Translations under genes and position numbers: made by a program
Assembly (NCBI GenBank): GCA_040954595.2
Contig: CM082596.2
Span: 10,498,461 to 10,562,460 of the forward strand
Direction: 5' to 3'
DNA: 64,000 nt
From: Balanoglossus misakiensis
Taxonomy: Eukaryota > Animalia > Hemichordata
The notes under the pieces: model-generated
Database searches by the model: none
Told to the model about the DNA's origin: nothing
Seen by the model: the letters and a program-made list of their open reading frames with translations, nothing else
Part shown: positions 1 to 64,000 of the stretch, piece after piece
How the letters are laid out: every line of letters begins with the position of its first letter
How positions within the stretch are numbered: position 1 is the stretch's first letter

Positions 1-75
1 TTTGTCACCCCTGGGTACTCTGTGGTTTTTACCGCAGTGCGTCCACGTCCAGCAGAAGGACAACATCTCTACAGT

Positions 76-927
76 ATGCCTCGCCGAAGAAAAGCTTCAA
101 GCACCACCACGAAACCGGTGCCGACCTTGCGAGACTACGAAATCGACGAGGAACAGCGGAGGGTGTGCACTGGTTGCCATCGGAAATTCCAGCACACCTA
201 CGAAGTCTATCAACATGTATGCACGGCCGACAACTTAATACGCCAGCGAGGCATGAAACTAAAGAAAACGGCGGGTGATAAAAAGTCCCCTGTATCGACG
301 CTCCGTGAAGACAGGGACACATTGAAGCCGGCGGAGGATGCCATGAAGCAGGTGGGCGATGCCGAGGAGCGTCAACGGGCTGGCGACGGAAACAGCACTG
401 CAGACGTGGGTATAACGTCTCCTTGCTGTTTAGAAGATGAAATCGGGATGGAGGGGGTCGATCCGTTGGCCGATCTGTATTCGACAGATTGCCCCCTGTT
501 CACTGGCGAAAAAGTGGACGCCACAGGTGAATCGCACCTGCGGAAGGAATGGAGACTCATTCCACTAGAGGGTCAGCGCCGATACGACCCACGGTTGACA
601 GGCCATGGCCGAATTGGTGGGCTCGTGCGGTTCCCGTCAGGGTCTCTTCTGACCCTGTCGGCCGAGGTCGTCGATCGAGTGGTAGAAACCTACTCCACTC
701 GTTGGTTCAACGGAGACCAGCCGACGACCGAGGTGGTCACCCAGCGAGTTTACTACATGCGTGGAAACGAGTTCATCAACGGAGAGGTCGTGCCTGACCA
801 AGGGAGAAAGAGACCATGTCCAACAAGAGCAAGAGCAGACCCGACTGAAGGCGCCCCAGGAAAACCAGCAGAAGTGAATTTGAAGACTGCCAAAAGAAAA
901 TTAGACTTTGACGGTATAGTTTATTGA
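76..927 (+). CDS. Accessory ORF in the 3' region of an LTR retrotransposon; basic N-terminus and C2HC zinc-finger-like motif, function unknown
   Basis: ORF track 22..927, first ATG at 76 (MPRRRKAS). Motif CTGC-x12-H-x-C. GC-richer than the flanks. No RT/RNase H/integrase motifs. Ends ~230 bp before a PPT and LTR. Confidence 0.55.
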   Translation: MPRRRKASSTTTKPVPTLRDYEIDEEQRRVCTGCHRKFQHTYEVYQHVCTADNLIRQRGMKLKKTAGDKKSPVSTLREDRDTLKPAEDAMKQVGDAEERQRAGDGNSTADVGITSPCCLEDEIGMEGVDPLADLYSTDCPLFTGEKVDATGESHLRKEWRLIPLEGQRRYDPRLTGHGRIGGLVRFPSGSLLTLSAEVVDRVVETYSTRWFNGDQPTTEVVTQRVYYMRGNEFINGEVVPDQGRKRPCPTRARADPTEGAPGKPAEVNLKTAKRKLDFDGIVY

Positions 928-1160
928 ACTTTGAACACAGAACAGAAACGATCACGGTGTGAATGTATTTCATGTTGGACTTAGTTTTTGGATATTGCAA
1001 GAAAACGCGAACATTCGTTAGAAACGGACTTTTGGCATTTTGTGTGTGAAGTTATTGTAGTTTTGTATTTTCCTGTAACGCTACATTAAGATTTTTGATA
1101 TTCTGAAATTTTGAAATACTTTGACTTTGGATGGAACTTCAAAGTCCTAGTGGGGGGCTA

Positions 1161-1701
1161 TGTGACGGAACGGTCGGTCACCATGGTGATATAACTTTTG
1201 ATTGACAGGGCCGTCTACCTCCACGTGGTAGACGTACATCTCTTTGATATACCCAGCATTTGTAGGTCGAACACATTATATTCGAAATAGGTCTCGACAT
1301 GCGACATTACGTCATGTTCTAGACGACAAGGACCCACATTTCGTGTCAGCTATTATTATTTTAATTACTACCAGAAACGGCGCGAAATATGCAAATCAAA
1401 AGTTGGTAGTTAGCCTAGTTTTGAGGGTTTTCAGTCAGAGTGGACCAAGACTTCGTTAGAGACAGACCGTGTGGTAAGCAGCCCTTTTGATGTGCGCTTA
1501 TACGATATCTTTGTAATAAAGTTGAACTGTTTTAGTTCTAAAAGTATTTCGTTGTATCGAGGTTGATGTTCTTGTGGACTGTGGGTCGTCAAGCCCACGG
1601 ATAGTACCACTCTCTCTCATAGTGCGACGCGAACCCAATTATTCGTTAATTTGAGAGAAAAACATAGCAGTTCTCCGATCCAGTGAGGAGTGACTGTTAC
1701 A
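1161..1701 (+). mobile_element. 3' LTR of an LTR retrotransposon (probably Gypsy) whose body extends left of the window
   Basis: Purine-rich tract (AGTGGGGGG) just upstream. Starts TGTGAC and ends GTTACA (TG..CA, imperfect terminal inverted repeat). AATAAA at ~1515. The partner LTR is not in the window. Confidence 0.65.
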
Positions 1702-1854
1702 CATAGTACTGAAAATGTATAGATTTGCCAGGAAAAAATCCACTACCAAACATAAACCAATATATGACAAACTGTTGCAGTTTTTCTGCACTAGAGGTAC
1801 TAATTCTATGCCCCTGATACTCTCATAGGGTAATATGTCCATGCCCCCAAATTT

Positions 1855-2245
1855 GTGAGGGGTGCTATTTATCTGCCCTGAAATTTGCTACGGTACTAAT
1901 TCTCTGCCCTGGAAGTTGTGGGGTACTAATTCTCTGCTCTGAAAGTTGTGGGGGTACTAGTTCTCTGCCCTGAAAGTTGTAGGGGTACTAATTCTCTGCC
2001 CTGAAATTTGTGGGGGTACTAATTCTCTGCCCTGAAAGTTGTGGGGGTACTAATTCTCTGCCCTGAAATTTGTAGGGGTACTAATTCTCTTTCCTGAAAT
2101 TTGTGGGGGTACTAATTCTCTGCCCTGAAAGTTGTGGGGGTACTAATTCTCTGCCCTGAAAGTTGTGGGGTACTAATTCTCTGCCCTGAAAGTTGTAGGG
2201 GTACTAATTCTCTGCCCTGAAGTTTGCGAAGGGTGCTATTTCTTT
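1855..2245. repeat. Minisatellite, 30-31 bp unit (GGGGTACTAATTCTCTGCCCTGAAAGTTGT), ~12-13 copies
   Basis: Direct tandem repeats visible in the sequence, degenerating at both edges. Confidence 0.95.
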
Positions 2246-5200
2246 GCCATGGATTGATGGCATTAAAATATGACAATGTACATTAATTTTCTCCTGTTCA
2301 ACTTGTGTGTATGCTGAATTACAAAGTCAACTTCAAATTGGAAGGATTGTAATGACCGCTGTTATTGCTGGCAAATTGGTTTTAGTACAGACTTTCATTC
2401 AATTTCCAACAATAATTATGCAGAATTAAGGGAATTAAGTTGGATTGTAAATGTCAGAGGTTTTTCCTTCATCTACACATCAGCCATTTTGCGTCCTTTA
2501 GTCAGGCGGCATGTGCGCTGAAGAATCTGACAACAGTGACATTATCTTGGCAAATAAAAGTGTGAAACCTAACACTTGTGCTTGTCTATGTACTTTCGTT
2601 TTATTTCTTTTCCTTCAAAAACTGCAGACCCTGCTGATGCAGTGTACTGACAAGCTGTAATATCAAGGAAAATGACAAGTTTCGCATGTAATCAATGGCA
2701 TGTAACTAAGCAATGTACTAAGCTCATCAACGGTCCAAGCGGCACACATACGCACTGAAATTTGATCAAAGAAAGGTGTCAGACACAATTTTGTAAATGA
2801 ATCAATCATTAACTATATAAATAAAATGCAGCAGTGTAATGCCTGAATGTCAGAACCTCAGGAAATTGTAAGCAATCAACATTATGTCCAAAAGTTTAAC
2901 TTTGAGCAGCAGCCTAATGAAGTGTCTTCCCTTCGACCTGGTACCCTGTCAAATACTATGTTTGTGACTGTAGTCTCTGGTATTTTTTTTGCAAGATACT
3001 TCTTGTCTGTTTTGTTAGTGTTTTCTTCTCTGTTAATTTGAAGTCCCAGAGGATTGCTGCTGCCATATCCTGCTTGTCTTCCCAGGGAACTTTGCGTCTT
3101 CCTTTACTTATATAGCTGGGTTTCCAAGCAGAGTTCCAAGTCCCATTATGCCAGTGGATAGTAAAGGATGTCTCATCTCTGTCAACAACCTTACCGATAT
3201 GCGGTACCTCCTCTGATGCTGGGCAAAAAACGGCCACAAACATTCCCACATCTAGTGTTGAGTAGTCCTCTACAATCTCAGCTTCAGCAGCTCTGTTCCC
3301 TTGATTGCCGATAATTACCTGGGGAAATCAAAATGTGTCAAGTTACTTGTCTTAATCTGGGACTTAATTTACAGTTGGAATGAGACCAGTGATTCACTTT
3401 CAGTTTGTTACTAGTGATGTCAAAAGGCCCTTATCATTGGCATAAGACATTTTTGTAAGAAAACCACAATGCAATCACTGCACTGAATGGGTGAAAGAAT
3501 GTAGTTGACTCTAGATTTTATGGCCACGCCAACATATACTTCCAATTGCACACCAATATTAATTAATTTTTGCTAATTGGTGTAGCATACATGTATAATT
3601 ATGGCACAACAATCCTAGGTGACCCCCCCCCCCCCCCCAGGTGTAGCAGCAGATCATTGTACCAGTATAATTTTGAGTCAAAGATTTGTTTCAACATGTT
3701 TCTAAAATATTGGTTTCTATCCCAAAGTGCAGGTTCTTCTTATACTTAGGTTTTGTGAATGATTTGCAAATAAAGATAAAGATGGTACTCGTTCTCAGTT
3801 GAAATCTAGGCAAATGTTGTACAATAACACAATCCACTGAAAACAATCAGAGACCCATGTTTTTCTCCCAAGTTTCCTTCTTAGATGGTAACATTAGTCC
3901 CTGGGAGTGTAATTACATGTACATGTAGGCAAAAACTAATTGAGAACAGTTGGGAATTTTGGTGGTCAGACTTACAGGAGGACACACAGATTCCATCCAG
4001 TCCTGTATTCTTAGAACATTCTCAGGAATATCACCAGCAGTTGTAACTCTTGCACTCTGTTGCCTCCTTGCAGCTTCAACTAATTGTTGCATAGGCCACT
4101 CATCAGCTTGTTCAGTCACCTGTACAATATCCAAACAATAGCGAGTGATGAGTATTTTAACTTACAAATTATTGTGAAGGACAATCATCAAAAAATCAAT
4201 AATTTGGATTAATCATCAAAAAACATAAAAACATCCAAAACTGTAATCTGTTATGTTTTGAGAGCATTGTGTTCTTATGTCACTGTTCAAGAAATTACTA
4301 CTTCTGCACTTCTGCCTCCTTATACAATTTAACATAATTCACACATTTTCTTCAGATTGTCACATTAAAACCTTTTACTGGGTAATTAAAGCCAGACCGT
4401 GGGTTTGTAAGGTTTACAGCATTGTGGTGCAATGCAAAATATAACCTGAATATAAGTTTATGAGTTGGAAAGAGACCGATCCAGAAAAAGCATCAAAAGC
4501 ATGAAGATTGAACACGGGAGTAATTTTGATATCTTTTACTTCACAGACTCACGAATACCAATTATATACTATTGAACACAGTGTGGACTGATTGAACCAG
4601 TCAAAGTGATCCACTTCTGCTACCAGTATTCAAAATATTGGCTTAATGACAAAAATAAGTAGATAATGACATAGTTGTAAGTCCATCTCACCTGTCCATA
4701 CTGTGCAATGTTACTCATTAATTCTCGTAAATGTTCAACGGTTTGCTGTGGCATGTAGTCAACATATTTGTTTGGTATATCATGGGTTAATTTCTGTAGA
4801 TCAAGTTTCAGGAGTGAGGGTTCAACCATTTCCGGAACATCATTGAAATCTGGCACAGTCTGTGGAAATAGAGAATTTGAAGAACAGTAGCATCAAGACT
4901 TGCTGTGATCTGTAATTGTAACCGTGCCTTCATCAACCCATAGCATACACAGTGCTAGCAACATTGGCACCTTCAATATAACTAGGTCACATAAGGTTTA
5001 AATATCAATAGACCATGCCCCTGAATTGGCTTGCAGGCTACTGTGAAAAAAGCTTCCTTATGATATTTGTTATAGAAGCCATGTGGCTGTGATTTCAAAC
5101 ACACTAACTTAATCCATGATATGTGAATAAGCATGAGGGAAACCCTCTGCACAAACTCTGTTGGTAGACAGTGATTAACATAACAATGAAAAATTGTGGT

Positions 5201-6188
5201 TGACATTTGCCTGCTTATAAACAACAAACATCTTTCTATACATTTTCGGTCAGTGTGTTGACTAAGACGTTCACACCTTCGCTTATAATGCCCTAACCAT
5301 GCCCTAACCAGCAGATTTCCACATTTGGGGGATTACTATCTACAACGTTTGTGCAGGCCTAGTTTGGCATGCGATTCTTATTTTAGAAGGCAAACTACCG
5401 AAAGTTGTGCACATTGGACACATGTGGAAACTAATACTATCTCTAATAGTATTATTTATAATTCAAACTAAACTTTGCAATTTAAAATAAGTTAGCATAA
5501 TGCCATTGATGGCACTATGTTGAAATCCATTTTAATGTGAAACAACTTACCTCAAGGCATACAAGTCCTTGTGCAGGTTCACCATCACCTTCATACATTG
5601 GTTGCCATGCATCTGTCGACCATAATCGGTAGTGCATTCTGGCTCTTCCATTGACCTTTCGAAATCGAAAATTGTGCGGCTTAGAATGCCCTCCAAACCT
5701 GCCTGCCATATAAGGTTGAAGCCACTCTTTCACATTGAACATGTACTTTACTTCCTGTACCTTGATTGCTGGAGTGTAACTTTCATGCACATTGTGCATT
5801 AATTCTGAAAGGATAAAGTCACAAATAACAGTCCACAATATTAATATTACTGACTGTACATACACTTTGGATATATAATGAATGCATTTCAGTAACTCAC
5901 AATGCCTTTTCTGAGATTGATATGAAAACTAATAAATTTGTAGATCTATAAAACATGTTAATTGGGATGTGCAGTTCCACTCCAAAAAATAAATTGTTTA
6001 AAGCCCCTATATCTGTCAGAGTTGCATTTTAGCATCAAATTTTGGTAAGACGTTCATATATACATATCGGTAAGCTTATTGATATGAATTAATGCAAGTT
6101 TGGAAGAAAAATCATGAAAAGAGGCGCCATTTGGCAGCTATACGGCTGGAGGCTTTAATTACTTAGTTAAGCCATAACCCCCGCCGCA

Positions 6189-6291
6189 GGCGGGTATATG
6201 CGAGATTTGGGTACAATTCAAGACATATTGCACGAGCCAACAGGCGAGTGCTATATGGAGCGAATTGTACCCAAATCGAGTGTATACCCGC
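6189..6291. repeat. Imperfect hairpin (~30 bp arms) in an intron; probable small non-autonomous element remnant
   Basis: GGCGGGTATATGCGAGATTTGGGTACAATTC ... GAATTGTACCCAAATCGAGTGTATACCCGCC. Confidence 0.5.
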
Positions 6292-7830
6292 CAGGTGACT
6301 AAGAATGATTTTTTGCCAAAAATAATCCTAAATTCAATACCTTGTAAAGTGAAAGAATTTGTTCTCTTCAGAGCTGTGGACACTCTGCTGAACATCTGGT
6401 CAATATCTACAATGCAAAAAGGGTACATTAAGATAAGTGATAAGTGTACAAAATATTAACAGAGTAGACCTTGAAGTGTGAAATGTTTGTTAAACTTAGA
6501 CAAAAAAGTCTTCAAAAATTCATTATATTAATCAAAAGGCCTGATTTCTTTCCTTTGTAATACAAGTTTACTGTTTTAGAGAACATTATTTGATTCCTAG
6601 TATGAACATTTTAAGCTGACAATAAAAATATTTTGTCATACCATTTATTGCCCCCATCTTGAGGCAGTTGGAATATATTTTTCATTTCAGATAATTGTCT
6701 TTTGCATCTACAAACATCAATTAAACTACACAGTAGGATCGGCAGTGACCAAAATGTGTAAAGAACTTACCCTCATGGGTATGTCCTACTGGCAGAAAGT
6801 TCAGCACAACCTGAAAGTTACAGAAAATACTGTTTCAATCTTCATGTGAGATACTGGATATTGACAAAGTAGTGACCATTTTTTCAACTACAATAATAGG
6901 CCACTTTCATGGCCTTAGTCAAGATGGCAGACAACCACCCCAATGTCAGCATCCAGAAGTAATCTACAGAGGTCATTCTGGGGTCATGAAAGGGGACTTT
7001 TACTGCAAGAATGTAGCAATAAATACTGTTTCTCCTTGTTTCAACTGTTTCTCCTTGTTTCAACATATTAAAGCTGCGATAATGATACTGTACTCCAATT
7101 TCAAATCATCATGATTCACATTGTTTAGTATCCAAATGATTCTGAGAGAACTATTTGTTCAATATCAAGAAAACACTTCAAAAATGCATAAAATCTATGA
7201 AAGTGCCATTTCTGAACCTATGGCAAATCTATTGCAAGTTATGATACATCAGTGCTCTTTCAGAGGAAACAAATTTTCAAGCAGTAATGAATCCACCCAT
7301 CAAAGTTGAAACAAGGTGGGATTCTTTCAATGTTTAGCTAATCATTATATATATACATATACACATGCCAGGCGACATATGATCATGTGGGCTGCTGGTG
7401 TGTATATAGTACCATGACTAATAGGATGTGACGAGTTGAAATATAAAAAAGAATGAGTTAAATCATCATACCTCTTCGAAGACATCATAGTCTACCAACA
7501 GAGATGAAAAAGAAAGGAGATATCTGTTCTTATTTTCTCTGTAGCAGTTGTCCAGCTGGAGGTGAAGCTGCCGTGAAAGTCTGTCAATGTTGTCCACCAA
7601 ATTCCACATAATGTTGTTTATTGTCATGTTGGAATCATGAGGAAAATTGTGAACATCCAGCCGCATAACAGCAAGCTTTCCTTCAGGAACATTAGTATGG
7701 ATTAGACTTCCTGCGAAAAAATCACATTTTTCAATCAATGATTTAAATATTATACTGAAATTATGGTATGATCAATTCTCACCTTACGCAATTGCACATG
7801 TGCACAAGGTGTTTTCTGCCTTAGTGTGTC

Positions 7831-8003
7831 CACAGGTGCTTGTGGACTTGTGCTGTCACAGGGGAGGTCTGTTTTAGACGCTACAAGAGCGAATTGGGGG
7901 ATCTGCTAGGAGCGGAAGTCGCTCCTAGCAGATCCCCCCATTCGCTCTCGTAGCGTCTAAAACAGAACTCCCCTGTGACAGCACAAGTCCATGAGCACCT
8001 GTG
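7831..8003. mobile_element. Fold-back MITE (~173 bp, almost entirely palindromic) in an intron
   Basis: CACAGGTGCT...AGCACCTGTG with ~83-bp arms around a short loop near 7915. GTC flanks both ends (possible 3-bp TSD). CAC termini suggest the CACTA/Chapaev (CMC) group. Confidence 0.8.
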
Positions 8004-9634
8004 GTCTGTCCACCCATACATGTAATTACTTCATCTGCTACTGGATTGGTGTCAGATTGTGGTTCCTGGACATTTATCATCTGGACCATTCTCATCTATT
8101 TACTAATTGTCTGGATAGACAGATGTCAAGTGAGTTACATAAAGAGTTACCATTGTATTAGTGTGCCTTATATTAAAATGGAATACCTGTTGCATGCATT
8201 GCACTTTCCCGAGGTTTTCAGTGTGCTTTTTCTCTCGTACCAGCCTTGGAAAATATGTCTTTTTTTGGTCCATCCCATCAATAATGATAACCAATAGATC
8301 ATCATGGTTGTCGCACTGCTTTTTCTCGGGCATTGTGATAAACCGCCCTTTCTGTTCTGAAAAGGAAAGTAATAATATTATCTATATTAATATAATAATA
8401 CATACATATTATAATAGAAACTGTATAATACTAATATGTGCACTATAAATATTGTCACAGTGTGTTCTACTTTGCACATTTTGCTAAGACTTGCCAACTT
8501 TGATAGGAAAAAAAAGTTTAAAATCACTTAAGTTTTCCTGTCTCAGTGATGAAGTACAATCTATGGGTTTCAAAATTTACTGTAAAACGTTACTCTGTCT
8601 AAAAAAACATGAATTGTAGGCATTGTGCCCATTCTATGATACCTGATTCAGAAGAAAATCATACATAATACAGCAACTGTACAAAAAGATACATATGTAT
8701 AATGATGCAACTTACTCAACCCTTGTTTCATGAATTTCACGAACTTTGAGCAGATTTTCCCGTTCAACATCCGTGGAGGCCGAGGATATTGTATTTCTAA
8801 TCTGGGTACAGTCATCACATTCAGCAAAGTCGGACGACTGTAAAATAAAGACACACACTTCACTTTACTAAATTCTAATACTTGTTGGCACTGATATATT
8901 ATGCAACAAACACATTCAACTTATTTTTATCTGTGCAGACAACATTGTTGAAAATCTCACTAAAAATCACTTAAAAACAATAATTGTAAGTAGTAGTGCT
9001 TTTTTAGGGGAACTACTGTAGTGTGTTGGTTATCTCATAAATCCTGAGGGAATAGAGCTGGAAACTGTAATTTTACTAGAACACACACATAAATACAGAA
9101 AGGAAGTTATTCTCACTGCATTTCATTATTGACTGACTAACCTCCAGTCCTTGAATACGATGTTCAATGTAAAAAATACTATGACACTTTCATGCCAGGA
9201 ATCATGTTAATAATACACAAATTTTTTATAACTTGTAAGTGTGAAAAGAATGGAAACTTACCTTCCCAGTACGAAATTCAGGCAAGTGCTTCTTCCAAAA
9301 GTAGCCATATGATATATGTGAGTAGAATGTTGTTCCCATCAGGTGTGTCTTCATAAGTTCCCAAAGATCATACTTCTTCATGAATGTAGGAAGGCGTACT
9401 ATGTTCTTATGTGGCATGAATTCACCTATCCTTTCAAAGTGAAAACGCATCCATGATATTGCTCTAGATGTCTTCTCCTGCATTCTCTTTTTCCCTCGGT
9501 TTCCATGTGATATGTGGGTGACACCAAGTTTTACTTGATTTGCATACTTTGTAAATCTGCGGTGAGTTATGTCATGCACGTTGCACCATGCAACCTCACA
9601 TACACATCTTCCACGAATAACTAGATTCATAATT

Positions 9635-9712
9635 AGGGTTTCGAGACCAGAGGGGTCTCTAAACCCTCTTGAAATCGTCTTGTTTTTTATTATTATTATT
9701 ATTATTATTATT
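9635..9712 (-). other. Helentron 3'-terminal stem-loop and adjacent (TTA)n microsatellite
   Basis: AGGGTTTCGAGACC (9635-9648), loop AGAGG, GGTCTCTAAACCCT (9654-9667): a 14-bp stem with one mismatch, next to AATT. (TTA)~8 at 9688-9712. Typical Helentron/HINE end architecture. Confidence 0.75.
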
Positions 9713-10064
9713 CCCACTCTTAAAAACAGCCGCTATTCGAAGACCGTTGTACCCAATGACTTGAAATTTGGCTCATAGGTAAAACTCAAAGCAAGTAATT
9801 TTCTGATCATGTCACTATGGCAACAGGTCACATGACCTGGCAGCCATCTTGGATTTAAACTTTTAAATTGGTCTCATTTGCATACAAAATGAAGAATCCA
9901 AATTCTGTTCAGAAACTTTGTCGACCATATGGCCAGGGTCCTATATGCCAAATTTCAATGTCTAAGTCCTTGCCGATTTTGGGGAGATGATTTTTAAAGC
10001 ATTATTTTTCATATTTTCTATGACCATTGGACCCAGCCATTGGCCTATACTTTCCATGGTTAAG

Positions 10065-10696
10065 TATGGCGGCCCGTGGCTGCCAATGCTAAAATGCATA
10101 AATATATCTATAGTTTGTGTGTTTTTGTTTGTGTTTTTGTTTGTTTGTGTGTTTTTGTTTGAAAAGAAAATGAAAAGAAATTAAAAACAAAACAAAATAT
10201 AAATATAAATAAAATAAAAACGATATTAAAAACAAAATTGAATAAAAAAAAATTGAAAAGAAAAGAAAACAATAAAATGAAAAGAAAATGAAAAGAAATT
10301 AAAAACAAAACAAAATAAAAATAAAAATAATAATAAAATAAAAACGAAATTAAAAATAAAATTGAATAAAAAAAATTGAAAAGAAAAGAAAACAAAATAA
10401 AATGAAAAGAAAATGAAAAGAAAAGAAAAGAAAAGAAAATGAAAAGAAAATGAAATGAAAAAAAAAAAAATTTAAAAGTGAAATGAAATGAAATTTTTTT
10501 CACCCATGGACTACAGCTGTCATAGTTTACCGGCATGCATTTCGGCCACCATAGACATAGCACGCATGGCAGTGGCAGGTCCAGGCCTGCATATCGCAAA
10601 GATTTTTTTTTCGAATGAAAATTTTTTCACCCATGGACTACAGCTGCCATAGTCCATGGACGAAGGCTGCCGTTAGCCTACAGCTGCCACAGTATC
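10065..10696 (+). repeat. Left TIR of the IS3EU element, with a ~350-bp A-rich low-complexity core
   Basis: Reverse complement of 20939-21453, apart from a ~105-bp extra segment near 10525-10630. Confidence 0.9.
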
Positions 10697-11046
10697 ACGT
10701 GACGACGCTTTGTACAACAACATGAACAAGGTTGGGCCGGCTGGGGGCTGTCATCATCGCCTGTCTCGTAAACTAGCCGAGCTTAGGAAATGCTGGATGA
10801 TGTAACTGCAAAATTTGAGAACATATTGAGGTAGGTGCAGTGGCATAAAATGTTGAGTTTTCGAGTACATCACTCATCATATATTTTTAAAGAAGGTCCT
10901 TTCATTTGCACTTTACATCATAAAATAACGATGATTTTTGGAACATGGCGGATTGCAGCAGTGTTTTCCTGTCATCTGTATCATGTGTATATGCATCGTA
11001 AAATAGTGATATTAAATATTACTTCGCAGCTCACGGATCATATACA

Positions 11047-12462
11047 ATGACTACGGCGTGGACAACGTTTAAGGAGGCAATGAAGGAGAAGAGAGCCGGG
11101 AAAAGGAAGACGAGAAAAGATCGCGGAGACGTACTTGGTTAGTTATATGCGTTGTGTGTGAATACTTTCATCCAATCACCGTGACGCGCCATGGCAGTCA
11201 CACGGGACATAACACGATCAGAACCTGGCAATCGTCCGACCCACACTACTTAAAACCAGTGGCGAGGTTGTTTCTTCTATTTTTACATGTAACTCTATGA
11301 GAAATTAGCACAAATGTACCCAACCACGCCATTTCTAATTTGCTCATTATATATTCATACATGAAAACTTGTCACCAATCACAGTGTAGCCAGAGCCTGT
11401 AAAAGCAGGAATGTAGTGTAATTTAAAATGTAGTGGATCATTTTCAAATTTAAAAGGCTAACTTCAAGAGTGGGCTGATATGTATGTTGTTTGTGTTTTG
11501 CACAATATTTGACTGTGAAGAAAAAAAATAAGTCTTCCTAAAGAGATTCTGTTTTGTGGTTATTTTTGTAAGTTGCTGGGATAAGCTATATATAGCCATA
11601 TAGCTTCTCACAATTTTCTAACAATTGTGCAATAATATTGACAATGCTATATCATTCATTTTTGTCATTTTAGGTGAACAAATTGTTGTCCAGAGGCTGT
11701 CAACAGAAGTGACAGGAAAAGCCCAGAAGTACTCACGGATTGGTCCAAGAGAGTTTGTGCCCTTTAAGGACAGGCAGCTGACATTCAACAACATAAAAAT
11801 TGCATGCGAAAGTTACTTCACAGATATGATAGGAGATACGGTTTATTGTGACATTCTTGCAGGAGAACAAGGGCCATCTTGTTCTGCATTGGATCAAATT
11901 CCTAACTTGAGTCTTATTCACATACGGTTTATACCGCGCCCGCAGGATCTTGACACTGCAAATAGTGATTCTCCAAGTAGCAAGCGAAAACATGCACAAC
12001 TTTCACAGCAATCAACACCTGCACCCAAAACTGTCACGGTGGCAAAGCAGCAATACCCTAAAAGTCTGTCGGTCTTAGACAAGCTAAAACTTGGCAAAGT
12101 CATCAATGGAAAATCTTCAACAGTGATCAGTCTGTTTTCATTTGATATCACACAAATGGCATGGTCATTGATGCCTAAATCAGTGGAGTTTACTATAGAC
12201 AAAGAACCATTTGGTTCTGGTGGGTTTCGTGAAGCATTCAGAGCAGTCAGTCAAACTCCTAAATTTGCTACTTCTGATTGGGTCGTGAAAAAATATCTTA
12301 CTGATGCTTTGTCAACAATAGAGGCCACTAACCAGACTACTGAAGAGCATACCAAAAAAGTTGTACAGATGCACTCCTTAGCCACAAATTTTGCCGAACG
12401 ACTTGTACATCATCTCAAAAAGAAAAATGTTTTGCATCAGTATGGTGAAACACTTAAGTACA
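11047..12462 (+). pseudogene. Alpha-kinase (eEF2K/TRPM6-7-type atypical kinase) gene, N-lobe present, C-terminal half lost by rearrangement
   Basis: Exon 1 11047-11137 (MTTAWTTFKEAMKEKRAGKRK...) splices in phase via GT..AG to exon 2 from 11674. Motifs EFTIDKEPFGSGGFREAFRA, WVVKKY, VQMHSLATNFAERL, LKYN. The frame then runs into an inverted fragment. Confidence 0.75.
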
Positions 12463-12916
12463 ATGCCATTTGTGTGATATCAAATGAAAACAGACTGATC
12501 ACTGTTGAAGATTCAATCAGTGGAGTTTACTATAGACAAAGAACCATTTGGTTCTGGTGGGTTTCGTGAAGCATTCAGAGCAGTCAGTCAAACTCCTAAA
12601 TTTGCTACTTCTGATTGGGTCGTGAAAAAATATCTTACTGATGCACATCATTGCTGCATTAGTAATTTGATATTATAAAAGTGGCATTGTCTTGGTATCC
12701 TGGCTTGGTCAGCTCTACCTGTTACAGACATGTAAGTTCATTGCAGAGATTTCAGCCAGGGGCCCTATTTGTTTGTGTCTAAATCCATATGCAGTGAAAT
12801 TGAGTCTGACATAGAGATAAGCCTAAATGTAATGTTGAAGTTCTTCTTTGGCCTTCTGGGATCATAGCTAAATAGTATCAATATATGTGATAGGTTGTCA
12901 GGCTTGAAAGGGTTAA

Positions 12917-13518
12917 TAGACATGCTAAAACTAGGCAAAGTCATCAATGAAAAATCTTCAACAGTGATCAGTCTGTTTCCATTTGATATCACACAAATGG
13001 CATGGTCATTGATGCCTAAATCAGTGGAGTTTACTATAGACAAAGAACCATTTGGTTCTGGTGGGTTTCGTGAAGCATTCAGAGCAGTCAGTCAAACTCC
13101 TACATGTAAATTTGCTCCTTCTGATTGGGTCGTGAAAAAATATCTTACTGATGCTTTGTCAACAATAGAGGCCACTAACCAGACTACTGAAGAGCATACC
13201 AAAAAAGTTGTACAGATGCACTCCTTAGCCACAAATTTTGCCGAACGACTTGTACATCATCTCAAAAAGAAAAATGTTTTGCATCAGTATGGTGAAACAC
13301 TTAAGTACAATGCCATTTGTGTGATATCAAATGAAAACAGACTGATCACTGTTGAAGATTCAATCAGTGGAGTTTACTATAGACAAAGAACCATTTGGTT
13401 CTGGTGGGTTTCGTGAAGCATTCAGAGCAGTCAGTCAAACTCCTAAATTTGCTACTTCTGATTGGGTCGTGAAAAAATATCTTACTGATGCACATCATTG
13501 CTGCATTAGTAATTTGAT
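12917..13518 (+). pseudogene. Near-identical tandem duplicate of the rearranged alpha-kinase segment (~12077-12680)
   Basis: ORF 12895..13416 repeats LKLGKVIN...IWFWWVS with a few substitutions and a 6-bp insertion (TC). A third, more degenerate fragment lies at ~14394-14525. Confidence 0.85.
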
Positions 13519-16500
13519 ATTATAAAAGTTTTGAGTTGTGCAGGAATCATTCAGATGCTTGTTTACTAAACTAAACTGTATTTTGGTAACTTTTGCAAGT
13601 TCCTTGTTTGTAATAAAATGTGTGTTTGAACCAGAGCACAAAAATCTTCCTATATGCTGTTGTTTTATTGACATGTGACCTGTGAGTATAGCCATATGTA
13701 TGTTGATATAATCATGGAGAATCAACTACCAGATCCATGAAGTGAATAGACTGTGTTTTGATAAATTTTAAAAATATGCAAATTATCGATTATTTATGCA
13801 TGACTTTGCTATATTACTCAGTTTTGTGTGAAATCTGTACCCACAGTTCATCAAATTAAGTGCCGTTGTTTTAAAAATACATAAGCATAGCTAATAGGCC
13901 ACATCGATGACCCCAGAGTGACCTTACATCCTGGTAATTTGTTGGTATGACATCATGCACCATTCTACATTATACGAGATTCATCCATTTATAGCAGACA
14001 AAATTAATATTTTTGTTCTAGCGTGGGGTAGACCACAAATTCAACAGTATCATTCACTTCCAGAGTTACACTCAAATTGGCAGGATGTGAAGGTCATGTA
14101 GGGGTCATGAAAGTAGTCTATTGTATGTACACAGTCTTGTGGGTTTACTATGCATATCATATTGACACAAGATAGAAAAAAGGATGATGATTGATGGTAA
14201 AAGTTGAATTTTTCTACCTGGCACTGAAAGTTTCCAACAGCAATTTTCAGGTACATTTCAGAAACATCTTTGATTCAGAGTATTTCCTCTTAATTCTTTT
14301 CATGAATTTTATTTCAATAAAAACTGAGAAAATAAATTTACAACTTAAGACAAATGAAATGCAAGTAATGTAACCACTTCTATCACTTACTGCTAGGCAA
14401 AGTCATCAATGAAAAATCTTCAAAAATGATCAGTCTGTTTTCATTTGATATAAAATAACATGTAAAGACAAAAAACCATTGCTTCTGGTGGGCTTCGTAA
14501 AGCATTCAGAGCAGTTAGTTAAACTGGACTGAAGTGATCATAATGAGATTGCGAACCATGTTTTCAAAACACTTTTTGCGTACTGTCACAGCATGTTTGA
14601 CATTTTTGCAGACATTTTCAGCGTGGGTGTGTGCTATAATTATCCTTCAGATAGTGGAAAGCATCACTACATTCACACGGCTTGACAACTCTTGGAAATG
14701 GTATTAAACGTTCACATTCTCTACGGAAGTCTGGTTCAAGGAAGTCTATTCCAATGTCAAGAATACCAGCTTGAATGGGCACCTCTTGCAATTCATCATC
14801 ACTGACTTCCCAACCTGTGAAAAATTCAAATACAAAAACAAATATTCAGACAAGTTTTAGTCCACCAGATGACCCTCACTCCAGTTTTCTCATTTGATGA
14901 GCACTGTATACAGGTACATCAACTTAGGTTCCAGGATAGGACATGGCCCTTTTTAAATAAACATTCTGTGTAAGGGGAGAACCATTTGATTTCTGGGGGA
15001 GATGGATGAAAGATAAGTGAGCATATCATATAACTACACATTTTGAAGCTTTGATGTTGTCGGGAATGTACATGTACTTTGTGGTTATTATTGCAAAAGG
15101 GTCAGATATCAATATCCTCCTCTCCTGTTAACTACAACAATTCTACCAGAAGAACCTGACTACAGAGAGCATCAACATAAGCTAGTTTCCAGATTCTATC
15201 TAAATGGAATTAAAAAGCATGTTAACTGTTGAGTATATATACAATATAGGGATATTGTATACCTTGTATACACATGTACCTACCACATTCTTCCGGGTCA
15301 TACACCTCTGGAAAATCATAAATGTGATTTGGTATCCCAGCTGGTAAATTTGAGTCTTTCTGTGCTCGTATCCTATGTGAGTTCCATACTGAATCCTTGA
15401 AGATATCAAGTTCCCTTTGAATGATTGGAATTAGCAAAAATGCCATGAGCATTCTGGAAATAATAGGAATATATTTTAGGAATACATATATACAGGTAGG
15501 TGGCACAGTGATAATCACCTTGAACAAATTACTGTGTTCATCATCTTACCCAGAGGTTACTGACATAACTGTAACACCAACATTTAAAAAAATGTTGTAA
15601 CATTCAATATTTTTCTTTCAAATACTGGCATGAAATTATCTGTATTTACAAATTGTATCTCTGAAACATTTCTAGTTTTAGATTTGATTATTGTGCTCTC
15701 ACTTTTCTTTTGACACACACCTTCTTTATTTGCACTCACCTGTCATGTTGATTGTTTGGATTGTATATACCATGATCCTTCAGCCAGTTCAAGTGACCTT
15801 TGAAATATTTTTCAAGGCGTTCATGAAGTTCCTTCCACCAGCGTTCAATCTGAAATAACACAATACCACCAATGTCAACATATATGTAATTTTCATTAAA
15901 TTTCAAACAAATACCTATAATTATTTATTTGACAAAGAAGGACAGGCATCTTCACAGCCCACCAAACATTAAAGATTTGTTTCAGGCGAATGCGATAAAA
16001 AATGATGGGTGTGTTTGCTTGTGTGTGTGTGTGTGTGTGGCATCTGTGTGCACCTGTATCAGTTCAATATCTCACAAACCGCTTTATTTCAATGTAACCA
16101 AAGTTGGTAAACAGGCATGTATCATAGATTTGAGATGGTGAAACCTTGTTACATTTTAGTGGATGATGCCATTGAGTCAATAGGAACCATATTCTGTGAC
16201 AATTATTGGCTGCCAGACTATATGGAGAACACCATGACACTATTGGCATATTTGGAAATTATTCAACCGAATTAGATGAAACACTGTGTATGTACCTAAC
16301 AAATAAATAAAGGAAAGGGCTCTGTGCTCCCATGAAGGTAGGTGTACATAAAGTCACCGTGCAGGAGAGCACTGGAAAATATTGCAGCATAGTAAAAAAA
16401 ATGATACTGCAGTGGTGACATACAAGCATGACACAGAAAAGCATGGTTGTTGAAAAAGTTACCAATAGGATATCCGATTAGGAATGACAAGATACTGACC

Positions 16501-17369
16501 TGATTTGACGTTGAAGGGCCAAAGATAACTGTATCACATGGATCCATGTAACCATGATTTCTTCGGAGGAATGCATGCATTGTTGCTATTACTCCGGTTT
16601 CGGTACCCTTGTCCATTCTTAACACTGATGGTAATTTTTTTGACTCGTGCAAGTACTCCAAGTACCACCGCCCAATCAATTTAGGATCACTGTTGCTTAC
16701 CCACACATTTAACCACAGAAGTTTTCGACTTGCAGAGTCAATGCACCCATACACGGCAAGCGGAAATGTAGAGTTCTGATATCCCATGAGCTTGTCATGT
16801 CCATCCAGTGAGTGAACCCAGTTGGGACCCTTCGTTGTGAAATTTCCCTTTCCTCTGACCCTCTTCTTAAGGCCGACAGCACCTCTATTTGCCAAACCTT
16901 CAGGGTCAAGTGCCTTCATCACAGTGTATACGAGATCTCTGGGAACATTTAGACCGTGTTCCTGTCTGATTTTCTTATGCATCGCACGATAGCCTAGAAG
17001 TTGGCCAGGTCCCTCCAACTCATCAGCCACAGCTTCTTCGACTTGTTCTCGAGTTATTTTCTGATTGTTGAAATAGATGTCAAAGTATCGGAGCCGTCGG
17101 TCGAGAGAACGGATACTCCAGGCATATTGCAATAAGTCTCTTCTCACGAAATCCAAAATGTCACTGCGGTGAAGGCCCTGTTGTACATATAGTCCATGGG
17201 CCAGACAGGAATTTGGTATCAGAAAGATGGACAAAGCCTCACATGTTTTTTTGGAAAGGCCTATATCTCTAGATTATAAATTGGGGTGATAGCCCTGCCT
17301 ATCGAGTAGCTTTCTGCATTTTTTCCCTCAAAAACTAATGTAAGAACCTAAAAATTTCCGACCCAAATT

Positions 17370-18440
17370 TTGGGGGTAGGGAACTTTAAATTGCTGTAAC
17401 TCCAGCAAAACTTAAGCCAGAAAAGTCATTTACCACTCAAATTGTGTGTTTTTTAGAACTCTACCAATATAATATATTTTGGTGGTAATTCGTTTTGAAT
17501 TGAGGTCAATAGAGGTCAAAAGGTCATGAAATTTGGGTCATTCTGAAAATTTGTAGTATGACTATTTCTTGAACGATTTTTTTAACTTAAGTCTTCAAAT
17601 GTCATTTACAAGATAAAATACTCTCCCAGAATCTATTTCAAACCAATAGAAAACCTTATTATTCATTTATGACCAGAAAAACACAAATAAGGAGAAACGA
17701 CAGAAAGACATCCAATTTTCCACTCAGATTTAAGGGTAGGGGAAACTTAAGTTCTTGTAACTCCGGCAAAAATAAACCCAGAACAGTCATCTACCACTCA
17801 AATTGTGTGTTGTTTAGAACTCTACCAATATAATATATTTTGGTGGTAATTCGTTTTGAATTGAGGTCAATAGAGGTCAAAAGGTCATGAAATTTGGGTC
17901 ATTCTGAACGTTTGTAGTATGACTATTTCTTGAACGATTTTTGTTGAACTTATAAGTCTTTAAATGTCATTTAGAAGATAAAATACTCTCCCAGAATCTA
18001 TTTCAAACCAACAAAAAACCCTATTATTCAATTACGATCAGAAAAACACAAATACAGAGATGCGGAAGAATGGCACAAAACTTCAGACCCTGTTATTGGG
18101 GTAGTAGTTGTAACTCCGGCAAAAATAAAGCCAGAACAGTCATCTACCTCTCAAATTGTGTTTTTTTAGCACTCTAGCGATTGTATATGTATTTGTTGCA
18201 ATTTTGTTTTGAATTTAGGTCAAAGAGGTCAAAAGATCACAAGATTTGGGTAATTTCGAAAAATTATGGTACGAACATTTCCCGCATTAATTTTTTAAAC
18301 CCAAGTCTTCAAATGTCATTTATGAGATAAAATACTCTACACGATTTTTTTCAGACCAATTGAAGACCTTATTATTCAATTACAATCAGAAAAACAATTA
18401 GTAGAGAAACGGGATAATAACAAACAATTTCCCACGGATT
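17370..18440. repeat. ~361-bp unit repeated about three times in the Academ left arm (about two copies in the right arm)
   Basis: GAATTGAGGTCAATAGAGGTCAAAAGGTCATG at ~17497 and ~17858, with a diverged copy at ~18211. Reverse-complement copies at ~20140 and ~20500. Confidence 0.8.
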
Positions 18441-18603
18441 TTGGGGGAGGTTTGGCCATCTAACAGGTAAGTATACACCCAACTGATCATGCACATATGG
18501 TGTTTAGGAGAACGGATGTGCAAATTTGTGAACCTTTGCATGCTGCTCATGTGCACTGTACTTGTATGATGATTCCTAACAATACTACGAGAAGGGGCCA
18601 TTA

Positions 18604-18786
18604 GGCTGCATCCACAAACACCTCTGGAGGGGGGGGGGCAGGAGAATTGAGGGGGGGGGGGGGATTTGAAAAAATTGAGGGTATGTAAGGGGGGGGGATT
18701 AAATATTTATTTTGAGTCCACAAAAATGCAGTTTCGCGCCCTTTATTTTACAACCCCCCCGTCCAGAGGTGTTTGTGAATGCAGCC
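18604..18786. mobile_element. PIF/Harbinger-like MITE nested in the Academ element
   Basis: TIRs GGCTGCATCCACAAACACCTCTGGA / TCCAGAGGTGTTTGTGAATGCAGCC, TTA on both sides (18601-18603, 18787-18789), internal G-runs. Confidence 0.8.
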
Positions 18787-19262
18787 TTATAGCATTGTAG
18801 CTCTGATTGTGTATTATTGTTGGATACCATCCTACAGTGTACAGGCACAGCAGATGACAAGCCAAGCAAAGGTTCAAAAATCTGCTTATTTTTTTTCCTC
18901 AATACAATATGAGCATGATCTATTTATATTCAGGTCCAGTATAATAAATAAAAAAATGGCCTCGTCACTCTACAAGATCACGCCTCCTGGATAACTTTGC
19001 TGAATACAGCTAACATACAAAAATACAAACCAATTCAGGACCTCGCCATTGGTTTGGGCGAAGGTGAAATTCTTTACGATGAAAAAGGCTCTTGAATCTA
19101 TCCTTTCTAAAGAGCAGTCGTCATCAACTGAGGGAACCAATACACTGGAACGTAAAAAAGAGGTCGAGCATGCAATTAAGGGTCTCGGTGTGATCACATT
19201 TGCCTATTTTGCTCCCCCACCAAGTACATGAAGGGAAGTAGGACAAGAGCTCCTTTAGTTCA

Positions 19263-19835
19263 TTGTCAGCAATTGCGTGCGGACAACACATTAAGGGAGG
19301 CAGCAACAAGAAAAATGACAGTAAAATTCGTGCACTTCTCAGTCGTGAGTTGGTTGCTGCTGAGGGTCACTATCATAGAAAGTGTTATAGGGACTATACA
19401 AGGCCTGATATTCAAGCAGGTTCAAGTCATATGGAGGTTGATGAAAGTCAACATGATCAAGATACTAGTTATGAGGATGTCCTGCAAATTGCTCAAGAAG
19501 AGTTATTTTCTTTTATCAGAAATGATTTGTTCACAAACCCTGAGGTAGTTCCCCTGACTGATGTATGAAACAAGTTAGTTACCAAAATGCTCCAACTTGG
19601 TGTTAAACAGGTTAACAATTCCACCAACAAAACTTGCAGCATATGCTAAATACGGAATTCAAAGGGACATTGATTTTTTTTGAATGATGTAAATGGTAGG
19701 GTGCTTGTATATCCGTTATCACTAGATAAAGGTACTGTTGACCTGAAGTACAATGCTGTAAGAAAAGAACTTCTTGCAGCAGAAAAACAATCACATGAAA
19801 GTATCATCACCACATCTGCTCTAATCCTGCTTACG
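19263..19835 (+). pseudogene. Degraded N-terminal fragment of an Academ-like transposase
   Basis: KNDSKIRALLSRELVAAEGHYHRKCYRDYTRP motif (LVAAE.xYHxxCY), followed by frameshifted fragments, inside the Academ TIRs. Confidence 0.55.
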
Positions 19836-20938
19836 CTGCTTGAATATCAGGCCTTGTATAGTCCCTATAACACTTTCTAAGATAGTGACCCTCAGCAGCA
19901 ACCAACTCACGACTGAGAAGTGCACGAAAATCCGTGGGAAATTGTTTGTTATTATCCCGTTTCTCTACTAATTTTTTTCTGATTGTAATTGAATAATAAG
20001 GTCTTCAATTGGTTCGGGAAAAAAATGGTGTAGAGTATTTTATCTCATAAATGACATTTGAAGACTTGGGTTTAAAAAATTAATGCGGGAAATGTTCGTA
20101 CCATAATTTTTCGAAATTACCCAAATCTTGTGATCTTTTGACCTCTTTGACCTAAATTCAGAACAAAATTGCAACAAATACATATACAATCGCTAGAGTG
20201 CTAAAAAACACACAATTTGAGTGGTAGATGACTGTTCTGGGTTTATTTTTGCCGGAGTTACAAGAACTTAAGTTTCCCCTACCCTTAAATCTGAGTGGAA
20301 AATTGGATGTCTTTCTGTCGTTTCTCCTTATTTGTGTTTTTCTGGTCATAAATGAATAATAAGATTTTCTATTGGTTTGAAATACATTCTTGGAGAGTAT
20401 TTTATCTTCTGAATGACATTTAAAGACTTAAGTTCAAAACTATCGTTCAAGAAATAGTCATACTACAAATTTTCAGAATGACCCAAATTTCATGACCTTT
20501 TGACCTCTATTGACCTCAATTCAAAACGAATTACCACCAAAATATATTATATTGGTAGAGTTCTAAAAAACACACAATTTGAGTGGTAAATGACTGTTCT
20601 GGCTTTAGTTTTGCTGGAGATACAGCAATTTAAAGTTCCCCTACCCCCAAAATTTGGGTCGGAAATTTTTATGTTCTTACATTAGTTTTTGAGGGAAAAA
20701 ATGCAGAAAGCTACTCGATAGGCAGGGCTATCACCCCAATTTATAATCTAGAGATATAGGCCTTTCCAAAAAACCACATGAGGCTTTGTCCATCTTTCTG
20801 ATACCAATTCATGAAAAATCGGGTCCTGGCCCATGGACTAATATTTTCTCAGTTCCTCCTTGAGGTAAACATCCTCCATCCACGCATTTGTTCGGAAGGC
20901 CGCCATGTTGTTTCCAAGAAAACCGAAATGCATTGTTG

Positions 20939-21453
20939 GATACTGTGGCAGCTGTAGGCTAACGGCAGCCTTCGTCCATGGACTATGGCAGCTGTAGTCC
21001 ATGGGTGAAAAAATTTTCATTTCATTTCACTTTTACATTTTTTTTTTTTTTACTTTTTTTTTTTTTTTTTTTCATTTCATTTTCTTTTCATTTTCTTTTC
21101 TTTTCTTTTCTTTTCATTTTCTTTTCATTTTATTTTGTTTTCTTTTCTTTTCAATTTTTTTTATTCAATTTTGTTTTCAATTTTGTTTTTATTTTATTTT
21201 TATTTTTATTTTTATTTTGTTTTGTTTTTAATTTCTTTTCATTTTCTTTTCATTTTATTGTTTTCTTTTCTTTTCAATTTTTTTATTCAATTTAGTTTTT
21301 AATATCGTTTTTATTTTATTTATATTTATATTTTGTTTTGTTTTTAATTTCTTTTCAAACAAAAAACACACAAACAAACAAAAACACAAACAAAAACACA
21401 CAAACTATAGATATATTTATGCATTTTAGCATTGGCAACCACTGGCCGCCATA
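20939..21453 (-). repeat. Right TIR of the IS3EU element, with a T-rich core
   Basis: Reverse complement of the left TIR. The transposase ATG lies ~33 bp inside it. Confidence 0.9.
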
Positions 21454-21699
21454 GTTAAGCTATGGCCCCCTAGGATTTTAGATTTATGCCCAATATCTCA
21501 ACATCCGCTGGGCTGATCAGCTTCAAATTTTGTGTGCAGCTAGCCTACCTTCCGACAATCAGTTCCAACTGAAAAAAATAATATGAAAAATCGACCGATT
21601 TTTTTATATTAATTTTTTTATGAAATCTATACCTATACTTATTCCACTATACATAGTTTTCTAGAATTCTGGTCGGTGCAATAGTCCTATGGCCTAGTG

Positions 21700-23040
21700 T
21701 GCAGCATAGGACCAAAATGAGAAGCCAAATTAAGGCTCACCTGTGACACCTGCTTAACTCATTAACTATTTGCATACCTAATTCCAGACAAACCAATAGG
21801 GCTACAGGTCTGGTTTTTGTCGGAAATGGACCAGTATGGGGTCAAATTTTTTCCCCAAATTTTGGGTGACCTTGGGTGACCTTTGACCTACTTTCGCATA
21901 TCTCAGCATCCAGAGCAGGTACAGCTTAGGTGTTTGGGTGGATGGGACCAAAATAAGAAGCCCAATTTAAAGGTCACCTGTGACACCTGCTTGACTCATT
22001 AGTTATGTGCATACCTAATTCCAGGCAAACCAATAGGGCTACAGGTCTGGTTTTTGTCGGACATGGACCAGTATGGGGTCAAGTTTTTCCCCGAAATTTT
22101 GGGTGACCTTGGGTGACCTTCGACCTACTTTCGCATATCTCAGCATCCAGAGCAGGTATAGCTGAGGTGTTTGGGTGGATGGGACCAAAATAAGAAGCCC
22201 AATTTAAGGGTCACCTGTGACACCTGCTTAACTCATTAATTATGTGCATATCTAATTCCAGGCAAACCAATAGGGCTACAGGTCTGGTTTTTGTCGGACA
22301 TGGACCAGTATGGGGTCAATTTTTTCCCCGAAATTTTGGGTGACCTTGGGTGACCTTTGACCTACTTTCGCATATCTCAGCATCCAGAGCAGGTATAGCT
22401 GAGGTGTTTGGGTGGATGGGACCAAAATAAGAAGCCCAATTTAAAGGTCACCTGTGACACCTGCTTAACTCATTAATTATGTGCATATCTAATTCCAGGC
22501 AAACCAATAGGGCTACAGGTCTGGTTTTTGTCGGACATGGACCAGTATGGGGTCAAATTTTCCCCCCAAATTTTGGGTGACCTTTGACCTACTTTCGCAT
22601 ATCTCAGCATCCAGAGCAGGTACTACAGCTTAGGTGTTTGGGTGGATGGGACCAAAATAAGAAGCCTTTGACTTATTTTCATATATCTCGGCATCCAGAG
22701 CAGGTACAGCTTAGGTGTTTGGATGGATGGGACCAAAATAAGAAGCCAAATTTTAGGGCCACCTGTGACACCTGGTGAACTCATTAACTATGTGCACACC
22801 AAATTCCAGGCCAACCAACACGGCTACAGGTCTGGTGTTTGTTGGACATGGACAACTATGGTGTCAACATTTTCTGCCCACATTTCGGGTGATCTCAGCT
22901 GACCTTTAACCTATTTTGCTTTGTCTTGGCATCCAGAGCAGGTACAGCCTTGCCATTTGTAGGTATAGCACTAAAAGGAAAACCCTTCTTTCGGGGTGAT
23001 TTGTGAAATCTGCTTATTTCATTAATTATGTGCATACTTA
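21700..23040. repeat. 237-bp tandem repeat, ~5 copies, in the Helentron 3' subterminal region
   Basis: GGGCTACAGGTCTGGTTTTTGTCGG at 21799, 22036, 22273 and 22510 (237-bp spacing), with a diverged copy near 22820. Confidence 0.9.
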
Positions 23041-25566
23041 ATTTTACAAACACTAGCAAATGTATCATAATTTGCTGTGCAAGATTGATAATGTTTCAGT
23101 AGGTGCGCAAATGTGCTGTTTCATGGTTCACTTATTGCACTTTGTGGGAACAATTTTGAGTTCACTTCAATCTCCTTTACTGTAAATTTCGTGCTATGAT
23201 TTAGTGATCTATTTCAGCATATTACAGCAATTGAACAATTTAGGAACCCATTCCACAACAATTTCTCTTCACAAAACGAATACAGCACAGCGGTTTGAAA
23301 ATACAAGTTCTCTTTAATGTTATTGGTCTCTATGGAGAATTCCAGTGTTGAGCACAATATGTGCAATTGTTATCAGTTCCACAGTGACTGTTGGGACACA
23401 TTCCATGTCGCACAGTATGCTATAAGTTGAGAATGCATTCCACTGTGGGGAAAGTGTTGTGCTGTGGAAATGGTATGCACAATGACATTGACCTTAGTCG
23501 TCCGTCAATATATGTCCGGAAAAGTGTGTATTAGCCATTTCACAGCATTATATGTATACAATCGTAATATGCCACAGTTCATACAAATACATATTATATT
23601 CAGTAACTGCAATTGCAAACACCTTAACGTACTATTAAATATATTAATTTGCTATACATACATAACACTGTGAGTGAACGTTTCTATCCCCAAAGTTATT
23701 TCATAAAACCACAGAACATCACTTTGCTTAAAAAACAACAAGTCACATTTCTCAAATAATCACAGAAAAGTAACCTCTACAGAACACCAAAATTCCTTGC
23801 ATTTATCCATTGCCACAATGTGCATGCATGTCACAATACTTCCCAGTAATCACATAACAATCTGATGTCATCATTGTTTGATTTAAGTACAAACAATTGA
23901 ATGGAATCCCTTGTTATACAAAAGGTATGTATTTTATAAGGCCAGGATCTCTTTTTGTGAGGTCTGCACAAGATGTCCATCATTTTTGAGAGTATGACTA
24001 CAGGCCAATGCTAATCAGGGACAAGTAAACAAACATAGTGCTAAGGACACTATGGTCCAATTGAGGGATTACAGAAGAAAAAATGTACACGCAGTACAGA
24101 CACACACACATCAAGAGATCAACAAACAAACAGTGACTGACCCATACAGTTACCACTGGCATGTGTACTGTAAATGCAACAAATCAAACAGCTGCACTCT
24201 TTAACAATTAGCCACTTATGTACACATGCAGGAATTTGGTGTTTGTACACAGCTCAACAACATTTCATTTATAGCCCTGCCAGTATCTTTACACTAAATA
24301 TACTGTTCCTGATGTGGGTGGACATACATACACACTGAACATATAGTGGACCCTTGCTATAATGAACAATATAATATAACGCACATAAACATTTTTCCTG
24401 TGATGAAATTGAATTGTCAACTAGCTGCCACAATAGCATGTGCGTCTATGATGAACACTTCGTAACTTGTAAACTTGTGTACAATCCATTCACATACATT
24501 GGTATGCTCCAAAAGATGACATTTTGCAATTTGGTGCCCAGATACTGTTGTTTCTGTATTAAGTAAACCAATTGATTTACTATGCACCACTATGTACAGT
24601 GCAACATTCATCCATGTACAGTACTCTTCATACGGTAGTCTATTCTTCACAAGTTCAATGTCTTTAATGACATTGGCAGGGCTTGAAGGTCACCATGCAA
24701 ATTCACATTTGAGAACTGGATTCCAGAGTGCAGCATAAAATGTATAACATTCAGGGCTGATACGAATGACATATTCCACTGTATACCAATAGTCCAGCAA
24801 ATGCACAGGATTAAAATGGATCATAATCCATGCGCCTGAACACAGTTAGCTTGCCTGGACAAGTTTACATCTGCTGTGAACACTGGGAGTGAGGTGATGT
24901 TCGAATTTCCAGTCTTATGGTGTTACCCAGAAATTGCTTAGTACATGTAGCAAAATTTGTGTGCAGCAGTTTGCAGACAGTTCCAGTGTTGCTAGAGTCA
25001 ACACAGTTTTTGCAGAGTAAAAATGTAACAGCAGGCTATATGACAGACGTACCCATGTGTCAAGATAGGTAAGTTTGACAGGTCTGCATTAATTCTTCCA
25101 CGAATTCCAACATGAAGCTGCTTGCCACTAGGTACAATTTTAGCGACATTACATTGATGACACCATTCCTCTTGAACCAATATTTCCATGATGACATCCT
25201 GCTGATCTTTCCATTGTGGTATACAGCAGAACACAATGTTCTTGGTTCATAATATCGTTGGCCATCTGTCCAGTGATGGCATGGTCACTGTCGTTAACTT
25301 GCTGAAGATCACAACCAGGAAGCTTCACCTTATGCATGGTGTCATTAGTTTTGCATGGAATGAAACAGATACCATTTCATACTGTGCTGTATGTATGTGC
25401 ACTTTAAAGTCTCCTGGTAATATATTCTTCCAATATCGCCTTCTCACAGTTAGAAAAATTTACATACAAAAGTGTTCACTTCAGCAAATTCCTTGCACTT
25501 TGTCTCCTAGCATAATCATTACAGCAAGGGTCCACTAATGTACATGTTCATCCATACACATACCTG

Positions 25567-25737
25567 GTACATACATACATACATACATACATACATACAT
25601 ACATACATACATACATACATACATACATACATACACACATACATACATACATACATACATACGTACATACGTACGTACGTACGTACGTACGTACGTACAT
25701 ACATACATACATACATACATACACACACACACATACA

Positions 25738-25767
<30 letters not shown>
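25567..25767. repeat. Compound microsatellite (TACA)n with embedded (TACG)n and (CA)n
   Basis: Directly visible. Confidence 0.97.
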
Positions 25768-25768
<1 letters not shown>

Positions 25769-28700
25769 GGAGAGACATGCTACACACAGAAATGCAGACA
25801 GACGCAACGAAGCCCATAGTGTCCCACTGATATATATAGCAAACAAAAAATAACACATTAGCACAGTACACCAATGAGTAAGTTTTGATTACAGATTCAG
25901 TCACAGATGCTCCACTCTAATTATATCAGAATAAACCAGTTATGGGTACAGATTCATTTACAGATGCTGCCACATTATTTCCAAGTAACACATTGACCTT
26001 TATTTCCAATACAAATTGGTTTCCCCCTTGTCTTCCTTCAGACGAATGGCCGTTGACTTACATGTGCCACTGTGGCCCCTTATGACATTGAAAACATGTA
26101 GGACTCTAAAATTCACATCGGTTATTTCAAACCCATTCAGTACTTTACACAATGTAAATTTGGCATATTGATTTAAATTTTCACGCACAATGCATTGCGA
26201 AAACTGAAATAAGTTTGCACTATTTCAACACTTGCATTGTGTACATTTTTCACATAGACGTGGTCAATCAATGTTTCACTCTCTGTAGTTGATTCTGTCA
26301 CACACTGTCTAAATCCCCTTTCCTCCATTAATTTGAGCACAGGTGAAGAGACCAATATGTTTTCATTGAAGTCACCAGTGATAATGTTGCCACCAGGTCT
26401 TTTCTCCATCTCTATCATCAACTGCACAAGGTTCTTCCTAAACAGACTACTCTTATATGATTGAGGTCTATATACAACGGCTACAGTCAGTTTCTGATCT
26501 GTCACATAGAATGCAGTGAATTCCAAATTTGCAACTGACATTTTCAAGATGTCAATGCATTGATTCACACTTGAATAAACACCTACTCCTCCATGAGCCT
26601 GCTGTTTTAAATCTGATGTGACAGGGTCAGAGGTGTCGTAGCACAGTCCCCTTGGTTTGTGGTGAAATTCAAATCCACTCAGTGGTACATCAGTCTGCGT
26701 ATCTGTGATTGCTAGCCACGTTTCTGTCAAGCATATAAAGTCAACTGTCATAAATCTGTTGTCTGCTTGCAGGTCCTGGAAATGAGAGTACAACCCCTGT
26801 ATATTGTGCAACATAATAGTGCATGAACATTCAACATTTTCAGTTCCTTCAGGTGACATCTGTAACTTTGGCATGCATGATAACACACCACTGATTTTGC
26901 TATTGCAGTATATAGCAGATTTGTCGAAATCTTTTATACTAAGCCCACTTAGAGATTTTACTCGACTCAACGCCACATAAGCTTGTCCGGGCTGAAATAT
27001 TTTGTGCAATGACACTACAGCTTCCTCTACAGTTAAACCTTGTACCTTATGCACCGTGCCTGCCCACGCAAGTTTCAATGGAAATTGTCGTCTAATACTG
27101 CCACAATTATTCACTCTATCTTCCTCACACTTGATTGGTGTACTTCTTTCGGGTATTGATGTCAATGTCTCTGTGTGGCTGCGAAGTTTTGTACCAATTT
27201 GGTCATTGTCAAAACGAACATATACAGTAGATGGGAAAGTCTCACCGGGCTTCACATATATATAAGAAACAGTGCCAAAAACACCATTTACTAGGCCATC
27301 AGACACATCAATGTTACTTGTTAACATGACACGAGCACCTACAGCCAATGTCACACTTTTTGGCAAATTTGTACTGTACAGTTTGCTGTGGTGGCCATTT
27401 ATTTTGATTAGTTTCTTTGTTTTTGGATCTCTGCGGAAATCCTGTGCATCGATGGACATTATTGGTACATCTGAACAAATAGAGTGAAGTTTTGTGATAT
27501 TACATTCGTTAAAATCTTTGTTTCGTGCAAAAATGTGAATTCCAGTACTCTCCTCACCAGTTTCACACTTATGTAGCATGTCAATTATGCCAGCATCCAA
27601 GTCTTCTGATTTCTCTCTCTTACGGATAACATTTAAAGCTCTGGCAAATTCTGGGTCTTGCTGTCTCACAATGTCAGTAAATTCAGCAATGACAAAGTAG
27701 TCATTCCACAGATCAACACCCTCATTGTCCATGTACAATGCCTTTCCTTTTACTGGAGATAATTGGTAGAAATCACCAACAGAAATTACTGATACACCAC
27801 CAAATGGGCACTGATCACCAGTTTGTTTGATTTGCCTCAATCTCCCATGAACATAACTCAGTAGTTTCTTATCAACCATTGATATCTCATCAATAATGAG
27901 AATTTGCAGATTACCAAGCTTTGCTCTCAATGTATTAATTTTCTCTTGTCCAAGTGGTTGGTATGGCAGTTTGGCATCGATAGGTATTGAGAACGTACTA
28001 TGTATAGTAGTTGCACCTATATTAAATGCAGCTACACCTGTCGGTGCAGTGAGAAGAACACAGACATCATGTGGATTTAGTAGAAAACGTGCCAGAATTC
28101 TTGATGCTTCATAGTACACAGCTTTGATTAAATGAGATTTCCCTGTACCTGCACCACCAGTTACAAATATGTGAAAAGAACCCACAATATTTCCAGTAGC
28201 CTTCTTCAGACACCATTGTCTTACCCAGTAAAATATTTCTCGCTGTCTCTTGTTTAAAGATCTCATCAATACCACAGCTTCACTTCTTGACATACCACAA
28301 TGGTGATGGACTGCACCAGCAGACATTTTCTTGTCTTTTTTCAGCAAATCTGGCATAGATTCATCACTTTCATTTTCATTTTCCATAGGATCATCTTTCC
28401 TTTCTTGTTCACTCTCCAATCTATCCATTTCAGTTGATGGATGAATTTGTGCCCATGCATCTTCCAAATTATCACTTGTTCGAAGTATTTCCTCGGCTGA
28501 ATCCAGCACATCAGCTTCTTTCTCAAATACAGCTCTATTTCTTTGCACTATTTCTTTCACAGCTACTACACCTTCTGCACCAAACTTGACTCCACCAGTG
28601 TTATAAAAATCTTCAAATGAGTCAAACTTGTCAGGTTTCAATTGGGTATCAATGCGAAAAGGCAAGAACAACTGCAGAATACTTTGATAAAATTTCTCCG

Positions 28701-31700
28701 GCTGTTTGACAGGTGAAAACCTTGCATACCTGACCACTGCTGGAGCTGTTTGAGTTCTTCTCTTCATGAAACCAAGACCATTTTTTAGTACAGCTACATT
28801 CTTCTTTGAGGATGTATTCGATACCTCAGATGATGACATGACTCTAAATTCTGAAACAAATGCAGCTTGACACATTTTATCAAAGGAATCTCCATCGGGC
28901 CTGTTCTTATAACGATCTACCATGCTTGTCATCCAAATATCCTCCTCGTCAAAATCACCACTTTCACTTTTCATTTGTAGAACTTCAAGAGGTAAACTCA
29001 TTCTTGTGGGATTGTCCCCTGTTGGGATAAACTGAACTTTTCTAGATCCTTCTTTCAACCTCAAGTTACAAACCCTATACACAGCTTCTTGAGCACTAAC
29101 CTCTCGATTTGTCAGATACACAAATCTCAATTCCTTCAGGGCTTCCTTAGCATCTACATTATCCTGTTTGGAAGCTTCTTTCTGTGCATGTTCCAACAAC
29201 AATCCCATCTCTCTTTCTGCTTTAGATATGTAGCTAATGATGTACACAATGCAACTATATGCGTCTACCACAAATTGTATGTCCATATTAGCGTTCCAAC
29301 ATCGCAACAAATCTCCATTATATTGATTTACCCACACATCACTTGTTTGCCTCTTCAAGACGACACTGGTTTTCTTAGTTAGTACACTACATGCTCTCTC
29401 AAACAGATCCTGTGTAAGTCCAATGCTATGAAACAGTGATTCTACAGTTGCCAAATTATTTCCAGAATCTAAAAGTGTAGTCCAAATTTGTGTGAGAATT
29501 TTCTTGGCTTCAGCTTTACTCATGTCTTCTACTTTGTCTGTATTCACATCAACTCTCTCACAACATTCAGAACTCTCATGACAATTAGAATTGATCTCAG
29601 TCTCCTTGTCCCCATCTACCTTTTCCATATTGTCAGTGGATTTATCATCAGTATCACATTGTGCAATAAAAGTGTCTTCAGAAGGCGGTCGCGGAAAGTT
29701 GAACCTACATTCAGTCCCCTGCTTTCTACAAGACTTTGAGTGTCGTGTACTATGTTTCTGAACACTGTTTACAATTTCGTACAGTTCCTCATCATTGTCT
29801 TCAGATGGCATTGCACAAGTCACATACTAATCAACAAATGCAGTCACTTCATCATCATCATTTTTATCAACTATTGGTGCATCTTTCACCCAAAAGAGAC
29901 AATGTGTATGTGGTGACCCACGTTGCTGAAATTCAACTCGATAAAAATAATCTTCAATTTGACCAATTGGTTCTGCCGGAGACAAAATAACATGTGTCAA
30001 AAAGAAATGAAACCTCCTATCAAACATTCGAGCAGCTGTCACAGGGTTTCTCCTCAATACAGCACACTTCTCTGACCAATCTAACTGTTCAGCTCTACGA
30101 CTATCACCTTCTGCTTCCAGAATACTATTAATCATCTCAGGCCATCTCATGTCTGCTGATGAAAATGAGCAAAACCATGTTGGTATTCCAAGCTGCCTAA
30201 CCATTGCAAAAAGATCTTTCTGTGCACTCTGCCAAAAAGGTGGTGTTCCTCGAATTGGTTTCAAAAATTTGTAACCCTCATCATAATTTAAAATCTTCTT
30301 CAATGATTCCTCATCTCTCAGAGTTGCTGCTGTTACCTTTCCTGTGCAGGTTCTGCTTGACCCTTTACGCATTGCAATTGACACATTTGACAGAACTTGT
30401 TGTATTTCTGACAAAAACTGAGAATAAAATATGAAATTTGTGTTTTGGGCAAATCTACTATCTGCATTCATCAATCGAGTGTGAAGATATCGAGCAAGTG
30501 TTATTCTCACTTCACGATTATCATGGAAAGTTGGTGACCCAATGGGATACAATACAGGGAAAGATTTAGCTTCATTACTCTCATCTGAAAAAATTGCAAC
30601 AGGCTTATTCTTTTCAGCAGGTGCAACAGAATAGATTTTGTCAAAATGTTGATCGAGAACTTCCTGTCCTATGTCTACAGGTTGAAGACATGTGTCCATA
30701 AACATCCCTTGTTGTTCTTCAGTATATGTTTCATTCTCTTCTTCACTATTCTTTTCACCATGCTCTGATTCCGTCTTCTCAACATTATCCTGTGACTGTA
30801 CATTTCCAGTATCATCCTCTAATTCCTTCTGTCCTCCATCAGTATGATTCTCCATTTCCACATTGCCAGCAACATCCTGTAATTCTCTGTTAGTTACATG
30901 TGTGCCATTTTGTGTACATTTACCCTCAGAAATACATTCATGTTGTTCTTCCATTTTGGCTAGGGGATTCCTCCATTCTTTATTGAAACAAATATCACCG
31001 TACCACTTGTTATTGACAGTGAGATGTTCAATTGCATTTCTAATTTTCAAGTCATTCACATACTGAAATTCATAGTGACCTTTATAAGTCAGTTTCCGTT
31101 TCAACTTGACTCTAATCATTTGATCATCGGACTCTTGACGTGGTAAAACATATGTACCTTTTCCCACACTAGAAGGAACACAAACAACTGGTCCGTGCAC
31201 TCCATTCTGTCCACCTTTTGGTAAAGCTAACATTTTCATGAAAGGAATGTGCAATGCAATCAAATGTTGTTCTAGTGAATTTAAGCATTTCAATTCCTTT
31301 GGAATACTGATGACATGAAGATTATTTGCTGAAGCTTCTGCAGGCATTTTCCCATTCAACAACTTCCGGTGACAAGTAAAACATACCCACAATTGTTGCT
31401 GTTTCTGTCTGAAATACAAGCAGTCATTATCACACAATTCTGTGCAGTTGTGGAAGTCAAAACACTTCTTTGCAATGTTTTCTACAGTGCCCCCTTTTTT
31501 GCATACATCTCTCTTTTGCACAGTATCACTTGATTTCTGAAAAGTAGTCGATAGCAAATTGAACAGACATAGTTTGGACCATCACCTATTTCATTCTGAA
31601 ATCTACACAACACGTTCTGTATATCCTTTTGACCATTTGCTCTAGATAATCTACAATTATACACTTTCGATTTAGTCTCTTCCCTGTATGTTGCACTTTT

Positions 31701-31729
31701 CCTGTACTTTTCGATGTATCTTGCCTTCA

Positions 31730-32045
31730 CAGCTGCTCTGTGAGACTCATTCCTTTCATACTTTGCAATACTTTGTCTCTTAACATCTTCTCTATGAAAC
31801 TGATTCTCCTCATACTTTGAAATACTTCGTCTCTTTACCTCTTCTCTATGAAACTGATTCTCCTCATACTTTGCAACACTTCTTCTCTTTACATCTTCTC
31901 TATGAAACTGATTCTCCTCATACTTTGAAATACTTCGTCTCTTTACCTCTTCTCTATGAAACTGATTCTCCTCATACTTTGCAACACTTCTTCTCTTTAC
32001 GTCTTGTCTGTGCAATTCGTTGCCCTAATACTTTGCTATACTGTG
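31730..32045 (-). repeat. Coding 60-bp (20-aa) tandem repeat KYEENQFHREEVKRRSIS-like, ~5 copies, alternating A/B variants
   Basis: ORF 31482..32015 translation. Confidence 0.9.
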
Positions 32046-33954
32046 TGCCTTCTTACTTTGCTTATAATACTCATTGTTATTATACATTTGTTTAACTTTT
32101 GCTTTTTTGTCAAGAGCATTCCCTTTATACAAACTGTTGACACTATTTTTTTTCCTGGTACGGAATTCCCAGTTAGTCCAGTATTTCTTATGTGCTTGAC
32201 GTTTCCTTTCCTCATTCATAATACTACTATGTGCAGGTGGTGCACATGATCGTTTCCTCTTCAACAGTCTCTCTGCTATCGAGGTACAAGATTTATCAAC
32301 AGATACTACGCATACATTGCTTTTATCCCTTTTACGTTTATGTGCTCTTCTTTCATCAAAGCAATGTCCAGTGACAGTGACATATCAGTTGATGAACTTC
32401 TCATACGTTCACCGATGCTATCACTGCCATCAATGCTTTGGCTAATTTGTAATGTAGTTTTACAATTATGACTGCATTCATACAGCACAACATCTACAGG
32501 CTTAACACATTGTACAACTTCATAGTGTACATCCATACAGTGTTTCAGGAATATACATTTACCAGTATTTACGCTGTTCTTGTCAACTCGAACGTTAGAA
32601 TATTTCACCCACCTCCCTCTCGTGAAAGTACATACATCACTTTTCAACAGATCAGCTGTTTCTAGAATCTCTACTTCTGTTGCCCACGTACCCAAACACT
32701 CCATACGAGATGTCTTGACATACTCATCAACTGATTGATACCCTGATCGTAAATGCCTATAAAACGCAGCACCATTGTCTTTTAAATGAGAAACTACAGC
32801 CAATCGAATCATCTTATGGTTCTTCTCAGTACCAGAGACTGTGTATGACACAGCGCGGAAAAAACAGTTGCCATCTCCTTTAATAGGTTTAGTTTTGCAT
32901 GGTTCACCAAGTTCACCACTTCCATGAACATAAGCATCAGTGTTATTTTCATTCTGTATACCAAGTTGACTGCACAAGGATTCCCGAACTTCACAAGTTA
33001 AAGGACTATATAACAGAGGTATCTTTTCACTTCTGACTACAACAACTTCATCACTCTGTGTTTCTGAGTTGCCTTCATGCTGCACATTGTGCGAGTAAAT
33101 ACCAACATTAATTCCAGTCACTTCAAACTGTTCACTCATATCAACATTCATCGAAACTGCTAATTTACAGCAATGTTCATAGACTAACTCAATACTGCTG
33201 AATGGTATAAGTACACTTTTCCCATCAGCTGCAACCATGCCCTTTGAGTCTCTTGAATGACTGTCAAATACATAATACATATTGTCAGTCTTCAATACAG
33301 TGAACACAGCTCCTCCGAAATTAACAAAACATGTGTCATATTCTGTTACACAAGTCATTATTGCCTCTGCAAACGATACCAAGCAGTATTCTATATTGCC
33401 ATCACCCTGTATTAAACCTGTTGCAGATTGCCCGATACTCAATTCAAACCTTATGCCAAATAATTCTATTGATTGTGGTAACTCTGTGACTAAAAGATAT
33501 ACATCATTCATTGTAGTTGACTGCTGTAGGAAGCCATACAATTCATTTCCTGTTTGTAGTATTGTATCCAGATCACATGAATTCCACATATCAAGATTTT
33601 TGGCTTTACTATATAATACAGAAACAAAACTGTTAGCAACACACTGTTTGCCACTGTTTTCTCCAAACTGTCCATGACCCTGGTGAAAACTGCCTTGTAC
33701 TGACATCGTTGAAACAGTAGAAGTGTTCAAGGGAACACTTGCAATGTTAAACACCTTGTGACAATGTGCATCATTTTCAACTTCCTCTTTATTACAAATG
33801 ACATTATTCAAATAATGAAGCTCTGCAATTTCTTCTTTATATATAGGGACAGTTGAACCACTGTCATTGTCAGTATTCTTATGTCCACGTTCATTATAAA
33901 GGAGATCATCATTTTTTGACTCATTTCTGATGATTATAGTGTTTCGAGTTACAA

Positions 33955-34160
33955 AATGACCAGCTTCATTATCAAGGTCGAAGGGGTCCCGAGCCCCATA
34001 ATTTCCACATTCCCTATCCAAGTTCACACAGCCCAAAGGCACATTATTTCCACATTCATTATCCAGGTTCATAAGGTCCCGAGGGACATAATTTCCAGAT
34101 TCATTATCCAAGTTCATAAGGTCCCGAGGGACATAATTTCCAGATACATTATCCACTGTA
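33955..34160 (-). repeat. Coding 45-bp (15-aa) repeat DNESGNYVPRDLMNL, ~4.5 copies
   Basis: N-terminus of ORF 32306..34240. Confidence 0.85.
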
Positions 34161-35049
34161 ACAGTGTCATTTTGGTCAAACAGGACAGATTGGCCCTGAG
34201 TGACAATTCCACTGGTTGGTGGGACACGACCCAAACCCAACCGCTACTTCAGCGCATCACCCTTCTTCCAGCTCTTCTTACGTGGCATCTGAAACATATT
34301 TGAAATAATATCATAACAGACACATTTACAACTTCTTGCTCTGAAGTCCATATGTCATCCACTTCAGCTATGTCCCCGATTTACAATATTCTTCATTGAA
34401 AATGTCACAGAGAAACTAAAACACTTAATATTATAGCTTGCACTTACTAATAAAAATACTCCGCCATAGCTGAGCTTGTCATTCGAGAAAAGTAAGTTAC
34501 TAGTATTTTAAATTTACGTTCATATACCAGTCGTCCAATCAGAAATGTCACTTTGTGAGTCATAACCTTTGACCATGCTAACAGAAGGTTACATTGGGTT
34601 GTTGTTTGTCATGGTTGACAAGTTCCAAAAAAAACTTCTTTTTAATGACTTAAACGGTGAGATTTTCTTAATCGGTGTGTGTAATCTTCACTTGTAATGT
34701 TTGACACATCTATCAAATCCAGTTATTGACTTGCCATCATTGTTTTTGAGGGAGAAATTGTCAGCTGAAAAATCATTGCCAACCGTCCATGAGTTCTGCA
34801 ATTTCTCACAATTATTATCTCTTTACATGTTATATCAGGCTACAATCAGTGGTTTTACGCCACCTATGCTTTGGACTATACTTGTAATAATGTCATAGTA
34901 TTACTAGCACAGCTTCCTCTTTAATATTTCTCATACCTTGTATCTCAAATTACATTTTAGCACCACTTTAAACAATGTGACTACATACACCAAACCATAC
35001 ATTTTTCCACTCTTTTGGTACATATCACTTTTTCACATATTATGTTACA

Positions 35050-38000
35050 ATGAAAATTGTAAACAAAATACCAGAGTTGTAATAATTTGTCTGGTCACAA
35101 TATGTCTATAGACACATCACGTACATGGACATGAATGCAAGAATGGACACAGATCATTTATGAAGTCAATGTGGACAACTTTACTTGAAGTCAGTAAATT
35201 GTACACAAAATACCAGAGTTGTAATAATTTGTCTGGTCCCAATATGTCTATAAACACATCACGTACATGGACATGAATGCAAGAATGGACACAGATCATT
35301 TATGAAGTCAATGTGAAAAACTTTACTTGAAGTCAGTAAATTGTAAACAGAATACCAGAGTTGTAATAATTTGTCTGATCACAATATGTCTATAGACACA
35401 TCACATAAATTGACACAAATGAAAGAATGGTCACAGATCATTTATGAAGTCAATGTGAACAACTTTACTTGAAGTAAGCACATTGTAAACAGAATACATG
35501 AGTTGGAATAGTTTGTCTGATCACAATATGTCTATAGACACATCACGTACATGGACATGAATGCAAGAATGGACACAGATCATTTATGAAGTCAATGTGA
35601 ACGATTTTACTTTATATCAGTACATTGTAAACAGAATATCAGAGTTGTAATAATTTGTCTGGTCACAATATGTCTATAGACACATCACGTACATGGACAT
35701 GAATGCAAGAATGGACACAGATCATTTATGAAGTCAATGTGAACAACTTAACTTGAAGTCAGTAAATTGTAAACAGAATATCAGAGTTGTATTAATTTGT
35801 CTGGTCACAATATGTCTATAGACACATCACGTACATGGACATGAATGCAAGAATGGACACAGATCATTTACGAAGTCAATGTGAACAACTTTACTTGAAG
35901 TAAGTAAATTGTAAACAGAATACCAGAGTTGTAATAATTTGTCTGGTCACAATATGTCTATCGACACATCACGTACATGGACATGACTGCAAGAATGGAC
36001 ACAGATCATTTATGAAGTCAATGTGAACAACTTTACTTGAAGTCATTACTTTGTTAACAGAATACCATAGTTGTATTAATTTGTCTGGTCACAATATGTC
36101 TATAGACACATCACGTACATGGACATGACTGAAAGAATGGACACAGATCATTTATGAAGTCAATGTGAACAACTTTACTTGAAGTCAGTAAATTGTAAAC
36201 AGAATACCGGAGTTGTATTAATTTGTCTGGTCACAATATGTCTATAGACACATCACGTACATGGACATGAATGCAATAATGGACACAGATCATTTATGAA
36301 GTCAATGTGAACAACTTTACTTGAAGTCAGTAAATTGTAAACAGAATACCAGAGTTGTAATAATTTGTCTGGTCACAATATGTCTATCGACACATCACGT
36401 ACATGGACATGAATGCAAGAATGGACACAGATCATTTATGAAGTCAATGTGAACAACTTTACTTGAAGTCATTACATTGTAAACAGAATACCATAGTTGT
36501 ATTAATTTGTCTGGTCACAATATGTCTATAGACACATCACGTACATGGACATGAATGCAAGAATGGACACAGATCATTTATGAAGTCAATGTGAACAACT
36601 TTACTTGAAGTCAGTAAATTGTAAACAGAATACCAGAGTTGTAATAATTTGTCTGGTCACAATATGTCTATAGACACATCACGTACATGGACATGAATGC
36701 AAGAATGGACACAGATCATTTATGAAGTCAATGTGGACAACTTTACTTGAAGTCAGTAAATTGTACACAAAATACCAGAGTTGTAATAATTTGTCTGGTC
36801 CCAATATGTCTATAAACACATCACGTACATGGACATGAATGCAAGAATGGTCACAGATCATTTATGAAGTCAATGTGAACAACTTTACTTGAAGTCATTA
36901 CATTGTAAACAGAATACCATAGTTGTATTAATTTGTCTGGTCACAATATGTCTATAGACACATCACGTACATGGACATGAATGCAAGAATGGACACAGAT
37001 CATTTATGAAGTCAATGTGAACAACTTTACTTGAAGTCAGTAAATTGTAAACAGAATACGAGAGTTGTAATAATTTGTCTGGTCACAATATGTCTATAGA
37101 CACATCACGTACATGGACATGAATGCAAGAATGGACACAGATCATTTATGAAGTCAATGTGGACAACTTTACTTGAAGTCAGTAAATTGTACACAAAATA
37201 CCAGAGTTGTAATAATTTGTCTGGTCCCAATATGTCTATAAACACATCACGTACATGGACATGAATGCAAGAATGGTCACAGATCATTTATGAAGTCAAT
37301 GTGAACAACTTTACTTGAAGTAAGCACATTGTAAACAGAATACATGAGTTGGAATAGTTTGTCTGATCACAATATGTCTATAGACACATCACGTACATGG
37401 ACATGAATGCAAGAATGGACACAGATCATTTATGAAGTCAATGTGAACAATTTTACTTTATGTCAGTACATTGTAAACAGAATATCAGAGTTGTAATAAT
37501 TTTTTTCTGGTCACAATATGTCTATAGACACATCACGTACATGGACATGACTGCAAGAATGGACACAGATCATTTATGAAGTCAATGTGAACAACTTTAC
37601 TTGAAGTCATTACATTGTAAACAGAATACCATAGTTGTATTAATTTGTCTGGTCACAATATGTCTATAGACACATCACGTACATGGACATGAATGCAAGA
37701 ATGGACACAGATCATTTATGAAGTCAATGTGAACAACTTTACTTGAAGTCAGTAAATTGTAAACAGAATACCAGAGTTGTAATAATTTGTCTGGTCACAA
37801 TATGTCTATAGACACATCACGTACATGGACATGAATGCAAGAATGGACACAGATCATTTATGAAGTCAATGTGGACAACTTTACTTGAAGTCAGTAAATT
37901 GTACACAAAATACCAGAGTTGTAATAATTTGTCTGGTCCCAATATGTCTATAAACACATCACGTACATGGACATGAATGCAAGAATGGTCACAGATCATT

Positions 38001-41000
38001 TATGAAGTCAATGTGAACAACTTTACTTGAAGTAAGCACATTGTAAACAGAATACATGAGTTGGAATAGTTTGTCTGATCACAATATGTCTATAGACACA
38101 TCACGTACATGGACATGAATGCAAGAATGGACACAGATCATTTATGAAGTCAATGTGAACAATTTTACTTTATGTCAGTACATTGTAAACAGAATATCAG
38201 AGTTGTAATAATTTGTCTGGTCACAATATGTCTATAGACACATCACGTACATGGACATGACTGCAAGAATGGACACAGATCATTTATGAAGTCAATGTGA
38301 ACAACTTTACTTGAAGTCATTACATTGTAAACAGAATACCATAGTTGTATTAATTTGTCTGGTCACAATATGTCTATAGACACATCACGTACATGGACAT
38401 GAATGCAAGAATGGACACAGATCATTTATGAAGTCAATGTGAACAACTTTACTTGAAGTCAGTAAATTGTAAACAGAATACCAGAGTTGTAATAATTTGT
38501 CTGGTCACAATATGTCTATAGACACATCACGTACATGGACATGAATGCAAGAATGGACACAGATCATTTATGAAGTCAATGTGGACAACTTTACTTGAAG
38601 TCAGTAAATTGTACACAAAATACCAGAGTTGTAATAATTTGTCTGGTCCCAATATGTCTATAAACACATCACGTACATGGACATGAATGCAAGAATGGAC
38701 ACAGATCATTTATGAAGTCAATGTGGACAACTTTACTTGAAGTCAGTAAATTGTAAACAGAATACATGAGTTGGAATAGTTTGTCTGATCACAATATGTC
38801 TATAGACACATCACGTACATGGACATGAATGCAAGAATGGACACAGATCATTTATGAAGTCAATGTGGACAACTTTACTTGAAGTCAGTAAATTGTACAC
38901 AAAATACCAGAGTTGTAATAATTTGTCTGGTCCCAATATGTCTATAAACACATCACGTACATGGACATGAATGCAAGAATGGACACAGATCATTTATGAA
39001 GCCAATGTGAACAAATTTATTTGAAGTCAGTAAATTGTAAACAGAATACCAGAGTTGTAATAATTTGTCTGATCACAATATGTCTATAGACACATCACAT
39101 AAATTGACACAAATGAAAGAATAGTCACAGATCATTTATGAAGTCAATGTGAACAACTTTACTTGAAGTAAGCACATTGTAAACAGAATACATGAGTTGG
39201 AATAGTTTGTCTGATCACAATATGTCTATAGACACATCACGTACATGGACATGAATGCAAGAATGGACACAGATCATTTATGAAGTCAATGTGAACAACT
39301 TTACTTGAAGTAAGCACATTGTAAACAGAATACATGAGTTGGAATAGTTTGTCTGATCACAATATGTCTATAGACACATCACGTACATGGACATGAATGC
39401 AAGAATGGACACAGATCATTTATGAAGTCAATGTGAACAACTTTACTTGAAGTCAGTAAATTGTAAACAGAATACCAGAGTTGTAATAATTTGTCTGGTC
39501 ACAATATGTCTATAGACACATCACGTACATGGACATGAATGCAAGAATGGACACAGATCATTTATGAAGTCAATGTGGACAACTTTACTTGAAGTCAGTA
39601 AATGGTACACAAAATACCAGAGTTGTAATAATTTGTCTGGTCCCAATATGTCTATAAACACATCACGTACATGGACATGAATGCAAGAATGGACACAGAT
39701 CATTTATGAAGTCAATGTGAACAAATTTACTTGAAGTCAGTAAATTGTAAACAAAATACCAGAGTTGTAATAATTTGTCTGATCACAATATGTCTATAGA
39801 CACATCACATAAATTGACACAAATGAAAGAATGGTCACAGATCATTTATGAAGTCAATGTGAACAACTTTACTTGAAGTAAGCACATTGTAAACAGAATA
39901 CATGAGTTGGAATAGTTTGTCTGATCACAATATGTCTATAGACACATCACGTACATGGACATGAATTCAAGAATGGACACAGATCATTTATGAAGTCAAT
40001 GTGAACAATTTTACTTTATGTCAGTACATTGTAAACAGAATATCAGAGTTGTAATAATTTGTCTGGTCACAATATGTCTATAGACACATCACGTGCATGG
40101 ACATGAATGCAAGAATGGACACAGATCATTTATGAAGTCAATGTGAACAACTTTACTTGAAGTCATTACATTGTAAACAGAATACCATAGTTGTATTACT
40201 TTGTCTGGTCACAATATGTCTATAGACACATCACGTACATGGACATGAATGCAAGAATGGACACAGATCATTTATGAAGTCAATGTGAACAACTTTACTT
40301 GAAGTCAGTAAATTGTAAACAGAATACCAGAGTTGTAATAATTTGTCTGGTCACAATATGTCTATCGACACATCACGTACATGGACATGAATGCAAGAAT
40401 GGACACAGATCATTTATGAAGTCAATGTGAACAACTTTACTTGAAGTCATTACTTTGTTAACAGAATACCATAGTTGTATTAATTTGTCTGGTCACAATA
40501 TGTCTATAGACACATCACGTACATGGACATGACTGAAAGAATGGACACAGATCATTTATGAAGTCAATGTGAACAACTTTACTTGAAGTCAGTAAATTGT
40601 AAACAGAATACCAGAGTTGTATTAATTTGTCTGGTCACAATATGTCTATAGACACATCACGTACATGGACATGAATGCAATAATGGACACAGATCATTTA
40701 TGAAGTCAATGTGAACAACTTTACTTGAAGTCAGTAAATTGTAAACAGAATACCAGAGTTGTAATAATTTGTCTGGTCACAATATGTCTATCGACACATC
40801 ACGTACATGGACATGAATGCAAGAATGGACACAGATCATTTATGAAGTCAATGTGAACAACTTTACTTGAAGTCATTACATTGTAAACAGAATACCATAG
40901 TTGTATTAATTTGTCTGGTCACAATATGTCTATAGACACATCACGTACATGGACATGAATTCAAGAATGGACACAGATCATTTATGAAGTCAATGTGAAC

Positions 41001-44000
41001 AATTTTACTTTATGTCAGTACATTGTAAACAGAATATCAGAGTTGTAATAATTTGTCTGGTCACAATATGTCTATAGACACATCACGTACATGGACATGA
41101 ATGCAAGAATGGACACAGATCATTTATGAAGTCAATGTGAACAACTTTACTTGAAGTCATTACATTGTAAACAGAATACCATAGTTGTATTACTTTGTCT
41201 GGTCACAATATGTCTATAGACACATCACGTACATGGACATGAATGCAAGAATGGACACAGATCATTTATGAAGTCAATGTGAACAACTTTACTTGAAGTC
41301 AGTAAATTGTAAACAGAATACCAGAGTTGTAATAATTTGTCTGGTCACAATATGTCTATCGACACATCACGTACATGGACATGAATGCAAGAATGGACAC
41401 AGATCATTTATGAAGTCAATGTGAACAACTTTACTTGAAGTCATTACTTTGTTAACAGAATACCATAGTTGTATTAATTTGTCTGGTCACAATATGTCTA
41501 TAGACACATCACGTACATGGACATGACTGAAAGAATGGACACAGATCATTTATGAAGTCAATGTGAACAACTTTACTTGAAGTCAGTAAATTGTAAACAG
41601 AATACCAGAGTTGTATTAATTTGTCTGGTCACAATATGTCTATAGACACATCACGTACATGGACATGAATGCAATAATGGACACAGATCATTTATGAAGT
41701 CAATGTGAACAACTTTACTTGAAGTCAGTAAATTGTAAACAGAATACCAGAGTTGTAATAATTTGTCTGGTCACAATATGTCTATCGACACATCACGTAC
41801 ATGGACATGAATGCAAGAATGGACACAGATCATTTATGAAGTCAATGTGAACAACTTTACTTGAAGTCATTACATTGTAAACAGAATACCATAGTTGTAT
41901 TAATTTGTCTGGTCACAATATGTCTATAGACACATCACGTACATGGACATGAATGCAAGAATGGACACAGATCATTTATGAAGTCAATGTGAACAACTTT
42001 ACTTGAAGTCAGTAAATTGTAAACAGAATACCAGAGTTGTAATAATTTGTCTGGTCACAATATGTCTATAGACACATCACGTACATGGACATGAATTCAA
42101 GAATGGACACAGATCATTTATGAAGTCAATGTGAACAATTTTACTTTATGTCAGTACATTGTAAACAGAATATCAGAGTTGTAATAATTTGTCTGGTCAC
42201 AATATGTCTATAGACACATCACGTACATGGACATGAATGCAAGAATGGACACAGATCATTTATGAAGTCAATGTGAACAACTTTACTTGAAGTCATTACA
42301 TTGTAAACAGAATACCATAGTTGTATTAATTTGTCTGGTCACAATATGTCTATAGACACATCACGTACATGGACATGACTGAAAGAATGGACACAGATCA
42401 TTTATGAAGTCAATGTGAACAACTTTACTTGAAGTCATTACATTGTAAACAGAATACCATAGTTGTATTAATTTGTCTAGTCACAATATGTCTATAGACA
42501 CATCACGTACATGGACATGAATGCAAGAATGGACACAGATCATTTATGAAGTCAATGTGAACAACTTTACTTGAAGTCATTACATTGTAAACAGAATACC
42601 ATAGTTGTATTAATTTGTCTAGTCACAATATGTCTATAGACACATCACGTACATGGACATGACTGAAAGAATGGACACAGATCATTTATGAAGTCAATGT
42701 GAACAACTTTACTTGAAGTCATTACATTGTAAACAGAATACCATAGTTGTATTAATTTGTCTAGTCACAATATGTCTATAGACACATCACGTACATGGAC
42801 ATGAATGCAAGAATGGACACAGATCATTTATGAAGTCAATGTGAACAACTTTACTTGAAGTCAGTAAATTGTAAACAGAATACCAGAGTTGTAATAATTT
42901 GTCTGGTCACAATATGTCTACAGACACATCACGTACATGGACATGAATGCAAGAATGGACACAGATCATTTATGAAGTCAATGTGAACAATTTTACTTTA
43001 TGTCACTACATTGTAAACAGAATATCAGAGTTGTAATAATTTGTCTGGTCACAATATGTCTATAGACACATCACGTACATGGACATGAATGCAAGAATGG
43101 ACACAGATCATTTATGAAGTCAATGTGAACAACTTTACTTGAAGTCAGTAAATTGTAAACAGAATATCAGAGTTGTATTAATTTGTCTGGTCACAATATG
43201 TCTATAGACACATCACGTACATGGACATGAATGCAAGAATGGACACAGATCATTTTTGAAGTCAATGTGAACAACTTTACTTGAAGTCATTACATTGTAA
43301 ATAGAATACCAGAGTTGTAATAATTTGTCTGGTCACAATATGTCTATCGACACATCACGTACATGGACATGACTGCAAGAATGGACACAGATCATTTATG
43401 AAGTCAATGTGAACAACTTTACTTGAAGTCAGTAAATTGTAAACAGAATACCAGAGTTGTAATAATTTGTCTGGTCACAATATGTCTATTGACACATCAC
43501 GTACATGGACATGACTGCAAGAATGGACACAGATCATTTATGAAGTCAATGTGAACAACTTTACTTGAAGTCATTACATTGTAAACAGAATACCATAGTT
43601 GTATTAATTTGTCTGGTCACAATATTTCTATAGACACATCACGTACATGGACATGACTGAAAGAATGGACACAGATCATTTATGAAGTCAATGTGAACAA
43701 CTTTACTTGAAGTCATTACATTGTAAACAGAATACCATAGTTGTATTAATTTGTCTAGTCACAATATGTCTATAGACACATCACGTACATGGACATGAAT
43801 GCAAGAATGGACACAGATCATTTATGAAGTCAATGTGAACAACTTTACTTGAAGTCAGTAAATTGTAAACAGAATACCAGAGTTGTAATAATTTGTCTGG
43901 TCACAATATGTCTATAGACACATCACGTACATGGACATGAATGCAAGAATGGACACAGATCATTTATGAAGTCAATGTGAACAATTTTACTTTATGTCAC

Positions 44001-46899
44001 TACATTGTAAACAGAATATCAGAGTTGTAATAATTTGTCTGGTCACAATATGTCTATAGACACATCACGTACATGGACATGAATGCAAGAATGGACACAG
44101 ATCATTTATGAAGTCAATGTGAACAACTTTACTTGAAGTCAGTAAATTGTAAACAGAATATCAGAGTTGTATTAATTTGTCTGGTCACAATATGTCTATA
44201 GACACATCACGTACATGGACATGAATGCAAGAATGGACACAGATCATTTTTGAAGTCAATGTGAACAACTTTACTTGAAGTCAGTAAATTGTAAACAGAA
44301 TACCAGAGTTGTAATAATTTGTCTGGTCACAATATGTCTATCGACACATCACGTACATGGACATGACTGCAAGAATGGACACAGATCATTTATGAAGTCA
44401 ATGTGAACAACTTTACTTGAAGTCAGTAAATTGTAAACAGAATACCAGAGTTGTAATAATTTGTCTGGTCACAATATGTCTATTGACACATCACGTACAT
44501 GGACATGACTGCAAGAATGGACACAGATAATTTATGAAGTCAATGTGAACAACTTCACTTGAAGTCATTACATTGTAAACAGAATACCATAGCTGTATTA
44601 ATTTGTCTGGTCACAATATGTCTATAGACACATCACGTACATGGACATGACTGAAAGAATGGACACAGATCATTTATGAAGTCAATGTGAACAACTTTAC
44701 TTGAAGTCATTACATTGTAAACAGAATACCATAGTTGTATTAATTTGTCTGGTCACAATATGTCTATAGACACATCACGTACATGGACATGAATGCAAGA
44801 ATGGACACAGATCATTTATGAAGTCAATGTGAACAACTTTACTTGAAGTCAGTAAATTGTAAACAGAATATCAGAGTTGTATTAATTTGTCTGGTCACAA
44901 TATGTCTATAGACACATCACGTACATGGACATGAATGCAAGAATGGACACAGATCATTTTTGAAGTCAATGTGAACAACTTTACTTGAAGTCAGTAAATT
45001 GTAAACAGAATACCAGAGTTGTAATAATTTGTCTGGTCACAATATGTCTATCGACACATCACGTACATGGACATGACTGCAAGAATGGACACAGATCATT
45101 TATGAAGTCAATGTGAACAACTTTACTTGAAGTCAGTAAATTGTAAACAGAATACCAGAGTTGTAATAATTTGTCTGGTCACAATATGTCTATTGACACA
45201 TCACGTACATGGACATGACTGCAAGAATGGACACAGATAATTTATGAAGTCAATGTGAACAACTTTACTTGAAGTCATTACATTGTAAACAGAATACCAT
45301 AGCTGTATTAATTTGTCTGGTCACAATATGTCTATAGACACATCACGTACATGGACATGACTGAAAGAATGGACACAGATCATTTATGAAGTCAATGTGA
45401 ACAACTTTACTTGAAGTCATTACATTGTAAACAGAATACCATAGTTGTATTAATTTGTCTGGTCACAATATGTCTATAGACACATCACGTACATGGACAT
45501 GAATGCAAGAATGGACACAGATCATTTATGAAGTCAATGTGAACAACTTTACTTGAAGTCAGTAAATTGTAAACAGAATACCAGAGTTGTAATAATTTGT
45601 CTGGTCACAATATGTCTATAGACACATCACGTACATGGACGTGAATGCAAGAATGGACACAGATCATTTATGAAGTCAATGTGAACAACTTTACTTGAAG
45701 TCAGTAAATTGTAAACAGAATACCAGAGTTGTAATAATTTGTCTGGTCACAATATGTCTATCGACACATCACGTACACAGACATGACTGAAAGAATGGAC
45801 ACAGATCATTTATGAAGTCAATGTGAACAACTTTACTTGAAGTCATTACATTGTAAACAGAATACCATAGTTGTATTAATTTGTCTGGTCACAATATGTC
45901 TATAGACACATCACATACATGGACATGAATGCAAGAATGGACACAGATCATTTATGAAGTCAATGTGAACAACTTTACTTGAAGTCAGTAAATTGTAAAC
46001 AGAATACCAGAGTTGTATTAATTTGTCTGGTCACAATATGTCTATAGACACATCACGTACATGGACATGACTGCAAGAATGGACACAGATCATTTATGAA
46101 GTCAATGTGAACAACTTTACTTGAATTCAGTACATTGTAAACAGAATACATGAGTTGAAATAGTTTGTCTGATCACAATATGTCTATAGACACATCACGT
46201 AAATTGACACAAATGAAAGAATGGTCACAGATCATTTATGAAGTCAATGTGAACAACTTTACTTGAAGTAAGCACATTGTAAACAGAATACATGAGTTGG
46301 AATAGTTTGTCTGATCACAATATGTCTATAGACACATCACGTACATGGACATGAATGCAAGAATGGACACAGATCATTTATGAAGTCAATGTGAACAATT
46401 TTACTTTATGTCAGTACATTGTAAACAGAATATCAGAGTTGTAATAATTTGTCTGGTCACAATATGTCTATAGACACATCACGTACATGGACATGAATGC
46501 AAGAATGGACACAGATCATTTATGAAGTCAATGTGAACAACTTTACTTGAAGTTAGTAAATTGTAAACAGAATACCGGAGTTGTAATAATTTGTCTGGTC
46601 ACAATATGTCTATAGACATATCACGTACATGGACATGACTGCAAGAATGGACACAGATCATTTATGAAGTCAATGTGAACAACTTTACTTGAAGTCATTA
46701 CATTGTAAACAGAATACCATAGTTGTATTAATTTGTCTGGTCACAATATGTCTATAGACACATCACGTACATGGACATGAATGCAAGAATGGACACAGAT
46801 CATTTATGAAGTCAATGTGAACATCTTTACTTGAAGTCAGTAAATTGTAAACAGAATACCAGAGTTGTAATAATTTGTCTGGTCACAATATGTCTATAG
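35050..46899. repeat. 142-bp satellite array, left block (~83 monomers)
   Basis: Monomer ...TGTCTATAGACACATCACGTACATGGACATGAATGCAAGAATGGACACAGATCATTTATGAAGTCAATGTG... Spacings are multiples of 142 (e.g. 35117 to 36679 = 11 x 142). Confidence 0.98.
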
Positions 46900-47769
46900 T
46901 GTTACGTATTCTGCAAACTGCAAGTCAGTGCTGATGGGACATGTGTTACGTAGGTTCAGTCGGCTATTGTTTTGTGACCAGGTGTGTTTTTCGTGTGCGT
47001 TTCGTGTGCGTTTCGTTTGCTTTCTTTATTTGAATATTTAAGTGACCAGGTGTGAGGAATTAATTTTTGGCTAGTATAAAAGCCCGCTCGTTGCCACGTT
47101 GTGCGAGTGGATGTTAATTTGACCTGGAGGAGGTGCTGCTCGTTTGAACCGTCTTGGAAGCTGTGGCTGCTCTTCTGAACAAGTTGTAAGTCGTGCTGTT
47201 TCGTGTGGAGCGGACTTTTGAAGCGGACTTTTGTGGAGCAGACTTTTGCGGACTTTTGTGGAGCAGACTTTTGCGGACTTTTGTGGAACCAGTTGGAGCT
47301 GGACTTTTGCCTGGACCGCCGTGTCGCTGTGTCTACGCTGAATTGCCGCCGAGATGGAGCTGTCGCTGTGTCTACGCTGAACTGCCGCCGAGTTGGAGCG
47401 GTCGCCGTGTCGCTGTGTCTACACTGAATTATCGCCGAGTTGCTGTGTCTACGTGTCCTCCGTCAAATCAGCGGAACGTTCTAGCGGACATTGGACTTGT
47501 TCTGTTTCAGTTTATGCACACCTGGTCACGTTTAAAAAGGTAGTTCACTTGTTTCTTGTGTGTTTCTTTAGTTTATACTATTTAATGTTCACGATTACTT
47601 TAGTTATTATTAAATTCGTTATAAATAAGGTGATTTGCTGGTTGTTGTGACTTTTGTTGACCAACTTTGTTGCGTGCGGCGCTGGTTTGGTTCCTTACAA
47701 AGTACGCCATCCGGCTAGTGTGTTTATTGCTCGCCCTGTTTCGGCTGGAACGGCCAGCGTGTCGTAACA
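46900..47769 (+). repeat. 5' LTR (870 bp)
   Basis: TG..CA with 7-bp terminal inverted repeat. TATAAAA at ~47075. Internal short repeats (GCGGACTTTTGTGGAGCAGA; TGTCGCTGTGTCTACGCTGAA). Confidence 0.95.
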
Positions 47770-47772
47770 AAT

Positions 47773-47790
47773 TGGGGGCTCGTCCGGGAT
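47773..47790 (+). promoter_or_regulatory. Primer-binding site complementary to tRNA-Pro
   Basis: TGGGGGCTCGTCCGGGAT, 3 nt after the 5' LTR; the classical 18-nt tRNA-Pro PBS. Confidence 0.92.
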
Positions 47791-47848
47791 CTATCCTTGA
47801 ATTCATTCAGTGCGCACGGTCAACAACGGTTCACAATTACTATTCGTA

Positions 47849-50800
47849 ATGGCTTCCACAGCGGAGTTCAACATAACTGAGTTTGTTAAAAATGAAAATT
47901 TAACTGTTGATGATTTACAACGTTTGCGAAAGGCTGAACTAAAGCAGGTAGCTGCTCATTTAGGTGTCAGTCTTGGTAGTAATGTAACAAAAAAGGAAAT
48001 TATTGATAGTATTTCTGCTTTCCTTGGTTTGACTAAACATGGTATGCATAATGCTGAGAGTACTGAAGTGGCATTGGCAAAAATTGAACTTGAAAGAGAG
48101 AAATTAAGACTTGCTCAAGAAAGAGGAGAGGCCCAATTATTGAGAGAAAAAGAAAGAGAAGAGGCCCAATTATTGAGAGAAAAAGAAAGAAGAATTCGAG
48201 TTGAGGAAGTTAGAACTTGAACTTCAGTTAAGTCGACAGAATCATGAACCTGTTCAGAGCACTACGAGAAGTTCTGATTTTGATGTTACTAAATATATTA
48301 AGTTGGTCCCAAGGTTTTCTGAAGCCGAAGTAGATACTTACTTTTTGGCTTTTGAGAAAATTGCGAGACAACTTAAGTGGCCAACTAAATTTTGGACTTT
48401 GTTGCTTCAAAGTGTGTTTGTTGGGAAAGCCCAGGAAGTGTTTTCTTCCCTGTCTGATTCAGATTCTGAAGATTATGAAATTGTCAAGAAAGCAGTTCTA
48501 TCCGCTTATGAGTTAGTTCCCGAGGCTTATAGACAGAAGTTTAGAAATTTAAGGAGACAGACTGGACAAACCTTTGTTGAATTTGCAAGAGAGAAGGAAA
48601 TTATATTTGATAGATGGTACCGTTCCTTGCAAACTGAAAAAGAATTTAATATACTGAGGGAGGTAATACTCATGGAGGAATTTAAGAACAGCATCCCTTT
48701 GGACATTAGAACCCATATTGATGAACATAAAGTTACAGAACTAAAGCGGGCAGCCGTTATTGCTGATGATTATGAGCTTACTCACAAGAAAAGTGGTAGT
48801 AGCTCACCTAATTATAATAGGTATGGTAATAAACCTTTCACTAATTATGCCAAATTTGATAACAGGGTAAATCATCCTAGTCCAGACAGAAAGGGCCAGT
48901 CTGTTGCTGCTAATAAGCCACCTGAGATAAGAAGGGGTCCTGTCTGTTTCCATTGTGGTAAAGTGGGGCACATTAAGTCTAATTGTTGTCAATGGAAGAA
49001 GAGTAACCAGAGGGATAGTAAACCTGTGGCTTTTGTTAATAGAAATGCCGATATCCGTACAGATAGTCATATAAATATTGGTGATAAGTACCAAAGTTTG
49101 CCTGCACGAGATAACTGTAAAATCCCCAAGTCTATTCCTGACGGTTATAGGGATTTTGTATCCCAAGGAGAGGTATCTGAATTATCTGACGTGCATGAAG
49201 TGAAGCCCATTATCATACTGAGGGATACTGGTGCCGCTCAATCATTAATGTTAGCAGACGTCTTGCCAGAGAATGTATGTCGTTCAATGGATACCAGAAT
49301 GTTGCTGCAAGGTATAGGTGGTAATTTTGTTTCGGTTCCTTTGTGTGAGGTTAATTTGAATTCTGACCTAGTCAATGGTCGGGTTAAAGTTGGCATTGTC
49401 CAATCTTTACCAATAGAGGGGGTAGATTTTCTCTTGGGGAATGATTTAGCTGGGGGAAAGGTTCAAGTCTCTCCCATACTTACTAAATTTCCATCTGTCC
49501 AACCGGCCACAGAGGAATTAAAGGATACATTTCCGGGTATATTTCCATCATGTGCAGTTACCAGGTCACAGTCACGTGTTGCGCGTTTAGATGAGGCGAA
49601 TTCTCCCGACGTTCCCAATTCTGGTGTTTGGTTGGCAGAAACATTTTTCAAAGATTTAGACAGTGGGGATGGTCTATCTAAACCTGGTGATTCTGAGACC
49701 GTGTTTACTCAGACTTCTCTAATAAAAGAACAAAAGGCTGATCCAATTCTGAATGACTTAATTCATAAGGCATTATCAGAATCTGAAGCCAACAATGTTC
49801 CAGAATGTTATTACATGAAGTCAGGAATTTTAATGAGAAAGTGGAGACCACCGTCTGTTCCTGCTGATCAGGATTGGTTGGTGAAAAATCAAATAGTGGT
49901 ACCTGCATGTTATCGTCCTGAAATTCTGCGTTTGGCCCACGAAATTCCTATGGCTGGGCATTTGGGCATTCGAAAAACACAGTCCAGGGTTATGGCTCAT
50001 TTTTATTGGCCAAAATTGCATCAGGATGTTGTTGAATTTTGCAAAACTTGTCATACGTGTCAGCTGTTAGGCAAACCCCAGCCAGCGATCAAACCCGCTC
50101 CATTAATTCCAATTCCTGCGTTCGGCGAACCCTTCAGTAAGGTTCTAATTGATTGTGTGGGCCCTTTGCCGAGAACCAAATCGGGTAATAAATATCTTTT
50201 GACAATTTTAGACACATCGACCAGATTTCCTGAGGCTATTCCTTTGAAAAACATCTCTACCAAAGTAGTAGTTGACGCGCTAATGCATTTCTTCACACGA
50301 TATGGTTTGCCCAAGGAGGTCCAAACAGATCAAGGGTCCAACTTTATGTCTGGTTTATTTCAGGAAGTGTTGTGTCAATTGGGGGTTACACAGTTGCATT
50401 CGTCGGCCTACCATCCTCAATCTCAAGGTGCGTTGGAAAGGTATCACCAAACGCTAAAGAATATGTTGAAGGCATACTGCTTGGAATACCCTGGGGATTG
50501 GGATAAGGGCGTTGCATTTGTATTATTTGCCACAAGGGATGCCCCTAACGAATCAACTGGTTTTACTCCCTTTGAACTTGTATATGGTCATGAAGTCAGG
50601 GGCCCTCTTAAATTCATCAAAGAGAGATTTCTTAATGAACAGGATGATGTCAACCTCCTGGATTACGTTTCCAAATTTCGAGAACGTTTGACTAAGGCCT
50701 GTGATTTGGCTAGACACCATCTGAAACTGTCTCAGCAAACCATGAAGAGGTATTATGATAGGGATAGTCAATTTCGCAAATTTAAAGTTGGTGACAAAGT

Positions 50801-53796
50801 TTTAGTTTTGTTACCTATACCAGGTGAACCATTATCCGCTAAATTCAGGGGGCCCTATGAAGTAGAAAAGAAATTGAATAGTGTGAATTATGTTATCCGA
50901 ACCCCTGACAGACGCAAGACACGCAGGGTTTGTCATATTAATATGTTGAAGCTGTATTTTGTTCGTGAAGGTGACCATAAGCATTCCGTTGGTTTGGCTG
51001 CTGCTGTCAACAATATGGATGTTCACAATGTCGATTGCAATGATACAGAATGTGTTGAGTTTGAGGTGACTGAAGTTGATTCTATGACGGGAAAATTGTC
51101 TAATTCGGAAGCACTTGCTAATTTACAGTCTATTTTATGTCACTTGCCTGAGAATGAAAGGGCTGGCATTGTCAAACTTATAAATGAATATAAACCTCTG
51201 TTTTCCGATGAACCGGGTTGCACGTCCATAGCTGAACATGACGTAGACGTCGGCAATGAACCCCCTATCAAACAACACCCCTATAGGTTAAATCCTTATA
51301 AAGCAGCCAAAGTTGAGGAGGAATTGCAGTATATGTTGGACCACGACCTAATTGAACCAAGTGAGAGTAGTTGGAGCTCTCCAGTAGTGTTAGTACCAAA
51401 GCCAGACAAGTCTTTGAGATTTTGCATAGATTATCGCAAGGTAAATGCTGTTACGCGTACTGATTCCTATCCACTTCCTCGAATTGAGGATTGCATTGAC
51501 AAAATTGGTACAGCCAAGTATGTAACCAAAATTGATTTGTTGAAAGGTTATTGGCAAGTACCTTTGTCTAACAGAGCCAGGAAAATTTCTGCTTTCATTA
51601 CTCCAAACGGATTGTACCAGTTTAAAGTAATGCCCTTTGGCATGAAAAATGCCCCGGCTACATTTCAAAGGTTGATGAACAAGGTCACAGCCGGTTTAGC
51701 ATATTGTGCTGTGTATATTGATGATATTCTGGTTTTCAGTGACACATGGGAAGATCATGTAACCCATTTAAGGAATCTGTTTCAGTGGCTTCACGAGGCT
51801 AATCTGGTGGTTAAGGGATGCCCCTAACGAATCAACTGGTTTTACTCCCTTTGAACTTGTATATGGTCATGAAGTCAGGGGCCCTCTTAAATTCATCAAA
51901 GAGAGATTTCTTAATGAACAGGATGATGTCAACCTCCTGGATTACGTTTCCAAATTTCGAGAACGTTTGACTAAGGCCTGTGATTTGGCTAGACACCATC
52001 TGAAACTGTCTCAGCAAACCATGAAGAGGTATTATGATAGGGATAGTCAATTTCGCAAATTTAAAGTTGGTGACAAAGTTTTAGTTTTGTTACCTATACC
52101 AGGTGAACCATTATCCGCTAAATTCAGGGGGCCCTATGAAGTAGAAAAGAAATTGAATAGTGTGAATTATGTTATCCGAACCCCTGACAGACGCAAGACA
52201 CGCAGGGTTTGTCATATTAATATGTTGAAGCTGTATTTTGTTCGTGAAGGTGACCATAAGCATTCCGTTGGTTTGGCTGCTGCTGTCAACAATATGGATG
52301 TTCACAATGTCGATTGCAATGATACAGAATGTGTTGAGTTTGAGGTGACTGAAGTTGATTCTATGACGGGAAAATTGTCTAATTCGGAAGCACTTGCTAA
52401 TTTACAGTCTATTTTATGTCACTTGCCTGAGAATGAAAGGGCTGGCATTGTCAAACTTATAAATGAATATAAACCTCTGTTTTCCGATGAACCGGGTTGC
52501 ACGTCCATAGCTGAACATGACGTAGACGTCGGCAATGAACCCCCTATCAAACAACACCCCTATAGGTTAAATCCTTATAAAGCAGCCAAAGTTGAGGAGG
52601 AATTGCAGTATATGTTGGACCACGACCTAATTGAACCAAGTGAGAGTAGTTGGAGCTCTCCAGTAGTGTTAGTACCAAAGCCAGACAAGTCTTTGAGATT
52701 TTGCATAGATTATCGCAAGGTAAATGCTGTTACGCGTACTGATTCCTATCCACTTCCTCGAATTGAGGATTGCATTGACAAAATTGGTACAGCCAAGTAT
52801 GTAACCAAAATTGATTTGTTGAAAGGTTATTGGCAAGTACCTTTGTCTAACAGAGCCAGGAAAATTTCTGCTTTCATTACTCCAAACGGATTGTACCAGT
52901 TTAAAGTAATGCCCTTTGGCATGAAAAATGCCCCGGCTACATTTCAAAGGTTGATGAACAAGGTCACAGCCGGTTTAGCATATTGTGTTGTGTATATTGA
53001 TGATATTCTGGTTTTCAGTGACACATGGGAAGATCATGTAACCCATTTAAGGAATCTGTTTCAGCGGCTTCACGAGGCTAATCTGGTGGTTAATCTGTCA
53101 AAGAGTGGTTTTGTCAAAGCCAAAGTGGTTTATCTTGGGCATGTCATAGGTGAAGGCAGAGTGTCTCCAAGACAAGCGAAAATTCAAGACATCATAGAGT
53201 TTCCAGTGCCTACAAATAAGCGAGAATTACGTCGTTTTCTAGGCGTGTCGGGGTTTTATCGGAAATGTTGTGCAAATTATAGCACCATTGTTGCTCCTCT
53301 CACTAATTTGCTTAAAAAGAGTGTAAAATACGAGTGGTCCGATTCGTGTCAAAATGCATTCGATGTAATAAAAGCAGTTCTAGCAAGTGAGCCAGTGCTT
53401 ACGGCTCCAGATTTCTACAAGCCGTTTAAATTGGCTATTGATGCCAGTGATGTTGGTATCGGTGCCGTCTTATTGCAGGATGATGAATCAGGTATCGAGA
53501 AACCTGTCAGTTATTTTTCGAGAAAACTAAACCGTCACCAAAGAGTGTATTCTACCATTGAGAAAGAGGCTTTAAGCCTAGTGTCTGCTCTTCAGCATTT
53601 TGAAATTTATGTGACTAATGGGGTAGGTGATGTTACTGTTTACACAGATCACAACCCACTTGTATTTCTTGACAAGTTCAAAACAAAGAGTAACAGGTTG
53701 TTTCGCTGGAGTTTGTTGCTTCAGCCTTATTCAATTAAAGTCGTACATATTTCTGGAAAAGAAAATGTCATTGCAGATGCACTATCCAGTGTTTAG
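47849..53796 (+). pseudogene. gag-pol: gag-pol: Gag with CCHC knuckle, protease, integrase, RT, RNase H; broken by a +1 frameshift (~48190) and a 1279-bp duplication
   Basis: CFHCGKVGHIKSNC; LRDTGA; H..GHLG..CHTC; IDCVGP/TDQGSNF/ALERYH; GPY; VMPFG..YIDD; DASDVG..EKEAL..TDHNPL..ADALS. ORFs 47810..48220, 48201..51827 and 51967..53796. Confidence 0.93.
50534..53091 (+). repeat. Direct tandem duplication of 1279 bp (50534-51812 / 51813-53091) covering the integrase C-terminus and RT
   Basis: Identical antisense ORFs offset by 1279. Junction GTGGTT-AA-GGGATG has 2-bp microhomology. Confidence 0.95.
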
Positions 53797-53919
53797 AATG
53801 TATAACAGGATAGCTTTTTGAAATGATTCTTGAATGATTCTTGAAATGATGTTTTTGAAATAATTAACATATGTGATTACCCCTTGAAAAACGTCACCAT
53901 GGTAACGTTTTTCTTTTCT

Positions 53920-53930
53920 GAGGGGGGAGG
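53920..53930 (+). promoter_or_regulatory. Polypurine tract
   Basis: GAGGGGGGAGG immediately before the 3' LTR. Confidence 0.9.
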
Positions 53931-54793
53931 TGTTACGTATTCTGCAAACTGCAAGTCAGTGCTGATGGGACATGTGTTACGTAGGTTCAGTCGGCTATTG
54001 TTTTGTGACCAGGTGTGTTTTTCGTGTGCGTTTCGTGTGCGTTTCGTTTGCTTTCTTTATTTGAATATTTAAGTGACCAGGTGTGAGGAATTAATTTTTG
54101 GCTAGTATAAAAGCCCGCTCGTTGCCACGTTGTGCGAGTGGATGTTAATTTGACCTGGAGGAGGTGCTGCTCGTTTGAACCGTCTTGGAAGCTGTGGCTG
54201 CTCTTCTGAACAAGTTGTAAGTCGTGCTGTTTCGTGTGGAGCGGACTTTTGAAGCGGACTTTTGTGGAGCAGACTTTTGCGGACTTTTGTGGAGCAGACT
54301 TTTGCGGACTTTTGTGGAACCAGTTGGAGCTGGACTTTTGCCTGGACCACCGTGTCGCTGTGTCTACGCTAAATTGCCGCCGAGATGGAGCTGTCGCTGT
54401 GTCTACGCTGAACTGCCGCCGAGTTGGAGCGGTCGCCGTGTCGCTGTGTCTACACTGAATTATCGCCGAGTTACTGTGTCTACGTGTCCTCCGTCAAATC
54501 AGCTGAACGTTATAGCGGACATTGGACTTGTTCTGTTTCAGTTTATGCACACCTGGTCACGTTTAAAAAGGTAGTTCACTTGTTTCTTGTGTGTTTCTTT
54601 AGTTTATACTATTTAATGTTCACGATTACTTTAGTTATTATTAAATTCGTTATAAATAAGGTGATTTGCTGGTTGTTGTGACTTATGTTGACCAACTTTG
54701 TTGCGTGCGGCGCTGGTTTGGTTCCTTACTAAGTACGACTAGTGTGTTTATTGCTCGCCCTGTTTCGGCTGGAACGGCCAGCGTGTCGTAACA
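53931..54793 (+). repeat. 3' LTR (863 bp)
   Basis: Matches the 5' LTR except for about 7 substitutions I could see and one 7-bp indel. Confidence 0.95.
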
Positions 54794-57700
54794 ATAGACA
54801 CATCACATACATGGACATGACTGCAAGAATGGACACAGATCATTTATGAAGTCAATGTGAACAACTTTACTTGAATTCAGTACATTGCAAACAGAATACA
54901 TGAGTTGAAATAGTTTGTCTGGTCACAATATGTCTATAGACACATCACGTACATAGATATGAATGCAAGAATGGACACAGATCATTTATGAAGTCAATGT
55001 GAACAACTATAATTCATGTCAGTACATTGTAAACAGAATACATGAGTTGAAATAGTTTGTCTGATCACAATATGTCTATAGACACATCACGTAAATTGAC
55101 ACAAATGAAAGAATGGTCACAGATCATTTATGAAGTCAATGTGAACAACTTTACTTGAAGTAAGCACATTGTAAACAGAACACATGAGTTGGAATAGTTT
55201 GTCTGATCACAATATGTCTATAGACATATCACGTACATGGACATGAATGCAAGAATGTACACAGATCATTTATGAAGTCAATGTGAACAACTTTACTTGA
55301 AGTCAGTAAATTGTAAACAGAATACCAGAGTTGTAATAATTTGTCTGGTCACAATATGTCTATGGACACATCGCGTACATGGACATGACTGCAAGAATGG
55401 ACACAGATCATTTATGAAGTCAATGTGAACAACTTTACTTGAATTCAGTACATTGCAAACAGAATACATGAGTTGAAATAGTTTGTCTGGTCACAATATG
55501 TCTATAGACACATCACGTACATAGATATGAATGCAAGAATGGACACAGATCATTTATGAAGTCAATGTGAACAACTATACTTCATGTCAGTACATTGTAA
55601 ACAGAATACATGAGTTGAAATAGTTTGTCTGATCACAATATGTTTATAGACACATCACGTAAATTGACACAAATGAAAGAATGGTCACAGATCATTTATG
55701 AAGTCAATGTGAACAACTTTACTTGAAGTAAGCACATTGTAAACAGAATACATGAGTTGGAATAGTTTGTCTGATCACAATATGTCTATAGACACATCAC
55801 GTACATGGACATGAATGCAAGAATGGACACAGATCATTAATGAAGTCAATGTGAACAACTTTACTTCATGTTAGTACATTGTAAACAGAATACCAGAGTT
55901 GTAATAATTTGTCTGGTCACAATATGTCTATAGACACATCACGTACATGGACATGAATGCAAGAATGGACACAGATCATTTATGAAGTCAATGTGAACAA
56001 CTTTACTTGAAGTCAGTAAATTGTAAACAGAATATCAGAGTTGTATTAATTTGTCTGGTCACAATATGTCTATAGACACATCACGTACATGGACATGAAT
56101 GCAAGAATGGACACAGATCATTTATGAAGTCAATGTGAACAACTTTACTTGAAGTCAGTAAATTGTAAACAGAATACCAGAGTTGTAATAATTTGTATGG
56201 TCACAATATGTCTATAGTCACATCACGTACATGACTGCAAGAATGGACACAGATCATTAATGAAGTCAATGTGAACAACTTTACTTCATGTTAGTACATT
56301 GTAAACAGAATACCAGAGTTGTATTAATTTGTCTGGTCACAATATGTCTATAGACACATCACATACATGGACATTAATGCAAGAATGGACACAGATCATT
56401 TATGAAGTCAATGTGAACAACTTTGCTTGAAGTCAGTAAATTGTAAACAGAATACCAGAGTTGTAATAATTTGTCTGGTCACAATATGTCTATAGACACA
56501 TCACGTACATGGACATGACTGCAAGGATGGACACAGATCATTTATGAAGTCAATGTGAACAACTTTAAATGAATTCAGTACATTGTAAAGAGAATACATG
56601 AGTTGAAATAGTTTGTCTGATCACAATATGTCTATAGACACATCACGTAAATTGACACAAATGAAAGAATGGTCACAGATCATTTATGAAGTCAATGTGA
56701 ACAACTTTACTTGAAGTAAGCACATTGTAAACAGAATACATGAGTTGGAATAGTTTGTCTGATCACAATATGTCTATAAACACATCACGTACATGGACAT
56801 GAATGCAAGAATGGACACAGATCATTTATGAAGTCAATGTGAACAATTTTACTTTATGTCAGAACATTATAAACAGAATATCAGAGTTGTAATAATTTGT
56901 CTGGTCACAATATGTCTATAGTCACATCACGTACATGACTGCAAGAATGGACACAGATCATTAATGAAGTCAATGTGAACAACTTTACTTCATGTTAGTA
57001 CATTGTAAACAGAATACCAGAGTTTTAATAATTTGTCTGGTCACAATATGTCTATAGACACATCACGTACATGGACATGAATGCAAGAATGGACACAGAT
57101 CATTTATGAAGTCAATGTGAACAACTCTACTTGATGTCAGTAAATTGTAAACAGAATACCAGAGTTGTAATAATTTGTCTGGTCACAATATGTCTATAGA
57201 CACATCACGTACACGGACATGACTGAAAGAATGGACACAGATCATTTATGAAGTCAATGTGAACAACTTTATTTGAAGTCATTACATTGTAAACAGAATA
57301 CCATAGTTGTATTAATTTGTCTGGTCACAATATGTCTATAGACACATCACATACATGGACATGAATGCAAGAATGGACACAGATCATTTATGAAGTCAAT
57401 GTGAACAACTTTGCTTGAAGTCAGTAAATTGTAAACAGAATACCAGAGTTGTAATAATTTGTCTGGTCACAATATGTCTATAGACACATCACGTACATGG
57501 ACATGACTGCAAGAATGGACACAGATCATTTATGAAGTCAATGTGAACAACTTTAAATGAATTCAGTACATTGTAAACAGAATACATGAGTTGAAATAGT
57601 TTGTCTGATCACAATATGTCTATAGACACATCACGTAAATTGACACAAATGAAAGAATGGTCACAGATCATTTATGAAGTCAATGTGAACAACTTTACTT

Positions 57701-60700
57701 GAAGTCAGTAAATTGTAAACAGAATACCAGAGTTGTAATAATTTGTCTGGTCACAATATGTCTATCGACACATCACGTACACGGACATGACTGAAAGAAT
57801 GGACACAGATCATTTATGAAGTCAATGTGAACAACTTTACTTGAAGTCATTACATTGTAAACAGAATACCATAGTTGTATTAATTTGTCTAGTCACAATA
57901 TGTCTATAGACACATCACGTACACGGACATGACTGAAAGAATGGACACAGATCATTTATGAAGTCAATGTGAACAACTTTACTTGAAGTCATTACATTGT
58001 AAACAGAATACCATAGTTGTATTAATTTGTCTGGTCACAATATGTCTATAGACACATCACGTACATGGACATGACTGCAAGAATGGACACAGATCATTTA
58101 TGAAGTCAATGTGAACAACTTTACTTGAATTCAGTACATTGCAAACAGAATACATGAGTTGAAATAGTTTGTCTGGTCACAATATGTCTATAGACACATC
58201 ACGTACATAGATATGAATGCAAGAATGGACACAGATCATTTATGAAGTCAATGTGAACAACTATACTTCATGTCAGTACATTGTAAACAGAATACATGAG
58301 TTGAAATAGTTTGTCTGATCACAATATGTTTATAGACACATCACGTAAATTGACACAAATGAAAGAATGGTCACAGATCATTTATGAAGTCAATGTGAAC
58401 AACTTTACTTGAAGTAAGCACATTGTAAACAGAATACATGAGTTGGAATAGTTTGTCTGATCACAATATGTCTATAGACACATCACGTACATGGACATGA
58501 ATGCAAGAATGGACACAGATCATTTATGAAGTCAATGTGAACAATTTTACTTTATGTCAGTACATTGTAATCAGAATATCAGAGTTGTAATAATTTGTCT
58601 GGTCACAATATGTCTATAGACACATCACGTACATGGACATGAATGCAAGAATGGACACAGATCATTTATGAAGTCAATGTGAACAACTCTACTTGATGTC
58701 AGTAAATTGTAAACAGAATACCAGAGTTGTAATAATTTGTCTGGTCACAATATGTCTATCGACACATCACGTACACGGACATGACTAAAAGAATGGACAC
58801 AGATCATTTATGAAGTCAATGTGAACAACTTTACTTGAAGTAAGCACATTGTAAACAGAATACATGAGTTGGAATAGTTTGTCTGATCACAATATGTCTA
58901 TAAACACATCACGTACATGGACATGAATGCAAGAATGGACACAGATCATTTATGAAGTCAATGTGAACAATTTTACTTTATGTCAGAACATTATAAACAG
59001 AATATCAGAGTTGTAATAATTTGTCTGGTCACAATATGTCTATAGTCACATCACGTACATGACTGCAAGAATGGACACAGATCATTAATGAAGTCAATGT
59101 GAACAACTTTACTTCATGTTAGTACATTGTAAACAGAATACCAGAGTTTTAATAATTTGTCTGGTCACAATATGTCTATAGACACATCACGTACATGGAC
59201 ATGAATGCAAGAATGGACACAGATCATTTATGAAGTCAATGTGAACAACTCTACTTGATGTCAGTAAATTGTAAACAGAATACCAGAGTTGTAATAATTT
59301 GTCTGGTCACAATATGTCTATAGACACATCACGTACACGGACATGACTGAAAGAATGGACACAGATCATTTATGAAGTCAATGTGAACAACTTTATTTGA
59401 AGTCATTACATTGTAAACAGAATACCATAGTTGTATTAATTTGTCTGGTCACAATATGTCTATAGACACATCACATACATGGACATGAATGCAAGAATGG
59501 ACACAGATCATTTATGAAGTCAATGTGAACAACTTTGCTTGAAGTCAGTAAATTGTAAACAGAATACCAGAGTTGTAATAATTTGTCTGGTCACAATATG
59601 TCTATAGACACATCACGTACATGGACATGACTGCAAGAATGGACACAGATCATTTATGAAGTCAATGTGAACAACTTTAAATGAATTCAGTACATTGTAA
59701 ACAGAATACATGAGTTGAAATAGTTTGTCTGATCACAATATGTCTATAGACACATCACGTAAATTGACACAAATGAAAGAATGGTCACAGATCATTTATG
59801 AAGTCAATGTGAACAACTTTACTTGAAGTCAGTAAATTGTAAACAGAATACCAGAGTTGTAATAATTTGTCTGGTCACAATATGTCTATCGACACATCAC
59901 GTACACGGACATGACTGAAAGAATGGACACAGATCATTTATGAAGTCAATGTGAACAACTTTACTTGAAGTCATTACATTGTAAACAGAATACCATAGTT
60001 GTATTAATTTGTCTGGTCACAATATGTCTATAGACACATCACGTACACGGACATGACTGAAAGAATGGACACAGATCATTTATGAAGTCAATGTGAACAA
60101 CTTTACTTGAAGTCATTACATTGTAAACAGAATACCATAGTTGTATTAATTTGTCTGGTCACAATATGTCTATAGACACATCACGTACATGGACATGACT
60201 GCAAGAATGGACACAGATCATTTATGAAGTCAATGTGAACAACTTTACTTGAATTCAGTACATTGCAAACAGAATACATGAGTTGAAATAGTTTGTCTGG
60301 TCACAATATGTCTATAGACACATCACGTACATAGATATGAATGCAAGAATGGACACAGATCATTTATGAAGTCAATGTGAACAACTATACTTCATGTCAG
60401 TACATTGTAAACAGAATACATGAGTTGAAATAGTTTGTCTGATCACAATATGTTTATAGACACATCACGTAAATTGACACAAATGAAAGAATGGTCACAG
60501 ATCATTTATGAAGTCAATGTGAACAACTTTACTTGAAGTAAGCACATTGTAAACAGAATACATGAGTTGGAATAGTTTGTCTGATCACAATATGTCTATA
60601 GACACATCACGTACATGGACATGAATGCAAGAATGGACACAGATCATTTATGAAGTCAATGTGAACAATTTTACTTTATGTCAGTACATTGTAATCAGAA

Positions 60701-63700
60701 TATCAGAGTTGTAATAATTTGTCTGGTCACAATATGTCTATAGACACATCACGTACATGGACATGAATGAAAGAATGGTCACAGATCATTTATGAAGTCA
60801 ATGTGAACAACTTTACTTGAAGTCAGTAAATTGTAAACAGAATACCAGAGTTGTAATAATTTGTCTGGTCACAATATGTCTATCGACACATCACGTACAC
60901 GGACATGACTAAAAGAATGGACACAGATCATTTATGAAGTCAATGTGAACAACTTTACTTGAAGTCATTACATTGTAAACAGAATACCATAGTTGTATTA
61001 ATTTGTCTGGTCACAATATGTCTATAGACACATCACGTACACGGACATGACTGAAAGAATGGACACAGATCATTTATGAAGTCAATGTGAACAACTTTAC
61101 TTGAAGTCATTACATTGTAAACAGAATACCATAGTTGTATTAATTTGTCTGGTCACAATATGTCTATAGACACATCACGTACATGGACATGACTGCAAGA
61201 ATGGACACAGATCATTTATGAAGTCAATGTGAACAACTTTACTTGAATTCAGTACATTGCAAACAGAATACATGAGTTGAAATAGTTTGTCTGGTCACAA
61301 TATGTCTATAGACACATCACGTACATAGATATGAATGCAAGAATGGACACAGATCATTTATGAAGTCAATGTGAACAACTATACTTCATGTCAGTACATT
61401 GTAAACAGAATACATGAGTTGAAATAGTTTGTCTGATCACAATATGTTTATAGACACATCACGTAAATTGACACAAATGAAAGAATGGTCACAGATCATT
61501 TATGAAGTCAATGTGAACAACTTTACTTGAAGTAAGCACATTGTAAACAGAATACATGAGTTGGAATAGTTTGTCTGATCACAATATGTCTATAGACACA
61601 TCACGTACATGGACATGAATGCAAGAATGGACACAGATCATTTATGAAGTCAATGTGAACAATTTTACTTTATGTCAGTACATTGTAATCAGAATATCAG
61701 AGTTGTAATAATTTGTCTGGTCACAATATGTCTATAGACACATCACGTACATGGACATGAATGCAAGAATGGACACAGATCATTTATGAAGTCAATGTGA
61801 ACAACTTTACTTGAAGTCAGTAAATTGTAAACAGAATACCAGAGTTGTAATAATTTGTCTGGTCACAATATGTCTATAGACACATCACATACATGGACAT
61901 GACTGCAAGAATGGACACAGATCATTTATGAAGTCAATGTGAACAACTTTACTTGAAGTCATTACATTGTAAACAGAATACCATAGTTGTATTAATTTGT
62001 CTGGTCACAATATGTCTATAGACACATCACGTACATGGACATGAATGCAAGAATGGACACAGATCATTAATGAAGTCAATGTGAACAACTTTACTTGAAG
62101 TCAGTAAATTGTAAACAGAATACCAGAGTTGTAATAATTTGTATGGTCACAATATGTCTATCGACACATCACGTACACGGACATGACTGAAAGAAGGGAC
62201 ACAGATCATTTATGAAGTCAATGTGAACAAATTTACTTGAAGTCATTACATTGTAAACAGAATACCATAGTTGTATTAATTTGTCTGGTCACAATATGTC
62301 TATAGACACATCACGTACATGGACATGAATGCAAGAATGGACACAGATCATTAATGAAGTCAATGTGAACAACTTTACTTCATGTTAGTACATTGTAAAC
62401 AGAATACCAGAGTTGTAATAATTTGTCTGGTCACAATATGTCTATAGACACATCACGTACATGGACATGAATGCAAGAATGAACACAGATCATTTATGAA
62501 GTCAATGTGAACAACTTTACTTGAAGTCAGTAAATTGTAAACAGAATACCAGAGTTGTAATAATTTGTATGGTCACAATATGTCTATCGACACATCACGT
62601 ACACGGACATGACTGAAAGAAGGGACACAGATCATTTATGAAGTCAATGTGAACAAATTTACTTGAAGTCATTACATTGTAAACAGAATACCATAGTTGT
62701 ATTAATTTGTCTGGTCACAATATGTCTATAGACACATCACATACATGGACATGAATGCAAGAATGGACACAGATCATTTATGAAGTCAATGTGAACAACT
62801 TTGCTTGAAGTCAGTAAATTGTAAACAGAATACCAGAGTTGTAATAATTTGTCTGGTCACAATATGTCTATAGACACATCACGTACATGGACATGACTGC
62901 AAGAATGGACACAGATCATTTATGAAGTCAATGTGAACAACTTTACTTGAAGTCAGTAAATTGTAAACAGAATACCAGAGTTGTAATAATTTGTATGGTC
63001 ACAATATGTCTATCGACACATCACATACATGGACATGAATGCAAGAATGGACACAGATCATTTATGAAGTCAATGTGAACAATTTTACTTTATGTCAGTA
63101 CATTGTAATCAGAATATCAGAGTTGTAATAATTTGTCTGGTCACAATATGTCTATAGACACATCACGTACATGGACATGAATGCAAGAATGAACACAGAT
63201 CATTTATGAAGTCAATGTGAACAACTTTACTTGAAGTCAGTAAATTGTAAACAGAATACCAGAGTTGTAATAATTTGTATGGTCACAATATGTCTATCGA
63301 CACATCACGTACACGGACATGACTGAAAGAAGGGACACAGATCATTTATGAAGTCAATGTGAACAAATTTACTTGAAGTCATTACATTGTAAACAGAATA
63401 CCATAGTTGTATTAATTTGTCTGGTCACAATATGTCTATAGACACATCACGTACATGGACATGAATGCAAGAATGGACACAGATCATTAATGAAGTCAAT
63501 GTGAACAACTTTACTTCATGTTAGTACATTGTAAACAGAATACCAGAGTTGTAATAATTTGTCTGGTCACAATATGTCTATAGACACATCACGTACATGG
63601 ACATGACTGCAAGAATGAACACAGATCATTTATGAAGTCAATGTGAACAACTTTACTTGAAGTCAGTAAATTGTAAACAGAATACCAGAGTTGTAATAAT

Positions 63701-64000
63701 TTGTATGGTCACAATATGTCTATCGACACATCACGTACACGGACATGACTGAAAGAAGGGACACAGATCATTTATGAAGTCAATGTGATCAAATTTACTT
63801 GAAGTCATTACATTGTAAACAGAATACCATAGTTGTATTAATTTGTCTGGTCACAATATGTCTATAGACACATCACATACATGGACATGAATGCAAGAAT
63901 GGACACAGATCATTTATGAAGTCAATGTGAACAACTTTGCTTGAAGTCAGTAAATTGTAAACAGAATACCAGAGTTGTAATAATTTGTCTGGTCACAATA
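54794..64000. repeat. 142-bp satellite array, right block (~65 monomers, runs off the window)
   Basis: Resumes in register after the TSD (TCT-ATAG | ATAG-ACACATC). Confidence 0.98.

What the first reader, a model, noticed from the sequence alone, without database searches (positions are those of the whole stretch)
10065..21453. IS3EU-type DNA transposon carrying its own spliced alpha-kinase gene
Seen: a TIR/TSD-bounded element (TAT..ATA, GTTAAG TSD) with two convergent intron-containing genes, each starting just inside a TIR. One is a 409-aa integrase-core transposase (minus strand). The other (plus strand, 11047 onward) has a basic NLS-like N-terminus, an unknown domain (QKYSRIGPREFVPF...CDILAGEQGPSC) and alpha-kinase N-lobe motifs (PFGSGGFREAF, VVKKY). 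Established: alpha-kinases (eEF2K, TRPM6/7, ALPK1) are atypical signalling kinases, and IS3EU is poorly characterised. Inference: the symmetric layout suggests the kinase is a regular second gene of this family rather than random capture. It could modulate host translation, immunity or silencing, or the transposase itself. I know of no description of this pairing but cannot search the literature.
Basis: partly seen in the sequence, partly recalled or inferred. Interest (0 to 1): 0.85.

Follow-up and report, generated by a model that had tools for sequence, protein, structure and literature searches.

The report
Dead transposon carrying its own kinase
This is a broken copy of a known kind of jumping gene (IS3EU) with a protein-kinase gene facing its transposase gene; related elements in marine animals keep the same pair, a pairing already mentioned in print for fungi, and the kinase likely helps control the element's own jumping.

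Summary
The element is real: 10065-21453, TATGG..CCATA ends, 97.8% identical inverted repeats, GTTAAG target duplication. Both genes are broken in this copy. A nested 3.65-kb transposon splits the transposase; 409 aa appears only when it is removed. The kinase stops after residue 296 at a local inversion and lacks its whole C-lobe. The kinase is a regular second gene, not a one-off capture. 41 of 80 related loci hold a tail-to-tail transposase, including 14 of 14 clusters with at least 2 kb of flank, and none lies in another orientation. Relatives keep the catalytic residues; median dN/dS is 0.18. The pairing is already in print for fungal IS3EU (PMC12730594), and this scan noted it before on other DNA. 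Added here: the animal range, a ubiquitin-like N-terminal fold, inverted repeats that abut both start codons, and weak predicted kinase-transposase binding (0.41, best control 0.00). Function is untested. New member of a known kind; interest 0.4.

The parts
10059..10064 (.). Left target-site duplication GTTAAG
   Evidence: identical to 21454-21459
10065..10696 (+). Left terminal inverted repeat: TATGG end, A-rich body, subterminal CCATGG..CTGCCA motifs; one subterminal unit is present twice
   Evidence: 439 of 449 identical; 10614-10696 equals the reverse of 20939-21021
11047..11137 (+). Kinase gene exon 1: N-terminal helix and basic stretch (possible nuclear signal, inferred)
   Evidence: 77% to residues 1-26 of Saccoglossus P0002; helix 2-17 in the model
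11674..12470 (+). Kinase gene exon 2, native part: ubiquitin-like (beta-grasp) domain about 11676-11939, linker, alpha-kinase N-lobe; ends at residue 296
12460..13529 (+). Rearranged kinase sequence: inverted 54-bp copy of 12112-12165 joined at a 9-bp microhomology, a 130-bp re-copy of 12178-12307, and a 613-bp duplication (12917-13529 of 12076-12682). No C-lobe
14393..14525 (+). Third, degraded kinase N-lobe fragment
14618..17186 (-). IS3EU transposase: rest of exon 1 (17186-16500) and exons 15849-15740, 15453-15284, 14814-14618; DDE core
17190..20840 (.). Nested 3,651-bp DNA transposon: TAG..CTA ends, about 860-bp inverted repeats (89%), 3-bp TSD, decayed fragments of a protein like a 1,552-aa relative; Academ-like (label recalled, not tested)
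   Evidence: a contig lacking it in the same sample
20841..20906 (-). First 22 codons of the transposase, cut off by the nested element
20939..21453 (-). Right terminal inverted repeat, ending CCATA
21454..21459 (.). Right target-site duplication GTTAAG

Best explanation
This is a dead copy of a two-gene IS3EU cut-and-paste transposon; in intact relatives the second gene encodes an alpha-kinase that is likely an accessory of transposition, predicted to bind and likely to phosphorylate the element's own transposase. Shown: the anatomy, the breaks in both genes here, the conserved tail-to-tail layout inside inverted repeats in animal relatives, the retained catalytic residues and purifying selection. 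Predicted: an N-terminal ubiquitin-like domain and weak binding to the transposase. Inferred: both genes are transcribed inward from equivalent promoters in the two repeats and so are made together; the basic N-terminus takes the kinase to the nucleus; the ubiquitin-like domain docks or dimerises it; phosphorylation switches the transposase on, limits it or stabilises it. This copy can make neither protein and could move only in trans. The identity and the regular pairing are about 0.97 certain; the confidence given is for the mechanism.
For: Linkage: 41 of 80 kinase loci (the best 80 of 142 found) have a convergent transposase, none in another position; 27 of 30 loci and 14 of 14 clusters with at least 2 kb downstream. 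The element end lies upstream of the kinase in 21 of 26 loci with at least 600 nt of flank, against 3 of 520 shuffles. L072 has both ends and a 6-bp TSD. Five loci of one family have different flanks; a sixth has only 2 nt of flank. Two adjacent locus-tag pairs in the anemone Actinostola: QZH41_001510/001511 and 019354/019355. The repeats end 5-88 nt from the estimated kinase start and -2 to 45 nt from the estimated transposase start in 10 of 14 loci. Catalytic K, E, H, D, Q, D are present in 41-44 of 44 rows and the C-terminal zinc ligands in 36-38. dN/dS median 0.18 over 106 non-independent pairs. Kinase and transposase distances correlate (Mantel rho 0.53, p 0.0009, 14 elements). Complex prediction 0.41 against a best control of 0.00; runs share at least 48% of contacts; partner pLDDT at least 69. 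The tool's mark was reached by 51 of 78 solved pairs and 2 of 108 mismatches, but at 0.60 or below by only 5 of the 78 solved pairs and by all 4 mismatches that passed.
Against: No substrate, activity or expression data. The complex score is weak by the tool's own account (more often wrong than right unless likely beforehand), used proteins from two different elements (L001 kinase, P0296 transposase) and gave no interface. Linkage was tested kinase-first only; the share of transposases that carry a kinase is unmeasured. The GingerRoot paper has no occurrence of 'kinase', and the single one in the Styx paper is a host gene, so related elements may move without one, which fits a dispensable role. 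The trees are poorly resolved and L072 is discordant; linkage alone predicts correlated distances. In the window the kinase ATG is 350 nt from the repeat. Conservation fits a host-directed role equally well.
Confidence: 0.45

Rival explanations
1. The kinase acts on host proteins (silencing, DNA-repair or stress and immune factors) to protect or license the element, as proposed for transposon-borne TET/JBP genes.
For: Same conservation and selection data. In fungi the kinase sits beside TET/JBP genes, which Kojima 2025 proposes counter methylation silencing. Ubiquitin-like domains often dock host partners (general knowledge). Host alpha-kinases act in translation (eEF2K) and innate immunity (ALPK1) (general knowledge; structural neighbours).
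Against: A host-targeting factor in conflict with its host would be expected to evolve fast; here the N-terminal domain has 62% mean column identity across 26 diverse rows and dN/dS is low. The weak transposase-binding prediction points the other way. No host partner was tested.
Confidence: 0.35
2. The kinase is a structural second subunit of the transpososome, like the Myb/SANT protein of Harbinger elements (recalled); binding or nuclear import matters and phosphorylation is secondary or self-directed.
For: Strict two-gene layout with repeats abutting both starts; basic N-terminus; weak predicted binding.
Against: The whole catalytic set is conserved, which a pure scaffold would not need; no DNA-binding fold was seen.
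Confidence: 0.12
3. The kinase is passive cargo: a host alpha-kinase fragment captured at this locus or carried without function.
For: GingerRoot elements often carry captured gene fragments (PMC6839031 passages). This copy's kinase is broken. Databases name relatives 'TRPM6-like' or 'vwkA-like'.
Against: Same position and orientation in 14 of 14 informative clusters at about 45% mean identity between elements; purifying selection; relatives are about 420-aa stand-alone proteins without channel domains; the same pairing in fungi.
Confidence: 0.03
4. The kinase is a persistence or addiction factor that is toxic or growth-modifying for germ cells and favours carriers of the element.
For: REP9-1, cargo of an IS3EU-related fungal element, affects host reproduction (PMC8232023 passages).
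Against: No antidote gene or third ORF was seen in the window's element; copies that lost the kinase persist, as here.
Confidence: 0.05

Closest known systems
IS3EU/GingerRoot superfamily (Repbase; Kojima and Bao 2023, PMC10045372), e.g. IS3EU-1_DR, IS3EU-2_SK, IS3EU-4_CGi
   Same: TA..TA ends and 6-bp TSD. The DDE core motifs match by eye those printed in the paper's supplement. Two proteins per element (PMC8232023). Already known from zebrafish, Hydra, beetle, acorn worm and a fungus (PMC11934779).
   Different: The passages read do not name the second protein of the animal families ('kinase' has 0 occurrences in PMC10045372). Repbase entries were not available, and they may name it.
TET+ IS3EU families of rust fungi and Tuber (Kojima 2025, PMC12730594)
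   Same: TAYGG..CCRTA ends, 6-bp TSD, transposase and alpha-kinase in opposite orientations.
   Different: Animal host; no third gene was seen between the two in the window (not scanned against a TET profile); the kinase here has an N-terminal ubiquitin-like domain. Orthology of the fungal and animal kinases was not tested by alignment; a Basidiomycota-dominated cluster ranks third by language-model features (0.97).
Host alpha-kinases (ChaK/TRPM7 kinase 1ia9, MHCK A, eEF2K, ALPK1)
   Same: Same fold and catalytic set: profile E 4e-27 to 1ia9, 5e-19 to MHCK A, 6e-19 to eEF2K, 1e-10 to ALPK1; Foldseek E 3e-18.
   Different: About 420 aa, stand-alone, with a beta-grasp N-terminal domain, multi-copy and inside transposon ends; only 16-23% identity to the solved structures.
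Two-gene DNA transposons with an accessory protein (PIF/Harbinger, Kolobok; recalled)
   Same: A conserved second gene travels with the transposase.
   Different: Their second proteins are not kinases (recalled, not checked here).

Membership tests
IS3EU/GingerRoot | TA..TA (TAYGG..CCRTA) termini | tested here: met
   TATGG..CCATA; definition
IS3EU/GingerRoot | 6-bp TSD | tested here: met
   GTTAAG on both sides; CAGCTC in relative L072
IS3EU/GingerRoot | TIRs longer than 30 bp | tested here: met
   439 of 449 identical
IS3EU/GingerRoot | Integrase-like DDE transposase, first D 100-300 residues from the N-terminus | tested here: met
   D150, D214, E253; Pfam rva_4 above cut-off; motifs match the printed IS3EU cores by eye
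IS3EU/GingerRoot | Placement inside the IS3EU/GingerRoot clade in a transposase tree | not tested
   No reference IS3EU sequences were available to the tree tools; comparison by eye only
IS3EU/GingerRoot | Two encoded proteins | tested here: met
   Two gene models, both broken in this copy; definition from PMC8232023
Alpha-kinase family (PF02816) | Profile score above the curated cut-off | tested here: inconclusive
   Window fragment 15.5 bits against a cut-off of 21.3 because it is truncated; full-length relatives 108-126 bits
Alpha-kinase family (PF02816) | Complete catalytic and zinc-binding set in this copy | tested here: not met
   The window row keeps the Gly loop and Lys but lacks everything from the E312 equivalent on; it is filed as a pseudogene of the family, not a working kinase
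Alpha-kinase family (PF02816) | Complete catalytic and zinc-binding set in relatives | tested here: met
   36-44 of 44 rows per residue; fold match
Alpha-kinase family (PF02816) | Protein kinase activity | not testable with these tools
   Needs an assay
Ubiquitin-like (beta-grasp) fold, N-terminal domain | Structural match to beta-grasp domains | tested here: inconclusive
   Model pLDDT 94 with the beta-beta-alpha-beta-beta order; the top 50 rows are nearly all ubiquitin-like or PB1, but the best Z is 6.5 (rmsd 3.4, 72 aligned), under the tool's mark of 8; Foldseek best E 4.5e-3. Fold class likely, subfamily unassigned
Academ (nested element) | TAG..CTA ends, 3-4 bp TSD, large transposase (features recalled) | tested here: inconclusive
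   Ends, 3-bp TSD and matches to a 1,552-aa protein seen; no Pfam hit; no defining text retrieved (listings; passages)

The most novel reading that the evidence does not exclude
Animal and fungal IS3EU elements share an ancient self-encoded kinase that binds and phosphorylates their own transposase, co-expressed from twin promoters in the terminal repeats: a DNA transposon that carries its own signalling switch for transposition, with a new ubiquitin-like docking domain in the animal lineage.
Probability: 0.3. Interest if true: 0.8.

Novelty: new member of a known kind. Interest (0 to 1): 0.4.

Why it matters
The pairing was found in print in one paragraph, about fungi, with no function given (five searches combining kinase and transposon terms). 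The data here show the same module under purifying selection in animal DNA and point to near-intact elements (e.g. L001, L009, L012, L033) with which to test what a transposon-encoded kinase does. If it regulates the transposase, that would be a form of transposon self-control not found in these searches. A practical point: these proteins are annotated as 'TRPM6-like' or 'vwkA-like' host genes in coral, anemone and hemichordate genomes, so alpha-kinase counts there are probably inflated by transposons. This copy itself is a dead relic.

Tried and rejected
No host genome is held, so copy number and a genome-wide TIR search were not possible. No RNA holder was listed, so expression and splicing are untested. 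Viral contigs gave no relative of the kinase (0 of 393 candidate stretches) or the transposase (0 of 16); prokaryote genomes gave none for the transposase (0 of 20). The N-terminal domain gave no shared Pfam family, no PDB sequence match (best E 0.7), no usable Atlas hit and no Foldseek match at E<=0.001. The weak Pfam EDC4_C hit is below cut-off and overlaps the kinase helix; rejected. The 'ITVED' after the break resembles the family's VTVEE motif and extends BLAST alignments, but it is read from the inverted segment; rejected as native sequence. An intact kinase C-lobe in this host was not shown: only 30 letters of each loose end are displayed. A strict dN/dS on uninterrupted ORFs (20 of 80 loci) left 6 usable pairs of 190, all one comparison, omega 0.24-0.25; 156 were saturated and 28 near-identical. 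My first transposase model failed on a wrong start coordinate (fixed); a frame slip was fixed. Kojima 2019 and Iyer 2014 are not held and may describe the second protein. Look-ups of earlier findings by sequence, by place and by narrower words were empty.
Full report
Observation. The element runs from 10065 to 21453, with GTTAAG repeated on both sides and ends TATGG..CCATA. The terminal repeats align at 439 of 449 bases, and an inner 83-bp unit matches exactly. A 6-mer match by chance has probability about 3e-4. The surroundings are repeat-rich animal-like DNA with a Helitron-like ORF cluster, a Gypsy-like element and a 142-bp satellite (labels from my reading of the ORFs). No host genome is held. 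The closest named kinase relative is from Saccoglossus (63%); the host is not identified.

Transposase. The minus-strand gene has four exons and gives 409 aa with D150, D214 and E253, but only after a 3,651-bp nested element (17190-20840) and one copy of its 3-bp duplication are removed from exon 1. The nested element has TAG..CTA ends, long inverted repeats and decayed matches to a 1,552-aa protein; I call it Academ-like from memory. In run X1 a 2,245-nt contig covers 14972-17186 with 10 differences and joins to 20841 (30 letters on the short side), so a form without the insertion exists in that sample. All three runs are one sample, possibly the window's own source. The exon-1 product hits Pfam rva_4 above cut-off and has 970 relatives; the 120 listed are 63-78% identical, and the named ones in that list are cnidarian. 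Its motifs match by eye the IS3EU cores printed in the supplement of PMC10045372.

Kinase. Exon 1 (11047-11137) and exon 2 (from 11674) give 296 native residues. At 12470 the sequence switches, at a 9-bp microhomology, into an inverted copy of 12112-12165, then re-copies 12178-12307; the block is duplicated at 12917-13529. A template switch during repair is the likely cause (inference). The fragment scores 15.5 bits on Pfam Alpha_kinase, below cut-off. It has 238 relatives in one search and 1,161 clusters at E<=0.001 in another. Four full-length relatives tested score 108-126 bits. A profile of 44 sequences matches ChaK (1ia9) at 4e-27, then MHCK A, eEF2K and ALPK1, and the model of P0002 agrees. 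In those 44 rows the catalytic Lys, Glu, His, Asp, Gln and Asp are present in 41-44 and the C-terminal zinc ligands in 36-38; the window row lacks everything after the N-lobe. Contigs in X1 and X2 continue past the break in frame as F-L-G-K, the family's next motif, so less damaged copies exist, but a full C-lobe was not seen. Contigs joining 11349 to 14974 on opposite strands have higher depth than the transposase region (174 against 39 in X1), hinting that rearranged derivatives are common; depth is not copy number.

N-terminal domain. Nearly all of the top 50 structural rows are ubiquitin-like or PB1 domains; the best is 6i1d_B (Z 6.5, rmsd 3.4, 72 aligned), then an SB132 ubiquitin-like domain and the RBBP6 DWNN domain (5.5). 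These Z values are middling, so the fold class is likely and the subfamily unassigned. Ubiquitin-like domains of other kinases (TBK1, protein kinase D) are in the same list; a shared fold shows no function.

Is the kinase a regular gene of the element? A kinase-profile scan of metagenome contigs found 142 relatives; the best 80 were kept. Their transposases keep introns at the window's three positions in 15 of 20, 20 of 25 and 31 of 34 scorable loci, so this is eukaryotic DNA of common descent. 41 of 80 hold a transposase downstream on the opposite strand and none elsewhere. With at least 2 kb downstream it is 27 of 30 loci; the three misses (L058-L060) retain only the first 124-147 kinase residues. 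By cluster at 85% identity it is 14 of 14 (2 kb) and 16 of 18 (1 kb; misses L017 and L029/L053), a cluster counting as positive if any member has the transposase. The terminal motif lies upstream of the kinase in 21 of 26 loci with enough flank (misses L002, L026, L055, L068, L078), against 3 of 520 shuffles. L072 is complete with a CAGCTC duplication, and five loci of one family have different flanks. In Actinostola two kinase/transposase pairs have consecutive locus tags on contigs of equal length. Kinase dN/dS has median 0.18 and maximum 0.93 over 106 pairs with dS 0.1-1.5; the pairs are not independent and include decayed copies. Distances of the two proteins correlate across 14 elements, one per cluster out of 29 rows with both (rho 0.53, p 0.0009); the trees share two clades, are otherwise unresolved, and L072 is discordant. 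This was a kinase-first test; how many transposases lack a kinase is unknown.

How it likely works. In 10 of 14 loci with both gene starts the inverted repeat ends within 88 nt of the estimated kinase start and 45 nt of the transposase start; the other four have 144 nt of flank or less on each side. I infer twin inward promoters and co-expression. A complex prediction of a full-length transposase (P0296) with the L001 kinase scored 0.41 against a best control of 0.00, with at least 48% shared contacts and partner pLDDT at least 69. The tool calls this weak: at 0.60 or below only 5 of 78 solved pairs passed, and so did all 4 mismatches that passed; the two proteins come from different elements and alignments were not used. 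Taken with the layout, I favour a kinase that acts on its own transposase (0.45) over one that acts on host silencing or repair factors (0.35), a structural subunit (0.12), an addiction factor (0.05) or passive cargo (0.03).

Literature. PMC12730594 (passages, the first part of the Discussion, a supplement search) states that all TET+ IS3EU families have a TET/JBP gene between transposase and alpha-kinase genes of opposite orientation, with TAYGG..CCRTA ends and 6-bp TSDs; the parts read give no function for the kinase. PMC10045372 (passages and supplement passages) defines IS3EU/GingerRoot and does not mention kinase. PMC8232023 and PMC10853768 (passages) say IS3EU elements encode two proteins. 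PMC11934779 (passages) lists animal hosts and calls the structure and function largely unexplored. PMC6839031, PMC3520738 and PMC4455052 were seen as passages only. Five searches combining kinase and transposon terms listed no paper that, by title or abstract start, describes the animal pairing or a function; most listed papers were not opened. Repbase, Kojima 2019 and Iyer 2014 could not be read and may already describe it. Earlier notes of this scan report the pairing in fungi and in one invertebrate; they are unchecked and were found after the paper.

Verdict. A real but dead IS3EU element. The kinase is a conserved second gene of the lineage and the pairing is known from fungi. The animal range, the ubiquitin-like domain, the symmetric repeat layout and the weak binding hint are additions. 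New member of a known kind; interest 0.4, because the kinase's role is open and testable.

Noticed in passing
window 10503, 10630, 20995 and 17190, 20830: The 11-mer CCCATGGACTA occurs five times in the 64 kb: three times in the IS3EU inner repeats and at both ends of the nested element. Coincidence or a shared end motif; unexplained.
   Followed up: partly
window 17190-20840: Nested TAG..CTA transposon with about 360-bp subterminal repeats, an internal 93-bp inverted copy (19327-19419 / 19836-19928) and very high contig depth in the sample.
   Followed up: partly
window 11349 joined to 14974; 11136 to 14815; 11756 to 12471: Contigs of the same sample show opposite-strand joints, so other copies of this family carry internal inversions.
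   Followed up: partly
window 13907-14113 and 12741-12916: Short high-depth stretches inside the element, the first with loose ends on both sides; probably small repeats inserted later.
   Followed up: no
window 26173-34243 (-): Long ORFs that look like a Helitron (Rep, PIF1-like helicase, endonuclease, OTU-like region; my reading, not scanned).
   Followed up: no
window 35054-64000: 142-bp satellite array (83 and 65 copies) interrupted at about 46900-54800 by a Gypsy-like element with integrase upstream of reverse transcriptase and an internal duplication (labels by eye).
   Followed up: no
window 9226-9732 (-): ORF fragment that looks like a piece of another DNA-transposon protein; no Pfam hit.
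   Followed up: partly
window 21709-23043: 237-bp tandem repeat just right of the element.
   Followed up: no
L042, L052, L054: The transposase lacks the last intron while the kinase is on the same contig; either intron loss or assembled convergent transcripts with overlapping 3' ends.
   Followed up: no
P0002 residues about 161-180 (window 12050-12110): A conserved helix before the kinase has low model confidence in the monomer; it may be a swapped dimerisation helix as in TRPM7 (recalled).
   Followed up: no
window 1-927 (+): GC-rich open frame running off the left edge, not characterised.
   Followed up: no
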